Positions 1-64,000 of a stretch of DNA of 64,000 nucleotides are shown here, piece by piece. Source of the stretch: an uncultured Acidobacteriota bacterium (GTDB lineage Bacteria > Acidobacteriota > UBA6911 > RPQK01 > JAPXNP01); assembly GCA_963777605.1 (NCBI GenBank), contig CAVZRV010000030.1, positions 1 through 64,000 of the forward strand, given 5' to 3'. The translations under genes and the position numbers were made by a program. The notes below the pieces were generated by a model. That model was not told the DNA's origin. It saw only the letters and a program-made list of their open reading frames with translations, and ran no database searches. How positions within the stretch are numbered: the first letter of the stretch is position 1; each line of letters begins with the position of its first letter.

Positions 1-930
1 CCCGGGTAATCGCCACCACCACGCCCTGGATCTGGAAGTCGTCGTCTTCGGTGACCGGGATGTCGTCGTGTTCCGGGTTGAGGGGGTGGAGGGTGATCTT
101 TCGGGCCCGGCGGTAGAATTTCTTCAGGGTGCTCTTCTGGTTGATCAGGGCTACGACGGTGTCGCCGTGTTTCGGGTACTTGATGTTCGAGTCGACGATG
201 ACCAGGTCCCCGTCCCGGATCTCCGGTTCCATGGAGTCTCCCATCACGCGGATGACGAATCGCCCGCCTTTGACCAGGTGGGCGAGCACCTGGATGGTGA
301 CATAGCCGTCCGGGTCCCGAAAATCGGGCGGGCTTGCCGGCACTCCGGCCCATTCGAAGTAGGGCAGTTCTTCCGTTCGGAGCTCCTGGGGCTCGTCGTG
401 CCCGACGAACTGGGGCATCTGGATGACCTGGCGCCGGCGGTCTCTCCGCCGGCTCGGGCGCCTTCCGGGACTCCGGTTCTTGCGACTCGCTCCCGGGCAG
501 CGGCCTTCTCGGCGGCCAGCTTCACGAGCGTCTCGATCGCTTCCTTCTCGGCCTCGGTCCCCTGCTCAATGATCTGTCGCAGCCGGCGGTGCAGTTCTGA
601 GCGGCCGGAGTCCTTCTGGATGAAGTCAACCAGCTCTTGTTCCTCGGGGCTGAGATTGTGGCTGCAGATCTGTTCCGGCTCGATTCCCAGCGACTTCAGG
701 TAGTGGCCGGCGGGTTTGCCGAAAAGCCAGAGCAGACCGATGAACTTCTGCAGGCTCGGCAGGTAGGCTCCCTTCTCGTACCGGGAGATGTCCGAGGGCA
801 GGACTCGAAAGAGCTCACCGCGCTCCTCGACCAGCCGCTCACAGGCCAGTCGCAGCCCCTCCCCCTTCAGACCGGAATCCTCGCGCGCTTCTTTGCAGGC
901 ATGTGCGAACTGAATCAACGTATTTTCCAC
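1..930 (-). CDS. CI/LexA-like repressor: XRE HTH plus S24 autopeptidase domain; frameshift near 445, 3' end outside the window
   Basis: HTH segment (ISRYEKGAYLPSL) in ORF 244..999. Another minus-strand frame over 1-440 reads RVMGDSMEPEIRDGDLVIVD...DTVVALINQKSTLKK...LHPLNP, i.e. the S24 Ser/Lys motifs. GTG start at 930 is inferred. Confidence 0.85.
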
Positions 931-976
931 AGAAAATGAGTATACGCGAAAGATTTGACGAATTACAGCAAAAATG

Positions 977-1006
977 TTGCGCGAGGGCCTCAATTTCATT
1001 TAGGAT
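977..1006 (+). promoter_or_regulatory. Possible sigma70-type promoter for cro (TTGCGC-N18-TAGGAT) in the AT-rich cI/cro switch region
   Basis: Partial match to -35/-10 boxes, overlapped by a CCTCA...TGAGG inverted repeat; RBS AGGAGG at 1021. Confidence 0.35.
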
Positions 1007-1032
1007 ATGAGGAAACGCGAAGGAGGAAGCAG

Positions 1033-1257
1033 ATGTTTGATATAGCGCGAATCGAGAAAGCCCGGATTATCCGGGCAATGAACAAGGGGGAGTTGGCCGA
1101 AGCCGCGGGAATCCACCCGTATACCTACACCCGGATCCTGCAGGGCGATTCAAAGAACCCGAAGACCGTCAAGGCGATCTGCGACGTGCTGGGCCTCGGA
1201 ATGGAGGAGGTCTATGTCGGCAGGGAGAACGATCGCGAAGCGGAGCGGGTGGCATGA
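1033..1257 (+). CDS. Cro-like HTH transcriptional regulator
   Basis: 74 aa with ELAEAAGIHPYTYTRIL...AICDVLG; strong RBS; divergent from the repressor. Confidence 0.85.
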   Translation: MFDIARIEKARIIRAMNKGELAEAAGIHPYTYTRILQGDSKNPKTVKAICDVLGLGMEEVYVGRENDREAERVA

Positions 1258-1460
1258 GAGTCCGGGAGGTCGACAGCGTCGCCCTGATCCGGGCGCTTCG
1301 CCGTTCGGGAAGCTACCAGCCGAGCGAACGGCTGTTGAGGGCCCGGGAGGAAGTGAAGCGGCTCCGGCAGTCTCAGGAACTGGAAATCCCGGGTCCTGAG
1401 AATCCCGGCTGCGCTTCATTGGATTTGAGCAATACACACGAAGGAGTGACCGATAGATGA
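1254..1460 (+). CDS. Small hypothetical phage protein
   Basis: ATGA overlaps couple it to both neighbours. Confidence 0.55.
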   Translation: MRVREVDSVALIRALRRSGSYQPSERLLRAREEVKRLRQSQELEIPGPENPGCASLDLSNTHEGVTDR

Positions 1461-2248
1461 GTACCGCAGAGTTGATCCGGGTGCCGAGAGACGAGAACGG
1501 GCTCGAGCGATCGAGCGTGGAGATGGGGATTCTGAAGGCGGAGACCGCCGCTACCCTGGTCCAGGGCGCCACCGAGATGGCGAAGCAGCTGGCCGGGGTG
1601 ATCGAGCAGTGCCGCCTCTACAACCACATCCAGGGACGCCGCTTCGTCCGGGTGGAAGGGTGGACGACGCTGGCCGCCATGATGGGCGTGACGGCAAGGG
1701 AAGTCGGGATCGCCGAGCAGGAGGATGGAAGTTTCGAGGCGACCGTCGAACTGGTCCGCCACAAGGACGGCCAGGTGATCAGCCGGGCCTCGGCGCTGTG
1801 CGGCGCGGACGAGCCGACCTGGGCGGGACGTCCCAAGTACGCCCGCCGTTCGATGGCGTCGACCCGGGCCACGGGCAAGGCGTGCCGCCTGGCCTTCTCC
1901 TGGGTGATGAGCCTGGCCGGCTACGAAGCGACTCCGGCCGAAGAGATGGATTCGGTCGAGGCGGAGGTCCGCCCGGCAGCCGTGAGCGAATCACCGCAAC
2001 CGGCACAACCCAGCGTCATGAGGCCGACGACCGGCGAGCGGGTCATCACCGACAAGCAGCGCAAGCGGATGTACGCGATCGCGAAACAGAACGGCTGGAC
2101 CGACGAGGGATTCCGGACCTTCCTCCGGAACCACGGCTATGACTCCTCGGCCGACGTCCGCATCGACGACTACGACGACCTCTGCGGAGAGCTCTCGGTC
2201 AGTGAAGACGGGCTTGCAGGAGCCGACCGGCCCGAGAGTTTCTGGTAG
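1457..2248 (+). CDS. Phage protein, putative single-strand annealing/recombination protein
   Basis: RBS AAGGAG; motifs EGWTT, RSMASTRATGKACR and TPAEEM, then a linker and a small C-terminal domain (ITDKQRKRMYAI), an architecture seen in phage annealase-like proteins. Confidence 0.55.
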   Translation: MSTAELIRVPRDENGLERSSVEMGILKAETAATLVQGATEMAKQLAGVIEQCRLYNHIQGRRFVRVEGWTTLAAMMGVTAREVGIAEQEDGSFEATVELVRHKDGQVISRASALCGADEPTWAGRPKYARRSMASTRATGKACRLAFSWVMSLAGYEATPAEEMDSVEAEVRPAAVSESPQPAQPSVMRPTTGERVITDKQRKRMYAIAKQNGWTDEGFRTFLRNHGYDSSADVRIDDYDDLCGELSVSEDGLAGADRPESFW

Positions 2249-2374
2249 GGATCGAAGATCGAATCCGATCCGGCTGCAGCCCCTTTGAATGAGAGGCGGC
2301 GCAAGGTAGAACAGACGGAACTGTTCAAAGCGGAAAAGACTTTCAGCGACGGAACGTAACGAGGAGGCGCTGCG

Positions 2375-2632
2375 GTGAGTGAGTACATGAACCTGGTTCA
2401 GCTTGGGAAGTATTCCGGACGGTCCCGGGAATGGCTGCGGGGTCTGATCAAGTCCGGCCGGTTGCGGGCGATCCGCTTCAAGCCGAACGGGCCCTGGATG
2501 ATCAAGCGGGAGTGGTTCGACCACTTCATCGAGTCCCAGGTGAGGGAACTGGAACGGGCCGATGCGGCACTGGATTCCGCGGCCCGGGAGAAGGTCGACG
2601 ATCTCTGGAACAGGATGGAGGCCGCATCGTGA
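2375..2632 (+). CDS. xis: Excisionase / HTH DNA-binding protein
   Basis: YMNLVQLGKYSGRSREWLRGLIKSGRLRAIR...WMI is a winged-helix xis pattern; RBS GAGGAGG; overlaps the integrase start. Confidence 0.75.
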   Translation: MSEYMNLVQLGKYSGRSREWLRGLIKSGRLRAIRFKPNGPWMIKREWFDHFIESQVRELERADAALDSAAREKVDDLWNRMEAAS

Positions 2633-3789
2633 GCGCCAAGGTCCGATGGAGAGAGGATCGTCAGTACTGGGAGGTCCTGGTCCACCACAAGGGGCAGAGA
2701 TTCAAACAGCGTTGCGACAGCGAATCGGAAGCCTGGAAGGTGGCGGACCAGATCGCAGCCAGAATCAAGGCCCAGGGCGTCGAGGGCTTCGAAACGGCCC
2801 AGAACCGCAAGCGTGAGATCGTGCGGTTCGGGCCCTACGCCGACAAGTGGCTGTCGGAGATGCGCCAGTCGAAGCGAAAGCAGACCACGGTGGATCGATA
2901 CGATTGCTGCCTCCGGATTCACCTGAAGCCGGAGTTCGAGAACAACGCCCTGGAGTATCTGACCTACCGCAGGCTCAAGGCATTCTGCATCGAGAAGTCG
3001 GCCAACCTGTCGAGGGACAGCGTCCGGTTGATCATCGCCACCTTGAGGCTGATTTTGAAGGAGGCCCTGCGGGAGGGCATCATCCCGAACAACCCGGCGT
3101 CCGGGCTCGGCGAATTTTACGGGAAGGCGACCGAGGAAGAGGTGGACCCGTTCACGAAGGACGAACTGGGTTTGATTCTGGCGCATGCGAAGCAGACGGG
3201 ATATTTCGAGTTCATCCTGACGCTGGCGCGGACGGGAATGAGGTTCGGGGAGGCCCGGGCGTTGAGATGGCAGGACATCGACTTTCAGAAGGGCCGGATC
3301 CGCGTGGCCAGGAACTGGCCGGCAAACGGCCCGATGACGTCGCCGAAGACGTCGCGATCCCGGCGGGAGGTGGACATGACTCCGCAACTGGTCGCCGCAC
3401 TGAAGGCGCTCCGGTCGCGGAGAAAGGCCGACTACCTCTCCCGCGGGAAGACGGAGATTCCGGAATTCGTGTTCCTGTCACCCGGACGGAAGGTGAAGGG
3501 CGGAGGCCGCAAAGAGGGGACCCCGATCACTTATGCGAATTTTCGACACAAGTGCTGGGACCTTCTCTTCAAGAAAGCGGAGGTTCGACCGAGAGGGATT
3601 CATCACCTGAGACACACCTACGCGACCCAGATGCTCCTGTCGGGCGCGAATGTCTTCTACGTCTCGAGGCAGCTCGGCCACAGCAAGAACACGATGACCC
3701 TGGACACGTACACCCACTGGATCCAGGAGTCGAATGCCCGGGAAGTCGATCGGCTCGATGCGGAAATTCCGGAGGTTCAGGAAAAGTGA
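2629..3789 (+). CDS. int: Tyrosine recombinase / phage integrase
   Basis: TGMRFGE...LRW, PKT, HHLRHTYAT, LGH and TYTH catalytic motifs; GTG start overlaps the xis stop. Confidence 0.95.
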   Translation: MSAKVRWREDRQYWEVLVHHKGQRFKQRCDSESEAWKVADQIAARIKAQGVEGFETAQNRKREIVRFGPYADKWLSEMRQSKRKQTTVDRYDCCLRIHLKPEFENNALEYLTYRRLKAFCIEKSANLSRDSVRLIIATLRLILKEALREGIIPNNPASGLGEFYGKATEEEVDPFTKDELGLILAHAKQTGYFEFILTLARTGMRFGEARALRWQDIDFQKGRIRVARNWPANGPMTSPKTSRSRREVDMTPQLVAALKALRSRRKADYLSRGKTEIPEFVFLSPGRKVKGGGRKEGTPITYANFRHKCWDLLFKKAEVRPRGIHHLRHTYATQMLLSGANVFYVSRQLGHSKNTMTLDTYTHWIQESNAREVDRLDAEIPEVQEK

Positions 3790-3793
3790 ACAC

Positions 3794-3822
3794 GCACCCA
3801 AATACGCACCCAGAAGCACCCA
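3794..3822 (+). repeat. Three GCACCCA direct repeats (putative integrase arm-type sites)
   Basis: Copies at 3794, 3806 and 3816, between the int stop and the tRNA 3' end. Confidence 0.6.
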
Positions 3823-3834
3823 GGGGCGGGAAAG

Positions 3835-3911
<77 letters not shown>

Positions 3912-4049
3912 ACGGCCATGATTTTAGGATATTTGGGGTTGATGCTCCAAATCGAGTTGAGCAACTGGCGTTTCGATCCGCTTCAGCGCCCTCCGGGGAA
4001 GCTGTGCCGGGCCCTACCCGCATCAATGACTGCTCCGGCGGCCTGCTCG

Positions 4050-4337
4050 CTACTTGACCCCACGAGAGCCTTGCCCAGCCAGCAGATTGTACAGCCACGC
4101 AAAGACAAGCCCGGCGATGGCGCCATCGACCAACGCGTAGAGCGTCCCCACGATAACGCGGCCGAATGAGGGGAGAGCAATGTAACCGGGATACACCGAC
4201 GCGATCACCTTCAGGAATTCTCCGCCATACCCGGGCAGCATGAGATTGCCAACCCCGACCAGAAACACTGCGGCTCCCCACAAGATCCCTGCCGCGATCG
4301 CAAAGGCCTTCACATCAAGTCGCATAACTTCCTCCAT
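4050..4337 (-). CDS. Small membrane protein (resembles a family often labelled holin-like)
   Basis: Two hydrophobic helices; AFAIAAGILWG...YPGY...DGAIAG...AWLYN. Confidence 0.7.
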   Translation of the reverse strand: MEEVMRLDVKAFAIAAGILWGAAVFLVGVGNLMLPGYGGEFLKVIASVYPGYIALPSFGRVIVGTLYALVDGAIAGLVFAWLYNLLAGQGSRGVK

Positions 4338-4891
4338 TCAAGAGCTGTCATCGGCATACAGTTCCGATTGCAGTTGTTTGGGCAACATCGGGATGATCCC
4401 ATCATTAACCGGAAATCGCCGATCACAGGCCTCGCAGACCACCCGTCCCTTCCGGCCCCCCCTGAGAGTTGAACGGATTGGTGGTCCGCGCACATGAGAC
4501 GTTTGCGGAAATCATCCCTGGCCGGTTCGGCCACTTCCTTGCGACAGCACCCTTTAATATTGCCCCCGATGGGACGGGAAAGCAAAGAGTTTTGGCTGAT
4601 GTTCAGTTTGAATTGTAAACGAGGTGCTGACTCTTTCCCGAGGTCGAAAGAGCTCTCGCTGACAGTCGGCCTTGTCGCATCGGGTCGTTCGCAGAAAGGA
4701 TGCCGGTTGCGATGCCGGCCGGGCGATCATATGATCGTTGATCATCAAGGGGGATTCCGCGTTCGCTGTGATTTGCCTGCTCGAATTTGTGAAGAATGCC
4801 GAGTCTGTCCCTACCGGATACCGATTGCCGGATCACGCCCTTTCCGAATCCGCCGCAATTGTGTGTCGCACTGTGGCATAAGGAGAATCCT

Positions 4892-6116
4892 ATGCCCACA
4901 TTTTCGATGTTCTATCGACCGCTTGTTGCGGCTGCTGCCCTTCTGATTCTTGTCCTGACGGGGTGCTCCGGGACGCGAAATCCTGAATCCGCGGTACCCG
5001 CCCGAGACCTGATCGCGGGCCGAGCCTATTACGTGGACTCTTTTGGCGGCAGTGACGACGCAGATGGACTCTCTCCCGACACAGCTTGGGGAACGCTAGA
5101 CAAGGTGAACGCCAAGATATTTGCAGCCGGCGACCGTCTTCTGTTCAAAGCCGGTGAGACCTATTCAGGTCAACTCGTTCTCGAGCCTCAACGTGGTCAT
5201 TCGGAACAACCTGATCGAGGTGGTCATTCGGAACAACCTGATCGAGGAGGTCCCGGGTGACGGAATCGTTCCAATTGCCTGTGACGGGGCGTTGGTCGAG
5301 CACAACACCATGCGCAACTGCACAAGGCTCCTCCCCGAAGGTGACGCCGCCGCCGGGATCTGGCCGTGGGCTTGTGACAACACCGTCATCCAGTTCAACG
5401 AGGTCAGCGACCACAAGGCTCCCTGGGATGCACAGGGATTCGACTCAGACTGGGATTGCCGCAACACCATCATCCAGTACAACTACAGCCATGACAACGA
5501 GGGCGGCTTCCTGCTCGTCTGCAACAACGGTGGGGCCCCGGCCAACATCGGCGTCAACGACAGTACGATCGTCCGTTACAACGTCAGCTACAATGACGGT
5601 ATTCGGCCCCGACCGACCGCCCGCAACGGTTACTTTTCACCCACGTTCCACATCAGCGGACCGGTCAAGGGCACCAAGATCTACAACAACGTCATCTACG
5701 TCCCGGAGAAGCCCAGGCCCGACGTCGACCGAACCATGATCAAGATGGACAACTGGGGCGGTCCCTGGCCCGAGGATACCTGGTTTGCCAACAACATCTT
5801 CTACGTCGTCGGGGACACCCGGTACGACTGGGGCGAGAGCCGCAACCATGTCTTCGAGCACAACCTCTACCGCGGCAACCACGTCGATGGCCCCGAGGAT
5901 GCGCACGCCATCACTGCAGACCCGCTTTTCGTCAACCCGACAGCGGCAGCCTCAGGATTCGAAACCCTGAAGGGGTTCATGCTCCGGGGCGGTTCGCCAG
6001 CCGTTCGCGCCGGCTTGCCGATCTCCAACAACGGGGGGCGAGATCTCTTCGGCAACCCACTCCCCCAGACCGTATCGCCCTGCATCGGAGTCGCCGAATT
6101 CCCGGGAACCGAGTAA
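4892..6116 (+). pseudogene. Right-handed parallel beta-helix lipoprotein (polysaccharide lyase/hydrolase-like), disrupted near 5170-5250
   Basis: RBS AAGGAG, lipobox LTGC, YYVDS..GSD...G.SPDTAW.TL..VN, then a frame change, a 27-bp duplication and GDGI/AGIW/DAQGFDSD/YNYSHDN repeats. Confidence 0.7.
5193..5246 (+). repeat. Perfect 27-bp tandem duplication (GTGGTCATTCGGAACAACCTGATCGAG x2)
   Basis: Directly visible; duplicates the peptide VVIRNNLIE. Confidence 0.95.
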
Positions 6117-6126
6117 TCCCGGGAGC

Positions 6127-7545
6127 TTAGACTTCTTCGGGGACGACGTAGGGAACCCGGTACACCGCGCTCAACAAGGCATCGGCTTCGGAGTCGTTGG
6201 CGAACCTCTCCCTTTCACCCACGAATTTCAGCTCGCGGCCGACCCGGTAGGAGATGTTGGCCAGGAGCGGCAGCGCGGAAGAGTAGAAGCCTTCCCTGAT
6301 GTCGGCGTGAAGGTCGGTCCGCTTGCCCGACCGGAGGGCATCGATGAAATTGGACCAGTGGTTGCCGTCCCAGCCGCTTCCCTGCTCCTTTGAACCGGCG
6401 AAGGGCTCGCGTTCCCGCTCCCGAAAGGCCTTCCAGGTGTTGCCGCTGATTTCCAGCCAGCCCTCCGACCCAAAGTAGAGGTTGCCGACTTCCTGGCCCT
6501 GGCTTCCTTCATTGTTGGTGTAGCGGCCCCGGGCTTCGAACTCGATCATCTTGCCGTCGTCGTACTTGAAAACGGCGATCTGGGTGTTCGGGGTTTCCTG
6601 CGACGTGCGGTCACGGCCGTAAGTTTCGACTCCGCCGTAGACCATCTTCCCCGGGGTCCTTTCATCCGGGGGGAGAGCGTCGTGGCGAAGCCCGTAAAGA
6701 CCGCCCGCAGAATAGACGGAGACTGGGTGCTCGTTTTGGTTCATGCCCCAGCGAGCCAGGTCGAGCTGGTGGGGGCCGGTGTTGCCGGTGTCACCGTTCC
6801 CGGTGTCCCAGTACCAGTGCCAGCAGTAATGGCTGCGTTTCACGTTATAGGGACGGTACGGGGCCGGACCAAGCCAGCGGTCGTAGTGGAAGGTGGCCGG
6901 AGGCAGGCTGTCCTTGGCGATGCCGTAGGAGTCACGCGCCTTGAAGCAGAGTGCGCGGGCCATGTAGATGTCTCCGATGCCGCCGTCATGGAGAAACTTG
7001 ATCGCCTCGATGACGTTCCTGGCCGAACGGTTGTTCAGCCCGACCTGAACGATGCGGTCGTACTTGCGGGCCGCGTCGATCATTTTCCGGCCTTCCCAGA
7101 TGTTGTGGGAGACCGGTTTCTCGACGTAGACATGCTTTCCAGCCTGGCAAGCCCAGACCGTCGCCAGCGCGTGCCAGTGGTTCGGCGTGACGATCGAGAC
7201 GGCATCGATCTCCTTGTCGTCCAGCACCTTGTGAAGATCCCACTCGGTGGCCGGCTGGGTCCCGGTCTTTTCCTCGACGATCTTGTACGCGGGAGCGAAG
7301 AGGGCTTCGTCGGCGTCACAGAGCGTCTTGATGACTACGTTGTGACTGTCCTTGAGGTCGCAGTAGCTCTTGATGTGTACCGTGCCCTGGTTACGGATTC
7401 CGATGACGGCCAGGTTGATGCGGTCGTTGGCTCCGATAATCGATGCGTAAGACCGGGCCGTGAAGCCCATGGTTCCTACCGCCACTCCCGCAGCTCCTGC
7501 CACGCTTGCCTTCAGAAAGTCTCTTCGTTTGGTCATTTCATTCAC
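6127..7545 (-). CDS. Tat-exported Gfo/Idh/MocA oxidoreductase
   Basis: KRRDFLK twin-arginine signal; TPNHWH and HVYVEKP motifs. Confidence 0.92.
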   Translation of the reverse strand: MNEMTKRRDFLKASVAGAAGVAVGTMGFTARSYASIIGANDRINLAVIGIRNQGTVHIKSYCDLKDSHNVVIKTLCDADEALFAPAYKIVEEKTGTQPATEWDLHKVLDDKEIDAVSIVTPNHWHALATVWACQAGKHVYVEKPVSHNIWEGRKMIDAARKYDRIVQVGLNNRSARNVIEAIKFLHDGGIGDIYMARALCFKARDSYGIAKDSLPPATFHYDRWLGPAPYRPYNVKRSHYCWHWYWDTGNGDTGNTGPHQLDLARWGMNQNEHPVSVYSAGGLYGLRHDALPPDERTPGKMVYGGVETYGRDRTSQETPNTQIAVFKYDDGKMIEFEARGRYTNNEGSQGQEVGNLYFGSEGWLEISGNTWKAFREREREPFAGSKEQGSGWDGNHWSNFIDALRSGKRTDLHADIREGFYSSALPLLANISYRVGRELKFVGERERFANDSEADALLSAVYRVPYVVPEEV

Positions 7546-7811
7546 TCTTTCCCAATGTTGGCCGGTTGAACTGATTCGCTGAAACTGGCTTCACTCGATT
7601 GGGATGCGTTGCATCGAACGAGGGAAGTGCAGTCCGGACGGTTAGCCATTGTGCCGCATTTTAGGTGCAATTCTCCAGCTATTTCACGTGGTCGGCACCG
7701 AGTCCAGGTGTCTCGATGTGCGATCACTGAGATGTCCGGAGACACAATTACGTCCCAGACCTAGGTAAAAACCCTGTCCTCATGGACACTTGCGCGCCGG
7801 ATTGGTGCGTG

Positions 7812-9425
7812 TCACCGATTTTCTGGCTCGGTCGTGAGGGGCTGGGAGGCGAGGCGGTCCAGGGGGACAGGTTCGACCTCGAAGAGTTCGGGGGTGGTGG
7901 CGAAGTACTTGTGGGCCCCGGTCAGGTGGACACCCGTCTCGGACGGCAACCCGGTGGCGAGGAGCTTCCGCGCGATCTTGATGTACTCGTCGTGGATCAT
8001 CGCCGAGAATCGTTCCGGATTGCGACCGCTCTCGGGGATTTCCCGAAAGTGGAAGTAATCAACTGCGCTGTGCGGCGCCTTCAGGATCAAGACCGGCTTC
8101 TTCTCGTCGTCTTCCTCCAGCCGACCCCGGATCGTCGCCTGAAAGAACATCGGGGAAAGGTCTTCGTGGGTGATGTTCCAGTAGCGCTCATAAGGCTGGT
8201 GCGCGAAGAAGTCGATGCGGTCTTCCTCGTTTACGCCCATCGCGAAAATGCTTCCGGGGAAATCGGATTCGGACCGTGCGAAGTCGTGAAGGATCAGCTC
8301 ACCGCACATCTCCTGCTCCTCGACCGCCGGTGCAGCCTTCCAGTCGGCAGACACCGGAGGAGCGACGATGCTGTCAACCTCCGAAGAAACCGCCGCCGCT
8401 GAGAGGCTGACCGTGATGGGTGGCGCCGGAATGTGGATGTCGCCTGCGGCCTTTTGCGGCCCGGGACCGGAGGCTTCCTTCAGGTATGGAAGGCTGATCT
8501 TGAGCGTTGTTCCCTTGTCGATCTCACTCTCAATTGAAAGGTCGCCTTTGAGGTCGATCACGGTCTGGCGAACGAAGACGAATCCAAGCGAGTGGAGTTC
8601 ACCGTCGAGGGTCTTCTTGTCGGTCAGCAGTTGTTTGATCTTCTCGGGAGTCATGCCGGTGCCGTTGTCACTGACCCGAAGTATGACCTGGTCTCCCTCG
8701 ACCACGTCACTGATGTTCAGGATGCCCAGCTTGAGGTGCCCCATGGCATCGACCGCGTTCATGACGAGATTGAAGAACATGCGGCGAAAACGGTGTCGAT
8801 TCCCCTCGACGATTGCCGAGTCGAGCCTTTCAAGCTGGGGCTCCACGCGGCCCCCACTCTTTTCAGTGACGTAGCCGTAAACCACGTTCCGGGTGAAATC
8901 CTCGATATCTTCGGCGATGTCGAAACGCTCAACCACGTCGCGGTGCTGCTGTTCGTCGAGGAAGTGCTCGATTCGGGTCCGGACTTCGGCAATGAACCGA
9001 AGGCAGTTCCGGTAGTGGCTGCGTGACCGTACGCTTCTGCTATCGTCCGGCAAAAAGGACAACACGCTTTCGATCCTCCCCCAGAGAGGGTTGAGGATCA
9101 GCTCACAGATGTCCAGAATCGCCTGGACGTAAGCCTTCCCTGCGACGAATACCGTTTTGTCCGGGGAAAAACTCTTGACCGCGTTGGAATAGGTCCCGTA
9201 GGCCTTGCGGAGATTGACCGCCTTGGTCTTCAGGTCCTGCAAATCTTCCCCATGCAGTACCTGGGCCTGGTTGATGCCGAAAATCTCCAGATCGGTGTTG
9301 AGCGTGACGTGAAAATGAATCACTTCGTTAATGAACCGCTCAACGCGCAGATCATGGATCAGGAACTTGATTTCGGCAACTTCCTTCTTGATGCCTTCCT
9401 TGTAGTCAATCATCGGCTGAACCAA
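7812..9425 (-). CDS. Soluble HATPase_c (histidine-kinase-like ATPase) protein with uncharacterised flanking domains
   Basis: N box NLVMNAVDAM, G1 DNGTGM, LGF and GTT; no transmembrane segment. Confidence 0.8.
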   Translation of the reverse strand: MVQPMIDYKEGIKKEVAEIKFLIHDLRVERFINEVIHFHVTLNTDLEIFGINQAQVLHGEDLQDLKTKAVNLRKAYGTYSNAVKSFSPDKTVFVAGKAYVQAILDICELILNPLWGRIESVLSFLPDDSRSVRSRSHYRNCLRFIAEVRTRIEHFLDEQQHRDVVERFDIAEDIEDFTRNVVYGYVTEKSGGRVEPQLERLDSAIVEGNRHRFRRMFFNLVMNAVDAMGHLKLGILNISDVVEGDQVILRVSDNGTGMTPEKIKQLLTDKKTLDGELHSLGFVFVRQTVIDLKGDLSIESEIDKGTTLKISLPYLKEASGPGPQKAAGDIHIPAPPITVSLSAAAVSSEVDSIVAPPVSADWKAAPAVEEQEMCGELILHDFARSESDFPGSIFAMGVNEEDRIDFFAHQPYERYWNITHEDLSPMFFQATIRGRLEEDDEKKPVLILKAPHSAVDYFHFREIPESGRNPERFSAMIHDEYIKIARKLLATGLPSETGVHLTGAHKYFATTPELFEVEPVPLDRLASQPLTTEPENR

Positions 9426-9837
9426 GCTGCAATTTGCGTCGAGTCAGTGAGTTGCTCGACGTGAGTCGAATTATAGCGCCGTCTTGCCGGATGGAGAATC
9501 TCCAACAATGATCCCTGTGGACATGGCCTGCCTTGGCTGGAACAGCACCCCGCTCCGATCGTCCTCTGATCCGACTCAACATTCCCGTCAAGACCGTGGC
9601 GGTCGAGACCTTGTCTGCCCGGGGACGCATTTCCCGGTTCAGTGTAACCAAATCTCGAATTGCTTAACAGTCGAGCGGACTTGATTTCCGGTTTCCAGGC
9701 GCCCCCTCCCCTACCGAATGCCGGTTGGGTAGAATTGAGTCGCAGTCTGGAAACGGCTCGGGATTCTTCGCGAGGCCGTTTCGGGCGGATGCCGGCGGCC
9801 TGAGTTGTAAGGCCGGGTAACTCCAGGAGGGTTCGTT

Positions 9838-10825
9838 ATGTTGCGACAGATTTCCCGTCTTGTGGTTCTGATGTTCGTTGTCGGTTTCCTGTTCTCAGCG
9901 GTCGTTGGAGGGGACCACTCGAAAAACACGGACTGGATGAAATCGGCCCGATACGGAGTCTTTGTCCACTTTCTCCCGTCTAACGCGAAGACGTTCGCAC
10001 TGGTTGACGATTTCGACGTCAACTTCCTCGCCGACCAGTTGGAGGCTGTCGGGGCTGGCTACCTGGTCATTACTCTCGGACAGAACTCGGGCTACTTCAA
10101 TGCACCCAACAGAGCCTATGACCGGATCACCGGTTACCCTGCCGGAGAGCGCTGCGCGTCGAGGGATCTGCCGATGGACCTGTATAAGGCATTGCGACCC
10201 AAGGGAATCCGCCTGATGCTCTACCTGCCGACCCAGGCGCCCAACGAGGATCCCCTGTCGCAGAAGGCGTTCGGGCTCCCCGTCGGTCCGGAAGATCAAC
10301 CGATCAACATTGAATTCGCGAGTAAATGGGCAGAGGTCATTCGCGATTGGTCGGAGCGTTATGGCTCGCGAGTCTCCGGCTGGTGGTTCGACGGCGGATA
10401 CGACCACGTCGGATTCAACGAAGAGATCGCGCTAATCTACTCGGAAGCAGCAAAAGCCGGGAACCCGAAGGCGATTGTGACCTTCAACCCCGGCGTCAGC
10501 CTGATCCGGCACACCCAGGCGGAAGATTACACGGCAGGTGAACTGAACGAGCCGTTCCAGTACGTGCCCGACTTCCCGTTGGGTCGAGGGATCGCAGTGG
10601 CAGGGTTTGACCTTCATCGGGTCTCACTGGTCGGCCAGGGACTCGCGGTTTCCGGCCGGTCAGTGGGTGGACTGGGTCCGGAAGGTGGTAGCCGGAGGAG
10701 GGGCGGTGACTTTCGACATGGGACCCAACTGGGATTCATCCGCGGGCCCGATCGGTTCGCTCTCGGACGAACAGCTGAAAGTCGTCCGTGCCATCCAGGC
10801 GGCCGTCCGTGGGGCGGGGAATTAG
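9838..10825 (+). CDS. Secreted GH29 alpha-L-fucosidase-like protein (frameshift near 10567)
   Basis: Signal peptide; YGVFVHF, FDV, GAGY and GWWFDG; continues in the frame of ORF 10607..10825. Confidence 0.75.
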
Positions 10826-10920
10826 GTTTGGTTGAGGTCCAAATGAGGGCCTCGATCCGGACTTGAAATCTCGAAGTTGCTTGACAGGGGAGCTGCGCGC
10901 GATTAGAAACGCCTGCAGTG

Positions 10921-12547
10921 ATGTGGGAACAGAATTACGTGCCACTGGGGGGGAGTCTCGGTTGGTCTGCGTTGACCGCCGCGGTGCCCATTTTCGTTCT
11001 GCTCTATCTGCTGGGTATCCGTCGCAGGCCCTCCTGGGTGGCTGCCCTGGCCGGACTGGTTTCTGCTTTTCTGGTGGCCGTTCTGGTTTACCGAATGCCG
11101 ATGGGGACGGCGACGAGCGCGGCAATCTACGGGGCGGCATTCGGGGTCTTTCCGATTGTCTGGATTGTCTTTGCGGCGATCTTTCTCTACCGTCTGACCT
11201 TGGAGACCGGCAGGTTCGAAGTCATCAAGGACAGCCTGGGCAGTCTGACGACCGACCGCCGGTTGCAGGCCCTGCTGGTGGCGTTTGCCTTTGGTGCGTT
11301 TCTGGAAGGTGCTGCCGGGTTTGGAACGCCGGTGGCCGTCGCGGCGGGAATGCTGGCTGGACTGGGGTTCTCGCCGTTTTACGCTGCGGGCATTTGCCTC
11401 CTGGCCAATACGGCTCCGGTGGCGTTCGGATCGATTGGAATTCCCATCGTCACCCTGGCCGGGATCACCGGCCTTCCCATCCAGAGCCTCAGTGCCGGGG
11501 TGGGACGTGTCTGCGCCCCGATCTCGATCTTTATACCCGCCTACCTCGTCATGGTCATGGGCGGCTGGCGCGCCGTGCGGGGGGTACTTCCGGCAGTCGT
11601 GGGTTGTGGCGGAGGTTTTGCCCTCTCCCAGTTCCTGGTCTCCAACTTCATCGGCCCCCAGTTGACCGACATTATCAGCTCCCTGGTGGCGATGGGCATC
11701 ATGGTGCTGCTGCTCAAGAACTGGCAGCCCCGCGATGACTTCGTCCTCGAGGGGAACCACACCGTTCAAGGGAAACCACAGAAACACTCCGGGAGTGAGG
11801 TTTTTCAGGCCTGGTCTCCCTATGTCCTGCTGGTCGTGATGGTCCTGCTCTGGGGTTCGGGTCCGGTGGCCTCTGTCCTGAATCGCGTTTCGATTCCAAT
11901 TGAGTGGCCCGGGCTGCACAACGCGGTGATGCGCATGACACCGGTCGTCGCGGAGCCCTCCCCGTACGCGCGCGGTTTTCAATTTCAATTGGCTTTCAGC
12001 CGCCGGGACGTCCTGTTTTCTGGCTGCTGTGCTGAGTGCGGTCGTGCTGCGGATCTCCCTGCCCGTCTTTGGGAAGGCGCTGGCAGACACGGCCCGGCAG
12101 ATGGCACTGCCCACGATGACGATTTCAGCCGTCCTGGGCCTGGCCTTCCTGATGAACTACTCGGGTGCGACGGCGACCCTGGGTCTGGCCTTTGCCACGA
12201 CCGGGCCGGCTTTCCCGTTCTTCAGCGCCATCCTGGGCTGGCTCGGGGTGTTTCTGACCGGTTCGGATACTTCGGCAAATGCCCTGTTTGGGAATCTCCA
12301 GGTCGTGACAGCACAGCACTTGAACCTGAACGCCGTTTTGATGGCTGCCGGCAATTCGAGCGGTGGCGTCATGGGAAAGATGATCAGCCTGCAGAGTATT
12401 GCGGTGGCGGTCGCCGCCGCCGGATTGGCCAGTTCGGAAGAATCCCGGTTGTTTCGGTTTACCCTGCGCCACAGTGTCATTCTGGCGACGGCAGTCGGGA
12501 TCGTGATCCTTTTCTACTCGTATGTAATGCCGGGGTGGGCGCCGTAG
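10921..12547 (+). CDS. lctP: L-lactate permease (frameshift near 11970)
   Basis: FLEGAAGFGTP, ANTAPVAFG, LTGSDTSANALFG and GKMISLQSIAV motifs. Confidence 0.92.
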
Positions 12548-12550
12548 GTC

Positions 12551-12585
12551 ACGGTTCCTGGTTTCTGGTTTCTGGTTTCTGGTTC
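12551..12585 (+). repeat. Heptamer tandem array (CTGGTTT)n
   Basis: About five degenerate units beginning 4 bp after the lctP stop. Confidence 0.85.
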
Positions 12586-12825
12586 AACGTGATTTGTTTG
12601 GGTGCCAATACAGGGGCGATCCCAGTCCGACGTCGGCGGAATGTATGGCTTGGCCGGTTGAGAACCAGTGCTCCTCGGTTCCGGGTCCCCTCGAGACCTG
12701 GAACCTTGAAGATGGAACGTTGAACCGGGAAGGAAGCCGAACTTCGGAACTTGCAGTTCGGAGACTTCGATCACGAAACAAGCGGGGACGCTCCTCCTAC
12801 TCTGAAACCCGTCTCTGGAGGCAGT

Positions 12826-13242
12826 ATGGCTGGTCTGGTTCGATTGAGTTTCAGCATTGAGGATTCACTTGTTGCCCGGTTAGACCAGTTGATGGGAGAC
12901 GCGGGCTACCGGAACCGTTCCGAATTCATTCGGGATATGATCCGTGACCGGATCGTTGATAGCGAGTGGCGTTCCAACGAGGAGGTTGTCGGTACGGTGA
13001 CCCTGGTTTATGATCACCACGCAAGGGGCGTCACCCAGAAATTGACCGATTTGCAGCACCAGTTTCACGGATCGGTTCTCGCTAACACCCACGTACACCT
13101 CGATCACCACACCTGTGTCGAAGCCATCCTCGTTCGGGGGGAAGCCGAGACGATCCGCAAGGTCGTGGGGCTTCTCCAGCAGCAGAAGGGGGTGCTCAAT
13201 GCTTCGCTTTCGCTGGCGTCGACGGGGAAGAAGCTCAGGTGA
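12826..13242 (+). CDS. nikR: Nickel-responsive regulator NikR
   Basis: RHH N-terminus (RLSFSI...YRNRSEFIRDMIR) and Ni site QH...THVHLDHHTCVE. Confidence 0.96.
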   Translation: MAGLVRLSFSIEDSLVARLDQLMGDAGYRNRSEFIRDMIRDRIVDSEWRSNEEVVGTVTLVYDHHARGVTQKLTDLQHQFHGSVLANTHVHLDHHTCVEAILVRGEAETIRKVVGLLQQQKGVLNASLSLASTGKKLR

Positions 13243-13335
13243 ATGTAGTCCAGGCTTCCTGCCTGTTGTGTCACCCGGGTTGCCAGCCCGGCGGTAACCG
13301 GGGAATGGGTGCGTGAGCGGTTTGGATCCCGCCCT

Positions 13336-13433
13336 CCAGGCAGGGCTGCCTGGGGGGACCCTCCAGGCAAGATGCCTGGACTACCCTTCAGGCAAGATGC
13401 CTGGACTACCCTTCAGCAAGATGCCTGGAGTAC
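13336..13433. repeat. REP-like palindrome cluster (CAGGCAAGATGCCTGG, 25-bp tandem units)
   Basis: Three near-identical tandem copies plus a degenerate one; related copies near 13250 and 18260-18304. Confidence 0.8.
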
Positions 13434-13522
13434 TTCTGTTGATCTTTTCGTGAATTCTCTCGCTTTCTAAAATTCAACATTTGTGTGTTGCTTCGGTGGT
13501 GAGGGCTTGCTATGCTTGCCCG

Positions 13523-13549
13523 GTATTACTAATGATCCAGTAGTAATAT
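13523..13549. promoter_or_regulatory. Putative NikR operator GTATTAC-N13-GTAATAT
   Basis: Perfect inverted repeat TATTACTA-N9-TAGTAATA in AT-rich DNA between nikR and the uptake operon. Confidence 0.8.
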
Positions 13550-13586
13550 TTAAACTCGAACTGGGTCCGGGGACGGAGTGGCGATT

Positions 13587-15557
13587 TTGAGAAGCCGGAG
13601 TTTCACTTTCATCCTGGGAATGCTGTTGCTGATGGTTCCGGTGGGGGCGCAGTCGGAGGCGGGGGAGCGGACCAAATCCGAGAAGGACCAGGGGCAGGGA
13701 GAGCGCGTGAGCCTCCTCACTTCCAGGTGAAAGTCGTGGCATCGCCGGTCCGGGAAGGGAATTCGACCGATCGCTACGGGTCGCTGATCACTTCGGTCTC
13801 CGACGCCCAGGTTGCCGATTTGAACGCCCTGGATCTTGCATTCCGCGCTTCGCCGGCTTCCTGGAGTCTCAATTTCGCGGTACGACCTGGTGGGCGCCTA
13901 CGGTGGGGCAGACGGTGGGGCGGTTTACATTCGCGGACAGGGTTCCGGTCGTCCGGGAGCCGAAATTTCCACGATGGTGGATGGCATTCCCCGCTTTGTC
14001 GGAGTCTGGACTCATCCGGTGCTGGACACGTTGAGTATCGACCAGATCGAGCGGATCGATATCTACAAGAGTCCTCAGCCGGTGCTGCTCGGGAACATGG
14101 CGTTCGCGGCGATCAACCTGGTTCCCCGGGTTCACCGCAGCGAGGGATTCTCCGGAACCTACTCCGGCGCTTACGGCCAATTCGACACCTGGTTGCAGCG
14201 CATCCAGGTTGGAGGAAAACAGTCCCGCTTTGATTTCGACCTCAACGGGAGCTATCGGCGCAGCGACGGACATCGCGAAAACTCGGCCGGGCAGGCTTGG
14301 TCGGTGGACGGGACGGTCGGGGTACAGTTGACGGATACCTGGCGTCTTTCCGCCTACCTGAGCCACACTGACGGCTGGGCCGACGACCCTGGCAACATCA
14401 ATGCGGTGGCGGACCCGTCCCGGGTCGTTCCCCGGTTCAACTCCAGCGACGACTTCTATGTCGTCGATCTTTCCCACGATTCGGGACGCTGGTCGGGTTC
14501 GCTCAAGTTCTATGCCGAGAATGGCCTCCTCGACTGGAAGCAGTGGGATTCGGGTGCAACGGAATCGTTCCGGACGGTGACCGACTACGACAACTACGGA
14601 TTGCGCTTCCGCGAACGCTTTCGGCCCTGGGATGACGGTGAAATCCTGTTTGGATTTGACCAGGATAGCTACGGGGGAACGTCGGTTGAACTCTGGCAAA
14701 CGGGAACCCAGAATCCTTCCGATCTTCGCTTCCGCAACAGTGCTCCCTACCTCATGATCAGCCAGGGTGTGAATTTGGGAGCGTGGAAGCTGACTCCCTC
14801 CGCCGGGGTGAGGCTCAACGCTTCACGGTTCTTCGGAGAAGAGTGGGCTCCCCAGGCCGGATTGACCCTGGATCGCGGAAAGACCCGCTTTTACGCCAAT
14901 CACGCGCGTGCTTTCAACCTGCCGGGCGTCTATGCCGCCGCTCTCTATTCCGGTTGGGGCAGGGGGGACGAGTGGCAGTCCCTCAGGCCCGAACGTATGA
15001 ACCACGTCGAAGGGGGAGTCATTCACTCCCTGACGGCGCGGGCCCAGATCTCCTGGTCGGTTTACCATGACCGGGTGGAAGACGCCCTCCGTTTTGTGCC
15101 TCCACCTCCCCCTCCGCCCCAGTTTGCCAATATTGGGACTTACCGGATCACCGGTACCGAACTGAACCTCGACTGTTTTCTCCGAGAAAACCTGGCGGTT
15201 TTCACTGGAATGAATTACCAGTCGGCCTCCCCGGCGACGGTACCCAACGCTCCCCGCTGGATGTGGGTTAGCGGATTGAGCTACCTGCTTGGTTCCGGGC
15301 TGCGTTTCAATGGGGACGCCGAGTGGGTGGACCGGCAGTTCGTCCTCAACCCCCGCTATGCCAACAGCCAAGTTCCTATCGATCCCTATTTCCTCCTGAA
15401 TGGGCGGATCGGTTACCGGGCGGCCCGCAGGGTCGAGCTGTTTCTTGCGGCGGAAAACCTGACCAACGAGCGTTATGAGTTCAGACCCGGCTATCCGATG
15501 GCGGGGAGGATCTGGATGGTCGGCTTGAACCTGGGTTTTGCCACCAATGGGAATTGA
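13587..15557 (+). CDS. TonB-dependent receptor (frameshifts near 13722 and 13840)
   Basis: Signal peptide; plug motifs ALRRLPGV, IRG, VDGIP, IERIDIYK, AINLV; C-terminal ENLTNERY...GR...LGF. Confidence 0.9.
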
Positions 15558-15565
15558 GCTGAACA

Positions 15566-16111
15566 ATGGGGAACTGGAAGCACTTCGAGTCGAAGGATTG
15601 GGCTTACTGCGGGGTTTTCGGCGCGGCCGCCATGCTCCTGCCGACGCTTTTCCACCTCCTCCACCTGGGGAGCATCTTTCTTCCCATGTATGTTCCCCTT
15701 TTCGCCCTCGCCTTCGTGGCCCGTCCCTATCCCTGCGGTCTGACAGCAGCACTGGTCCCTTTGCTGTCGAGCCTGCTGACCGGGATGCCTCCGCTCTATC
15801 CACCGACCGCCCCGATCATGGCAGCCGAGCTGGGAGTCGCAACCGCTGTCGCATCGCTGGCAGCGTCCCGATTTCCACGTCTGCCGCCGGTTCTCTATCT
15901 GCTGCCAATTCTGCTCTCGGGCAGGGCGTTCAATGCGGTGCTTCACTACGCGGCTGCCCGAGTGATGGACCTCCCGGCCGGATTCCTGGCCGGGTTCTCG
16001 TTCTTTTCGGCCTGGCCCGGCCTGGTTCTGATTCTGCTGGTTGTACCGGGGTTCGCCCGGGCCTCGAAAGGCTATCGTCCGGTATGTCCGGTCGAGGCGG
16101 AAAGGAGTTGA
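15566..16111 (+). CDS. ECF transporter S component
   Basis: Hydrophobic 181 aa; GSIFLPM, P.LS.LLTGMP and MAAEL motifs. Confidence 0.8.
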   Translation: MGNWKHFESKDWAYCGVFGAAAMLLPTLFHLLHLGSIFLPMYVPLFALAFVARPYPCGLTAALVPLLSSLLTGMPPLYPPTAPIMAAELGVATAVASLAASRFPRLPPVLYLLPILLSGRAFNAVLHYAAARVMDLPAGFLAGFSFFSAWPGLVLILLVVPGFARASKGYRPVCPVEAERS

Positions 16112-16117
16112 GCCCGG

Positions 16118-16729
16118 TTGGATCCAAAGCGGTCGTTCTTTGATGAGATGGCAACGGTCTGGGATTTTCGCGCCGATGCCGAGCGCCTGCTGCGGCAGCT
16201 GGCCGACGAATTACCCCGGTTCGAGGTCCGGACAGGCGAATCCGTGCTCGACGTGGGATGCGGAACGGGTAATTTGACGGGGAAGCTGGTCGAGTTGGTG
16301 AGTTCCAGGGGACGGGTGACCGCGGTGGATCTCTCGATCGGGATGATCCGGAGGGCTCGCGAGAAACATCGCGACTGCGAGATCAGTTGGGTGGAGTGCG
16401 ACGGGACGTGCACTCCCTTTCGATGTGGATCCTTCGACCGAATCTTCTGTTATTCGGCCTGGCCCCATTTTCCGGATCCCCGGGCCGTCGCCGGTGAAAT
16501 GTTTCGCTTGCTGCGGAAGGGTGGGCGCTTCCACATCTGGCATTCGATTCCCCGTGACAAGGTGAACGAGATTCACCGATCCGCGGGGCGGGCTGTGAGC
16601 GGTGACCACCTGGAGCCGGCGGAGGACGTTGCCCTTCTCCTGGAAGCGAACGGGTTTCGGATTGAGGAAAGCAGAGACGACGAGAGCGGGTTTCTCGTCT
16701 CCTCAGTCAAGGCAGAGTTAAACTCATGA
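16118..16729 (+). CDS. Class I SAM-dependent methyltransferase
   Basis: FFDEMA, VLDVGCGTG, AVDLS..M, PHF and LRKGG motifs. Confidence 0.9.
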   Translation: MDPKRSFFDEMATVWDFRADAERLLRQLADELPRFEVRTGESVLDVGCGTGNLTGKLVELVSSRGRVTAVDLSIGMIRRAREKHRDCEISWVECDGTCTPFRCGSFDRIFCYSAWPHFPDPRAVAGEMFRLLRKGGRFHIWHSIPRDKVNEIHRSAGRAVSGDHLEPAEDVALLLEANGFRIEESRDDESGFLVSSVKAELNS

Positions 16730-17481
16730 GAGGCGGTCGAATCGGGCTCTGGGACGCCAGCCCCGGCCTTGGCAGCCTGTTGCCTTCAAGCCGGCTGCTT
16801 ATGGGAGGCTTCCTCCTGGTTGGACTCCTGCTGGTCACTCCGTCCTCACCCTTTGCCGTGGCCTGGATGATCGGGACGATTTTGGCTTGGCTGTTGCTCC
16901 TTCGCTGCCCGATCCGGCTCGCATTGGGAATCGCCGCCTGGAGCGTGATCGTCGGAAGCCCTCTCTTCGTGGTCGCTGCCGTGATCGACAAATCGGCAAA
17001 CGAGCTCAGTCTCGGTGCGGTAACTGCCGGAATCGTTCAGTCACTGGGAATTCTCCTGAAGAGTTGTGCGGTGACGACCGCTGGACTGACGACGCTGTCC
17101 ACGCTCAATCCTGTCCAGTTCCAGACCGGGATGGGACGGCTACACGTCCCGGCCACCGTCTCTGGATTGATTACGCAGATTCTGGTTCAGACGGGACACC
17201 TGTTTGAAGAAACCGGGAACCTGGCCCGGGCGATCCGATTGCGATTGCCGGGCTCCCGTTACCGGACGGCCTGGCTGATTGTCCGTGGAATGCTGACGAT
17301 GTGGCTGCCGCGAGTCCTGGCTCGGGCCGAGCGGGTGGCGTCGGCAATGATACTGCGCGGTTTCGACGGCAGGCTGTGGATCGAAGATGCCCGACCCCTG
17401 GGGCGAATCGACTGGTTCGCCCTCGCGATCGCGCTCCTCTGGCTCGGAGGCTCCGTCATGCTCTTTGAGGTGATCCCGTGA
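16726..17481 (+). CDS. ECF transmembrane T component (CbiQ/NikQ-like)
   Basis: Hydrophobic; AIRLR and RAERVASAMILRGF motifs. Confidence 0.85.
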   Translation: MRGGRIGLWDASPGLGSLLPSSRLLMGGFLLVGLLLVTPSSPFAVAWMIGTILAWLLLLRCPIRLALGIAAWSVIVGSPLFVVAAVIDKSANELSLGAVTAGIVQSLGILLKSCAVTTAGLTTLSTLNPVQFQTGMGRLHVPATVSGLITQILVQTGHLFEETGNLARAIRLRLPGSRYRTAWLIVRGMLTMWLPRVLARAERVASAMILRGFDGRLWIEDARPLGRIDWFALAIALLWLGGSVMLFEVIP

Positions 17482-18233
17482 AGGATCTGTCTCTGGTATT
17501 CGACGGAGTAACAGTCACCTATCCCGGAACCGGGTACCCGACCCTCGATCAGTGCAGTTTTGAAGTGGGAGTTTCCGAGCGGGTGGCGCTGTTGGGGCTG
17601 AATGGATCGGGGAAAACCACTCTCCTGTTGGCAGCCGTGGGCCTGGTTCCAAGTTCGGGGAGAATTGCGGTTTGTGGACGAACGGTCGGATCCGGGAGCC
17701 TGGTCGAGGCAAGACAGGATGTCGGCTTTCTGTTTGCGATTCCCGAAGACCAACTGTTGCTGCCCAAGGTGGTGGACGATGTTGCGCTGGGGCTGGTCCA
17801 CACAGGCCAGGGACGGGATGCGGCCAGAAGGCAGGCCCTTGAGGTTCTGCGGGAGCTGGGCATTGCAGAACTTGCCGAGAAGGCGCCGGACCGCCTCTCC
17901 CACGGCCAGAGACTGCTGACCGCGCTTGCCGGAGTCCTTGCCGTTCGGCCGCCGCTGCTGCTGCTCGATGAACCGACCAGCCGGTTGGATCCCCCGTCCC
18001 GTTTCCGACTTGCGGAGGTTTTGTCGAGCCGGGAGGAGTCGCTGCTGGTGGCAACCCACGACCTGGAATTCGCCGCCCGCCTTTGCCATCGCTACATCCT
18101 GCTCGAGCGGGGGAAGGTGGCAGAAACCGGGACTGATTTCGGCGCAGTCATAAAGCGATGGGCAACGGTAAATGGGAATTCACTTCACCGCGGACCCGGC
18201 CCCGGCAGCGTGCGGGGATCATTCAGAGAGTGA
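17478..18233 (+). CDS. ECF/ABC ATPase (CbiO/NikO-like)
   Basis: GLNGSGKTT, LSHGQ, LLLDEP and ATHD motifs. Confidence 0.92.
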   Translation: MKDLSLVFDGVTVTYPGTGYPTLDQCSFEVGVSERVALLGLNGSGKTTLLLAAVGLVPSSGRIAVCGRTVGSGSLVEARQDVGFLFAIPEDQLLLPKVVDDVALGLVHTGQGRDAARRQALEVLRELGIAELAEKAPDRLSHGQRLLTALAGVLAVRPPLLLLDEPTSRLDPPSRFRLAEVLSSREESLLVATHDLEFAARLCHRYILLERGKVAETGTDFGAVIKRWATVNGNSLHRGPGPGSVRGSFRE

Positions 18234-18334
18234 AACTGAGTTCGAAACGGCAATCCCCGGGCAAGCTGCCCGGGCACCATACCAGGCACGGCTGCCTGGA
18301 GTACGCTGCCCCCGTCCACGGATGAAGTTTCAGG

Positions 18335-19387
18335 TTAGACCCGATTGATTTCGTCGATCAGTTGGCGGAGCCGTCCGAAGTTGTGGCGATTGAAGCGCAG
18401 TGACAGGCGCGGAAGGGCCTGAAGTTCGGGATCGTGCGATTCCTCGGGATGTGATCCGGTGCTTTCAATGCGGCCTTCAACCACGATGTCTCCGAATTGT
18501 TCGTTCAATGTCTCGAGGGCGCCTGCGGGAACCGGAGACGTCATGCGAATCAAGAGCAGCTTCTGACCTTCGACGTAGCGAAGTGAGTGGTATCGGCGAT
18601 AGAAACGGTGGATGATCTCGACGGTCTCGGCGGGGCTGTGGGCAATTTCCAAGAGGGACATGTCTTCAGGCGAGATGTATCCACCGCCGAGAAGACTGCT
18701 TTTTACGAACGCCGTCATTCCTTCCCAGTAGCTTCCCTGTGCCGACTCGAGCAGAATGACCGGTTTCGGTTCGGCCCGCCCGGTCTGCAGGAGGGTGAGT
18801 GTCTCGAATCCTTCGTCCAGAGTCCCAAACCCACCGGGCATCAGCACGATGGCATCCGACTCCTTCACGAAGAAGAGCTTGCGGGTGAAGAAGTACCGGA
18901 AGTTGATCAGTTTGGGGTCCCCTTGAATGGTGGAGTTGGCATGCTGTTCGAAGGGAAGCTGGATGTTGAGCCCGATACTCTGCTCCCGGCCTGCCCCCAA
19001 ATGAGCGGCTCCCATAATTCCATCGCCGGCTCCAGTGATCACCATGAATCCGCTGCCGGCCAGGCGGTTACCGAGTTGACGGGCGATCTCATAGTCAGGT
19101 TGTCCCGGTCGGGTCCGAGCCGACCCGAAGACGCTGACCTTCCGGCAGCCCTGGTGTTGGGCGAAGACACGGAACGCGTGGCGCATCTCCTTAATCGCGG
19201 TGCGCAAGATCTTCAGATCTCCACGGGAGGCTCTGTCCTGAGCCAGCTTTAAACCGGTTACCAGCACTTCGCGGATCAGGTCACGTTCCGACCCACCCGC
19301 GAGTCCGTCCAACAGTCCATTAATCTTGCCCGACAATCGGGGATCGAATACGTCATAGGGTGCTTTTTCTTTAGCTTTATTGTTCAT
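18335..19387 (-). CDS. LOG family nucleotide 5'-monophosphate phosphoribohydrolase
   Basis: VSVFGSAR, ITGAG.GIM, FFTRK and PGGFGTLDE motifs. Confidence 0.93.
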   Translation of the reverse strand: MNNKAKEKAPYDVFDPRLSGKINGLLDGLAGGSERDLIREVLVTGLKLAQDRASRGDLKILRTAIKEMRHAFRVFAQHQGCRKVSVFGSARTRPGQPDYEIARQLGNRLAGSGFMVITGAGDGIMGAAHLGAGREQSIGLNIQLPFEQHANSTIQGDPKLINFRYFFTRKLFFVKESDAIVLMPGGFGTLDEGFETLTLLQTGRAEPKPVILLESAQGSYWEGMTAFVKSSLLGGGYISPEDMSLLEIAHSPAETVEIIHRFYRRYHSLRYVEGQKLLLIRMTSPVPAGALETLNEQFGDIVVEGRIESTGSHPEESHDPELQALPRLSLRFNRHNFGRLRQLIDEINRV

Positions 19388-19686
19388 TTGCTTCCTACCA
19401 GTATAGAAGAGGGCGCGGTCTGCCGGCCGGTTTGCGCCGGGAATGGAGGTGTGGTTGGTGTGTCAGTTTTGCGAAAGGTATGCCTCCTTGGAGGGCCGGA
19501 CTGAAGTTTATCCCAGGGTCGCGCTTTGCCCGAGCCCGAGCTGAGAACAATCGGCCCTTCCCACTCCATTTGGTGCTGGAATCGGTGCGGTGGCCGGTCT
19601 ACCATAGTTTGAAGCTGGAGAAAGCCGGAGATGTAGTCATTTCGCGTCGGCGCGATCGCCGGCGTTCGGAGCCGTTGGAGGCGAAT

Positions 19687-20496
19687 ATGTCGGATCAGAG
19701 CAATTGGGAGAACCCGGTCAAGAAGCTCCTTCGTGCGGGATGCCCGGTAATCGGGGGGACAATCACCGTGGCCTCGGTTGAGACCGCCTCCCAGATGGCG
19801 AACATGGGGTTCGATTTCCTCTGGATTGAGATGGAGCACAGCCCCATCACGCTCGAGACGGCCCGAGACATCATCCTCGCGACTCGTGGCCTTAAAGCGG
19901 TCCCGGTGATTCGCGTTCCGGTCAACGAACTCTGGACCGCGAAGCGGGCACTGGATGTCGGGGCGATGGGGGTGATCTTCCCGTTTACTTCAAATGGGGA
20001 ACTGGCCCGGCAGGCGGTGGCCGCGTGCAAGTACGCTCCGGACGGCCGCCGCGGTTCGGGTCCGGGGTTGGCCAGTGTCCGCTGGCCTGCAACGGGTGAG
20101 GGATATCACAAGTTCTCCGATCGCAATGTCCTGGTTATTCTGATGGTCGAAGATCGTGAAGCCGTCCTGAATATTGAGGAGATCGCCTCCGTGCCGGGAA
20201 TCGACGCGCTCTACATCGGGACGAGCGATTTGTCCTATTCCCTGGGCTATGGAGGACAACTGAATCACCCTGTGGTGCAGGAAGCGGTCGACAAAATCGT
20301 GGTGACGGCGCAGCGAAATCGAGTCCCGGTAGGACGCCCGGCGGCATCTCCGGAGGAGGTTCAGACCTATCTGAAGCAGGGCTTCACCGTCTTTCAGAGC
20401 CCTTCCGATGCCGTCATGATGCGATCGGCGGCACAGCGTTATCTGGAGCCGCTGGGGAAGGCCGGCTTCGATCCTGGTAAACAGCCACTCTACTGA
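19687..20496 (+). CDS. HpcH/HpaI class II aldolase
   Basis: GFDFLWIEMEH, ALDVGA.GV, MVE and IGTSDLS motifs. Confidence 0.9.
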   Translation: MSDQSNWENPVKKLLRAGCPVIGGTITVASVETASQMANMGFDFLWIEMEHSPITLETARDIILATRGLKAVPVIRVPVNELWTAKRALDVGAMGVIFPFTSNGELARQAVAACKYAPDGRRGSGPGLASVRWPATGEGYHKFSDRNVLVILMVEDREAVLNIEEIASVPGIDALYIGTSDLSYSLGYGGQLNHPVVQEAVDKIVVTAQRNRVPVGRPAASPEEVQTYLKQGFTVFQSPSDAVMMRSAAQRYLEPLGKAGFDPGKQPLY

Positions 20497-20701
20497 CCGA
20501 TTCCCTGGACAGGTTGAAGAGTCCACGTTGAAACCCGATACTTCGGGCGTCTAGGAGTCTCGTTTCGAGGAGCCGGCGTTGAACCTCGACTTTGCCTTCG
20601 ACCGGGGCGGTTTACTGCGTCGGCGCCTTCAGCGTCGGGTGCTGGATTGAAAGGACTTCTCTGATTTCAGGACCTCCGTGACAATTCCGCCAGACCCAAA
20701 C

Positions 20702-20753
20702 CTGCGTAGTTATCACGGATATAGAGTCCTCAGAATCCGATTTCAATGCGGAT
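20702..20753. promoter_or_regulatory. Pair of (A)TSCG-N9-CGGAT sites, 33 bp apart, upstream of the cytochrome operon
   Basis: CTGCGTAGTTATCACGGAT (20702-20720) and ATCCGATTTCAATGCGGAT (20735-20753). Confidence 0.7.
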
Positions 20754-21015
20754 GCGCCCTTTCGCTCCGACCGGCACAATCAGTCACTAGCGATGGGGCG
20801 GTGACTTGCCGGCTCCCATCAGCGATGGGCATGTGCAACGAGGGCCCCAGGGGAGATCGAAAAATGAAACTCAACCTGAACCGAATCCGTTAGCGATCAC
20901 CTCCACTGTACCCGCCGATCTGCGGGTCCCACTGGCAGCGCCTCGCTGAAGTGACGCGCCTTGCCGCCCTCAGGCGGCCGGCTCGTTGAGCAAAGACCGA
21001 CAGGAGGATGAGGCC

Positions 21016-22198
21016 ATGGTTTACATCGATCAGAAACTGAGTTTCCTGATATCCCTCGCGGTGCTGTTGCTTTCCGCCTGCAGTGGAGTCGATGCGGATG
21101 GAAAACTTCCCGCGCCTCTCGATTCTGAGCCTGGACAGATGGTTCGCTCGGAGCGATGCGGCGAATGCCACAAGGACATTTACAGCGTCTGGAGTGGTTC
21201 GATTCATGCCCGGGCGGCATCGACTCCGGTCTTTCTCGAGGCTTATGACGACGCAGTCAAGCGGGCCGGTGACGAAGCCCGCCAACTTTGCCTGCAGTGT
21301 CATGCTCCCTCATCCGTGATCACCGGAAATCTGGTGCTCTCCGACTCGCTGAACCAGGAGGGGATCAACTGCGATTTCTGCCACTCCCTCGTTGGCGTTG
21401 AGCCGAAGAAGGAACCGAACCCCTTTGTTCTAAAGGTCGAAGGGGTCAAGTACGGTCCGGTCAAGGATGCTGTTTCGACGGGTCACCCCGTTGCCTACTC
21501 CGAGTTTCATACCACCTCCGAACTCTGTGCAGGATGCCATGAATACATCAATTCCGGAGGAGTCACGCTACTTTCGACTTACTCCGAGTGGAAGAGCTAT
21601 CTCAAATCCAGCGGTAACAAAAGCTGCCAGGAATGCCACATGCCCCTGGTCGTCGCGAGTGTTGCCGACCCGCGTGTTTCCCGGGTGCGCAACTCCTTTG
21701 TAAACCTCCACAGCATGCCGGGCGGACATTCGCTGGCCCAGTTGGTGAAGTCGCTCCGACTGCGGATTCTGGAGGTTGACCGCCAGAAAGACACGATTCA
21801 CGTCAAGGTCAGCGTGGATAACAAGGGAGCCGGACACATGGTCCCCACCGGGAGCCCGTCTCGAAAGGTGCTGCTGACCCTGACCGCAACCGCCGCCAAC
21901 GGCATGAGCGCCCGTCAGGAATACACCTTCCAGCGTGTCGTTGTCGATGCCGCCGGCAAACCCGATCGAAGAGGATTCGCGGTTGTTCCTGGAAGGAACC
22001 GCGGTCGAGTCGGACAACCGGTTGGCTCCGGACGAGGAACGGGTCATCGAAACGACTCTGTCCCTTCCTCCGGGAGACAACGTGGAGGTCCGGGCTGCCC
22101 TGACCTACCTCTATTCACCCCACAATCGACCCGAAACTGAGACCAGATTGGAGTTCTATTCAGAGCAAAAACGGCTGGTCACTTCGTGGACCCGCTAA
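21016..22198 (+). CDS. Pentaheme cytochrome c lipoprotein (c554-like domain; frameshift near 21960)
   Basis: Lipobox LSAC; CGECH, CLQCH, CDFCH, CAGCH, CQECH; AGH.VPTG. Confidence 0.9.
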
Positions 22199-22230
22199 AC
22201 CACAACTGCCAGCAGATTCAGGAGGATTCC

Positions 22231-22699
22231 GTGCAACAGGAAGTACCCGACCGGCGGCGCCGACGGCTGATCAATTGGTTCCTGGGGGGATCATTGTCAG
22301 GGTTGGTTGCCTCAATTTGCTATCCACTGGCCCGCTACCTCAGTCCCCCCTCTGTGCCCGAAGCGGCGACCGAACAGGTTGACGCAGGGAGCACAAATGA
22401 TCCGTCCCTCCTCGAGACAGGGATTCAAGATCGTTCGCTTCGGCGTCCAACCGGTCATCCTGATTCGGGTGGGGGACCAGGACTTTCGAGCCTTCTCCGC
22501 AACGTGTACCCATCTCGACTGCATTGTCGAGTACCAGTCGTCAGAAAAGCGCATCTGGTGCAATTGCCACAACGGCCAATACGATCTCACCGGACGCAAC
22601 GTCGCCGGGCCGCCACCCAGACCTCTTCGACCCTACACGGTCAACCTCGTGGCTAAAGGTCCTGGTCAACCTGAAAGCATCGTGATTTCGAAGGGATGA
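22231..22699 (+). CDS. Tat-exported Rieske [2Fe-2S] protein (frameshift near 22420)
   Basis: RRR signal/TM segment; CTHLDC, CNCH and GPPPRPL motifs. Confidence 0.92.
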
Positions 22700-23874
22700 G
22701 ACAGATGGGACTCACCGTTCAACCTCTTTACGACTGGCTCGAGGCGCGAGTTCCGATCAGCAAACTCGTCGAAGCCGCCGAGCACAAGACCGTTCCTCAA
22801 CACCGCTACACGCTCTGTTATTACGTTGGAGGAATGACCCTCTTCTTCTTCATCGTCCAGGTGATCACCGGGATCCTACTGATGCTCTACTATCGCCCCT
22901 CGGCCGGCGAAGCCTTCGAATCGGTCGAGTTCCTGATGACGACCGTTCCGTTCGGCTGGCTGATCCGATCGATTCACTCCTGGTCGGCCAACCTGATGAT
23001 CTTCTTCCTGTTCGTCCACCTGGCGACAGTCTATTTCATGAAGGCATACCGGCCGCCTCGGGAACTGACGTGGGTGACCGGGACGCTCCTGCTTTTTCTT
23101 GCAATGGCCTTCGGGTTTTCTGGTTACCTCCTTCCCTGGAACCAGTTGGCCTATTTTGCCACCAACGTGGGGACCGACATTGCTGGAGCGGTTCCAATTG
23201 TGGGTGAAACGCTGCTGAGGTTCCTGCGAGGTGGAGACCGGGTGACCGGAGGCACCCTGTCCCGGTTTTATGGATGGCATGTGGCCATCCTGCCGGCACT
23301 GACCACAGCCGTGCTGGGGATTCACCTGCTCTTCGTACAGGTTCAGGGAATGAGCGTCCCCCCGGGGGAATCTGAAAGGGCGAAGCGCCGGCACGGACTC
23401 AAGTTCATGCCGAACTTCCTCCTGCGCGATCTCTTTGGTTGGACGGTGGCTCTGGCCCTGCTGGCGACGCTGGCTGCCCTCTTTCCGTGGGAACTGGGGG
23501 ACAAGGCCAACCCGTTCGCCCCGGCTTTTGCCGACATCAAGCCGGAGTGGTACTTCATGTTCATGTTCGAGACGCTGAAGCTGGTCCCGGGGGGGGAGAT
23601 TCTCGGGGTTGAATACGAGGCCTTTCCGATCATGTTATTCGGTCTGTTCGGACTCATGATTCTCCTGGTTCCGTTCGTCGATCGGGGTGCGGATGAGGGG
23701 CGGCACAGTACGCTCTTTTCTGCGCTCGGATTAATCGTCCTGGTCTACGTTACCGGCTTTACAGCCTGGGGGTACCGGTCCTGGGTTCCAATCGTCATCA
23801 CTGTGGTGGTGGGAGTGCTGCTGTCCTTCCACGGGTTGCGAAACAGGGACAACGAGGGGAGGGACGGCAAATGA
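22696..23874 (+). CDS. Cytochrome b of a Rieske/cytochrome b complex (unsplit)
   Basis: [10 protein letters not shown]...H, SGYLLPW, RFYGWH...H and PEWY motifs. Confidence 0.95.
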
Positions 23875-25583
23875 GGTTGGGACAATTCAACTGGAAGACC
23901 GCTGCCTTGGTTGCGTTTGCGCTCACTGCTCCGGCGGTTGCGCAGGAGTCTACATCCTGTGAGACCTGCCATGCCAACCCGGATATGTTCGGAAGTGAGC
24001 AGATTGCAATCGTCGAAGGGTTTGGACATGACATTCACCGGGACGCCGGAATCTCCTGCCAGGATTGCCACGGCGGCAACCCCGATCCGGCGCTTGCGGA
24101 TGATCCGGCCGGAGCCATGGATCCCGATTTTCGGGCCAATCCCTATCACGGGGCCCCGAAGCGCACGGAGATCCCCGATTTTTGTGGAAGATGCCACTCC
24201 GACCCAGATTACATGAGGCAGTTTCGGCCTGATTTGCGGGTAGACCAGGTCCGGGAGTACTGGACCAGTCGTCACGGCATTGCCCTGAAGCAGGGTGACG
24301 AGAAGGTGGCCACCTGTGTTGATTGCCATGGGGTTCACGGAATCCGGTCCGCGTCCGACACCCTGTCCCGGGTGTTTCCGAAAAACGTGGCGGAAACCTG
24401 CGCCGCATGCCATTCCGACCCGGCTCGCATGGAGGGTTACAAACTCGACAACGGGCAGCCCCTGCCGACGAATCAGCTCGCTTTGTGGAAGGAAAGCGTC
24501 CATGCCAAGTCCATGATGGAGAAGCAGGACCTGTCGGCTCCGACCTGCAACGACTGTCACGGCAATCACGGTGCCGTTCCACCCGGAGTCGAAGCCATTT
24601 CCTATGTCTGTGGTCAGTGCCACGGCCGTGAGGCGACTCTGTTTCGGGCGAGCCCGAAGCTGGAAGGGTTTCGAACCCATGAGTCCTTCGCAGAGGACGG
24701 CCAGCCCCTCGACTGCCGGGGTTGCCACGATCTGCCTGCCGAGTTCGAGCAGATCGAGCCCGTCCACGCATTGACCGAGTGTTCCACCTGCCACGGAAAT
24801 CATGCGGTAGTGAGGCCGACCATTTCCATGTTGGGACCTCTCCCGGATACCCCGTGCGATTTCTGTCACGAGACGGCACCGAACGCCGATTCCGCGACGG
24901 CGGGACTCTCATCCGAGCGGCCGCAGGTGGTGAGCCAGACGCTTGGCAGTCTGCTTGAAACCGCCAGGCAGCAGGGCAAGACTGACGGAGACCTCTATGA
25001 CTGGCTTGTTCAGGAGACCCTCCTGCTGCCACCGCACACACTCGCAGGAGGCGGAGATGCCCGGCCCAAGCTTCGCCCCGAGTTCGCACGCCTCTTTGAG
25101 AAGCTGCGGATCGGGACGATGCACCGGCCGGGACCGGGCGGCGAATTGCTGCCGGGAGCGCCCTGGAGGGTGCGGTGCAACCAGTGCCACGATCCGAACT
25201 CCCCGGATAACGTGGGGACTCAGACAGCCTCGGCATTCGTCGACAAGTTCGGTCGCCTGTCCCGTGCGACGGCTGCGGCAGAGCGATCTTTGCTGAAGGC
25301 CAGACGAGGCGGAGTGGAGACGCGAGGAGCCCTGACCCAGATCGAAGCGGCGATCGAGGCCGACATACAGCTCCAGGTTCTGGTTCATACGTTTTCAGCG
25401 GACGAGTCGGGTGACTTTTCCAAGAAGTATGAGGAGGGAATGAAATCTGCAGATGCCGGACTGGATGAAGGGCGGTCGGCACTTGGGGAATTGAAGTCAC
25501 GCCGGCTGGGACTTCTCGTCTCGCTGGTCTTCATCGGCCTGACTCTGGTTGGGCTGTATGCCAAGATTCGCCAGTTAGGCTGA
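23871..25583 (+). CDS. Membrane-anchored undecaheme cytochrome c
   Basis: Signal peptide, 11 CxxCH motifs (CETCH through CNQCH), C-terminal TM helix. Confidence 0.92.
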
Positions 25584-25591
25584 TTCTTTTG

Positions 25592-25656
25592 CCGGAGCCC
25601 GGAGCCCGGAGCCCGGAGCCCGGACAAGGGTTTCTGGTTTCCGGTTTCCGGTTTCG
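25592..25656 (+). repeat. Heptamer arrays (CCGGAGC)x4 followed by (GGTTTCN)x4
   Basis: Begin 8 bp after the cytochrome operon stop; the two arrays are partly complementary. Confidence 0.85.
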
Positions 25657-25955
25657 GGGGTGTGTTACCGAGGTCGCTGTCGGAGGCGCATCGGACTCGT
25701 TTCACCGCGCCCGATCCGTCGGCGGGCACACGAAACCCCCGGGTAAAGCCTCCGGCGGGGGCCAAACCCCTAACCCCATGTATTAATAACGAACGTGTTG
25801 GAAAAAGTGCGAAAAAACCGCGGGAAGAAAGTGGAAAAATCCTGTTCACCCGGATGGGCAACGGTGCTTTTTGCGGTGGACATCCTCGAGAGGGTATTCT
25901 TTGGACCAGTGCAGTCCTTCTGATGAGTCGGGGTTTCCGATCGGTAGCTGTAGTA

Positions 25956-27461
25956 ATGAGTTTGAGGGAAACGCTTTCAAGCTTGGTGCAGAGCCTTCAT
26001 TTCAAGGTGGCTTCAGGTGTGATCGGTACTGTACTGGCGATTTCTGCACTCCATTTCGCCTGGGACTACCACTTCTACCGCACCAAGCTCATGGCTGAAC
26101 TGCGCCAGTCCTCGGAGAGCGTTTCCGACGTGACCCTCAACAGTCTCCTCGAGCTGGCGATGGTGGGACGGCATCCGGAATTGCTTCAGGGAGGGGTGGA
26201 ACGCCTCTCGAAGTCGTCCGACCTGGTCAGGACCATTCAGATCATCGACCTGACCGGGGTGATCCGGTTCTCCTCTGACCGGGCCCGGGTCGGTACGCGG
26301 GTCAGCCTCAAGGATCCGGGATGCGTGGCCTGCCACTCGGGAGACGCCGTACTTCCGCGGTCTGCCTTCATTCAGCAGGGAAACGAACAGTTGTTGCGTT
26401 ACGCCGCCCCCATCCCAAACCGACTCGGTTGCCATTCCTGCCATGACCCGGCCCAGCCCCTGGTCGGCATTCTGCTGGTTGACCACACGACGGGAGCCGC
26501 CCAGGAGAATCTGCGGGCCAGCCTCTACGAGATGGTCATCAAAGCCGGAACAACCGTCCTGGCGATCCTGATCGTGCTGGGAATCCTGATGAACAAAATT
26601 GTCATCTCCCGGATCAAGCGGCTGACCGCCGCGACCTCGCAGCTGACCTCCCATAATCCCGAGGCGCTCGATTTGCAGGCAGTGGAGGGAAGTGATGAAA
26701 TCGGGCAGCTCGCCCGCTCATTCCAGAAGATGGCCCGCGATCTCAGAACTTATGTGAACGAACTCGAGGAGAAGGAGCGGATTCGAGTGTCCTTGTTGCA
26801 GAGACTGGTCCGAAGCCAGGAGGAGGAACGCAAGACCATCTCGAGGGAGCTGCATGACCAGTTGGGCCAGTCTTTGTCGGCACTGCTGTTGGAGTTTCAG
26901 ACCCGCTTCTCGTCGGGAGACCTCAACAATAAGGCCTCGACGGGTGACTTCAGGGAATTTGAGGAGAGGATCCGAAAGTTGATCGAGGAAGTGCACCGCC
27001 TGGCCTGGCAGATGCGTCCGTCGATCCTGGATGACTACGGGCTGGACCGGGCCGTTGAACGCTATGTGGAGGAAACCTCGAAGTCTTCGGGAGTTTTAAT
27101 CGATTTTCAGCAGATCACGGCAGACGGGCTGGACCGATTGCCGCACTGGATAGAGACGACCCTCTATCGCGTCGCCCAGGAAGGTGTTGCCAACGTGGTC
27201 CGCCACTCGGAGGCGACCCAGGCCAGCGTGCTTCTGATCCGCAAGCGAACGAACGTCACTCTGCTGGTAGAAGATAACGGCGTCGGGTTTGACCCGCGCA
27301 GTGTTGAGCCGACCAGTGCGCGGGGACTGGGCCTGCTCGGGATGAAAGAACGGGTAACAGAATGCGGGGGGAAGCTCGAGGTTGAATCGGCTCCGTTGAA
27401 AGGCACGACGATCCGCGTGCAGATCCCGCTGGGACAAGGTCTGAAATGGCAATCCGTCTGA
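25956..27461 (+). CDS. Sensor histidine kinase with a di-heme periplasmic domain, HAMP, HisKA_3 and HATPase
   Basis: Two TMs flanking CVACH and CHSCH; DEIGQLA, EERK.ISRELHD, DNGVGF and GLGLLGM. Confidence 0.92.
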   Translation: MSLRETLSSLVQSLHFKVASGVIGTVLAISALHFAWDYHFYRTKLMAELRQSSESVSDVTLNSLLELAMVGRHPELLQGGVERLSKSSDLVRTIQIIDLTGVIRFSSDRARVGTRVSLKDPGCVACHSGDAVLPRSAFIQQGNEQLLRYAAPIPNRLGCHSCHDPAQPLVGILLVDHTTGAAQENLRASLYEMVIKAGTTVLAILIVLGILMNKIVISRIKRLTAATSQLTSHNPEALDLQAVEGSDEIGQLARSFQKMARDLRTYVNELEEKERIRVSLLQRLVRSQEEERKTISRELHDQLGQSLSALLLEFQTRFSSGDLNNKASTGDFREFEERIRKLIEEVHRLAWQMRPSILDDYGLDRAVERYVEETSKSSGVLIDFQQITADGLDRLPHWIETTLYRVAQEGVANVVRHSEATQASVLLIRKRTNVTLLVEDNGVGFDPRSVEPTSARGLGLLGMKERVTECGGKLEVESAPLKGTTIRVQIPLGQGLKWQSV

Positions 27462-28096
27462 TTATTGCCGACGATCACGCAATGTTTCGCAGTGGCCTGC
27501 GGGCTCTGCTCGAGAAGGAGAGTGATTTCGAAATCCTCGCCGAAACCGGAAACGGCTTCGACACGCTCCGTGCCGTGTCCGGGTCCGAGGTTGACGTTCT
27601 CCTGCTCGACCTGAGCATGCCCGGCCTGCCCGGGTCGAGGGTTGCCGAGAGCGTACTCGAAGAGAGACCTCACCTTCCGATTGTCATCCTCACGATGCAC
27701 GAGGACGAGTACTACCTGCGCGAACTGCTCAAGATCGGCGTGCGAAGCTTCGTCCTCAAGAAATCGACGGGAAGCGACCTGGTGAAGGCGATTCGGGCTG
27801 CCTACCGGGGAGAGAGCTATGTCGATCCGTCCCTGGGCGGGAAACTCCTCTCGGCCCTATGCGATCCCAATCCGAGGAACTCGGGACACCGGGTGGGCGT
27901 TTTGACCCCGCGCGAGCAGGAGGTCTGCACCCTGCTTGCATTTGGCCACACCAACGCCGAGATTGCCGAGAAGCTGTGTATCTCCGAGCGGACCGTTGAG
28001 AGTCACCGCAACAACATCACGACAAAGCTGGGCCTCAAGAGCCGCGCAGAACTGGTGCGGTTTGCCATTGACAACGGCCTTCTCAAAATCGAATAG
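27446..28096 (+). CDS. NarL/LuxR-family response regulator
   Basis: ADDH, LLDLSMP, LTPREQEV and IAEKL.IS.RTVESHR motifs. Confidence 0.95.
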   Translation: MAIRLIIADDHAMFRSGLRALLEKESDFEILAETGNGFDTLRAVSGSEVDVLLLDLSMPGLPGSRVAESVLEERPHLPIVILTMHEDEYYLRELLKIGVRSFVLKKSTGSDLVKAIRAAYRGESYVDPSLGGKLLSALCDPNPRNSGHRVGVLTPREQEVCTLLAFGHTNAEIAEKLCISERTVESHRNNITTKLGLKSRAELVRFAIDNGLLKIE

Positions 28097-28105
28097 CAGT
28101 CCCTT

Positions 28106-28157
28106 ATCCGTAGTTTTTCCGGATTCCTGATTGGCGAAATGCGGTTTTTCAGCGGAT
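28106..28157. promoter_or_regulatory. Pair of ATSCG-N9-CGGAT sites, 33 bp apart, upstream of the CRTAC1/Hzs-like operon
   Basis: ATCCGTAGTTTTTCCGGAT (28106-28124) and ATGCGGTTTTTCAGCGGAT (28139-28157). Confidence 0.7.
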
Positions 28158-28220
28158 GCGCCACCCACCCCGGCCACCGGATACTTTTCCCAGTAACAAA
28201 GCCTCATCAATTGAAGGGAA

Positions 28221-29954
28221 TTGGGCCGGGTGTTGAATCCAGCAAAACCACAAGTCCGACTATTCATCTGGCTGTCTTTCGTGATTCTTCTGGCCGGTGT
28301 CCTGTTGAGCGCCGGCTGCTCCTCCGGTACGACCGGTGAAATGAGAGTCTCCGCTGATCGAGGTGCACTTCCTCTTGAGCAGGAGGCCCACAATCAGGCC
28401 GGCGTGATCCTGACCGACGTCACCGTACCCGCCGGGATCAGCTTCCGCCACTCCTACGGAGACCAGCAGTTCAGTAACCTCATCGAAGCGGCAGGTGGCG
28501 GAGTTGCCTTCCTGGATTACGATCAGGACGGCTGGCTCGATCTCTACCTGGCCAGCGGAAAGTTCTATCCCGGTCTGAGCAGCGGGGAGGAGCCCCGGAA
28601 CCAGAACTTGAACCGGCTTTATCGGAACCGCGGGGACGGAACCTTCGAAGACGTTACGGAAAAAGCGGGAGTAGGACTCCCTGATTCCTACAGCATGGGC
28701 CTCGCGGTTGCCGACTTCAATAACGACGGTTTCCCGGATATCTTCATCTGCGGATACCGCCACAGCACTCTGCTCGAGAACCGGCGGGACGGAACCTTCG
28801 CCGACGTGACGTCAACGGCCGGGGTAGCCAATACCGACCTGACTTCGATCGCAGCCACCTGGCTCGACTACGACCGGGACGGCCTGCTCGATCTTTACGT
28901 CAGCAGCTACATCGCCTTTGACCCCAACTACAACCAGTACTACTCGCCGGACGGCTTCCCTGGTCCGCTCGCATACCAGGGACAGCCGGACCGGCTTTTC
29001 CGAAACCTGGGCTCGGGGAGATTTCGGGACGTCAGCGCCGAGGTCGGCCTTTCCGACTTGAAGGGCCGGGGAATGAGCGTTATCTCGGCCGATTACGACC
29101 TGGACGGCTATCCCGATCTCTACGTCACTAACGATGCCACCGAGAACTTTCTGCTGCACAACGAAGGGGGGACCCATTTCTCCCAGCGTTCCGAAGATGC
29201 CGGAGTTGGCTACAACGGGATGGGCGATTCGACGGCCAGCATGGGGGCCGACCTGGGCGATTACGACCGCGACGGGCGCCTCGACCTCTTCGTATCGGAC
29301 AACTCGATCGGGTCGCTCTACCGGAACGAAGGAGACGGGCTTTTCATGGACCAGGTCGTCGAGTCAGGGATCGCCATGCGTAGCGCCCAGTACGTGGGCT
29401 GGGGCTCCTTCTTCTTCGACCTGGACAACGACGGCGACCTGGACATTTTCAAAACCAACAGCGACCTTTCCCGGCTATTCGGACAGGAGGACCAGGTCTT
29501 CCTGAACGACGGCAAGGGCGGTTTTCGGGACGTTGCCTCGGAAATGGGCGACTATTTCGGTCAGACTCTCCTCGGGCGCGGCGCGGCTTACGCTGACTAC
29601 GACAATGACGGCGACCTGGACGTGGTCGTCTCCAACATTGGGGGCCCCGCCGTGTTGCTCAGAAACGATGGGGGCAACCGGAAGAACTGGCTGGGCCTGG
29701 TTCTTCGAGGTAGGACCAGTAATCGTGACGGGACCGGCGCCGTGGTCCGCATCAGTGTCGGCGGAAGCAGAATGGTGCTCTTCAAGAAAACCTCGAGTGG
29801 TTACCTCTCCTGCAGCGACCCCCGGCTGCACGTCGGACTCGATGATGCCGGCCAGGTGGACGAGATTGAAATTGCCTGGCCTTCGGGAAGGAAACAGCTC
29901 TTGAAGGATGTGAATGCTAACCAGATTCTCACCGTCGAAGAGCCCGAGGCGTAG
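28221..29954 (+). CDS. CRTAC1-family lipoprotein (FG-GAP repeats plus ASPIC/UnbV domain)
   Basis: Lipobox SAGC; repeated DYDxDGxLDL; C-terminal GYLS..DPRLHVGL...WPSG. Confidence 0.92.
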   Translation: MGRVLNPAKPQVRLFIWLSFVILLAGVLLSAGCSSGTTGEMRVSADRGALPLEQEAHNQAGVILTDVTVPAGISFRHSYGDQQFSNLIEAAGGGVAFLDYDQDGWLDLYLASGKFYPGLSSGEEPRNQNLNRLYRNRGDGTFEDVTEKAGVGLPDSYSMGLAVADFNNDGFPDIFICGYRHSTLLENRRDGTFADVTSTAGVANTDLTSIAATWLDYDRDGLLDLYVSSYIAFDPNYNQYYSPDGFPGPLAYQGQPDRLFRNLGSGRFRDVSAEVGLSDLKGRGMSVISADYDLDGYPDLYVTNDATENFLLHNEGGTHFSQRSEDAGVGYNGMGDSTASMGADLGDYDRDGRLDLFVSDNSIGSLYRNEGDGLFMDQVVESGIAMRSAQYVGWGSFFFDLDNDGDLDIFKTNSDLSRLFGQEDQVFLNDGKGGFRDVASEMGDYFGQTLLGRGAAYADYDNDGDLDVVVSNIGGPAVLLRNDGGNRKNWLGLVLRGRTSNRDGTGAVVRISVGGSRMVLFKKTSSGYLSCSDPRLHVGLDDAGQVDEIEIAWPSGRKQLLKDVNANQILTVEEPEA

Positions 29955-29961
29955 GCGAGTC

Positions 29962-31134
29962 GTGCTGCGTCCAAGGGTGCTTCAGATCGTCGTGCTACTG
30001 GGTGTCGTCGCGGGAGCCGGTGTCCTGGCCTCCTTGCGATCCTCTGCTCCGGCTCAGGTCGTTTACCTGGCCTGTGCCTCCGTTCCCCAGGAAATGCCGC
30101 TGCTCTATCCCGCCGGCACGCGCCTCGTCCGATTTGCTCGAGGATCGGTGGAGCCGTTTGCCGACCTGGAACTGGTCAGTCCACCTCACGTCTCTTACGA
30201 CGGGTTCCGGGTCATCTTCTCGGCCCGCCGAACCGGAGAGGACTACGCCCAGCTCTGGGAGGCTGATGCAGAAGGGGAACTACTCGGCAGGCGGACAAAC
30301 GAATCGGCTGACTGCGTGACCCCAGATTACCTTCCGGACGGCCGGATCGTGTTCACTCGCCTCTCGGAGCGATTGGAACACGGGACGTCGAAAGGCGAGG
30401 TCTTCGTGCTCGAGCAGTCGGGAGAGACCCACCGGATCAGCTTTGGGAGTTCGCTGGATCTGGTCGATCATGTCCTGGAGGACGGCCGGGTCCTGGTCCG
30501 TCGAGTGACTGCGCAGAATCCCGAGGGACTTGAACTCGCCCTCCGTCCGGACGGAACCGAGATGGAACGTTACCTGGGAACGAAGTCCCCGGAAGCAACG
30601 ATTGCGCGTCTTGCCAGAGAGACGGAAAAAGTCCTGGCGGTCGGAGATTCAATTGCTCTCAATTCACCCGGAAAATACGAGGTACGGACGGTTGTTCCCA
30701 TGGATCCCCGTAGTCGTCCCCCGGTCGCGACCTCGGTTGTCAACGAGGCAATGGACCACGGCTGGCTTCTCTGCCTCGACGTCCGGCAGACCGACCTGAC
30801 GATTGACCTTGCCCGGGCCCATTCCGCCCGGATCGTGGGCGCCGAAACCGGAATGCCGCTCGCGGAAACACCGATCGAGTCGGACGGGTCATTCTTTGTC
30901 GAGGTGCCGTCGGACCATTTGTTCAAAGTCGAGGTTCTGGATGACCAGGGAGAGGTTCTGGTCCGCCAGGGAGAGGGTATCTGGGTCCGGCCCAACGAGC
31001 ACCGGGGCTGCATCGGCTGTCACGAGCCCCGCTACCTCTCACCACGAAACCGGATGCCCCTGGCTCTTCAGAAGCACTCCTCCGATCCCATCGCCCCGCA
31101 GGTAATCTCGCAGCGACTTCGGGAGGGGAAGTGA
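29962..31134 (+). CDS. Hydrazine synthase alpha-like protein (TolB-like propeller plus HZS-alpha middle domain, one heme)
   Basis: SYDG.RVIFS and PDYLPDGRIVF blades; DGSFFVEVPSD...LDDQG...WVRPNEHRGCIGCHEPRY. Confidence 0.8.
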   Translation: MLRPRVLQIVVLLGVVAGAGVLASLRSSAPAQVVYLACASVPQEMPLLYPAGTRLVRFARGSVEPFADLELVSPPHVSYDGFRVIFSARRTGEDYAQLWEADAEGELLGRRTNESADCVTPDYLPDGRIVFTRLSERLEHGTSKGEVFVLEQSGETHRISFGSSLDLVDHVLEDGRVLVRRVTAQNPEGLELALRPDGTEMERYLGTKSPEATIARLARETEKVLAVGDSIALNSPGKYEVRTVVPMDPRSRPPVATSVVNEAMDHGWLLCLDVRQTDLTIDLARAHSARIVGAETGMPLAETPIESDGSFFVEVPSDHLFKVEVLDDQGEVLVRQGEGIWVRPNEHRGCIGCHEPRYLSPRNRMPLALQKHSSDPIAPQVISQRLREGK

Positions 31135-33097
31135 TGAACCGCCGAATCCGAATCCTGCTGGTTGCGTCGCTGTCATCGCTGATCGGCTGCGTTTTTGTCG
31201 TCTACGCCACGTACCAGCACGTCGGCTACTACACGGGGCACGCGCCCAAGACCTACGACTGCTTTTCCTGCCACGTGGAGGGTCGAGGGTTGGACCCTCT
31301 CGACCTGATTGCCGACTCGGACTACATCAGTCCGTTGAACCTTGCGGTCAGCCCCGACGGGAAGCGGCTTTATGCGACGGGACAGGACGGAGACCAGTTG
31401 GTGGAAGTCGACCTGGCCAGGAAAGAGGTCTCCGCCCGCATCCCGGTAGGCCGGCACCCGTTTGGAGTGACCCTTTCCCGGGACGGAAGGAAAGCTTTTG
31501 TTTCCAATGAATTTTCCGATTCCATCTCAGTTGTCGATTTGCCCGGTCGGGTGGTTCTCAAGTCGATTCCTACTGGAGACCGGCCCAGCGGCCTGGATTT
31601 GACTCCCGATGGAAAGACGCTCTACGTCGCTAACTGGCAGGGGGACACCCTTTCCGCGATCGATCTCGAGACCGGCGCGGTTGAGGTCGACCTGGCCGGC
31701 GGGGGCAGCCCGAACGACGTCGTGATTGTTCCGGGCGGCCGGCAGCTCGTTGCCACCAACGAACTTTCCTACGTCGAGTCCCTGAGGCAGCAGCCGCGGA
31801 CTGAGGTCACCCTGGTCGATTTGCAGGCGCGAAGGATCCTACGGCGCATCGTTCTCCAGGACGCGCACCTGCTCGAAGGGGTGACCGTCCTCCCGGAAGG
31901 TGACCTCGCGCTGGTAACGCTGGTCAAGCCGAAGAACCTGCTCCCAGTCATCCACGTCGAGCGGGGCTGGACCATGAGCAGTGGTGTCGGCGTCATCGAC
32001 CTGCGCACGGGGCGGACCTATCAATTCTTGCTGGACGAGGTGAACCGGTACTTTGCCGATCCCTTCGACATCGTCACGAGCCCCGACGGAAAACGGGCTT
32101 TCGTCAGCCACTCCGGAGTCGATCGCGTCAGTGTGATCGATCTGCAGGCACTCCGCCGACTGGTTGACCAGGTTGTCGCCGGGCGGTTGAGCGAGTCCGA
32201 ACTCCGACTCGATCTGAGTTCCCAGTTCGTGGTGAAGCGTATCGAAACGGCCAGCAACCCAAAGGGCCTGGCGGTTTCACCGGACGGACGGACACTTTTC
32301 GTGGCGGAACGGCTTTCCGACTCCATCCTTGCCGTTGACCTGGACACCCTGGAACCGGCTTACCGGGTCGATCTGGGAGGTCCGGCTCACGAAACGGCGG
32401 TACGGAGGGGCGAAAAACTGTTCAATAGTGCGGCGCGCACGTTTCAGGGGCAGTTCAGTTGCCGGAGTTGCCATCCCCGCAACCACACCGACCGGCTCCA
32501 GTACGACTTCGAACCGGATGGCCTCGGGGAGAACATCGTTGACAACCGTTCTTTGACCGGGATTCGCTATACCGCCCCGTACAAGTGGAACGGCAAGAAC
32601 ACGAGCCTCTTCATGCAGTGCGGAATCCGGTTCTCTCGGATCCTGACCCGGGTCGATTCCTTCAGCGGTGACGAACTGAGCGCGCTCGTGGCCTACATCC
32701 GCTCATTGCCGGTGCCGCCGAATCCCCGGTCTCACGAGGATCCTTCCAAGGTTCCCGCGTTGGAGCGGGGCCGTCACTTTTTCGATCGGACCCATACCAA
32801 AACCGGTGAGTTGATATCCGGAGTCGAACCGATGCATCACCTGCCACCCAGCCCCGCTTTACACCAATCGGAAGAGCGCCGACGTGGGCAGTGCATCGCC
32901 GGGCGATTCGGGCACGGGTTTTCGACACGCCCCATCTCAATAACATTTTTGCGACGGCTCCCTACCTCCATGACGGGAAGGCTCGGACCCTGGAGGAGAT
33001 CTGGACCGTCTACAACGGAAACGACACTCACGGATACACCCGGGACATGTCCAACAGGGATCTCAACGACCTGATTGAGTATCTGAAAACGTTCTGA
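31131..33097 (+). CDS. YVTN/YncE beta-propeller fused to a di-heme CCP/MauG-like domain (HzsB-HzsC-like), with an extra N-terminal heme; frameshifts near 32818 and 32920
   Basis: CFSCH; repeated SPDGK.LYV blades; CRSCH, TAPYKWNG, CITCH (32833-32847, intermediate frame), DTPHL...APYLHDG...DTHG...DLIEYL. Confidence 0.82.
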
Positions 33098-33107
33098 GGA
33101 CAAGAAA

Positions 33108-34347
33108 GTGAAAGAAAAAAGCCTGGTTTTGCTGCTGCTCTTCTCCTCGGTAGCTGCCGCCGTACTGGCGAGCCGGCTCCCTCGAGAAACGACCGTGATT
33201 GCGGAGCATCCGGCCGAACCAGTTCCCTACGCCGGGACAACCCCGGAGCCGAGTTTGTCCGATCACCCGAACCACGATGACCTCGGTGGCCTGTCACCCC
33301 TCCCCCTGGCCACCGAATGGACCAATTTCACGGTTCGGGACGGGCTGCCGTCGAATAAGGTTTTCTCTATCCGGATCGACGGCGATCGGGTCTGGGCCGG
33401 CACCGACCAGGGCCTGGCTTGCTACGAGTCGGGCCGTTGGACGGTTATCGGCGTCAAGGACGGCCTGCCGCACCAGGCCGTCCTGAGCGTCGATGTCAGC
33501 CCTCAGACCGGAGATTTGTGGGTTGGTACCATGGGAGGGCTGGCCCGGATTACGGGGGGCCGAATTGACGTCTTCACCCAGACCAGCAGCGGTCTGTCCA
33601 ACAATTTCGTCAACGAAGTGCAGTGTGACCCGGAAGAAAACGTCGTTTGGGCTGCCACCGCGATGGGCCTGTCCCGTTATGACGTGACGTCCAATACGTG
33701 GCAGGTCTACACCCACGAGAACACGCCGATGCACGAACCCTGGACTTACTCGGTGGCGGTCGATCGAGGGATGGTCTACGTCGGAGCCTGGGGAGCCGGA
33801 ATCCTCGAGTACACCAAGGCGAACGGTCGCTGGAGGGAATACCGGGACCCGGACGGGGAGATGGAAATCGACCTGCTGCCCAACGACGGACCGGTTCACG
33901 ATGTTACTTCGGCAGTCGATTTCGCCGGGGGAGTTTTGTGGCAGGGATCTTACATGGGGATGGCGTCCTACAACGGCAGTGAGTGGCGCAGCTACTACAA
34001 GGAAGACAGCGGCCTTCCCAGCAATTTCGTCAACTTCGTTCGTGCCAGGGGCCGGGTAGCCTGGGTCTGTACCGACTCGGGATTGAGCGTGACCGATTCG
34101 GAGCGCTGGCTGACTTATCGAAAGAGCGGTGCGGGCGGAGAAATCGCGTTCAGCCGTTCAGGGGAGGTCATCCGGAAACCAGCGCATCGGGTCGGTGTTC
34201 CCGCACAACTTCGTGTTGAGTGCGGATGTTCATGGTGACTCGGTCTGGCTGGCCACTGAAGGCGGGGTCAGCCGGGGTCACATCACCGGGACCTGGGACA
34301 CGGCGGAGTCGATGAATGCGGAGAGCGTGGCGAGGAGGGAAGAGTGA
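33108..34347 (+). CDS. Secreted Reg_prop-type beta-propeller protein (frameshift near 34178)
   Basis: Signal peptide; repeated DGLPSN.V...W.GT..GL blades. Confidence 0.85.
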
Positions 34348-35711
34348 TTCGAACACGGCTGATTCTCGGATTGATCTTCTGCCTCGCCGCCGCCACCGCA
34401 GCGGCACCTCCGGCTGAAAAGAACAAAGACCGCGCCCGCTATGCCAACCGTCCCGACAGCCTGGTGCCCTATGCGCGGGCGGCAGTCTACAAGGACACAT
34501 ACGCACAGCCTCCGGAATTCAAGGGGGCCGGGCGAGAGATCCCCGACCCGAAAGTCGATGTGGTCAAGATTGGCTTAATCGGTCCGCTGACCGAAGAAGA
34601 CGAGCCCAAGGTTCCTCCCGGGTTTCGTCCAGGAGTCAACCCGGGCCCGAAAGCGCTTTTCGGCCATCACATGCTGTTGGGCGCGCAAGTCGCGATCGAC
34701 TTTGCCAACCGCAACGGCGGTTACCATGGCAAGAGGTTCGAATTGGTCAAACGGACCGACCTGGTTCAGTGGGGACAGACCAGTGACGAACTGGCCAAGT
34801 TCGCTTTCGAAGACCGGGTCTGGGCGGTGATCTCGGGCATGGACAGCAACAGCAACCACGTGTTGAACCGGGCCACACTCAAGGCCGAAGTTCCCCTGCT
34901 CAACGCCGGGTCAACGGACCCGACCTTGACCGAGCACAACATCCCGTGGCTGGTGCGCTGCATCAACGACGACCGTCTCAACAGTTACGAACTCTTGAAT
35001 TACATTCACCGGGTTCGCAAATTCACCCGGATCGCGGTCCTGCGCGTCAACGACCGGGACGGGCGAGTCGGCGTCGCCGAGTTCATGAAAGGCGCCCGGC
35101 GGCTGGGAACTCCGGTGCTCCTCGAATTGAGGTTTCAAAACGGCGACCAGGATTTCAGGCCTCAGCTCAAGCAGATCCGGGCGCTCCAGCCGGAAGTGAT
35201 CGCCCTGTGGGCCAATCCGCCCGAAGGGGCGCTGATCATGAAGCAGGCAAGGGAACTGGGAATGACCCAACAGTTCGTCGGGTTTGACCGGCTCTCCCAC
35301 CCGACCTTCCTCAAGGAGGTCGGTGCAGCAGGTGACGGGATGGTGGTGGCCGCCACCTTCGATCCCGAAAGCCGAAGCCCGGAATGGCTGGAGTTCGAAC
35401 GGGCTTATCGAGATCGTTACGGAGAGGAGCCCGATGCCTTCGCGGTGCACGGCTACGACGGGGTCCGCCTGGTGATCTCCGCAATCCGCCGGGCCGGTCT
35501 CAACCGGGCCCGAATCCGGGATGCCCTCTATGCCACCACTACGTTCCCCGGGGCCAGCGGTACGATTCGTTTTGACACCACCATGAACGACATAAGCCGG
35601 CCCTGGCTGGCCACCGTCAAGGGCGGCACCCTGAAGTATTTTCAGCCGGAAGACTGGCCGCGGAACGAGCACTTCCCGGTCGTCGTGAGTTCCACGGAGA
35701 GTCGTCGATGA
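34344..35711 (+). CDS. LivJ/LivK-like periplasmic binding protein
   Basis: Signal peptide; VKIGLIGP, N..GG..GK, DF.PQL..I, GYDG and G.SG.I.FD motifs. Confidence 0.88.
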   Translation: MIRTRLILGLIFCLAAATAAAPPAEKNKDRARYANRPDSLVPYARAAVYKDTYAQPPEFKGAGREIPDPKVDVVKIGLIGPLTEEDEPKVPPGFRPGVNPGPKALFGHHMLLGAQVAIDFANRNGGYHGKRFELVKRTDLVQWGQTSDELAKFAFEDRVWAVISGMDSNSNHVLNRATLKAEVPLLNAGSTDPTLTEHNIPWLVRCINDDRLNSYELLNYIHRVRKFTRIAVLRVNDRDGRVGVAEFMKGARRLGTPVLLELRFQNGDQDFRPQLKQIRALQPEVIALWANPPEGALIMKQARELGMTQQFVGFDRLSHPTFLKEVGAAGDGMVVAATFDPESRSPEWLEFERAYRDRYGEEPDAFAVHGYDGVRLVISAIRRAGLNRARIRDALYATTTFPGASGTIRFDTTMNDISRPWLATVKGGTLKYFQPEDWPRNEHFPVVVSSTESRR

Positions 35712-36355
35712 GACTTGGCCTCGGGTTATCACTTGTCACGATCCTTCTCTCCCCGGCGCTTGCGGGAGTAGGGGATCAGCCAAATGAGCCGACGGCCAGA
35801 ATCGGTGTTCTCGTGGCCGGCTCTGATTCCGATCAGGCGGTGGATGACGCGATTCTCTCGGGCGTCAGGATGGCGGCGGCGGAATGGGACCGGGAGCATC
35901 CAGATCAGTCGGGCAGTGTTCAGGTAGTCCCAATCCGGGCCAATACCCGGTGGGATTCCCAGACTTCCGACATCGTCAGGGCTATCTTCGACCACCGACT
36001 CGCAATCGTGATTGGTGCTCCCAACCGCCGAACCGCTCACCTGGCGGCCCAGGTCGTCACGCGGTTAAAAGGGTCTGCTCTCCTGATCGCAATCACTGAG
36101 GATGAGACGCTGACTCAGGCCGGCGTGCCCTGGCTCATGCGGATGTGGGTGGAATCCTCGTTGGCGCAGGCATCCGGAGCGCGGAGCGCGGCGCCGTACG
36201 AAGTTTTGGCCCGGGATGCCGGGCGCGCCGTATTGGAAGCAATCGCGGCCAGTGGTTACGGGGCATCCGGAATTCGCGAGTACTTGGCGGGACACCGATT
36301 TTCCAGCAGACTAGGGACCTTCACGTTCAACCAGTCTGGCGAACGAGTGCAGTAG
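35708..36355 (+). CDS. Short single-lobe LivJ-like periplasmic protein
   Basis: Signal peptide; RIGVL...G...A and GTFTFNQSGER; ATGA-coupled to the previous gene. Confidence 0.65.
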   Translation: MRLGLGLSLVTILLSPALAGVGDQPNEPTARIGVLVAGSDSDQAVDDAILSGVRMAAAEWDREHPDQSGSVQVVPIRANTRWDSQTSDIVRAIFDHRLAIVIGAPNRRTAHLAAQVVTRLKGSALLIAITEDETLTQAGVPWLMRMWVESSLAQASGARSAAPYEVLARDAGRAVLEAIAASGYGASGIREYLAGHRFSSRLGTFTFNQSGERVQ

Positions 36356-36611
36356 GGTACAAGAACCGTTCCCGGAAACAGCAGGACGTCCCCGGTTGTT
36401 TCCTGGGAGGATACACGAGTTGACGGTTGGCACCCCACGCAGAGGCAGACTCCAACCGGGTCCGCGTACCGCGGAGATTTCACCCGGCAGGGGACAGGCG
36501 CCATGCCGGGAGACCCGGGGGCCTTCGTTACCCCCGGCTCTCTGTATGGCGCCGCAAAGGGTTTGGCGACTGGGTCACGAGACAGCCTGGAATGATGTCC
36601 TACCTTGTCCC

Positions 36612-36643
36612 AAATCAGAAATCCAAGATCTTAGATCTCAGAC
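36612..36643 (+). repeat. Degenerate heptamer array (AAATCAG AAATCCA AGATCTT AGATCTC)
   Basis: 7-bp periodicity immediately 3' of the minus-strand oxidoreductase stop. Confidence 0.55.
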
Positions 36644-37928
36644 TGCTTTGCGTTTTTCCGCGTCCCAGATCATGGTCTTGTTCTGGCGATAGGAATCGAC
36701 GCCGAGCTTGATTCCCACCATGGTGGCCGTTCCCAGATCGACGTTGCAGTACGGGACGCCACCATCGCGGATGCAGTTCAGAAAATTCCCTCGCAGATCC
36801 GGGCCGCTCGTCGGGCGTGATTCCGATGCGGGTGTACCCGCCGTTCATCTCCCGGAATTCCTTGACGAAGTCGCCGTTTCCAGAGACCGTCATGCCGGCA
36901 ACCTGGCCTGCCCGATCCTGGTCGGAGTCGAGTTCGATGGTCCCATACTGTCCGTAGATGCGCGTGGGAACAGGCGTGTCGTTGGTCAGGACGCTGGTCA
37001 GGTTAATGGTGAATCCCGAAGCGTAATCCACGTTCATGAGGAAGACGTCGGGGATGTCTCGGCCGTCTTTCAGTATGTAAAGGCCTCCGTTGGCGTTTAC
37101 CCGGTGCGGGAACTCTCCCGTGTTACCCGAGATCGCGATCAGGAGGGGGGCCAGCATGTGGTACAGGAGGTCGGTGGCCACGCCGCCGTTGTAGGGCCAG
37201 TACTTCCGGAACCGGAAGAAGTGCTCGGGATTCCAGGCGATCTTGGGAGCCAGGTTCCACTCCGACCCGAGCCACATGTCCCAGTCGATGTAGTCGTCGC
37301 CCGACTTGTTGGGACCAGCCGTCTCGTCGATCGGGAACCAGACATTGAACGCGCCGCCGCGGACGTTCCGGTTGTAGCCACCCTGGGCCCAGGTCACCTG
37401 CCCGACCTTGCCCGACTTGATCAGTTGCTGCGCTTTCCAGAAACGGTCGTCGGCGGTCCGATTCGGGCCAACCTGAAACACCTTGCCGTACTTCTTGACG
37501 GCATCCTGTACCTCGAACGCCTGGTCGATGGTCAGGGTCATCGGTTTTTCGCAGTAGACGTGCTTTCCGGCGTCCATGGCGTCTATGCTGATCTTGGAAT
37601 GCCAGTGATCCGGAGTCACGACCCAGACTGCATCGATATCCTTGCGCTCGAGCAGTTTCCGGTAGTCCATGAAGCCTTCACCGCCGCATTTCTGCTTGGC
37701 GCGGTTGAGTCGGCGGCGATATACATCGCAAACCGCCACTACCTTGCACCCGTATTTGTCCCCGTGGTCAACGAGCGCATTCACGTGGCCTGTCCCCTGG
37801 CCGCCTACGCCGATGATTCCAACGTTGATCCGATCGTTGGCTCCCAGGATGGTATTCCGACTTCCTACCGCCATCACACCGGCGGTGACTGCCGTGGACT
37901 TGAAGAAATCCCGTCGTGTCGTCTTCAT
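36638..37928 (-). CDS. Tat-exported Gfo/Idh/MocA oxidoreductase (frameshift near 36795)
   Basis: TRRDFFK, GIIGVGGQG, TPDHWH and YCEKP; the C-terminus continues as NFLNCIR...WDAEKRKAV in another frame. Confidence 0.88.
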
Positions 37929-38003
37929 CTCTGCCCTAGCTCCTTTCGAATTTCGCCTCACGCCGGTTGACGCCCGGTCGGTTCCTGCCAATTTATGGTG
38001 AGG

Positions 38004-38927
38004 TCAGTCCCGAGTCAAGATGGCGCCAATCTCGGTGCGCAGTTCCTCAGCAATGCCTTCCGCTGCACCGGCACGGACAATCCAGCTCAGTCCGACGTCA
38101 CCGCAAGACGGTGCAGGGCCCAGGTGGATCTCGATGTCCGCCGGCCCGAGGTCCATGCTCCGAACGATACCGTCCACCTCACAGCATCCCTTCATCCGCA
38201 GGATGTCGAAGCGTCTCCGGACCACGAATCTCTCGATTCGATTCAAGTCTACGCCTCTCCCTGCCCGAACGATGATGGTTTCGAATGCCTGGTTTGGACC
38301 GGAGCCGGGTGTTTCCGCAAGCCGACTGAGGCGGGATTCGGGGAAAAGGGGCCCGTCGGCGTCAGAAAAAGTGCACCGCCGGATTGTTGCCGTCGGCGTC
38401 AACTGAGCGATCCGTTCTGAAGCTCGGGCAAGCAGGGCTTCGGGATAAAGGTCACATTTGTTGAGCAAGACCCGGTCGGCGCATTCGACCTGTTTCTGGA
38501 TGCAGGGGACGGAGTCGACCATTTTCAGGAAGGGGGCGGGGTCCACTATTGTGGTCACCGAAACGAGAGGGAATCTGGAACGAAAACCACTTTCCGCGAG
38601 CACCCGGTCAGCCGAGCCAGGATCTGCGATACCGCTCGCCTCGATCAGTATTCCGTCGAAGCCAGGCTCTCCACCCGCTTCGCTGTCCAGATCCTTCAGA
38701 ACCCCGAGAAGCTCGGTAATTCTACACCGGCAGAAGATGCTTCCTCCACTGATCGAGCGAGCCCGGGCACCGAGGGAGAGCAGTCGATGACCGTCCACAT
38801 CCTGGGGAGAAAAGTCGTTCACGAGGTACAGAAACCGTTCCGTCCGGTGTTCGTTCCAGTGTCGTTCGAGCAGGGTAGTCTTGCCGCTGCCGAGAAACCC
38901 GGTGACAAGCGCGAGCGGTGTCTTCAT
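38004..38927 (-). CDS. CobW/COG0523 G3E P-loop GTPase metallochaperone
   Basis: TGFLGSGKTT, ND, GGSIFCRC, EASGIADP and NKCD motifs. Confidence 0.9.
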   Translation of the reverse strand: MKTPLALVTGFLGSGKTTLLERHWNEHRTERFLYLVNDFSPQDVDGHRLLSLGARARSISGGSIFCRCRITELLGVLKDLDSEAGGEPGFDGILIEASGIADPGSADRVLAESGFRSRFPLVSVTTIVDPAPFLKMVDSVPCIQKQVECADRVLLNKCDLYPEALLARASERIAQLTPTATIRRCTFSDADGPLFPESRLSRLAETPGSGPNQAFETIIVRAGRGVDLNRIERFVVRRRFDILRMKGCCEVDGIVRSMDLGPADIEIHLGPAPSCGDVGLSWIVRAGAAEGIAEELRTEIGAILTRD

Positions 38928-40306
38928 TGCTGCTTGAGCTTCCATGCATTTTCGATCGTCGCAGCCAGTGTGGCCTGATCCGGGATGATCGAGGCAAAGG
39001 CTACGGCGCCGTCGATACAGATACTCGGGATCTGTCCCACTTCGAGGCGAGCCATGGCCGAGAGACCCTCGCGGGTCATGATTCGATGTTCTTTGGCGAT
39101 CACTGGGACCTTGACCTGTTTTGCCGCCCGTTGGACGGCTTCCATCATGTACTGGCAGGGAGCACACGAGGCCGAGTCCAATGTGATGACATCGATTTGT
39201 ACATGCGGCAGTCCCGTGTAGCAGTCCGGCAGGTCGGGCTTCACTTCCGACCCGCTCTTGGCGACGATTGTCCGCTTGGCCACTTCCCGGCTGTAGCCAT
39301 CTCGCACCATCTCTGAGACCGCCTGCAGGTTTGTCTCCGGAGTCGCATAGGGGAGGTCGCAGCCGGGTGATAGAACGAAACCGCATCCTCCCCCGATGTC
39401 CACACAGCGGATGGCGTCGAGTCGGGAGTCGTCGTCGTCTCCGAGGAGTAGCGTGGAGGTCAGCTTCAGATTGCCGCCGAATGACTTGTTGCTGGTCCGC
39501 GTAATGTCCCGGACCTTGGCTAGGGGTATATTTTCGTCGATCGAAATGTTGTCACAGCCAGTTTCGTTCATCACTTCCAGATTGCGTGTTGCATCACCGC
39601 ATACAAACAGGGACGAGAGTCCTTTGCGCCGGCGGATCTCTCCGAAGATCTGGTCGAGCGGACCGGCGACGAAGTCGGCGAAGTGGCGGGGGGATATTTG
39701 GCTTGTCATGGGATCAACGACGGCAACCACGTCGGCGCCGTTTTCGAGATATGCCGTCGCGACCCGGCTCCCGACCGCAGCACAGAAAGCGATCACGGCT
39801 TTGACGTAATCGGGATGATCGAACATGGAGAGGAAAATTCCGTTGCCCATCAGGTGGAGGGCCAGGGTGAAAGGGCCACAGATCAGTCCGTAAAGCCCGA
39901 CCTCCGCCCCGAACTCCCGCTTCAGCACGCCCAGTGTCTCGAATACGACGGGGAACCGTCCCTGGGACGGATCGAAAGACGGCAGGTCCGAGAGGGATCG
40001 TCCCGCCTCGAGAGGATGGTCCGCTACGCTCGGCGGTGAGTCTTCGGGCCAGTTGAGGCAACACCCCAGAACCTCGGCTTCGAGCTGCAGATCAAAACAG
40101 ACCGGCAGTGCGTCAGGACGGTAGAGTTCTGCCGCCTTGATCAGCCCGCCTGCCATCAGGCTCGATGAACGGAGATATCGGGGCGCCCTCTCACCGATCA
40201 GTTTGCCGCCATGAACACCTACAAAAGGTACCCAGGCGGGGCGCCAGGTCACCTCGTTTCGAATCGCACGCAGCAGGAGTCCACGACCGGTTTCATCGCT
40301 ATCCAC
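38924..40306 (-). CDS. URO-D/MtaA-like methyltransferase with a C-terminal thioredoxin-like CxxC domain
   Basis: FDLQLEAE.LG, GPFTLA, VCG, GGN and SPGCD motifs; C-terminal SCAPC...PSI.IDG; RBS GGGAGG. Confidence 0.85.
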   Translation of the reverse strand: MDSDETGRGLLLRAIRNEVTWRPAWVPFVGVHGGKLIGERAPRYLRSSSLMAGGLIKAAELYRPDALPVCFDLQLEAEVLGCCLNWPEDSPPSVADHPLEAGRSLSDLPSFDPSQGRFPVVFETLGVLKREFGAEVGLYGLICGPFTLALHLMGNGIFLSMFDHPDYVKAVIAFCAAVGSRVATAYLENGADVVAVVDPMTSQISPRHFADFVAGPLDQIFGEIRRRKGLSSLFVCGDATRNLEVMNETGCDNISIDENIPLAKVRDITRTSNKSFGGNLKLTSTLLLGDDDDSRLDAIRCVDIGGGCGFVLSPGCDLPYATPETNLQAVSEMVRDGYSREVAKRTIVAKSGSEVKPDLPDCYTGLPHVQIDVITLDSASCAPCQYMMEAVQRAAKQVKVPVIAKEHRIMTREGLSAMARLEVGQIPSICIDGAVAFASIIPDQATLAATIENAWKLKQQ

Positions 40307-40421
40307 TTTTGTTCCCTCCCGAGAATACCATCGGGAATTAGCGATTAGGAGAGGTGTCGGGTTTCTGACCTCTGCTCGACCCCACCACCCACTGCGAGCG
40401 GGGTCCAGGTTGAAGGCCGAT

Positions 40422-42704
40422 TCAGGGCTCCGTTTCCCAAAAGGGATAGTGCTCGGTTGGAACTGGTGGCCAGCGCAGGTGCTCCGAGAACTGAATGATC
40501 CGTTGAACGTCTTCTTCCAGGAGGAACCCGTCGTCCCGCAGTGACCTGGCCGACTCCGTGACTTGCTCGAGGTAGGTCTGGCGGGTCGGGTAGCGCTCCT
40601 CAATCGAAAGCCGGGCGTCCCCCTTTTGCAGGCGCATCTCCCGGGTCGGTGCAAATGGCCAGAAGGAGGACTCGAACGGGGTGAGATAGTTCTCGGCTCC
40701 GGTCCCCGTCTTCCGGGGGTTGAAGCCCTGGTAGGTTCCCAGTGGAGCCTGCAGGGCGGGAACCCGAATGCCACCGATCCCGTTGCCATCCTGGTCAAAG
40801 GCGGGAACGCGGGTCTCGTAAGGGGGCCCGAACGGGACGGGAGGGACCCGGTCCTGGATTCCCTCGGACCAGAAGCGCGGACCGTAATCGAGACGTGCAG
40901 GCTTCAGGTTTCGGCCCGGATGCCGGACTGCCGGGAAGACGACGCCACCGAGTTCGTAGCGGGGAATGTGCGGAAAGCGCACCTGGTGTTCCTTGGGGGT
41001 GATCAACTCTCCGTGGTCGATACGGGGAACCCGGCTGGGCGGCGGAAGAATTCCCTCGGAGACCCAGCGATCGAGCGCGACAAGCAGGGCCCGGCCAACC
41101 GGGCGCTGGTCCACCTGCCCCACTGAATGCTCTGCATCGGAGGACGTCCGGGACGCACCCTTTCCCGGGCTGCCATGGCGTGCGCCGTTGACCATGTAGA
41201 CGCGCACGTTTGAGTTGAGGTCCAGGTCGGACGTTCCCTGGAGGTTGATGTGAAGCAGGGAGGCGGAGCGAGTCCAGTACTCCAGGGCATGGTTGGCCAC
41301 CAGGATTTTGGGGACCTTGCCGAGGCGCTTGGCTTCCCGAAGGACGTCGCCATACTGGCGCCCTTCTTGCCCCAGGGGATCAAACTGCTCGACTCCGTCC
41401 TCGGCGTACAGGAACGGCATGAAATCAGCCGGGTAGTCGTTCCCTTCGAGGTGTTTCTGGTGGTGGGTCGTCTGTGCCCAGCGGTAGTTGAAGCCGCCTT
41501 TGCCCCCTCCTGGAACGTGCGGTCTCGCCCCGTCGAATGTCATGCGATCCCGCTCGTCAACGTGAAATCCCTGGTAGATCATGTGCGTGATTACCCGGCC
41601 GGACTGTGAAATTCCAAAGATGTAGGCGTACTCGGGATCGATCTCTCCCCCGGGCGCCAGCGGATTGGGTGTCCCCGCAGAATCCTGGCGGTCGAACCGG
41701 AAGAATGAAATGGCGTCACGAATCGCCGTGAGGCCCAGGCCGACGAGGCGGGGGTAGGCCGCGGTGTAGACGACTTCGTAGAGCTTGCCGCGGCGGAAGC
41801 CCTCCGGCAGGTAGACATGCACCGGGCTGAAGATCGGCTTGCCCGAGGCGTCGAGTTTGGCGAACTGCCAGCGGTCATGCGGAATGACCTCACGGGGAGC
41901 CGGTTCCGCGGAGTCGGGATCATCGCGGACCGTCAGGACCGCTTTTGACGCGAATCCCTCGGCAAGCGGGTAACAGCGACTTCCTCCCCAGGCCAGCCGC
42001 TCGACCCGCGTTTGGTCGTCACCCTGCACGGCCAGTTCGGCATTGACGAGTCCCGTCATCGGATTGCCGTCGGGTTGAACGACGACCGGCAGGTTGATCC
42101 GAAGCGGCTTCTCGCCCACCCGCTCGACGTCCCAGTTCCATCCCGACCAGAGCAGGGAATAGCCTTGGCGCATGAGCCAGCCGTTCCCCATGTCCTCCAG
42201 GGTTCTGGGATCGGTGGTTGACTCCGCGTCGTTGAGGAAACCCAGCATCAAGGGAAGGCCCCGGTTGTTGACGTCGTAGAGCAGCCGGTGATTTCCCTTC
42301 GACAGTTCGACCGGCTTGAGCAACAGGAAGTCCCCCTCGAACTCGACTTCTCCCTCGTCGTTGCGAGCGTCCTCGCCGATCACTTCCACTATTTCGTCCC
42401 CTTCAATGCGCGAGAGATCCTGTCTCAGCTGACCCTTTGATGCCAGTTTCAGGTCAACGACCGCCGCGTTGTGAGGGTTTGCGGGAGCGACCGCGTAGAC
42501 GAGTCGGCCCCGAATGCGCTCGTAGGGGCCAACCCCGCCGAAAGAGTACCCATCCGCGACCAGCGAACGTTCCGAGATCATCAGTCGGACGACGCGGGCC
42601 AGGCACGTCTGGGCGCCGGCGGTGAGGACGGCGGTCAGGATCAAGGCACACGAAAACGGGAGCGAACGGGAGTAGTTTCTTTGCATGACACCTCGTGCCG
42701 ACAT
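40422..42704 (-). CDS. Secreted alpha/beta-hydrolase domain protein (Abhydrolase_10-like)
   Basis: Signal peptide; GISQSGR nucleophile elbow, EYW, DGN..GGIR.P and SIEERY motifs. Confidence 0.85.
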   Translation of the reverse strand: MSARGVMQRNYSRSLPFSCALILTAVLTAGAQTCLARVVRLMISERSLVADGYSFGGVGPYERIRGRLVYAVAPANPHNAAVVDLKLASKGQLRQDLSRIEGDEIVEVIGEDARNDEGEVEFEGDFLLLKPVELSKGNHRLLYDVNNRGLPLMLGFLNDAESTTDPRTLEDMGNGWLMRQGYSLLWSGWNWDVERVGEKPLRINLPVVVQPDGNPMTGLVNAELAVQGDDQTRVERLAWGGSRCYPLAEGFASKAVLTVRDDPDSAEPAPREVIPHDRWQFAKLDASGKPIFSPVHVYLPEGFRRGKLYEVVYTAAYPRLVGLGLTAIRDAISFFRFDRQDSAGTPNPLAPGGEIDPEYAYIFGISQSGRVITHMIYQGFHVDERDRMTFDGARPHVPGGGKGGFNYRWAQTTHHQKHLEGNDYPADFMPFLYAEDGVEQFDPLGQEGRQYGDVLREAKRLGKVPKILVANHALEYWTRSASLLHINLQGTSDLDLNSNVRVYMVNGARHGSPGKGASRTSSDAEHSVGQVDQRPVGRALLVALDRWVSEGILPPPSRVPRIDHGELITPKEHQVRFPHIPRYELGGVVFPAVRHPGRNLKPARLDYGPRFWSEGIQDRVPPVPFGPPYETRVPAFDQDGNGIGGIRVPALQAPLGTYQGFNPRKTGTGAENYLTPFESSFWPFAPTREMRLQKGDARLSIEERYPTRQTYLEQVTESARSLRDDGFLLEEDVQRIIQFSEHLRWPPVPTEHYPFWETEP

Positions 42705-42802
42705 GATCGCCGATCACGGCGCGAGGGGCAAACTCCGCCCGCCCGAAGAAGCCGGGAAATCCGGTTTTCTCCGGCGGCAGTCTCCCGTATGCTTGGTTCA
42801 CA

Positions 42803-43678
42803 ATGAACCACTCCGAAACGTGGATCGAAGCCGATGACGGTACCCGTCTCTTCTGTCAGCGATGGGTTCCCGAACCGGTGACCGGCGCAAGGATCGGCCT
42901 CGTCCACGGGTTCGGCGACCACTCTGGAAGGTACGAGGAACTGGTTGTTTCGCTGACATCCGCCGGACACGGGCTATTTGCGTTCGACCTGAGAGGGCAC
43001 GGAAGGTCTTCCGGTCGCCGCGGACACATTCTCGCGTGGCAGCAGTATCGAGACGACCTGTCGCGTTTTCTCGACGAACTTAACAAGCAGGGTTCCGGGC
43101 CGTCATTTCTCCTCGGTCACAGCATGGGAGGCCTCATTATTCTGGAATTCCTTCTTGGCGAAGAGGCCGCTGATTCGACCGCCCGCGAAACGCACCGGGA
43201 CTCGATCGAAGGGGCGATCCTCTCGGCCCCGCTTCTCGAACAGCCCCGGCTTCCGGCCTGGCGTCTGCAGATCGCTGCCTGGCTGTCCAGGCTCTGGCCG
43301 GGTTTTTCCCTCAGAGCGGGAATCGATCCTGCCACGCTGTCTCGCAGCGAGAACGAGCAGGACGGGTACCGGCACGATCCGCTGGTTCACGGGACCGGCT
43401 CGGCGCGCCTGGCGACTGAGTTGCTTTCAGCTCAGTCGCGGGTTTTCAACTCGGCCAACCGCTTGAGAACTCCGGTCCTGCTGTGTCACGGCACGGCAGA
43501 TCGACTCGTTCCAATCTCGGGGAGTCGGCGGTTGGCCTCCGCAGCACCGCCCGCTGTCGTTGCGTTGAAGGAGTATTCGGGAGCCTGTCACGAACTGCAC
43601 AACGACCTGGTGAAGGAAGAGTATTTCGGAGACGTTCTCCACTGGATTGAGGAAACAGCTCAACGCAAGGGAGTTTGA
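42803..43678 (+). CDS. Lysophospholipase / monoacylglycerol lipase
   Basis: HGFGDHSGRY, DLRGHGRS, GHSMGG and HELHN motifs. Confidence 0.92.
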   Translation: MNHSETWIEADDGTRLFCQRWVPEPVTGARIGLVHGFGDHSGRYEELVVSLTSAGHGLFAFDLRGHGRSSGRRGHILAWQQYRDDLSRFLDELNKQGSGPSFLLGHSMGGLIILEFLLGEEAADSTARETHRDSIEGAILSAPLLEQPRLPAWRLQIAAWLSRLWPGFSLRAGIDPATLSRSENEQDGYRHDPLVHGTGSARLATELLSAQSRVFNSANRLRTPVLLCHGTADRLVPISGSRRLASAAPPAVVALKEYSGACHELHNDLVKEEYFGDVLHWIEETAQRKGV

Positions 43679-43679
43679 G

Positions 43680-46254
43680 ATGAGAGAGTGGGTCATACGA
43701 GTCCTGTCCTTATGTCTGACCATCGGAGTGTTGGCGTGCTCGAACTGTTCGACCGGTGAACAACCTCTCACAATCGGTATCTCACCCGTGGCAGACCCCC
43801 TGGAAGTATTGGCAGCCAAGGAACTCCGGCGCTACTGGTACCTGACGACCGGGAAACTGGGTGACATCCGGACGGTTGACGAACCGTCGGCGACAACCTC
43901 GAATCAGGTTATCCTTTGCACCATCGGAACCCCGTTCTCGCTTTCTGTCGAGCGAGTCCTGTCCCCGCCGGCGACCGACATCCAGGATGACCAGGGATAC
44001 CAGGTAATCAGCATCGGAGACCGGGGCAGCGGCGGAGTCCTGGTCCGGGGCGCCAGTCACCTCGGGACACTCTACGGTGCCTATCGCTTGATCGAGGCTC
44101 TCGGGGTTCGCTTCTATCCGGATGGCGACGCAATTCCGGAGATCCGAAAGGACCTCCGGCTTCCGCTGTTGAACCTGGTGGAGGCTCCCGCATTCCGGCT
44201 GCGGGGGATTCAGCCTTTTCACGATTTTCCGGAGGGGCCTGACTGGTGGAACCTGGACGACTACAAAGCGACCATCGCTCAGCTTGCGAAGATGCGGCTG
44301 AACTTCATCGGTTTTCACACCTATCCCTCCAAACCTTTCGACGGGGCATCGAAGCCGGAACCGATGGTGTGGATCGGCCTCGAAGACCAGGTTGCCGATG
44401 GGGGTCAGGTCCGTTCCGCGTATCCGGTGATGCACTTTCACACCGGGGACCGGACCTGGGGTTACGACACGATGGAGACATCGGCCTTCCACCTGGGGGG
44501 ATCGCAGCTTTTCGATCGGGACGACTACGGAGCCGGCTACATGGCCGGGATTTCGCCGTGGCCGCATCGACAGGAGGAGAATGTACGGATTTTCGACGAG
44601 TTCGGGAAACTCCAGCGAAGCGCGTTCGGCTTTGCCCGGAAGCTCGGAGTCCGAACCTGCGTCGGAACCGAAACTCCACTGACCATCCCGGAACCAGTGC
44701 AGGCCGAACTGCTCAGGCGGGGGATGGCCCCCGACTCGGAGGATGCCGTTCGCGCTGTCTACCGGGGGATCTTCACCCGCATCATGAAGACCCATCCACT
44801 GGACTACTACTGGTTTTGGACTCCCGAGTCGTGGACCTGGGATGAGATTCCCGATCGGGAAGTGGATCAGACCCGCAAGGATTTACTCGTCGCCTACGAG
44901 GTTGCCCGGGAGCTTGGAGTCCCCTTCGAGCTGGCCACGTCGGGATGGGTCCTGGGTCCTCCGGGGAACCGGGCGCAGTTCGACCAGGAACTGCCCAAGG
45001 AGATCGCCTTCAGCTGCATCAACCGCGAGGTCGGTTTCACCCCGGTGGAAGAGGGGTTCAGGCGGGTAGAGGGCCGTTCAAAGTGGGCGATACCGTGGCT
45101 GGAAGACGACCCTGCGCTCACCTCGCCGCAATTGTGGGTTGGGAGGGTCCGGCGTGATGCCCGGGATGCTCAGCGCTACGGTTGCGACGGCCTCTTCGGG
45201 ATCCACTGGCGCACGCGTCCTCTCGGCCCGGCGTTCGGTGCCCTCGCCCAGGCCGGATGGTCGGTACGTGATTGGGCCGAATCTCCTGACGGTCGTGACC
45301 TGGCCTCCGACGATTTTTACCTGGATTGGGCGGTCGCCCAGTTTGGGCCGGATGCGGGTCCGGAGGCGGCACGGATCTTCACCGAAGTGGACGGGGGGCC
45401 GCTCTATCACAGCGGCCAGGGTCCCCGGCAGGCCAATCTCTTCCGGGCTTCCGACTGGGCGGGTAAGGGGCCGGGCGGCGTCTTGGTCAACGAGGAACCC
45501 TGGAGTGAAGTGGCGCCCCGGTTCTCGTTTGTGGAGGAACTGGCGGCGTTGGAACCCAGGGTCACCGGAGCGGCCGCAAGGGAGCGGTTTGAATACTGGT
45601 TGAACCTGTTTCGTCTATTCCCGGCAGATGGCCGAGGTCGGCTGTACCCTGGGCGAACTGAAGGCGGCTGTGGGTGCCGCACAGAGGGAGAGAAGCCGGG
45701 TACAGGCACGGATCAGGACTGAGCAGGAGATTCTGCCACTGCGGGAGCGGGCAGCCCGGGAATGGAGCGAGATGGGGACCCTCCTGCTGAAGTACGTCAG
45801 CACGACCGGCGGAATGGGGACGATCGCCAACCTGGAACAGCACAACCTCGCCAACCTGAAACGATTGACGGAGTACGACGACGCCCTCGAGAAGCTCCTG
45901 GGAAAACCGGTTCCAGGACTTGAACTCGCAAGGGACTACCAGGGGCCGGACCGGCTCTTTCTCCCGACCAGGCGGGGAACCCTCGAAAGAGGTGAGGATT
46001 TGCGACTGGAGGCGATCGTCCTGAGCCGGATTCCCCCGAGCGAGGTTGTGCTCCACTGGAGGATGCTCGGCGACGGTGAGTTCTCGGAAGAGACCTTTAT
46101 GAGCGGAGAACGGGGCGTTTATCGGATAATACTGGAGTCAGCCCGGATCGGTGACTCGGACATTGAGTATTTTGTAGAGGCCAGAATGGACGGTTCCGCC
46201 CTTGTTGCCCCTCCGTCCGCTCCGGTGACGGGCCAGACCGTAGTGGTCTGGTGA
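43680..46254 (+). CDS. Secreted glycoside-hydrolase-like protein (GH20/67/89-like N-domain and barrel; frameshift near 45618)
   Basis: Signal/lipobox; AAKELRRY, GTLYGAY..IE..G.RF, P.F.LRG, KMRLN and IPWLEDD. Confidence 0.6.
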
Positions 46255-46305
46255 TCGAAAATTAGCCTGAATCTCCAGTGTAAACGTTGGGATGTTTGTC
46301 TTCAG

Positions 46306-48639
<2,334 letters not shown>

Positions 48640-48671
48640 TTCATCCCGCTAGTCGAATTCGTAGAGGAAGA

Positions 48672-50012
48672 ATGATGACGAGAATTGCTATGTGGAACGT
48701 GTTCTTGGGCCTCCTGCTGCTGCTCACTGCAGCCGGGTGCTCTTCGCAGAGCGGGCCGACAGCCAAGGCCGAGGCCCAGGAATTTCGCCAGGCCATGCAA
48801 TCGTATCAGCAGAGCAAGGACCCTGCAGAGAAACTCCGCTTGGCCACCGACTTCCTGGACAAGTACCCCGACAGTCCATATACGGTCCAAGTGGTCGATG
48901 CGGTAACCCGTGACTACTATGGTACCGCCGTGACTGACCCAAAAGGGGCGGTCGCGTTTGCCCAGTCCAGGCTGGCCGGGTTGTCCGATCAGCGCCAAAT
49001 TGAGGCGGGACGCCTGGTTCTCCTGCGGTTGTACGGAAAGGCGGGCATGGGAGAGTCAATCGCGGCTCTGGCGGACAAACTGGGTTCGAAGGCGAGCCTC
49101 TCCGACCGGACGGCGATCGTTGATGGAGCGGTGGCAGCCGGTGACTGGGGCCTGGTGGAAAGAGAGGCTCAAGTCACCCTCGATCTCCTTTCCCCCGATT
49201 ATCTCAAGAACAGGTCGGGAGGCGAGGAACTGAACGAAGCCCAGATTGATTTCGAACTCCGGATGCAGAAGGCCGACCTTTATCGGTATCTCGGAGAGGC
49301 CCGTTTTCGCCAGGGTGCCGTCGGTGACGCTCTCAAGGATTTCGAGTCGGCTAACCAGGACGAGATTCGTAATTTCGTGGGTCTTGGCTTTACTTCGCTG
49401 GACGAAATGTGGGGAGAGGCCTTGATCGCTTCGGGAGAGAACCAGAAGGCGATGGACGTGCTGGAGCGTCCCGCCCTGATCGGACGCAACGAGGAGGCAC
49501 TCGGGCTGTTTAGAAAGGCGTATCTTGCGACCGGGCATCCCGAAAAGGAGTTCGATCGATTTTGTGCCGACCGGCGAGTCCAGGTGGCGCCGGAGATGCC
49601 AGGCTTTCAGGCTCTGGATTACAGCGGAAAGGAATTCACCTACGAGCCGGGCAACGGAAAGGTCACCTTCCTGGCCTTCTGGTTCCCGACATGAGGGGGA
49701 TGCCGCGTGGAGTTGCCACGCCTCCAGTCGCTTTACGAGAAGTTTCGGGATCGTGGTGTCGAGTTTATCGCCGTGGAAGCGGTGCGCGACACTGAAGGAG
49801 CAGAAGAGTTCATCGAGAAGAACGGCCTGAGTTATCGCTTCCTGGAGAACGGAGAAGGAAAGAGGGAGATCGTGCGCTCATTGTTCCATGTCCGGGTGTT
49901 CCCGACGTCGCTGTTGATTGACCAGAAGGGCCGGGTGGTCAGCTGCCATATCGACTACAGTGAGGGCGACGACGCCCGCTTTGAATCTGAGATCCTAAAC
50001 CTCCTGAGTTGA
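48672..50012 (+). CDS. TPR-like/TlpA-type redoxin lipoprotein; probable selenoprotein (UGA at 49692-49694 read as Sec, motif UGGC)
   Basis: Lipobox AAGC; ...[21 protein letters not shown]...FPTSLLID continues in frame; hairpin just 3' of the UGA. Confidence 0.85.
49705..49721 (+). other. Putative bacterial SECIS hairpin GCGTGG-AGTTG-CCACGC
   Basis: Perfect 6-bp stem starting 11 nt after the UGA, with a G-containing loop. Confidence 0.7.
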
Positions 50013-50026
50013 ATCGAGGAACTAGT

Positions 50027-51826
50027 TTGAACACACGAGAAGACATAAGAAACCTGGCCATCATCGCTCACGTCGATCACGGCAAGACGACCCTGGTGGA
50101 TGCGATGCTGTGGCAGAGCGGGATTTTTCGAAACAACGAGCAGGTCGCCGAGCGGGTGATGGACTCCATTGACCTGGAGCGGGAAAAGGGAATCACCATC
50201 ATGGCGAAGAATACTTCGATCTTCTATCGAGGTGTTCGAATCAACATCGTCGACACTCCGGGACACGCCGACTTCGGAGGCGAAGTCGAGCGAACCCTCA
50301 AGATGGTGGACGGAGTCCTGCTCCTGGTCGATGCAAGCGAGGGACCGCTTCCACAGACCCGCTTCGTGCTCCGGAAGGCGCTGGAAGCGAGCCTGCCGAC
50401 GATCCTGGTCATCAACAAGATCGACCGCTCCGACGCCCGTATCGAAGAAGTCCTCGACGAGGTTTACGACCTCTTTATCGACCTGGATGCCTCGGACGAT
50501 CAACTCGACTTCCCGATTCTTTACTGCAATGCTCGGGCAGGAGTCTGCCGAACCGAGCCCGAGGGAGAGGACCAGACCCTGGTTCCCCTGTTCGAACAGA
50601 TCCTCGCGACGTTTTCCGGTCCTCGCTTCGATCCGGATGCTCCCCTGCAGTTCCTGGTGACCAGCCTCGACTATGACGACTACGTCGGACGTCTTGCCGT
50701 TGGACGGGTCTTCAACGGCTCGTTGAAGACCCGGCAGAAAGCCATGCTGGCCCGGAATGACGATTCGATGGTCCCGGTTGACGTCACCGGCCTGTTTGGC
50801 TACGACGGGCTCAAGCGAGTCAAGATCGACGCGGCCCGCGCCGGTGACATTGTTTCGATTGCCGGGATTCAGGAAATCAGCATCGGCGAGACGGTGACCG
50901 CGGTGGAGCGGCCGCTCCGGCTTCCGGGGATCCGGGTAGACGAACCGACTCTGGCCGTGACGATTTCAATCAACGATTCGCCCTTTTCGGGCAGGGACGG
51001 GAGGTACCTCACGTCCCGGAAGATCAAGGAGCGGCTGGACCGCGAGACCCTGACCAATGTCTCCATCCGGGTGGAACCCACCGATTCACCCGACTGCTTT
51101 CAGGTTTCCGGCCGGGGTGAACTACAGTTGGCCATTCTCATCGAGATGATGCGACGAGAGGACTTCGAAATGACCGTCGGGAGGCCCCAGGTCCTGACTC
51201 ACCTCGAGGACGGGCAGGTGATGGAGCCGATGGAGAGCCTGGTTATCGATTGCCCGGAGGAGTACATCGGCGTCGTCACGGAAGCGGTTGGGATTCGCAA
51301 GGGCCGGATGACCAAGATGGTTAATCACGGCACTGGTCGGGTTCGGATGGAGTTTCGCATTCCATCGAGAGGTCTGCTCGGCTTCCGCTCGCAGTTCCTG
51401 ACCGACACGCGCGGGTCCGGAATCCTGACCCATGTTTTCGACGGCTACGACGTCTGGCAGGGCGAGATCTCCCAACGCAGCAGTGGGGCCATGGTTTCGG
51501 ACCGCCCCGGACGCGCTACCGGCTACGCGATTGAGCACCTGCAGCCGCGAGGTGAATTGTTCGTGCTCCCGGGAGAAGAAGTCTACGAAGGGATGATCGT
51601 GGGCGAGAATGCCCGTCCACAGGATCTCGACGTGAACATCACCAAGGAGAAGAAGTTGACCAATATGCGCTCCTCGACATCCGACGAACTCATTCACCTG
51701 ATTCCGCCGCGGCGGATGAGCCTGGAGCAGTCGCTCGAGTACGTTCGCGAGGACGAAGCCCTGGAGGTCACCCCGAAGTCGGTGCGGCTCAGGAAGCGGT
51801 TCCTTCAGGCCTCGAAGAGAAAGTGA
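50027..51826 (+). CDS. typA: Translational GTPase TypA/BipA
   Basis: [31 protein letters not shown] and EVTP motifs. Confidence 0.97.
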
Positions 51827-51952
51827 ACGGGCGATGAATCGATGAAACCCGGGGGTATGGAGATCGCGCATCCGTCCTCCAACCGATCAGTGCCGGATCC
51901 TCCGGTATGGGCAGCCAAGATTCCGTGAGAGTCCCCGGCTATACTGTCCTCG

Positions 51953-53176
51953 ATGAGCGTTCGTACGGGGAGTGCTGACCTGCCGCTTCATGGGGGGCGC
52001 GTGCCGGCCTGGCTGGCCGGGCGGATGGCCCGCCTGGGCCGGGTCGTCACCGAAGCAATCGTCGGAGAATACGGGCGGGATGAGTTTCTGGCTCGACTGT
52101 CCCATCCCTTCTGGTTTCAGTCGTTCGGTGCCGTTATGGGGATGGACTGGCATTCTTCGGGGATTACGACGAGTGTTCTCGGGGCCTTGAAGCGGGGACT
52201 CGAGCCGGTGCAGTGGGAACTGGGCATTCACGTCTGCGGCGGTCGGGGAAGGCATTCTCGAAGGACTCCGCAGGAGCTGATCGCGGTCGGACAGGGCCGG
52301 GGGCTCGATGGCGAGGGCCTGGCCGAGAAGAGCCGGCTTGTGGCCAAGGTGGACAGTGCCGCCGTTCAGGACGGATACCAGCTCTATCTCCATGGGTTCA
52401 TTGTGACCGACAAGGGGAACTGGGCCGTCGTGCAGCAGGGAATGAACCCCGAGCTGCGCCAGGCGCGGCGGTACCACTGGCTGTCGACGCGGGTCTCCTC
52501 TTTTGTCGAGGAACCCCACAGTGCAATTGAAGGACCGACCCAAGGGGAGATCCTCAACCTGACCGACAGGCGGGCCCGTATCTCCCGGGAAACTCAGGTC
52601 GCGCTGATTTCGGATCCTGACCAGGTTGTTGGTACCTTGAAGCTGCCGTCTCACCATGATGTCCGGACGCGCGACGTGAATCTGCCCCGACTCCGCGCCA
52701 CTCTCCTGTCGGCGGCGCGGCGCGGCCCGGTCGATTTTCAGGATCTGATGATGACTCCCGGAGTCGGTGCGCGCACCCTGGAAGCTTTGGCGCTGGTTGC
52801 TGAGGTGATTCACGGTGCTCCATGCCGTTTTCAGGACCCGGCCCGTTTTTCATTTGCCCATGGTGGCAAAGACGGACATCCCTTCCCGGTTCCCCTCAAG
52901 GTCTATGACGAGACCATTCGTGTCCTCCGTGGAGCCGTTGACCGCGCCCGGTTGGGAAATGACGACCGCCTGGCCGCCATCCGTCGACTTGACCTCGAGT
53001 CAAGGCGACTGGAGTCCTGGTCCGAATCGGGCCTCGCATTTGAGGACCAACCGTCTCTTGAGGAAATCACCCAGGCCCGGAGGGTCCAGGGGCCGGCGCT
53101 CGACGAACGCTCGGTCGGAACTTCAAAATCGAGAAAGGTTCTGCCGCAGACTCCCCGTCAGTTGACGCTGTTCTGA
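51953..53176 (+). CDS. DUF763 family protein
   Basis: ADLPLH.G..P.WL, GMDWHSSGITT and HGGKDG.PFPV motifs. Confidence 0.88.
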   Translation: MSVRTGSADLPLHGGRVPAWLAGRMARLGRVVTEAIVGEYGRDEFLARLSHPFWFQSFGAVMGMDWHSSGITTSVLGALKRGLEPVQWELGIHVCGGRGRHSRRTPQELIAVGQGRGLDGEGLAEKSRLVAKVDSAAVQDGYQLYLHGFIVTDKGNWAVVQQGMNPELRQARRYHWLSTRVSSFVEEPHSAIEGPTQGEILNLTDRRARISRETQVALISDPDQVVGTLKLPSHHDVRTRDVNLPRLRATLLSAARRGPVDFQDLMMTPGVGARTLEALALVAEVIHGAPCRFQDPARFSFAHGGKDGHPFPVPLKVYDETIRVLRGAVDRARLGNDDRLAAIRRLDLESRRLESWSESGLAFEDQPSLEEITQARRVQGPALDERSVGTSKSRKVLPQTPRQLTLF

Positions 53177-53323
53177 GTTGTCTGCGTCGTGCGGTTCGCG
53201 CCGGACACAGAGGCAGGCCCTTGCCGGGCCTGCGTTCGAGAAGCTGCGCCGGACCAGGTCTTGATTGCCGCACCCCGGAAGCGTTGGGGCCGCGTTTCCT
53301 TAGCCCCGGCTCTGGGTGTGGCG

Positions 53324-54259
53324 TCAGTCTACCGGATGAAAGAGTTCCGTCGAGAAATAGCGTTCCATGCGGTCCGGAAAGACCGTGACCACGGTAGCCT
53401 CGGCCCCGAGTTGCCGGGCGGCTTCCTGGGCGGCCAGGAAGTTCAGTCCGGAACTGGCGCCGACGGGAAAGCCGCTTCGCATCAGGCAGCGTGCCGCCTC
53501 CAAGGCCGCCCGGTCCTCGACTTCAATCGTTTTGAGCCCGGAAAGGTCGGCGCCGCGAAAGATCTCGGAGAGCCCTTCCATCACTCCCGGAATGCACGGG
53601 CTGAAGCTGCAGCATTCGGCGTCCCTGAGCGCCGTTCCATGGACCGGCCGGGCGTAGAAGGGGCGCGTTTCACACCCGTGGTCGTGGAATCCCTCCAGGA
53701 GGCCGACCAGGGTTCCTCCGGTCCCTACTCCGCTGACCACGGCATCAACCTGCCCCGAGGGGATCTGGTTCATGATCTCCTGCGCGGTCTGGCGACGGTG
53801 CGCCTCGGCATTGTCCGGGTTGCTGAACTGGCGGGGCAGAAACGCCGAGCGTTCTTCAGCGAGAGCTTCTGCCCGGGAAATCGACCCATGGATGCCCTCT
53901 TCCCGAAGAGTCATGACGACCTCGCCTCCGTACGCCCGGATGATCATGACCCGCTCCGCACTGACCCCCTCCGGCATCACGGCGACAAAGTGTAGTCCGA
54001 ACTGCGCGCAGGCCAGAGCCATCGCGATGCTGGTTGACCCGCTGGATGCCTCGATGACAGTCTGACCCTCGGCCAGCCGCCCCTGTCTCAGGGCTTTGCC
54101 TAGAATGTAGTTGGCGATTCGGTCCTTGGTTGATCCGCTGGGATTGAGGAATTCGAGTTTGCACCAGATGACCGGCCCGTCGGGATCCCTGCGGACGGGT
54201 ACCAGGGGTGTCACCGGTGCCTGATTCAGGTAGACGTTTTCAACTTGTTTGTGCCACAT
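53324..54259 (-). CDS. PLP-dependent cysteine synthase-family protein
   Basis: KLEFLNPSGSTKDR, SSGST and GVGTGGT motifs. Confidence 0.9.
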   Translation of the reverse strand: MWHKQVENVYLNQAPVTPLVPVRRDPDGPVIWCKLEFLNPSGSTKDRIANYILGKALRQGRLAEGQTVIEASSGSTSIAMALACAQFGLHFVAVMPEGVSAERVMIIRAYGGEVVMTLREEGIHGSISRAEALAEERSAFLPRQFSNPDNAEAHRRQTAQEIMNQIPSGQVDAVVSGVGTGGTLVGLLEGFHDHGCETRPFYARPVHGTALRDAECCSFSPCIPGVMEGLSEIFRGADLSGLKTIEVEDRAALEAARCLMRSGFPVGASSGLNFLAAQEAARQLGAEATVVTVFPDRMERYFSTELFHPVD

Positions 54260-54308
54260 TCGCCCCGGAATGTAACACCAAGCCGGTCGCCAGGGAAGAG
54301 GCTGGTCG

Positions 54309-55622
54309 CTATCGGGAATTGTTGGCCCGACGGAGATCGAGCCGGTATCCGACCAACCCGTAGTAGGCGATCACGACGAAACACCCCAGCGGTACCCAGT
54401 AAGACATGTTGATGCTGGAAGTGGCGTCGGAAACCTGCCCCTGGATCGCGGTCAGGACGGCTCCGCCCAGGATGGCCATAATCAGCCCGGACCCGCCAAT
54501 CTTCGTGTCGTCACCGAGGCCGCGCACTGACAGGCCGTAGATGGTCGGGAACATCAGTGACATGCAGCCGGAGATGCAGACCAGCGCGACACATCCCACG
54601 AAGCCTCCCCCGTAAATTACCGTCAGCGTGCAGCCGATTGCCAGAAGCGCGAGGAACGAAAGAAGCGTCCCGGGAGCAAAGAACTTCATCAGCCCGGTGC
54701 AGGCGAAGCGGGAAACCGTGAAGAGGATCAGGGCGGCCAGGTAGTAGCTGGAAGACTGTTCCTCATTCAGGTGGAGTTCCTGCATGACGTAGCGGATCGT
54801 GAACGACCAGACCCCGATTTGGGCCCCGACGTAGAAGAATTGGGCTACCACTCCCCAGACGTAATGACGATTGTGGATCAGCCGGCGGAATGTCTGCCCG
54901 AGATTCAGGTCCGAACCTGAATCGGACGCTTCCGGCATCTTGATCGTCGCGATCAGGACCCACAGCAGGAGGAGGAATAGAGCGACGCCGACATAGGGTC
55001 CCATGACCGCCGAAAGTTCACCGGACTGGATCGTCTTCAGTTGTTCGGGGCTCATGGCCGCCCGATCGGCCGCTGAAGCTTGATTGAGGTGGGACAGAAT
55101 GAACCACTTGCTCAGGAACACTCCCAGGATCGACCCGATCGGGTTGAACGACTGGGCGAGGTTCAGCCTCCGCGTGCCGGTTTCCTCCGGCCCCATGGCG
55201 ATGATGTACGGGTTGGCCGAGGTCTCCAGGATCGAGAGCCCGCCGGCCAGGATGTACAGGGCAGCCAGGAAATGCCAGTAGACCATCGTTTTGCTGGCCG
55301 GGTAGAAGAGCAGTGCCCCCGCCACGAAGAGCCCGAGTCCCAGTAGAACGCCCGCTTTGTAGGTGAACCGCTTAATGAAGATGGCCGCTGGCAGAGCCAG
55401 GCAGAAATAGGATCCGTAGAAGGCAATCTGGATCCAGGAAGTCTGGAAGTCGGACATGCTCATGATCCGCTTGAACGCGGCCAGGAGCGTGTCGGTCATG
55501 TTGTTCGCCAGACCCCACCAGGCAAAACAGCTGGTCAGAAAGATGAAGGGCCAGAGGATGCCCGGAGGAACCAGTTTGCTGGACGAGGCGACTTTTGAGT
55601 CAACAGGCGGCTGATGTTCCAT
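54309..55622 (-). CDS. fucP: L-fucose:H+ symporter (FHS/MFS)
   Basis: LETSANPY, RRLNLAQSFN, FYVGAQI and SLMFPTI motifs. Confidence 0.9.
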   Translation of the reverse strand: MEHQPPVDSKVASSSKLVPPGILWPFIFLTSCFAWWGLANNMTDTLLAAFKRIMSMSDFQTSWIQIAFYGSYFCLALPAAIFIKRFTYKAGVLLGLGLFVAGALLFYPASKTMVYWHFLAALYILAGGLSILETSANPYIIAMGPEETGTRRLNLAQSFNPIGSILGVFLSKWFILSHLNQASAADRAAMSPEQLKTIQSGELSAVMGPYVGVALFLLLLWVLIATIKMPEASDSGSDLNLGQTFRRLIHNRHYVWGVVAQFFYVGAQIGVWSFTIRYVMQELHLNEEQSSSYYLAALILFTVSRFACTGLMKFFAPGTLLSFLALLAIGCTLTVIYGGGFVGCVALVCISGCMSLMFPTIYGLSVRGLGDDTKIGGSGLIMAILGGAVLTAIQGQVSDATSSINMSYWVPLGCFVVIAYYGLVGYRLDLRRANNSR

Positions 55623-55873
55623 GGATATCGGTCCGGGAGGAGTTGAATCGATTCGTGCCGTGGAAAATGTTCACAGAATGGAACATGCTAGCACGAGGGG
55701 ATGATCAGTTGTCCAGCAGCAATTTAGTGAGTTACGGATTGCGCGGTTGCAGCGAGAGACAAGCGGTTCCCGCTTGTCTCTCGGGTGAGCCCCGGAATCC
55801 AGGGGCTCTCTCCGCCGCTAGCCCGGGAGCGGCATATTGAACTAGAAACCATGGGCGCACAGCGGCTTTAATC

Positions 55874-55911
55874 GGAAGGCGGGCGGGGCGCCCCTCCCAC
55901 GCCCGTCTTCC
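55874..55911. terminator. GC-rich hairpin downstream of ilvN
   Basis: GGAAGGCGGGCG...CGCCCGTCTTCC; lacks a clear U-tract. Confidence 0.45.
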
Positions 55912-55930
55912 GTTGTCGTCGAAGCGGCTC

Positions 55931-56470
55931 CTACAGAACGCTCCGGCTGGGCTTGGCAGCCGTTCCCCGGTAGGACGCCAGTGGCGCTACCGAGTGCTGG
56001 CCCCGGCCCATGGCGACGATTCCCGTCCGGACCATTTCGATGATCCCGATCGTGCGCAGGAGCTCACTGAAGCTTTCGATCTTGTCTTCTTCCCCAGTGA
56101 TCTCCACGATCACCGAGGTCTTGGCGACATCGACCACCCGGGCCCGGAAGATGCTGCACAGCTGCATGACCTCGGGACGGGTCTGGCTGTCAACCTTGAC
56201 CTTGATCAAGGCCAGATCCCGGGTGACCGAAGGCTTGTCGTGAAGGGGCTCCACGTGAACCACATTGGGCAACTTGTAGAGGCATTTCTCCACCTTGCGC
56301 GATTCGGCTTCAGTTCCTTCGATCAGGATGGTCATCCGCGAGAGTTCCGGATTGTCGGTCCGGCCGACCGTCAAACTGTCTATGTTGAAGTTTCGGCGCC
56401 GGAACAGGCTCACCACCCGATTCAGGACGCCGGGCTTGTTTTCGACCAGGGCACTCATGGAATATTTCAT
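55931..56470 (-). CDS. ilvN: Acetolactate synthase small subunit
   Basis: VENKPGVL.RV..LF.RR.FNI and E.VRTG motifs. Confidence 0.96.
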   Translation of the reverse strand: MKYSMSALVENKPGVLNRVVSLFRRRNFNIDSLTVGRTDNPELSRMTILIEGTEAESRKVEKCLYKLPNVVHVEPLHDKPSVTRDLALIKVKVDSQTRPEVMQLCSIFRARVVDVAKTSVIVEITGEEDKIESFSELLRTIGIIEMVRTGIVAMGRGQHSVAPLASYRGTAAKPSRSVL

Positions 56471-56475
56471 GGCGC

Positions 56476-58185
56476 TTACTCCTTCTTGGCGGCAACTGCA
56501 AAGGGCCGGCGAATCATGTTGTGAAGTGCGGCACCCGCCGGAACCATGGGATAGACGATGTCGTGCTTCTCCACCACGTACTCGACGAGAACGGGCGTGT
56601 CCCGGTGGCTGCGGGCGAACTGGACCGATTCCTCAATCTGATCGCGCCGGGTCACCTTCAGGTTGGGAATACCGTAAGCGTCGGCAAGCTTGCAAAAATC
56701 GGGGCTACCCATCGGAGTCGCATGGTAGCGTTCTTCGTAGAAGAACTCCTGCCACTGTCGAACCATGCCGAGGTAGTTGTTGTTGATAATTGCGATGTTG
56801 ACGCCGACCTTCTGCTCAACGGCGGTGGCGAGCTCAGTCATGGTCATCTGGAAACCGCCGTCGCCGACGATGGCCCAGACTTCTTCTTTCGGGAGTCCCA
56901 TCTTGGCGCCAATGGCCGCCGGTAAACCGAATCCCATGGTGCCCAGCCCGCCGCTCGTGATCAGCGTTCGAGGCCGCTCGTGAAGGTAGTACTGGGCTTC
57001 CCACATCTGGTGCTGGCCGACGTCGGTGACCGTAATGCTATCTCCGGAGGTGTATTTCCAGAGATCCCGGATTACGTGGGCGGCATACAGTTTGCCGTCT
57101 TCCGGGGCATTGTAGATATCCCGGGTTTGCCGGTCGTCCTGCCACTTCTTGATGGTCTCGATCCAGGCGCTGCTGTCGGTGGCTTCCGCGATCGGGATGA
57201 GCTGTTCGAGAACCTGTTTGAGGTCGCCCACGATACCAAGATCGACGCAGACGTTTTTGTGGATTTCGGAAGCATCAATGTCGACGTGGATCTTCTTCGA
57301 CTTGGGAGCGTAGGTCTTGAGATCGCCGGTGACACGGTCGTCGAAACGCATTCCCAGGGCCAGCACAAGGTCTGCCTCCTGGATGGCAATGTTGACGTGA
57401 GCTTCGCCGTGCATTCCCATCATCCCCAGGCAAAGGGGGTGGGATTCCGGCATGGTACCCTTGCCCAGCAGGGTCAGGGCCACCGGGATGCGGGCTTTTT
57501 CGACGAATCTCAGCAGTTCGCTCTCCGCGCCGGAGAGACTGATCCCGTGTCCGGCGAGAATCAACGGCCGCCGGCTTTCGGAAAGCAGCTTGAGGGCTTG
57601 TTCGATCTCATCTCCGCTCGCGGCTCCGATCGGACGCTCGTTCGGGAGGTAGATCGGTTCGTTGGAGTACTCGAACTCGGTCGCCTTGATCTGGACATCC
57701 TTGGGGATGTCGATCAGCACCGGTCCGGGCCGCCCGCTCCTGGCAATGTGAAATGCCTCGCGAACGGTGGCAGCCAGATCTTCGACGTCGGTCACCAGAT
57801 AGTTGTGTTTGGTGATAGGAAGCGTGATACCGGTGATATCGATTTCCTGGAATGCATCGGACCCGATGACCGACGTAGCCACCTGGCCGGTGATAAACAC
57901 CGTCGGCGACGAATCGAGCATAGCCGTTGCGATTCCGGTCACGAGATTCGTGGCTCCCGGGCCGCTGGTCGCCAGGGCGACTCCGACTTTTCCGGTTGCC
58001 CGGGCGTAGCCGTCGGCCATGTGAGACGCGCCCTGTTCGTGGCGAACCAGGACATGATGAATCTGGGGATACTTGGTCATAGCGTCGTAGGCGGGCAGGA
58101 TGGCCCCGCCCGGGTACCCGAACACCAGGTCAACGCCTTCGCGCAGCAAACTCTCCCAGAGTATTTCTGCTCCTGTAAGTTTCAT
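56476..58185 (-). CDS. ilvB: Acetolactate synthase large subunit
   Basis: GYPGG, RHEQ, TSGPGATN, DVGQHQMW and GDG...NN motifs. Confidence 0.97.
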   Translation of the reverse strand: MKLTGAEILWESLLREGVDLVFGYPGGAILPAYDAMTKYPQIHHVLVRHEQGASHMADGYARATGKVGVALATSGPGATNLVTGIATAMLDSSPTVFITGQVATSVIGSDAFQEIDITGITLPITKHNYLVTDVEDLAATVREAFHIARSGRPGPVLIDIPKDVQIKATEFEYSNEPIYLPNERPIGAASGDEIEQALKLLSESRRPLILAGHGISLSGAESELLRFVEKARIPVALTLLGKGTMPESHPLCLGMMGMHGEAHVNIAIQEADLVLALGMRFDDRVTGDLKTYAPKSKKIHVDIDASEIHKNVCVDLGIVGDLKQVLEQLIPIAEATDSSAWIETIKKWQDDRQTRDIYNAPEDGKLYAAHVIRDLWKYTSGDSITVTDVGQHQMWEAQYYLHERPRTLITSGGLGTMGFGLPAAIGAKMGLPKEEVWAIVGDGGFQMTMTELATAVEQKVGVNIAIINNNYLGMVRQWQEFFYEERYHATPMGSPDFCKLADAYGIPNLKVTRRDQIEESVQFARSHRDTPVLVEYVVEKHDIVYPMVPAGAALHNMIRRPFAVAAKKE

Positions 58186-58236
58186 GATGATCTTCTCTCC
58201 TAAGTTAGCCGCCGCGAAGCCGGCCGCTCCTTGATC

Positions 58237-59901
58237 TCAGTCCAGGAAAACTGCTCCGGTACTGGCACTGCTGACCAGCCGGGAATAGCGTCGCAGCCAT
58301 CGACTCTCGATCTTTGCCTCAAACGGGGGCAATTCCGAGAGCCGGCCGGTAATCTCTTCGTCACTCAGTTCAACGTCGAGACTGCGCTGGTCGAGGTCGA
58401 TCCGGATAATATCTCCGTCGCGGAGGGCTGCAATCGGCCCTCGCGCGGCTGCTTCCGGACTGACATGTCCGATCGACATCCCGCGGCTTCCTCCCGAGAA
58501 CCGACCATCGGTCACGAGTGCGACGGTCTCGCCCATACCCATTCCCTGGAGCTGGGCGGTCGGTCCAAGCATTTCCTGCATCCCCGGGCCGCCTTTAGGG
58601 CCCTCGTAACGAATCACAACCACTTCACCGGGCTTTACTTCACCGCCCAGGATGCCCTGGGCAGCGTCTTCCTCACTCTCGTACACTCGGGCGGGACCGC
58701 GATGTTGCCGAGCTCCGGCCACGCCGCCCGCCTTGATCACGGCACCCTCCGGTGCCAGGTTTCCGGTCAGCACCGCCAGGCCACCCGTCTTGGAGTAGGC
58801 ATTCTCGCAACTCCTGATGACTTCAGAGTCGCGAATTTCCGCGGATGCGATGTTCTCGCCAAGGGTTTTGCCGGTCACGGTCGGTCGGTCGAGATGCAGG
58901 ACGTTGTCCCGGCGACTGATTTCCTTAAGGATAGCAGGAATCCCACCGGCCCGGTGAACATCTTCCATGTGCCACTTGCTGGCCGGGCTCACCTTGCAGA
59001 TCTGGGGGACGCGCGCGGCCACTTCGTTGATTCGGGCAAAGGGATAGTCCACCTCGGCTTCGTAAGCGGCCGCCAGAGTATGAAGCACCGTGTTCGTACT
59101 TCCGCCCATCGCCATGTCGAGGACGAAGGCATCGTCAATCGCGTCCCTCGTCACAATCTTTCGAGGTGTCAGGTCAAGTTCGATAAGAGTCATCAAGGAC
59201 GTCGCCGCCGTCCGGGCCAGTTGCCGCCGCTCCTCGGTTTCGGCAAGGGCCGACCCGTTGTAGGGCAGGGCAAGGCCGATCGCCTCGAGCAGGCAGTTCA
59301 TGCTGTTCGCCGTGAACATTCCGGAACAGGATCCGCACGATGGGCAGCCGTGGTCCTCGAGGAGTTTGAGTTCGTCTTCGTCGATCTTACCCGCCCTGTA
59401 TGCGCCGACTCCTTCGAAAACGCTAACGAGATCGACAGCCCGCCCATCGGGCATCTTGCCTGCCGCCATCGGTCCTCCACTGACGAAGATCGTGGGAATG
59501 TCGACCCGAAGGGCGCCCATAAGCATTCCGGGGACAATCTTGTCGCAATTCGGGATACAGATCATGGCATCGAACGCGTGAGCGTTGACAACCGTTTCGA
59601 CCGAGTCGGCGATGAGTTCCCGGCTTGGCAGGGAGTAGTTCATTCCGACGTGACCCATTGCGATGCCATCGTCGACGCCGATCGTGTTGAACTCGAAGGG
59701 AACCCCGCCGGCCTGGCGGACCGCCTCCTTGATCAGCGCGCCGAAACGCTGCAGGTGAACATGGCCCGGAATGATGTCGATGTAGCTGTTGCAGACGGCG
59801 ACAAAGGGCTTGCCCATGTCCGCGTCTGTTACTCCGGTCGCCTTCAGAAGTGATCGGTGGGGCGATCGCTCGAAGCCTTTCTTGATCCGGTCTGATCTCA
59901 T
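58237..59901 (-). CDS. ilvD: Dihydroxy-acid dehydratase
   Basis: [21 protein letters not shown] and TDGRFSG motifs. Confidence 0.97.
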
Positions 59902-60015
59902 GCGGTTTGCTCTTTCCCTTTCTGGTTCCTGCGGCAGAGGGCGGACTTGACCTTGGAATTCTCCTCGTGATTTCCCGCCTTTCTGCCTTACTTCACAACA
60001 TTCGAATTCAACCCC

Positions 60016-60043
60016 AAAAAAAAAGCCCCCGATTTTCGGGGGC
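60016..60043 (-). terminator. Intrinsic attenuator terminator of the ilv leader
   Basis: Minus strand reads GCCCCCGA-AAA-TCGGGGGC followed by T9. Confidence 0.9.
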
Positions 60044-60071
60044 CTGTCTGGCTCTTTCTGGTCTGCGGCTC

Positions 60072-60176
60072 TTAGCGTATCGTCGACGAATGAGCCCCCC
60101 TCATCCGCCAGCCGCTGTTGACGGTAATAAGTACTAGTACCAGTACGAGGGAGAGCAGATTGAGGGTGTTGATCAT
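60072..60176 (-). CDS. ilv operon leader peptide ([19 protein letters not shown]...)
   Basis: 34 aa with a Leu/Val/Ile run, directly upstream of the terminator and ilvD. Confidence 0.85.
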
Positions 60177-60326
60177 TCCGTTTACCACGATTTCAGCCTT
60201 CGTCGATCCGGTAAGGTATCCGACCAGGGACCCCTTTGTCAATCCCGTCCCGCCCGATCTGAGGGTTGATTTCAATTAACTTCGATATGATTTATACTTC
60301 CTGGTTTTTGTATCCGGAGAATTCGC

Positions 60327-61757
60327 ATGGCGGCAGAGTCACAGAATCAGTCGATATTGGTGATGAAGTTCGGGGGAACTTCGGTCGGAAGCGAGGAAGC
60401 GATCGAGCAGGTGGCTTCCATAGTGAAGGAGAGCAATCGAACCTGGAAGGGTGTTGTGGTCGTCCTTTCGGCGCTGTCCGGGGTCACCAACCTGCTCCTG
60501 GAAAGCGCGGCAAAGGCCGCGGCGGGCAGTCGGACCGTAGGACCCGAAGCCGCAATAGCGTTGGAGGCGCGACATCTCGCCGTGGCCCGGCGCCTTCTCC
60601 AGGATGAAACCAGACTGGGCTCGTTCACCGAGGAATTACATCTGCTGACGGAGGAATTCCGGAACCTCTGCGGGGCCATCGCGGTTCTCGGAGAGGCGAC
60701 TCCGCGCGCCCTCGACGCCGTCGCCTCGATCGGAGAGAAACTCTCCGTGCGACTGGTTTCGGCGGTTCTTTCGGAGCGGGGTGTCCCGGCACGCTTCGTC
60801 GATGCGATCGACTTCGTGATCACCGACTCCAACTTTCAGTCGGCCCATCCTGACCTTTCGGCGACCCGTGAAAAGGCGCATCAGCTCCTGTTCCCTCTTC
60901 TCGACGAGGGAATCGTACCGGTCGTGACCGGCTTTCTCGGCAGCACCCCGGATGGAATCACAACGACCCTGGGCCGAGGAGGTAGTGACTACTCGGCGGC
61001 TCTCGTGGGAGCGGTTCTGAGTGCTCAGGACGTCTGGATCTGGACGGACGTTGACGGAGTCATGACCGCCGACCCACGGGTCGTTCCTGCCGCACAGACG
61101 ATTCCCTCGCTCTCATACCGTGAGCTGGCCGAGTTGGCTTACTTCGGGGCGAAGGTCCTCCATCCGATGACGATTCGCCCGGTGGTGGAAGCCGGGATCG
61201 GATTGTCCATTCGTAACACGTTCCAGCCGCACCATCCCGGAACCAGGCTGGTCGCGCGCAACGAGCACACCACACAAGTGATCAAGGCCGTCACCTCGAT
61301 CAAGGGCGAGTGCCTGATTACGATCGAAGGGAGAGGAATGTTGGGGGTTCCCGGCGTCGCGGCAAGGGCGTTTGCTGCCGTCGCAGCCACCGGCACCAAT
61401 GTCACTTTGATCAGCCAGGCCTCCTCGGAACAGAGCATCTGTTTCGCCGTTCCGACTGTACGAAGTCTGATCGTGGTCAACGCCCTCGAGAAGGCCTTTG
61501 CTTCGGAACTGAACGCCAGGGACATCGACCGGATTTGGGCGTCGTCCGAGATGGTCATCGTGACGGTGGTCGGGTCGGGAATGCGGCACACACCGGGAGT
61601 CGCCGGCAGGGTTTTCAGTGTGCTTGGGGATCGGGGCGTAAACGTCATCGCTATCGCCCAGGGATCGTCCGAAGTAGCGATCAGCCTGGTGCTGGAAGCC
61701 AAGGATCTGGAATCGGCAGTAGTCGGTCTGCACAGCCTGATCGGAAAAAAAGATTAA
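60327..61757 (+). CDS. lysC: Aspartate kinase (monofunctional, two ACT domains)
   Basis: VMKFGGTSV, TLGRGGSDYSA and WTDVDG motifs. Confidence 0.94.
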   Translation: MAAESQNQSILVMKFGGTSVGSEEAIEQVASIVKESNRTWKGVVVVLSALSGVTNLLLESAAKAAAGSRTVGPEAAIALEARHLAVARRLLQDETRLGSFTEELHLLTEEFRNLCGAIAVLGEATPRALDAVASIGEKLSVRLVSAVLSERGVPARFVDAIDFVITDSNFQSAHPDLSATREKAHQLLFPLLDEGIVPVVTGFLGSTPDGITTTLGRGGSDYSAALVGAVLSAQDVWIWTDVDGVMTADPRVVPAAQTIPSLSYRELAELAYFGAKVLHPMTIRPVVEAGIGLSIRNTFQPHHPGTRLVARNEHTTQVIKAVTSIKGECLITIEGRGMLGVPGVAARAFAAVAATGTNVTLISQASSEQSICFAVPTVRSLIVVNALEKAFASELNARDIDRIWASSEMVIVTVVGSGMRHTPGVAGRVFSVLGDRGVNVIAIAQGSSEVAISLVLEAKDLESAVVGLHSLIGKKD

Positions 61758-61773
61758 GAAGGATCGGTATCAA

Positions 61774-62832
61774 ATGGAAAGAAGAACCAGAGTCGCCGTT
61801 TTGGGTGCCACCGGAAGCGTTGGACAGCGATTTGTCCAGATGCTCGAAGGGCATCCCTGGTTTGAATTGGTCTCACTGACGGGGTCGGCCCGGCGAGTGG
61901 GCAAGACTTATGAAGAAACCTGCCACTGGGTTATTACCGATCCGATGCCCAAGGCGTTCAGGAATCTTCGAATCGTCCCGACGGAACCGGACAGGGTGGA
62001 TGCCGATTTGGTGTTCTCGGCTCTCCCGTCCGGGGTTGCCCGCGAACTGGAGCCCCTTTTCGCACAGGCGGGGAAGGGAGTCTGCACGAACGCCGGTGCC
62101 TACCGGCGGGAGTCCGATGTCCCGGTGCTCCTGCCGGAAGTCAATCCCCACCACACCGAGTTGATCCACCGGCAAAAAAGGGAGCGCGGATGGAAAGGGT
62201 TCATCGTCACCAACCCCAACTGCACTTCGACTGGAATGACGATCGCCCTGAAAGCCCTCTACGATGCTTTTGGCCTGGAAAAGGTAATGGCCTTTTCGAT
62301 GCAGGCGATATCGGGCGCCGGCTATCCCGGTGTGGCCTCGCTCGACATCGTGGATAACGTGATTCCGTACATTTCGGGGGAAGAAGAGAAGGTTGAGTGG
62401 GAACCGCGCAAGATGCTGGGAAGTCTCAACGGAGACGCAATTGAACTGGCGGATTTCACGATTTCCGCACACGCTAACCGGGTTGCCGTCTCCGACGGTC
62501 ACCTTGTCTGCCTGACCGTCAAACTGTCCAACCCGGCGTCGGCCGAAGAAGCGAAGACTGCCCTGGCGGAGTACGCGCTCCCTGAAGCCTGCCGGGAATT
62601 GCCCTCCCGCCCCGAGCCGGTGATCCTGGTTCGCGACGAGGCTTCGCGGCCTCAGCCGAGGCTGGATCGGATGACCGGGGGTGGTATGACCACCGTCGTG
62701 GGACGAGTCCGTCCCGACACTCTGTTCGATTTGCGGCTGGCCGTCATGTCCCACAACACCATCCGGGGCGCCGCAGGAGGCTCGTTACTCAACGCGGAAC
62801 TCCTGGTTTCCCAGGGACATCTCAACAGGTAA
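61774..62832 (+). CDS. asd: Aspartate-semialdehyde dehydrogenase (archaeal/fungal-like type)
   Basis: GATGSVGQRF...HPWF, NPNC, QAISGAG and HNTIRGAAG motifs. Confidence 0.95.
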   Translation: MERRTRVAVLGATGSVGQRFVQMLEGHPWFELVSLTGSARRVGKTYEETCHWVITDPMPKAFRNLRIVPTEPDRVDADLVFSALPSGVARELEPLFAQAGKGVCTNAGAYRRESDVPVLLPEVNPHHTELIHRQKRERGWKGFIVTNPNCTSTGMTIALKALYDAFGLEKVMAFSMQAISGAGYPGVASLDIVDNVIPYISGEEEKVEWEPRKMLGSLNGDAIELADFTISAHANRVAVSDGHLVCLTVKLSNPASAEEAKTALAEYALPEACRELPSRPEPVILVRDEASRPQPRLDRMTGGGMTTVVGRVRPDTLFDLRLAVMSHNTIRGAAGGSLLNAELLVSQGHLNR

Positions 62833-62861
62833 TTGAAGGGGCGAAACTCGAAACCGGCGAA

Positions 62862-63884
62862 CTACCGGATGATCGGCAGTTCCACCGTCTTGTCGAGTTT
62901 GAAGCTCATGCGCTGCTCGGTCGGGAACTCGACCTCGTCTCCAGGGGTTGCCAGGGTCACACCGGTTCCGGCACCCGCTCCAACGGCGGCACCGATAGCA
63001 GCTCCTTTGCCGCCCCCGGCGATTGCACCGACCACCGCCCCGATTCCCGAAGCGATCCCAATGCGTTTGGCATCACGTGAGCCCGTTCCCTGGGCTTCGA
63101 AACTCAAGGTGTTGGTGTCGATCCTGTAGGATTCGCCTCCCACCTCAAGGGCGGTGAGGGTCAGGGACATTTGGGCTTTACCCTTGACTTTTCCCGACTT
63201 GACGAGCTGAGTGATCTTCCCTGTGACAGTAGCGCCAGCCGGCGCCAGGACGTGGCCGCCCTCTTTGAGGTCGTCCTCGAGGATTCCCTCAAAGCTCTGA
63301 CCAGACTGATTCGATCGAGAACTCAGACTTTGGGAGAGTCGAATGACGACTTCCGTTCCCGCCCCCAGCGTGGCGGTGGTCGGCGGCGGCGGCGGAGGTG
63401 GTGGCTCGGAAGGAGTCGCTGCACGAGCCGTTTCCTGGGCCCGGGATGCACTCCCGGCCGTCTTAGGCGCGGTAGAGGGCCGCTTTCCCGCGGTTTCACG
63501 CGAGGGAGGAGCGGCCAGGTTGAGCCCTGAATCCGTGCCTCCGACTGCCGGCGTCTCGCCTTGAGCGGAACTCGAATCCGCCTGCTCGACTGGAGTTCCC
63601 TGGGCAGCCAGGTAGGCCTTCTGAGCCTCGATCATGGTGGCGATCGTCATGCCTACGGGAAGCTGTGCGGGGGCGACATCGGGATGGACCCGCTCAACGT
63701 AGCCTTTCATCAACTCGTAGTCCTGGTAGGACAGTTCCTGCTTGGCCTGATCGGCGAGTTGTGCCGAGTTCTCGGCTGTTACCACTTGCTGTTCGAGGGA
63801 TGTGCTCGTGGAGGAGCAGGCGGAAACCAGTGCCAGAAGCAGTAAAACGGGAAGAAGCGTCAACGGCGGAAGCCACTTTCTCAT
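62862..63884 (-). CDS. Lipoprotein with a Pro-rich linker and glycine-zipper C-terminus
   Basis: Lipobox VSAC; poly-Pro; GAVVGAIAGGGKGAAIGA. Confidence 0.8.
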   Translation of the reverse strand: MRKWLPPLTLLPVLLLLALVSACSSTSTSLEQQVVTAENSAQLADQAKQELSYQDYELMKGYVERVHPDVAPAQLPVGMTIATMIEAQKAYLAAQGTPVEQADSSSAQGETPAVGGTDSGLNLAAPPSRETAGKRPSTAPKTAGSASRAQETARAATPSEPPPPPPPPTTATLGAGTEVVIRLSQSLSSRSNQSGQSFEGILEDDLKEGGHVLAPAGATVTGKITQLVKSGKVKGKAQMSLTLTALEVGGESYRIDTNTLSFEAQGTGSRDAKRIGIASGIGAVVGAIAGGGKGAAIGAAVGAGAGTGVTLATPGDEVEFPTEQRMSFKLDKTVELPIIR

Positions 63885-64000
63885 TGGGTTACTCCATGTT
63901 TTCGTGCGTGCAAGTCCGGAAAACGGGGTTGCTGTCAGAGTATCGTGAAAGCTCAATTACGTCGACCGCCAAGCAGACCGGCTCGCATCAGGAAGTAGAG

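Follow-up and report, generated by a model that had tools for sequence, protein, structure and literature searches.

The window, by which we mean the whole 64,000-nucleotide stretch analyzed here, encodes real but distant relatives of the hydrazine synthase (HZS) of anammox bacteria. As the preliminary description of this DNA had claimed, they are genuine homologues of HZS alpha and of a fused beta/gamma subunit, with chains A, B and C of structure 5C2V as the best PDB matches. We consider it somewhat probable that the core cluster (positions 28221-36355) is a member of a widespread family of HZS-homologue clusters with the clade III architecture, next to a separate Rieske/cytochrome b module confined to this lineage, and that it specifies an HZS-type redox heterocomplex and no hydrazine synthase. 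Its sequence features make it unlikely that the enzyme is a hydrazine synthase of the anammox type.

The HzsA-like gene (29914..31134, plus strand) encodes a protein of 406 amino acids with an N-terminal helix, a TolB-like propeller and an HZS_alpha middle domain whose only heme motif is CIGCH, and its C-terminal end reads DGSFFVEVPSD...WVRPNEHRGCIGCHEPRY. The propeller and the tail with its heme motif had been recognized before at 29962-31134, with a search against the HZS_alpha profile proposed as a check; the protein matches this profile (PF18582, E 1.1e-14, 55.2 bits, cut-off 26.6). Its best PDB sequence match is 5c2v_A (E 5.2e-5), and this chain is also the top Foldseek match of the predicted structure (pLDDT 86.7; E 5e-15, TMq 0.67, against 0.32 for TolB). 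The caveat that the C-terminal second heme domain is lacking was justified, as there is no heme alpha-II. The Tyr noticed four residues after the His of the CxxCH motif (H+4) is likewise present, and phmmer aligns CIGCHEPRY gap-free to CSGCHYGSY of 5c2v_A. The proposal that this Tyr acts as an HZS-like heme ligand is weakened, however, as it is limited to the nearest relatives. Tyr at H+4 was found in 2 of 80 genome loci, being carried by the window and the loci L002 and L003; the position is Phe in the closest locus, L001, and in P0006, and residues other than Tyr occupy it in 78 of the 80 loci and in most of 120 homologues.

The fused HzsB/HzsC-like gene (31131..33097, plus strand) had to be frame-repaired. 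The listed open reading frame, 31131-33074, has a garbled tail, and two frame changes are needed for the true reading, which ends at 33097; comparison with L001, L002 and L003 identifies the breaks as single-base insertions near 32817 and 32905. In the repaired protein, an N-terminal helix and an extra CFSCH (aa 44) precede a 7-bladed YVTN propeller, which has a blade-6 loop, and a CCP-like di-heme domain containing CRSCH (aa 444), CITCH, APYLHDG and DTHG, in agreement with the earlier reading of a propeller, a di-heme domain and an additional CFSCH after two 1-nt repairs. Intact orthologues have 653-658 aa and three CxxCH motifs. The match to 5c2v_B covers the whole chain (E 2.3e-45), which is also the top fold match of the model (E 2.8e-33, TMt 0.91, rmsd 2.0). 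The gamma part of the intact L003 orthologue matches 5c2v_C (E 4.1e-27), with MbnH (E 2.5e-7) and di-heme peroxidases as the next PDB matches behind the HZS chain, and the CCP_MauG profile, the other search that had been proposed, hits an intact orthologue with 36.3 bits (cut-off 25.6).

Compared with the HZS of 'Ca. Kuenenia stuttgartiensis' (5C2V), the propeller and heme middle domain of alpha, the 7-bladed propeller with its blade-6 loop of beta, and the di-heme CCP-like domain of gamma, in which a third cysteine lies close to the first heme, are common to both systems, and the Kuenenia chains are the best match in sequence and fold for every part of the window proteins. The third cysteine at the gamma-I heme is kept in 68 of 69 intact beta-gamma genes, and a KW motif in 65 of the 69. 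In contrast to the Kuenenia enzyme, with which identity in the fold alignments is 13-27%, the window proteins are without the heme alpha-II domain, have Trp at the position of gamma-His144, as in CCP and MauG, and Phe aligned with gamma-Asp168 (at the same numbering offset), and bear an extra N-terminal heme on beta-gamma. Furthermore, beta and gamma are fused, in the order alpha then beta-gamma, the H+4 Tyr is not conserved in the family, and the host lacks HAO/HDH.

A heterocomplex of alpha and beta-gamma was predicted for the intact L003 orthologues, with ipSAE values of 0.74, 0.75 and 0.77, against 0.00 for the best of three controls; 58 of 80 solved complexes attain this level, as do 2 of 110 mismatched pairs. 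Contact agreement between runs was at least 85% and partner pLDDT at least 79. The predicted interface includes residues 265-279 of beta-gamma and 372-391 of alpha and, like that of Kuenenia HZS, involves the blade-6 loop and the flank of the CxxCH motif, so that the structure prediction suggested earlier did yield an HZS-like interface. The score may reflect the predictor's memory of the solved 5C2V complex.

The remaining genes of the core cluster, all on the plus strand, surround this pair. Upstream lies a gene for a secreted FG-GAP/ASPIC-UnbV (CRTAC1-like) propeller protein (28221..29954; PF13517, 174.5 bits; PF07593, 62.3 bits), which adjoins the alpha gene in nearly all loci surveyed. 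Downstream of beta-gamma, a secreted Reg_prop (two-component regulator propeller) protein is encoded at 33108..34347, with one inserted base near 34160-34180; this gene is kept in most loci and is fused to the binding protein in five. It is followed by a type I periplasmic binding protein of the branched-chain amino-acid-binding family (34344..35711; PF13458, 160 bits), which in the PDB is closest to binding proteins for branched-chain amino acids (3td9, E 2.8e-29), and by a second, shorter binding-protein-like gene (35708..36355) with 42% identity to its L001 orthologue and no Pfam match at E 0.001. The coordinates bear out the overlapping or abutting arrangement described for the genes between 28221 and 36355.

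Relatives are encoded in 532 of 599 candidate stretches from species-representative genomes, and among the 80 best loci, 73 bear names of Acidobacteriota lineages. The set of core genes was recovered at 160 fetched loci, for the most part from this phylum, and the cluster is common in its soil members; conservation of the cluster across genomes, for which a synteny survey had been proposed, is thus borne out. The same is true of the non-anammox host: its nearest relatives are Acidobacteriota MAGs, and no HAO/HDH-type octaheme gene was found in the 96.7%-complete genome. Within the wider family, RidA-like genes occur in 96 and DAHP-synthase-like genes in 92 of the 160 loci; both are absent from this lineage's cluster, and they are unexplained by the mechanism proposed below.

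The cluster is not new as a kind, since its architecture is in print. According to Hagglund et al. (2025; PMC12758564), clade III of the HZS homologues has an FG-GAP gene upstream of alpha, an alpha protein without the last ~100 aa and heme alpha-II, one extra heme motif on beta-gamma and, downstream, two genes for binding proteins. All features given there are also found in the window cluster, and both have Trp at the His144 position. The two accounts differ in detail: the paper reports a two-residue alignment gap at Tyr591/Ser590 in all homologues, whereas the window motif aligns gap-free with phmmer and has the Tyr at H+4, in the nearest relatives only; and the third cysteine on the gamma-I heme, which the paper reports for clade I and presents as an HZS trait, is found here in 68/69 intact genes and in both gene orders. 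The terms Rieske, DAHP, RidA and Acidobacteriota have no occurrences in the main text of that paper. The present analysis adds to it the Reg_prop gene, the adjacent Rieske/cytochrome b module and the extent of the family in Acidobacteriota. A comparable arrangement, hzsA-like directly upstream of fused hzsBC-like in non-Brocadiales, was described for Phycisphaerae and KSB1 MAGs, for which a broad HZS-like enzyme family with alternative substrates was proposed (Dalcin Martins et al., 2023; PMC10732223). These are other phyla, likened here by description, and the Phycisphaerae MAGs contain hao and other anammox-associated genes, which the window genome does not.

Upstream of the core cluster, the window contains a putative electron-input module (20986-28096, plus strand). 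It begins with a pentaheme c-type cytochrome (Cytochrome_C554-like, five CxxCH; 20986..22198; PF13435, 43.5 bits), with one inserted base near 21963, which splits the tblastn match to L001 in two and also shows in the DNA alignment; the L001 orthologue scores 79.8 bits with an ExtKL-like NCBIfam model, below the cut-off of 250. The Rieske iron-sulfur subunit with its PetC-type anchor (22186..22699; TM_PetC, 38.1 bits) has an inserted base near 22422, leaving the CTHLDC...CNCHNG motifs in a shifted frame, and its intact L001 orthologue matches PF00355 (50.9 bits). Two intact genes follow, a cytochrome b with a b6-like N part and a subunit-IV-like C part (22696..23874; PF00033, 177 bits; 80% identity to the L001 orthologue) and a multiheme cytochrome c (23871..25583; 11 CxxCH, membrane helix at the C terminus). 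As the genome holds three cytochrome b loci, this one is accessory. The PetC-type Rieske protein, b6-like cytochrome b and multiheme c-type cytochromes in one operon resemble b6f-type and Geobacter ExtP complexes, but the cytochrome b stays below the NCBIfam cut-offs for both cytochrome b6 (235 bits, cut-off 325) and ExtP (217 bits, cut-off 290), and the Rieske gene is frame-broken here. The module is completed by a HAMP/HisKA_3 histidine kinase (25956..27461; Pfam HAMP, HisKA_3 and HATPase_c) and a NarL/LuxR-type response regulator (27446..28096; Response_reg and GerE). The kinase, which from the L001 alignment probably starts at 25956 and not at 25662, is a candidate periplasmic di-heme sensor, with CVACH and CHSCH between two hydrophobic helices and two CxxCH also in the L001 and L002 orthologues.

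That a Rieske/cytochrome b operon lies beside the cluster, as stated in the preliminary description, is correct; its role as partner of the HZS-like enzyme is less secure. Among loci with more than 5 kb upstream, the module with its multiheme and di-heme sensor genes adjoins the cluster in 2 of 64 genome loci, namely the two closest relatives (L001 and L002, with identical gene order), and in 0 of 16 metagenome loci. An unrelated HpcH aldolase gene upstream also appears syntenic with L001, by eye from the first residues of one L001 ORF; if so, the adjacency may reflect shared descent rather than function.

For the favored HZS-type redox complex we envisage the following. Both proteins would be exported and held at the membrane by their N-terminal helices, and are predicted to assemble such that the blade-6 loop and the gamma-I heme domain pack on the stretch past the alpha CxxCH. 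The conserved residues suggest electron flow from the extra N-terminal heme of beta-gamma to heme gamma-II and, through the conserved Trp, to the gamma-I-like heme, where, with the third cysteine kept, a small oxidant would be reduced: in order of likelihood, peroxide or an N-oxide (NO or hydroxylamine, for example). The alpha heme, probably an ordinary His-ligated one, could perform a second step or act as an electron relay, and the Reg_prop and binding proteins may handle a compound of amino-acid-like or amine type that serves as co-substrate or signal. Judging by adjacency only, quinol electrons would in this lineage most likely arrive via the Rieske/cytochrome b and c554-type multiheme proteins under heme-sensor control. 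In keeping with such an input, c554-type heme domains are fused to beta-gamma in a second cluster of this genome, whereas at the 20986-36355 locus the same Pfam family is encoded as a separate gene. This explanation is weakened by the absence of the module near 62/64 genome and 16/16 metagenome loci and by the frame breaks in 4 of 12 genes.

A working hydrazine synthase or other N-N bond-forming enzyme outside anammox, in which the gamma-I-like heme would produce NO or hydroxylamine for condensation with ammonium or an amine at an alpha heme ligated by Tyr, is very improbable. The retained architecture, predicted interface and third cysteine would fit it, as would the H+4 Tyr of the window, L002 and L003, the amino-acid/amine-type binding proteins, and the quinol-linked module next door, R/b complex and ETM genes being listed among anammox-associated genes (PMC10732223). 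It is argued against by the NCBIfam HZS equivalog cut-offs, which are missed by far (27.6 bits for alpha with a cut-off of 800, 221 for BC with 1250, 174 for beta with 560 and 94 for gamma with 625), the rarity of the H+4 Tyr and its replacement by Phe in L001 and P0006, the altered His144 and Asp168 positions, and the lack of both heme alpha-II and an HAO/HDH-type gene; Hagglund et al. (PMC12758564) also find key residues not conserved and argue against hydrazine synthesis by homologue clusters. A peroxide-dependent enzyme of the CCP/MauG type, which would detoxify H2O2 or oxidize or cross-link a partner protein (alpha or FG-GAP) or a bound small molecule, with the HZS likeness due to common ancestry only, is unlikely yet has more to recommend it. 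The C-terminal domain of beta-gamma has the two CxxCH, the APYLHDG and the Trp between hemes that is reported for CCP and MauG (PMC12758564), along with the CCP_MauG, MbnH and di-heme peroxidase matches. On the other hand, every part has by far its best matches among the HZS chains, and the propeller fusion and third cysteine at the first heme, an HZS trait (PMC12758564), set beta-gamma apart. So does the heme-bearing alpha protein with its conserved predicted interface. To our knowledge, no CCP or MauG system has such a dedicated partner. The carriers belong mostly to lineages of largely aerobic soil bacteria, so that peroxide or oxidative chemistry fits at least as well as N-oxide reduction.

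The window copy of the cluster may be non-functional. Five single-base insertions within ~13.4 kb break 4 of 12 genes; besides those in beta-gamma, the breaks in the pentaheme, Rieske and Reg_prop genes had been missed before. That the cluster and its Rieske/cytochrome b neighbor are decaying pseudogenes in this genome, with function carried by an intact second cluster on contig C13, is a serious possibility that we hold to be slightly less than evenly balanced. Such decay is consistent with the concentration of the breaks, as none were seen in ~20 kb of rpoB, rpoC, dnaE, carB and two uvrA genes, in Tex, BipA, IlvB and IlvN of the window, or in the ~11 kb second cluster, and with the end of L001 synteny directly 3' of the second binding-protein gene. 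However, all five are insertions, none of them in a long homopolymer, which would be an unusual pattern for natural decay; there are no deletions or in-frame stops, and the segments past the breaks remain 77-91% identical to orthologues. With assembly error as the alternative, decay is also argued against by an unrelated, frame-broken OPT transporter gene on contig C31, by two TGA codons inside the match of a second dnaE-like gene, and by broken beta-gamma genes at several further MAG loci of this assembly series.

Twelve tightly spaced genes occupy 20986-36355 on the forward strand of the window. The series runs from a pentaheme c554-like cytochrome (20986-22198), a PetC-type Rieske protein (22186-22699), a cytochrome b (22696-23874) and an 11-heme cytochrome ending in a helix (23871-25583), through a HAMP/HisKA_3 kinase whose two hydrophobic helices enclose two CxxCH motifs (25956-27461) and a NarL-type regulator (27446-28096), to the core cluster. 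The latter encodes an FG-GAP/ASPIC-UnbV protein (28221-29954), the HzsA-like protein (alpha, PF18582; 29914-31134), the fused HzsB/HzsC-like protein (beta-gamma; 31131-33097 with frames repaired), a Reg_prop propeller protein (33108-34347) and two type I binding proteins (34344-35711 and 35708-36355). The pentaheme, Rieske, cytochrome b, kinase, regulator, FG-GAP, Reg_prop and first binding proteins were assigned by Pfam. Scans for promoter-like sites (1 found, 3.3 expected) and terminator-like sites (9 found, 15.4 expected) gave nothing exceeding chance, and a search of the literature on CRTAC1/ASPIC/UnbV together with cytochrome c peroxidase yielded no clue to function.

The preliminary description had seen an HzsA-like protein with a propeller and a heme motif beside a fused beta-gamma protein with several named motifs, and this feature proved real and correctly read. 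In the HMM search that had been proposed, the alpha ORF matches PF18582 (HZS_alpha) at 55.2 bits (cut-off 26.6); its single CIGCH, at residue 366, is followed by EPRY. A PDB sequence search aligned it with the alpha chain of Kuenenia hydrazine synthase (HZS; PDB 5C2V, chain 5c2v_A) at an E-value of 5.2e-5, the heme motif being aligned without gaps. The heme-free AlphaFold model of alpha (pLDDT 86.7, pTM 0.83) retrieved the same chain as the top match of a fold search (E 5e-15, TMq 0.67), followed by TolB (TMq 0.32). The caveat that a C-terminal second heme domain is missing holds: the heme alpha-II domain is absent, as alpha has only one CxxCH and ends 36 residues beyond it. The Tyr reported exactly four residues after the CxxCH His (H+4) is indeed present in the window, where it aligns to Tyr591 of HZS, the proximal ligand of heme alpha-I in the anammox enzyme, whose CxxCH His binds zinc, but the trait does not extend across the family. 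Among the best 80 genome loci it is shared only by L002 and L003, two of the nearest related loci, and is absent from the other 78; Phe takes its place in L001, also among the nearest loci, and in the alpha homologue P0006. Family-wide, the alpha motif reads C[IV]GCHE where the genes follow the order FG-GAP, alpha, beta-gamma, and CHAGPE where they follow the order alpha, FG-GAP, beta-gamma.

As the preliminary description stated, beta-gamma needs two frame changes; the repaired frame ends at 33097 and contains all five motifs (CFSCH, CRSCH, CITCH, APYLHDG and DTHG). Its first 556 residues match the beta chain of HZS best (5c2v_B; E 2.3e-45, chain residues 10-346 of 352, including PKN.LPV) and also match the gamma chain (5c2v_C; E 1e-10). 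The gamma part of the L003 orthologue, which is intact, matches 5c2v_C at E 4.1e-27, with MbnH next at 2.5e-7 and di-heme peroxidases below. A model of the L003 protein (pLDDT 84.5, pTM 0.87) again placed 5c2v_B first in a fold search (E 2.8e-33, TMt 0.91, rmsd 2.0). Beta-gamma has the seven-bladed propeller with a blade-6 loop insertion that is a trait of HZS, and the loop lies within the predicted interface; of the two Glu in PVCEAENG, candidates for the Mg-binding Glu of the loop, one persists in PVIHVERG. The suggested search with CCP/MauG (PF03150) succeeded for the intact L003 orthologue (36.3 bits, cut-off 25.6), which has two CxxCH and an intervening Trp, but the truncated frame of the window stayed below the cut-off at 19.2 bits.

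The alignment of the gamma-I CxxCH gives a numbering offset of 39, through which several residues of the gamma part can be compared with HZS. The Cys of MQC, the candidate third Cys near heme gamma-I in the preliminary description, aligns with chain residue 126 of 5c2v_C and would thus correspond to gamma-Cys165; this position is kept in 68 of the 69 intact beta-gamma genes from the best 80 genome loci, and 65 of the 69 have a KW motif. The position of gamma-His144 is occupied by the Trp of YKWNG, which is invariant in our alignment of beta-gamma proteins (A4), and gamma-Asp168 aligns, less certainly as an alignment gap adjoins, with Phe. Three CxxCH are present in all 15 intact beta-gamma proteins of the FG-GAP/alpha/beta-gamma order and two in all 51 of the other order. 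As in the window, beta-gamma falls into two ORFs in the MAG loci L021, L022, L041, L054, L072 and L079.

The preliminary description had named an interface between alpha and beta-gamma as a test, and for the L003 pair an HZS-type interface is predicted, with ipSAE values of 0.74, 0.75 and 0.77 (best of three controls, 0.00); of 80 solved complexes, 58 attain this mark, as do 2 of 110 mismatched pairs. At least 85% of the contacts agree between runs, and partner pLDDT is at least 79. In the confident interface, the blade-6 loop of beta-gamma (265-279) and parts of its gamma-I domain (435-438, 464-465 and 501-509) would lie against alpha 372-391, the stretch directly following the CxxCH. With the 5C2V complex already solved, the score may stem from the predictor's memory of that structure; it shows likeness to HZS and is no proof of binding.

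Dalcin Martins et al. (2023; PMC10732223) proposed earlier that the HZS-like enzymes constitute a broad family acting on other substrates. Hagglund et al. (2025; PMC12758564), in the portions of the article available, sort the homologues that lie outside anammox bacteria, with alpha co-located with a fused beta-gamma, into four clades. Clade III is described as having an FG-GAP gene upstream of alpha, an alpha without the last ~100 residues and heme alpha-II, one extra heme motif on beta-gamma, and two binding-protein genes downstream. The window follows the described order (FG-GAP at 28221-29954, alpha at 29914-31134, beta-gamma at 31131-33097) and has the short alpha, the extra heme motif and both downstream genes; every clade III feature given in those portions is matched, and the architecture is already in print.

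The cluster is widely conserved. A species-level pattern scan, with one genome per species, found at least 599 candidate stretches, at least 532 of which encode alpha relatives. The best 80 loci comprise 73 named as Acidobacteriota lineages and seven from Gemmatimonadota (2), Marinimicrobia, Binatia, Desulfurellales, Cyclobacteriaceae and Rhodothermaceae. The synteny survey called for earlier, carried out by tblastn with the proteins of the window, located the core genes in nearly all of these 80 loci, in two orders: FG-GAP, alpha, beta-gamma in 18, and alpha, FG-GAP, beta-gamma in 57, with five cut or otherwise arranged. A metagenome scan added 80 loci of the former order; as a search for a near-identical contig it returned only relatives of at most 55% identity. 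In five loci (L007, L009, L010, L014 and L015) Reg_prop and the first binding protein form one fused ORF of 811-886 aa, which suggests that the two act together, perhaps as one unit.

When the remaining ORFs of all 160 loci (L001-L080 from genomes and L086-L165 from metagenomes) were clustered to find recurrent genes, a RidA-like gene (PF01042) was found in 96, and 92 have a DAHP-synthase-like gene (PF00793). The arrangement met most often, in 33 loci, runs DAHPS, alpha, FG-GAP, beta-gamma, Reg_prop, RidA, binding protein. Both genes are absent from the cluster in the window, L001, L002 and L003, and neither RidA nor DAHP synthase occurs in the main text of PMC12758564. A 384-aa gene of L001, considered as DAHP-synthase-like, was identified by Pfam as a GGDEF protein. 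The genome of the window also holds a second, intact HZS-like cluster (L085) on the minus strand of contig C13, at about 75768-86719, with the order RidA-like, alpha (659 aa), FG-GAP (545 aa), beta-gamma (1050 aa), Reg_prop and two binding proteins. Its beta-gamma has 10 CxxCH and two c554 domains at the N-terminus, and the cluster is of the clade-I type, as this is described in the available portions of PMC12758564.

Both parts of the Rieske/cytochrome b module have the features of their families. The Rieske gene, frame-broken in the window, has CTHLDC and CNCHNG in a shifted frame, and its L001 orthologue matches PF00355 at 50.9 bits; cytochrome b has both domains (PF00033, 177 bits; PF00032, 25.8 bits). 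In L001 and L002, from the two closest genomes among the best 80 loci, the module and the kinase/regulator pair likewise precede the cluster, with their order unchanged; L003 has no upstream flank. Both are absent from the other 62 of the 64 genome loci among the best 80 with more than 5 kb upstream, and from all 16 such metagenome loci. The sub-lineage has a dedicated-looking quinol-oxidising module with a heme sensor. A functional link to the cluster is favored by the three cytochrome b loci in the genome, which make that of the window an accessory one, by the c-type heme motifs of the sensor kinase between the two operons, and by the fusion of c554 domains to the C13 beta-gamma, a c554-type pentaheme protein being encoded beside the Rieske gene here (direct similarity between the two is weak, E 9e-6). 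Against such a link, an unrelated HpcH aldolase gene upstream is seemingly common to L001 too, judged by eye from the first residues of the L001 ORF, so that the shared order may be merely inherited.

Like anammox HZS, the encoded proteins have a heme alpha-I CxxCH domain, a propeller with a blade-6 loop and, as far as the alignment indicates, the third-Cys position at gamma heme I. Unlike anammox HZS, they have no heme alpha-II and carry, at the position of gamma-His144, the Trp of the CCP/MauG family; they also miss the NCBIfam equivalog cut-offs, with 27.6 bits for alpha (hydrazine_alpha, cut-off 800) and, for the L001 orthologue, 221 against 1250 (BC), 174 against 560 (beta) and 93.7 against 625 (gamma). 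The preliminary description had found no HAO/HDH octaheme in the window, and this extends to the whole 96.7%-complete genome, in which the sole PF13447 match (23 bits) lies inside the second beta-gamma gene. The cluster of the window is a new member of the published kind and very probably not a hidden hydrazine synthase. For the homologues in general, Hagglund et al. (2025; PMC12758564) likewise argue against hydrazine production, having found key residues unconserved.

The two frame changes in beta-gamma are single inserted bases near 32817 and 32905, as judged against three orthologues. The preliminary description missed another three breaks, one each in the pentaheme, Rieske and Reg_prop genes; all five resemble one-base insertions relative to L001 and L002, over a span of about 13.4 kb. 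The copy in the window may be broken, and we give real decay and assembly error nearly the same chance. Decay is favored by the uneven spread of the breaks, five in about 13.4 kb against none in rpoB, rpoC, dnaE, carB and two uvrA genes of the same genome (about 20 kb), none in Tex, BipA, IlvB and IlvN of the window and none in the C13 cluster. The breaks themselves rather resemble assembly errors, being five single-base insertions, none within long homopolymers, without in-frame stops, and followed by segments still 77-91% identical to the orthologues. Frame problems are, moreover, not confined to this cluster, since an OPT oligopeptide transporter gene (contig C31, 436431-438327), with 80-84% identity to its L001 orthologue, is broken across two frames and a second dnaE-like gene, a paralogue (contig C8, 297542-300475), has 2 TGA inside its match; several loci of the same MAG assembly series have split beta-gamma genes as well. 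An ORF-length statistic did not separate the genome of the window from the other loci, and none of the candidate breaks from a codon-usage frame map that were checked by Pfam was a frameshift.

Homology, a conserved cluster and conserved heme and cysteine motifs are established here, and a working model can be set beside them. Alpha and beta-gamma would form an exported, membrane-tethered two-subunit heme enzyme with a predicted HZS-type interface. Electrons may enter at the extra N-terminal heme and reach the three-cysteine heme by way of heme gamma-II and the Trp, to reduce a small oxidant there; the alpha heme, probably His-ligated in most family members, would act downstream. In the lineage of the window, the Rieske/cytochrome b and multiheme proteins would pass electrons from quinol. 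Our best guesses for the substrate are peroxide or an N-oxide. An amino-acid-like partner compound, which has no place in the model yet, is suggested by the binding proteins, Reg_prop and the RidA-like and DAHP-synthase-like genes. A more specific proposal, which we regard as quite improbable, is a quinol-fed, membrane-tethered enzyme of HZS architecture in soil Acidobacteriota that reduces NO or hydroxylamine at the three-cysteine heme and couples it at the alpha heme to an amine or amino acid delivered by the pair of Reg_prop and binding protein, with the Tyr-bearing sub-lineage (the window, L002 and L003) and its own Rieske/cytochrome b and heme-sensor module as the form closest to the anammox enzyme. 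If true, such coupling would mean N-N or N-oxide chemistry outside anammox.

To our knowledge, hydrazine synthase was long believed to be without relatives; relatives are now known, and we know of none with an established function. Among the conserved periplasmic heme systems of Acidobacteriota, the cluster is a common one, with relatives in at least 532 stretches, an HZS-type subunit interface that is predicted to be kept, and RidA-like and DAHP-synthase-like genes added in most family members. These results offer concrete handles on the substrate of a widespread soil enzyme and on the evolution of hydrazine synthase. The window itself, with a frame-broken copy of an architecture that has already been published, adds little further.

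Elsewhere in the window, at 48555-50012 on the forward strand, one in-frame TGA (49692-49694, in the context FWFPT-TGA-GGC) stands between a frame of 379 codons and a Redoxin/thioredoxin-like frame of 105 codons. The TGA falls at what we take to be the expected first active-site cysteine of the Redoxin/thioredoxin-like fold, and the region may encode a selenocysteine (UxxC) protein. A 6-bp hairpin starts about 13 nt downstream, with a fold energy not better than that of shuffles (z 0.35). At 2360-3786, also on the forward strand, a phage-type integrase gene is overlapped at its start by an excisionase-like (HTH_17) ORF; this may mark the border of a mobile element, some 17 kb upstream of the cluster.

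Follow-up and report, generated by a model that had tools for sequence, protein, structure and literature searches.

An in-frame UGA at the active site of a TPR-redoxin lipoprotein gene predicts an exported UxxC selenoprotein in an uncultured Acidobacteriota bacterium

Results

A redoxin reading frame with an internal TGA

The gene studied here lies at positions 48672..50012 of a 64,000-nt stretch of DNA from an uncultured Acidobacteriota bacterium (the window), is flanked by tex and typA and, like all of the features of it described below, is on the (+) strand. The frame that begins at ATG 48672 is open until a TGA at 49692-49694, located immediately behind the sequence FWFPT, and beyond this codon the same frame runs via VFPT and ILNLLS to a second TGA at 50010-50012, giving 446 residues with the internal TGA at residue 341. 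The initial annotation had placed the internal TGA at the first Cys of a TlpA/redoxin motif and had the frame continue past it to 50012; both points are borne out, the context FWFPT-U-GGC being that of a TlpA/ResA-type CxxC. With selenocysteine (Sec, U341) at the TGA, the motif becomes UxxC i.e. U341-G-G-C344, in which U341 would be the attacking residue and Cys344 (49701..49703), which is invariant in the family alignment A1, the resolving cysteine. Translation may start at the second ATG (48675), to which the ribosome-binding-like AGAGGA at 48663-48668 is a better match than to ATG 48672 and at which the database protein P0002 begins. A scan for promoters and terminators at the gene gave nothing above shuffled sequences. 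Three short contigs overlap the TGA region, one of them ∼99% identical but ending 2 nt past the codon, and the only match in a search of the genome contigs for related loci was an unrelated peroxiredoxin-like locus.

Two other arrangements were seen in the window. The overlapping ORFs 43647-45722 and 45628-46254 (43647-46254, +), which are in different frames and have a weak GH67N match, look like a single gene for a glycoside-hydrolase-like lipoprotein that is interrupted by a frameshift near 45620. At 38004-40798 (-), a URO-D-like protein with a C-terminal thioredoxin_3-like CAPC domain adjoins a CobW GTPase.

Selenocysteine machinery and genetic code of the host

All four of the genes that the initial annotation had proposed to look for are present in the host genome (6.7 Mb, 96.7% complete, 5.7% contamination): selA on contig C10 (E 1.3e-128), selB on contig C29 and selD on contig C7 (both over cut-off), and a tRNA-Sec gene, selC (70.5 bits, UCA anticodon). 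The selD gene itself has one in-frame TGA, at its catalytic position. Among relatives, selA was found in 39/40, and 33 of the 36 genomes that carry the gene gave a selB match; two TGA carriers with no selB match, G126 and G182, have both selA and tRNA-Sec. In the Cys-only genome G266, selA, selB and tRNA-Sec all gave no match. A general reassignment of TGA was considered and rejected because TGA terminates ordinary genes in the host genome, including this gene, tex, selA and dsbD; the genetic code is therefore unchanged.

The TGA codon is conserved among relatives

Of the 15 genomes of the same family, 6 carry orthologues of full or nearly full length (33-45% identity), all of which have a single TGA at this codon, and the full-length form was present in 7 of the 76 genomes of the order. 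Across the phylum sample 31/401 genomes matched at E at most 1e-28, and one in-frame TGA was present at 34 of the 37 listed places. The three exceptions were a full-length Cys homologue (L092), a Cys TPR-redoxin in G266 and a fragment starting past the site (L096). The last of these (G082:C213) is a C-terminal half that begins inside the SECIS stem and is joined to an unrelated transposase-like frame sharing a short similar word; we treated it as a fragment, the result of either rearrangement or mis-assembly.

For metagenomes we used a pattern that left this codon and all synonymous positions free, the motif itself being derived from a Sec-type sequence. Among the matches listed, which number at least 120, the codon was TGA in 120/120 (109 distinct), and, with one exception, the 74 complete cases had a downstream frame that stayed open for 99-112 codons.

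The protein databases give the complementary picture. Two database proteins cover the gene in pieces (P0002 and its relatives for the N-terminal part, and P0052), and a search of the 50%-identity library with the family profile gave, among the best 150 matches, 102 whose last residue lies no more than two residues from the position preceding the codon, as expected if gene callers split the gene. The other best-150 matches were 13 full-length proteins (12 with CxxC, one without) and 35 other redoxins or fragments. Homologues ending here as separate proteins had been named as a possible objection to a selenoprotein; they do end here, yet the DNA continues in frame, and their database versions end at the codon because gene callers stop at TGA. 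The closest Atlas clusters consist of truncated proteins without a name and are found most often in Acidobacteriota and Krumholzibacteriota. The codon aligns with the catalytic Cys of homologues (FWFPTCGPC, FWAHPCGSC), so that the anticipated Cys/UGA pairing is seen: TGA is kept at one codon, the frame behind it is open and full-length Cys homologues exist.

A quick tree intermixes the Cys and Sec forms, with 8 Sec/Cys changes of which at least 4 are forced by starred branches. This tree came with long-branch warnings and no proper root test, and counted the motif-less protein P0033 as Cys; it suggests, i.e. is compatible with but does not prove, repeated Sec-to-Cys reversion. P0033 is a full-length relative in which the CxxC is replaced (FWDPSQGVA) and is probably a catalytically dead TPR-redoxin lipoprotein; the scaffold may therefore sometimes work without redox chemistry.

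A SECIS hairpin tied to the TGA codon

The perfect hairpin that the initial annotation had described as starting 11 nt past the UGA lies at 49705..49721 (GCGTGG/AGTTG/CCACGC, +11 to +27 after the UGA). Its stem has 6 bp, and its 5-nt loop, AGUUG, begins 16 nt past the UGA. The hairpin overlaps codons R345-R350; the loop G belongs to the codon for Glu347, the conserved Glu at CxxC+3. The hairpin is the minimum-energy fold of 49700-49730 (31 nt; -10.1 kcal/mol, z = -1.53), while three longer pieces around it gave z of about 0 to +0.5 i.e. a stability no greater than that of shuffles. According to Figure 2 of PMC13188914, the bSECIS consensus comprises a loop of 3-9 nt, a stem of 4-16 bp, a G in the first two loop positions, a spacing of 16-37 nt and an MFE of at most -7.5 kcal/mol. 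Compared with that figure, the hairpin agrees with every one of these published features (loop 5, stem 6, loop AGUUG, spacing 16, -10.1 kcal/mol).

We determined how often such structures occur by counting them at all 210,247 TGA triplets of the genome. Of these, 5511 (2.6%) are followed by perfectly paired stems of 6 bp or more that fit the bSECIS geometry; the exact 16-nt spacing together with a 5-nt loop is seen at 56. By its z-score and by this background frequency the hairpin taken alone is only modestly unusual, and is suggestive rather than conclusive. An Rfam search at E up to 1 did not match a SECIS family, the only matches being three sub-threshold eukaryotic ones, and when Fdh-alpha was sought as a second SECIS control no gene scored over the cut-off.

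The significance of the hairpin comes instead from its conservation, its covariation and a control with Cys codons. Within the protein family a stem of at least 5 bp (G-U counted) was present at the exact register in 46/47 distinct TGA sites, whereas a 4-bp stem was present in 0/21 Cys-codon sites, and the loop was AGTTN in 47/47 TGA sites despite at least six different stem sequences. This comparison left out three matches that did not match the motif pattern, namely L075 (TGA with a 6-bp stem), L050 (Cys with stem 1) and L022 (peroxiredoxin-like). The full-length Cys homologue L092 has no stem. Identical six codons were used at 15 of the 16 genomic sites encoding RVELPR, for which the expectation from the codon use of this genome is ∼1e-4, although the sites are related. 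Among the metagenome matches listed, 108/109 distinct TGA sites had a stem of at least 6 bp, and the codons were identical (CGC GTG GAG TTG CCA) in 92/109 even though the pattern permitted synonyms. In 15 aligned TGA sites 98.9% of cells pair and 3/6 pairs have changed on both sides, with slid controls giving 20-67%. The covariation is largely one split, which separates the TPR family from a family of short paralogues, and therefore does not represent 22 independent events.

These results bear directly on the possibility that the TGA is a true stop, leaving two separate proteins, a TPR lipoprotein of 340 aa and a fragment of 101 aa that begins at GTG 49707, or that the locus is a pseudogene or contains a sequencing error. 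Such a reading would fit with the storage of both pieces as separate database proteins. However, more than 100 independent sequences would then have a stop in the active site of their thioredoxin fold, in each case TGA and in no case TAA or TAG. The half behind the codon is conserved, full-length Cys homologues exist and the hairpin goes with TGA, while reassignment of TGA is excluded by the genes that end in it. We therefore consider a true stop, pseudogene or error extremely unlikely. The codon conservation and the association of the hairpin with TGA indicate instead that the UGA at 49692-49694 is almost certainly decoded as selenocysteine, which would make the gene a selenoprotein gene.

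Domain organisation and predicted fold

The N-terminus (48672..48740) is predicted to be a lipoprotein signal peptide with a lipobox-like TAAG-C ending at Cys23 (48738-48740). It fits a PROSITE-like lipoprotein rule that comprises a charged n-region, a hydrophobic h-region and the lipobox Cys. The Cys23 column contains Cys in 69% of 90 aligned rows. The same rule also fits 47 of the 89 N-complete relatives, and many of the others look like plain signal peptides; for this reason export appears to be general in the family and lipidation variable. The TPR-redoxin is thus predicted to be extracytoplasmic, which on these sequence features is very probable.

An AF2 model (pLDDT 85.7, pTM 0.80) consists of a solenoid of ∼14 helices (29-305) followed by a thioredoxin-like domain. 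The all-helical solenoid, residues about 29-305 (48756..49586), is TPR-like: its best Foldseek matches are consensus TPR proteins (E 3.9e-5 to 1.1e-4, with a TM of only about 0.36), and Pfam TPR_14 scores 19.8 bits, under its cut-off of 23.5. The solenoid conserves small or hydrophobic packing residues and contains no conserved Cys or evident catalytic residue.

Residues 306-446 (49587..50009) form a TlpA/ResA/CcmG-like redoxin domain that scores over the cut-off for PF00578 (52.4/26 bits), PF08534 (50.8/26.6 bits) and also PF13905. The model of this domain was compared by VIA with 3gl3 (Z 19.8, rmsd 2.2, 140 aligned) and with ResA 2f9s (Z 19.6, rmsd 2.1, 137 aligned), and its fold matches comprise DsbE, ResA, SdbA, CcmG, TlpA and Etrx2. 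The cis-proline is a general feature of the thioredoxin fold, and here it is predicted to be Pro411 in VFPT (49902..49904), which is invariant in A1.

The closest folds, ResA/DsbE/CcmG, raise the possibility that the selenoprotein is the apocytochrome-c reductase of this lineage, in the role of CcmG or ResA. Glu347 at CxxC+3, which we take to be the position of ResA Glu80, would fit with this, and the E80Q structure of ResA is among the fold matches. In addition, an adjoining CxxC redoxin ORF of at least 100 aa was not found at the ccmE-ccmF-ccmA-ccmB-ccmC-like cluster of the host, so that with no adjacent ccmG there is room for a cytochrome-c role. However, ccm genes were recognisable at 0/18 orthologue loci (judged by eye, with a domain scan of some ORFs), full-length orthologues are present in only 7/76 genomes of the order, the ResA and DsbE models score far under their cut-offs (72.7/170 and 17.5/123), and the host has at least seven other TlpA-like proteins available. 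A dedicated role in cytochrome-c maturation is therefore very unlikely.

Gene neighbourhood

A conserved operon was considered and rejected, as the neighbours differ among genera: a class II aldolase gene is adjacent in four genomes of the same family, Fur/catalase genes are adjacent in one genus, and other genes elsewhere. Because the neighbourhood is not conserved beyond close genera, it links the gene genetically to neither DsbD nor a client.

The Fur/catalase neighbours come from three genomes of a single genus (f27), in which the gene is divergent from catalase or from Fur and catalase-peroxidase genes. A main function in oxidative-stress defence would fit with this arrangement, with the selenoprotein serving either as a donor to periplasmic peroxidases or methionine-sulfoxide reductases, or as a direct reductase of sulfenic acids or peroxides, comparable to pneumococcal Etrx or SdbA. 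The fold matches include Etrx2 and SdbA, and a short UxxC paralogue in the host comes after an MsrP-like ORF. However, the catalase association is limited to this one genus and so counts as one event, and the motif is UxxC rather than the TxxU of peroxiredoxins. We consider this function unlikely, and it overlaps with the explanation that we prefer, from which it differs solely in the client.

Related genes in the host and in other genomes

The short paralogue of the host (G000:C7:756228-756833, +) encodes a lipoprotein with FFFPT-U-GTC, its TGA being at 756510, and has a 5-bp version of the same hairpin. It directly follows ORF 755252-756265, which we presume to be MsrP-like. At G000:C13:189617 (+), a BCP/peroxiredoxin-like frame with an in-frame TGA (AFTGG-U-TLEC) is a probable further selenoprotein. 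The host also has a Cys TPR-TlpA lipoprotein (G000:C11:282216-283721), the redoxin domain of which is matched identically on C11 and C4 (duplication or assembly redundancy), and a lipoprotein (G000:C31:438347-440326, -) that begins with related N-terminal helices and has another kind of CxxC domain (ECNPC) at its C-terminus.

In other genomes, L076:385-2757 (G119:C107) is a 791-aa variant extended at the N-terminus by ∼350 residues of beta-rich appearance, for which Pfam gave no match; its Sec motif (FWTPSS-U-TSC) is displaced, and it retains the hairpin. A second lipoprotein sub-family (L078-L091 and L097) has a shorter TPR region, ∼330 aa and the motif FW[ST]PT-U-xAC-REEFPH, with a hairpin of different stem sequence in the same register and the loop AGTTY. 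One genome, G088, has four Sec TPR-redoxin paralogues (L093, G088:C145:500-16000; L094, G088:C49), of which two are in tandem and two lie within a 13-kb cluster that also contains two Cys TPR-redoxins and CARDB/Kelch proteins.

Discussion

The explanation that we prefer is that the locus is one gene, decoded through its UGA, for a predicted lipid-anchored periplasmic fusion of a TPR-like helical scaffold and a UxxC redoxin that is likely to reduce disulfides (or oxidised thiols) in exported proteins; we regard this as probable. In this scheme SelB-GTP-Sec-tRNA(Sec) would bind the loop G of the hairpin ∼18 nt after the UGA, leading to insertion of Sec341, and the protein would then be exported and acylated at Cys23. 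In CxxC redoxins the first position attacks and the second Cys resolves. By analogy the Sec341 selenolate would attack a substrate disulfide and Cys344 would resolve the mixed bond, leaving a selenenylsulfide. The usual electron source of exported ResA/TlpA-type proteins is DsbD/CcdA, and the host genome encodes, on contig C29, a DsbD with N-terminal, membrane and thioredoxin domains. This three-domain DsbD could re-reduce the TPR-redoxin with cytoplasmic electrons, and a DsbD-fed reductase is the likely role, although the seven or more other TlpA-like proteins of the host would be able to share this DsbD. The TPR-like domain is most simply seen as a client-binding scaffold, and the solenoid would select or hold the client proteins.

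A broader proposal can be put forward more tentatively. In it, the TPR-redoxins would be an unnamed, Sec-first exported family of at least 102 clusters (50% identity), almost all of them stored in truncated form, with Sec as the ancestral state and the Cys forms as repeated reversions. The family would constitute a selenium-dependent periplasmic protein-repair branch, with the TPR solenoid picking a specific client class and DsbD supplying the electrons, and one short SECIS form (6-bp stem, AGUUN loop in the conserved Glu codon) would be shared with several other UxxC redoxin sub-families of the phylum. Taken as a whole this proposal is possible but doubtful.

The analysis corrects a systematic annotation error, in which more than 100 protein clusters are stored as 'hypothetical/TPR' and end one residue before the active site, and it adds an exported two-domain architecture to the catalogue of bacterial UxxC selenoproteins. 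It also supports the view that thiol chemistry in the cell envelope can be based on selenium, a subject on which few experiments exist, and the Sec/Cys pairs with and without a hairpin form a clean natural set for deriving SECIS rules. The finding alters no principle.

Comparison with known systems

That UxxC thioredoxin-fold selenoproteins are already known, as the initial annotation stated, is correct, since UxxC redoxins are a catalogued class. Members with PF00578, PF08534 and cd02966 domains, all computationally predicted, appear in Table 1 of PMC13188914 and Table 1 of PMC9312934. The catalogued Redoxin-family and Prx-like thiol:disulfide oxidoreductase UxxC selenoproteins share their Pfam domains, the UxxC motif and the bSECIS geometry with the TPR-redoxin, which adds an N-terminal export/lipoprotein signal and a TPR-like solenoid of ∼280 aa. 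As judged from sequence and domain content, the TPR-redoxins appear to be a large uncatalogued sub-family within this known class, with a TPR-fused exported architecture that seems to be new.

The term TPR is absent from the review PMC13188914, and our literature searches, which had most subscription journals outside their coverage, returned no description of a TPR-fused exported UxxC form; one aimed at periplasmic, DsbD-linked selenoproteins returned a single unrelated paper. PMC2398784 counts 225 Prx-like 1 UxxC genes and describes fusions, and the FWFPT-U motif was not found among its GOS supplementary sequences. The same paper shows a UxxC protein in which, as judged by eye, a helical tail accompanies a lipobox; there is thus a precedent for UxxC proteins that are both exported and fused. 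At least 212 rows of the BSepDB supplement are from Acidobacteriota (PMC13326102), and entries there or the catalogued representatives may already include TPR-redoxin members.

Two NCBIfam models, NF041054 (WAxxUGC_long) and NF053656 (redoxin_TUGYCR), likewise describe ResA-like or thioredoxin-fold Sec proteins, and their motifs differ from that of the TPR-redoxin. Against NF041054 the TPR-redoxin scores 34.4 bits (cut-off 300) and does not match the WAxxUGC motif; against NF053656 it has no match at E 0.01, and its relatives reach at most 24.1 of 100. No NCBIfam model scores over its cut-off, those for ResA (NF002854), DsbE-CcmG (TIGR00385) and TlpA (NF047696) giving 72.7/170, 17.5/123.15 and 30.6/230.

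B. subtilis ResA, CcmG/DsbE, B. japonicum TlpA, S. gordonii SdbA and pneumococcal Etrx2 have the same fold as the redoxin model (Z 15.6-19.8, rmsd 2.1-2.5), and have in common with the TPR-redoxin, as predicted, a membrane-tethered extracytoplasmic location, the Glu at CxxC+3 and the cis-Pro loop. Unlike these proteins, the TPR-redoxin has Sec for the attacking Cys, a GG dipeptide between the redox residues and a large helical N-terminal domain, and its gene has no linkage to cytochrome-maturation genes. The Cys TPR-TlpA fusion lipoproteins (P0007, P0011, P0015, L092 and host C11:282216) have the same architecture with a Cys codon and, where the DNA was examined (L092), no hairpin. Among the best 150 matches these Cys fusions are the minority of the close family, with 12 clusters compared with 102.
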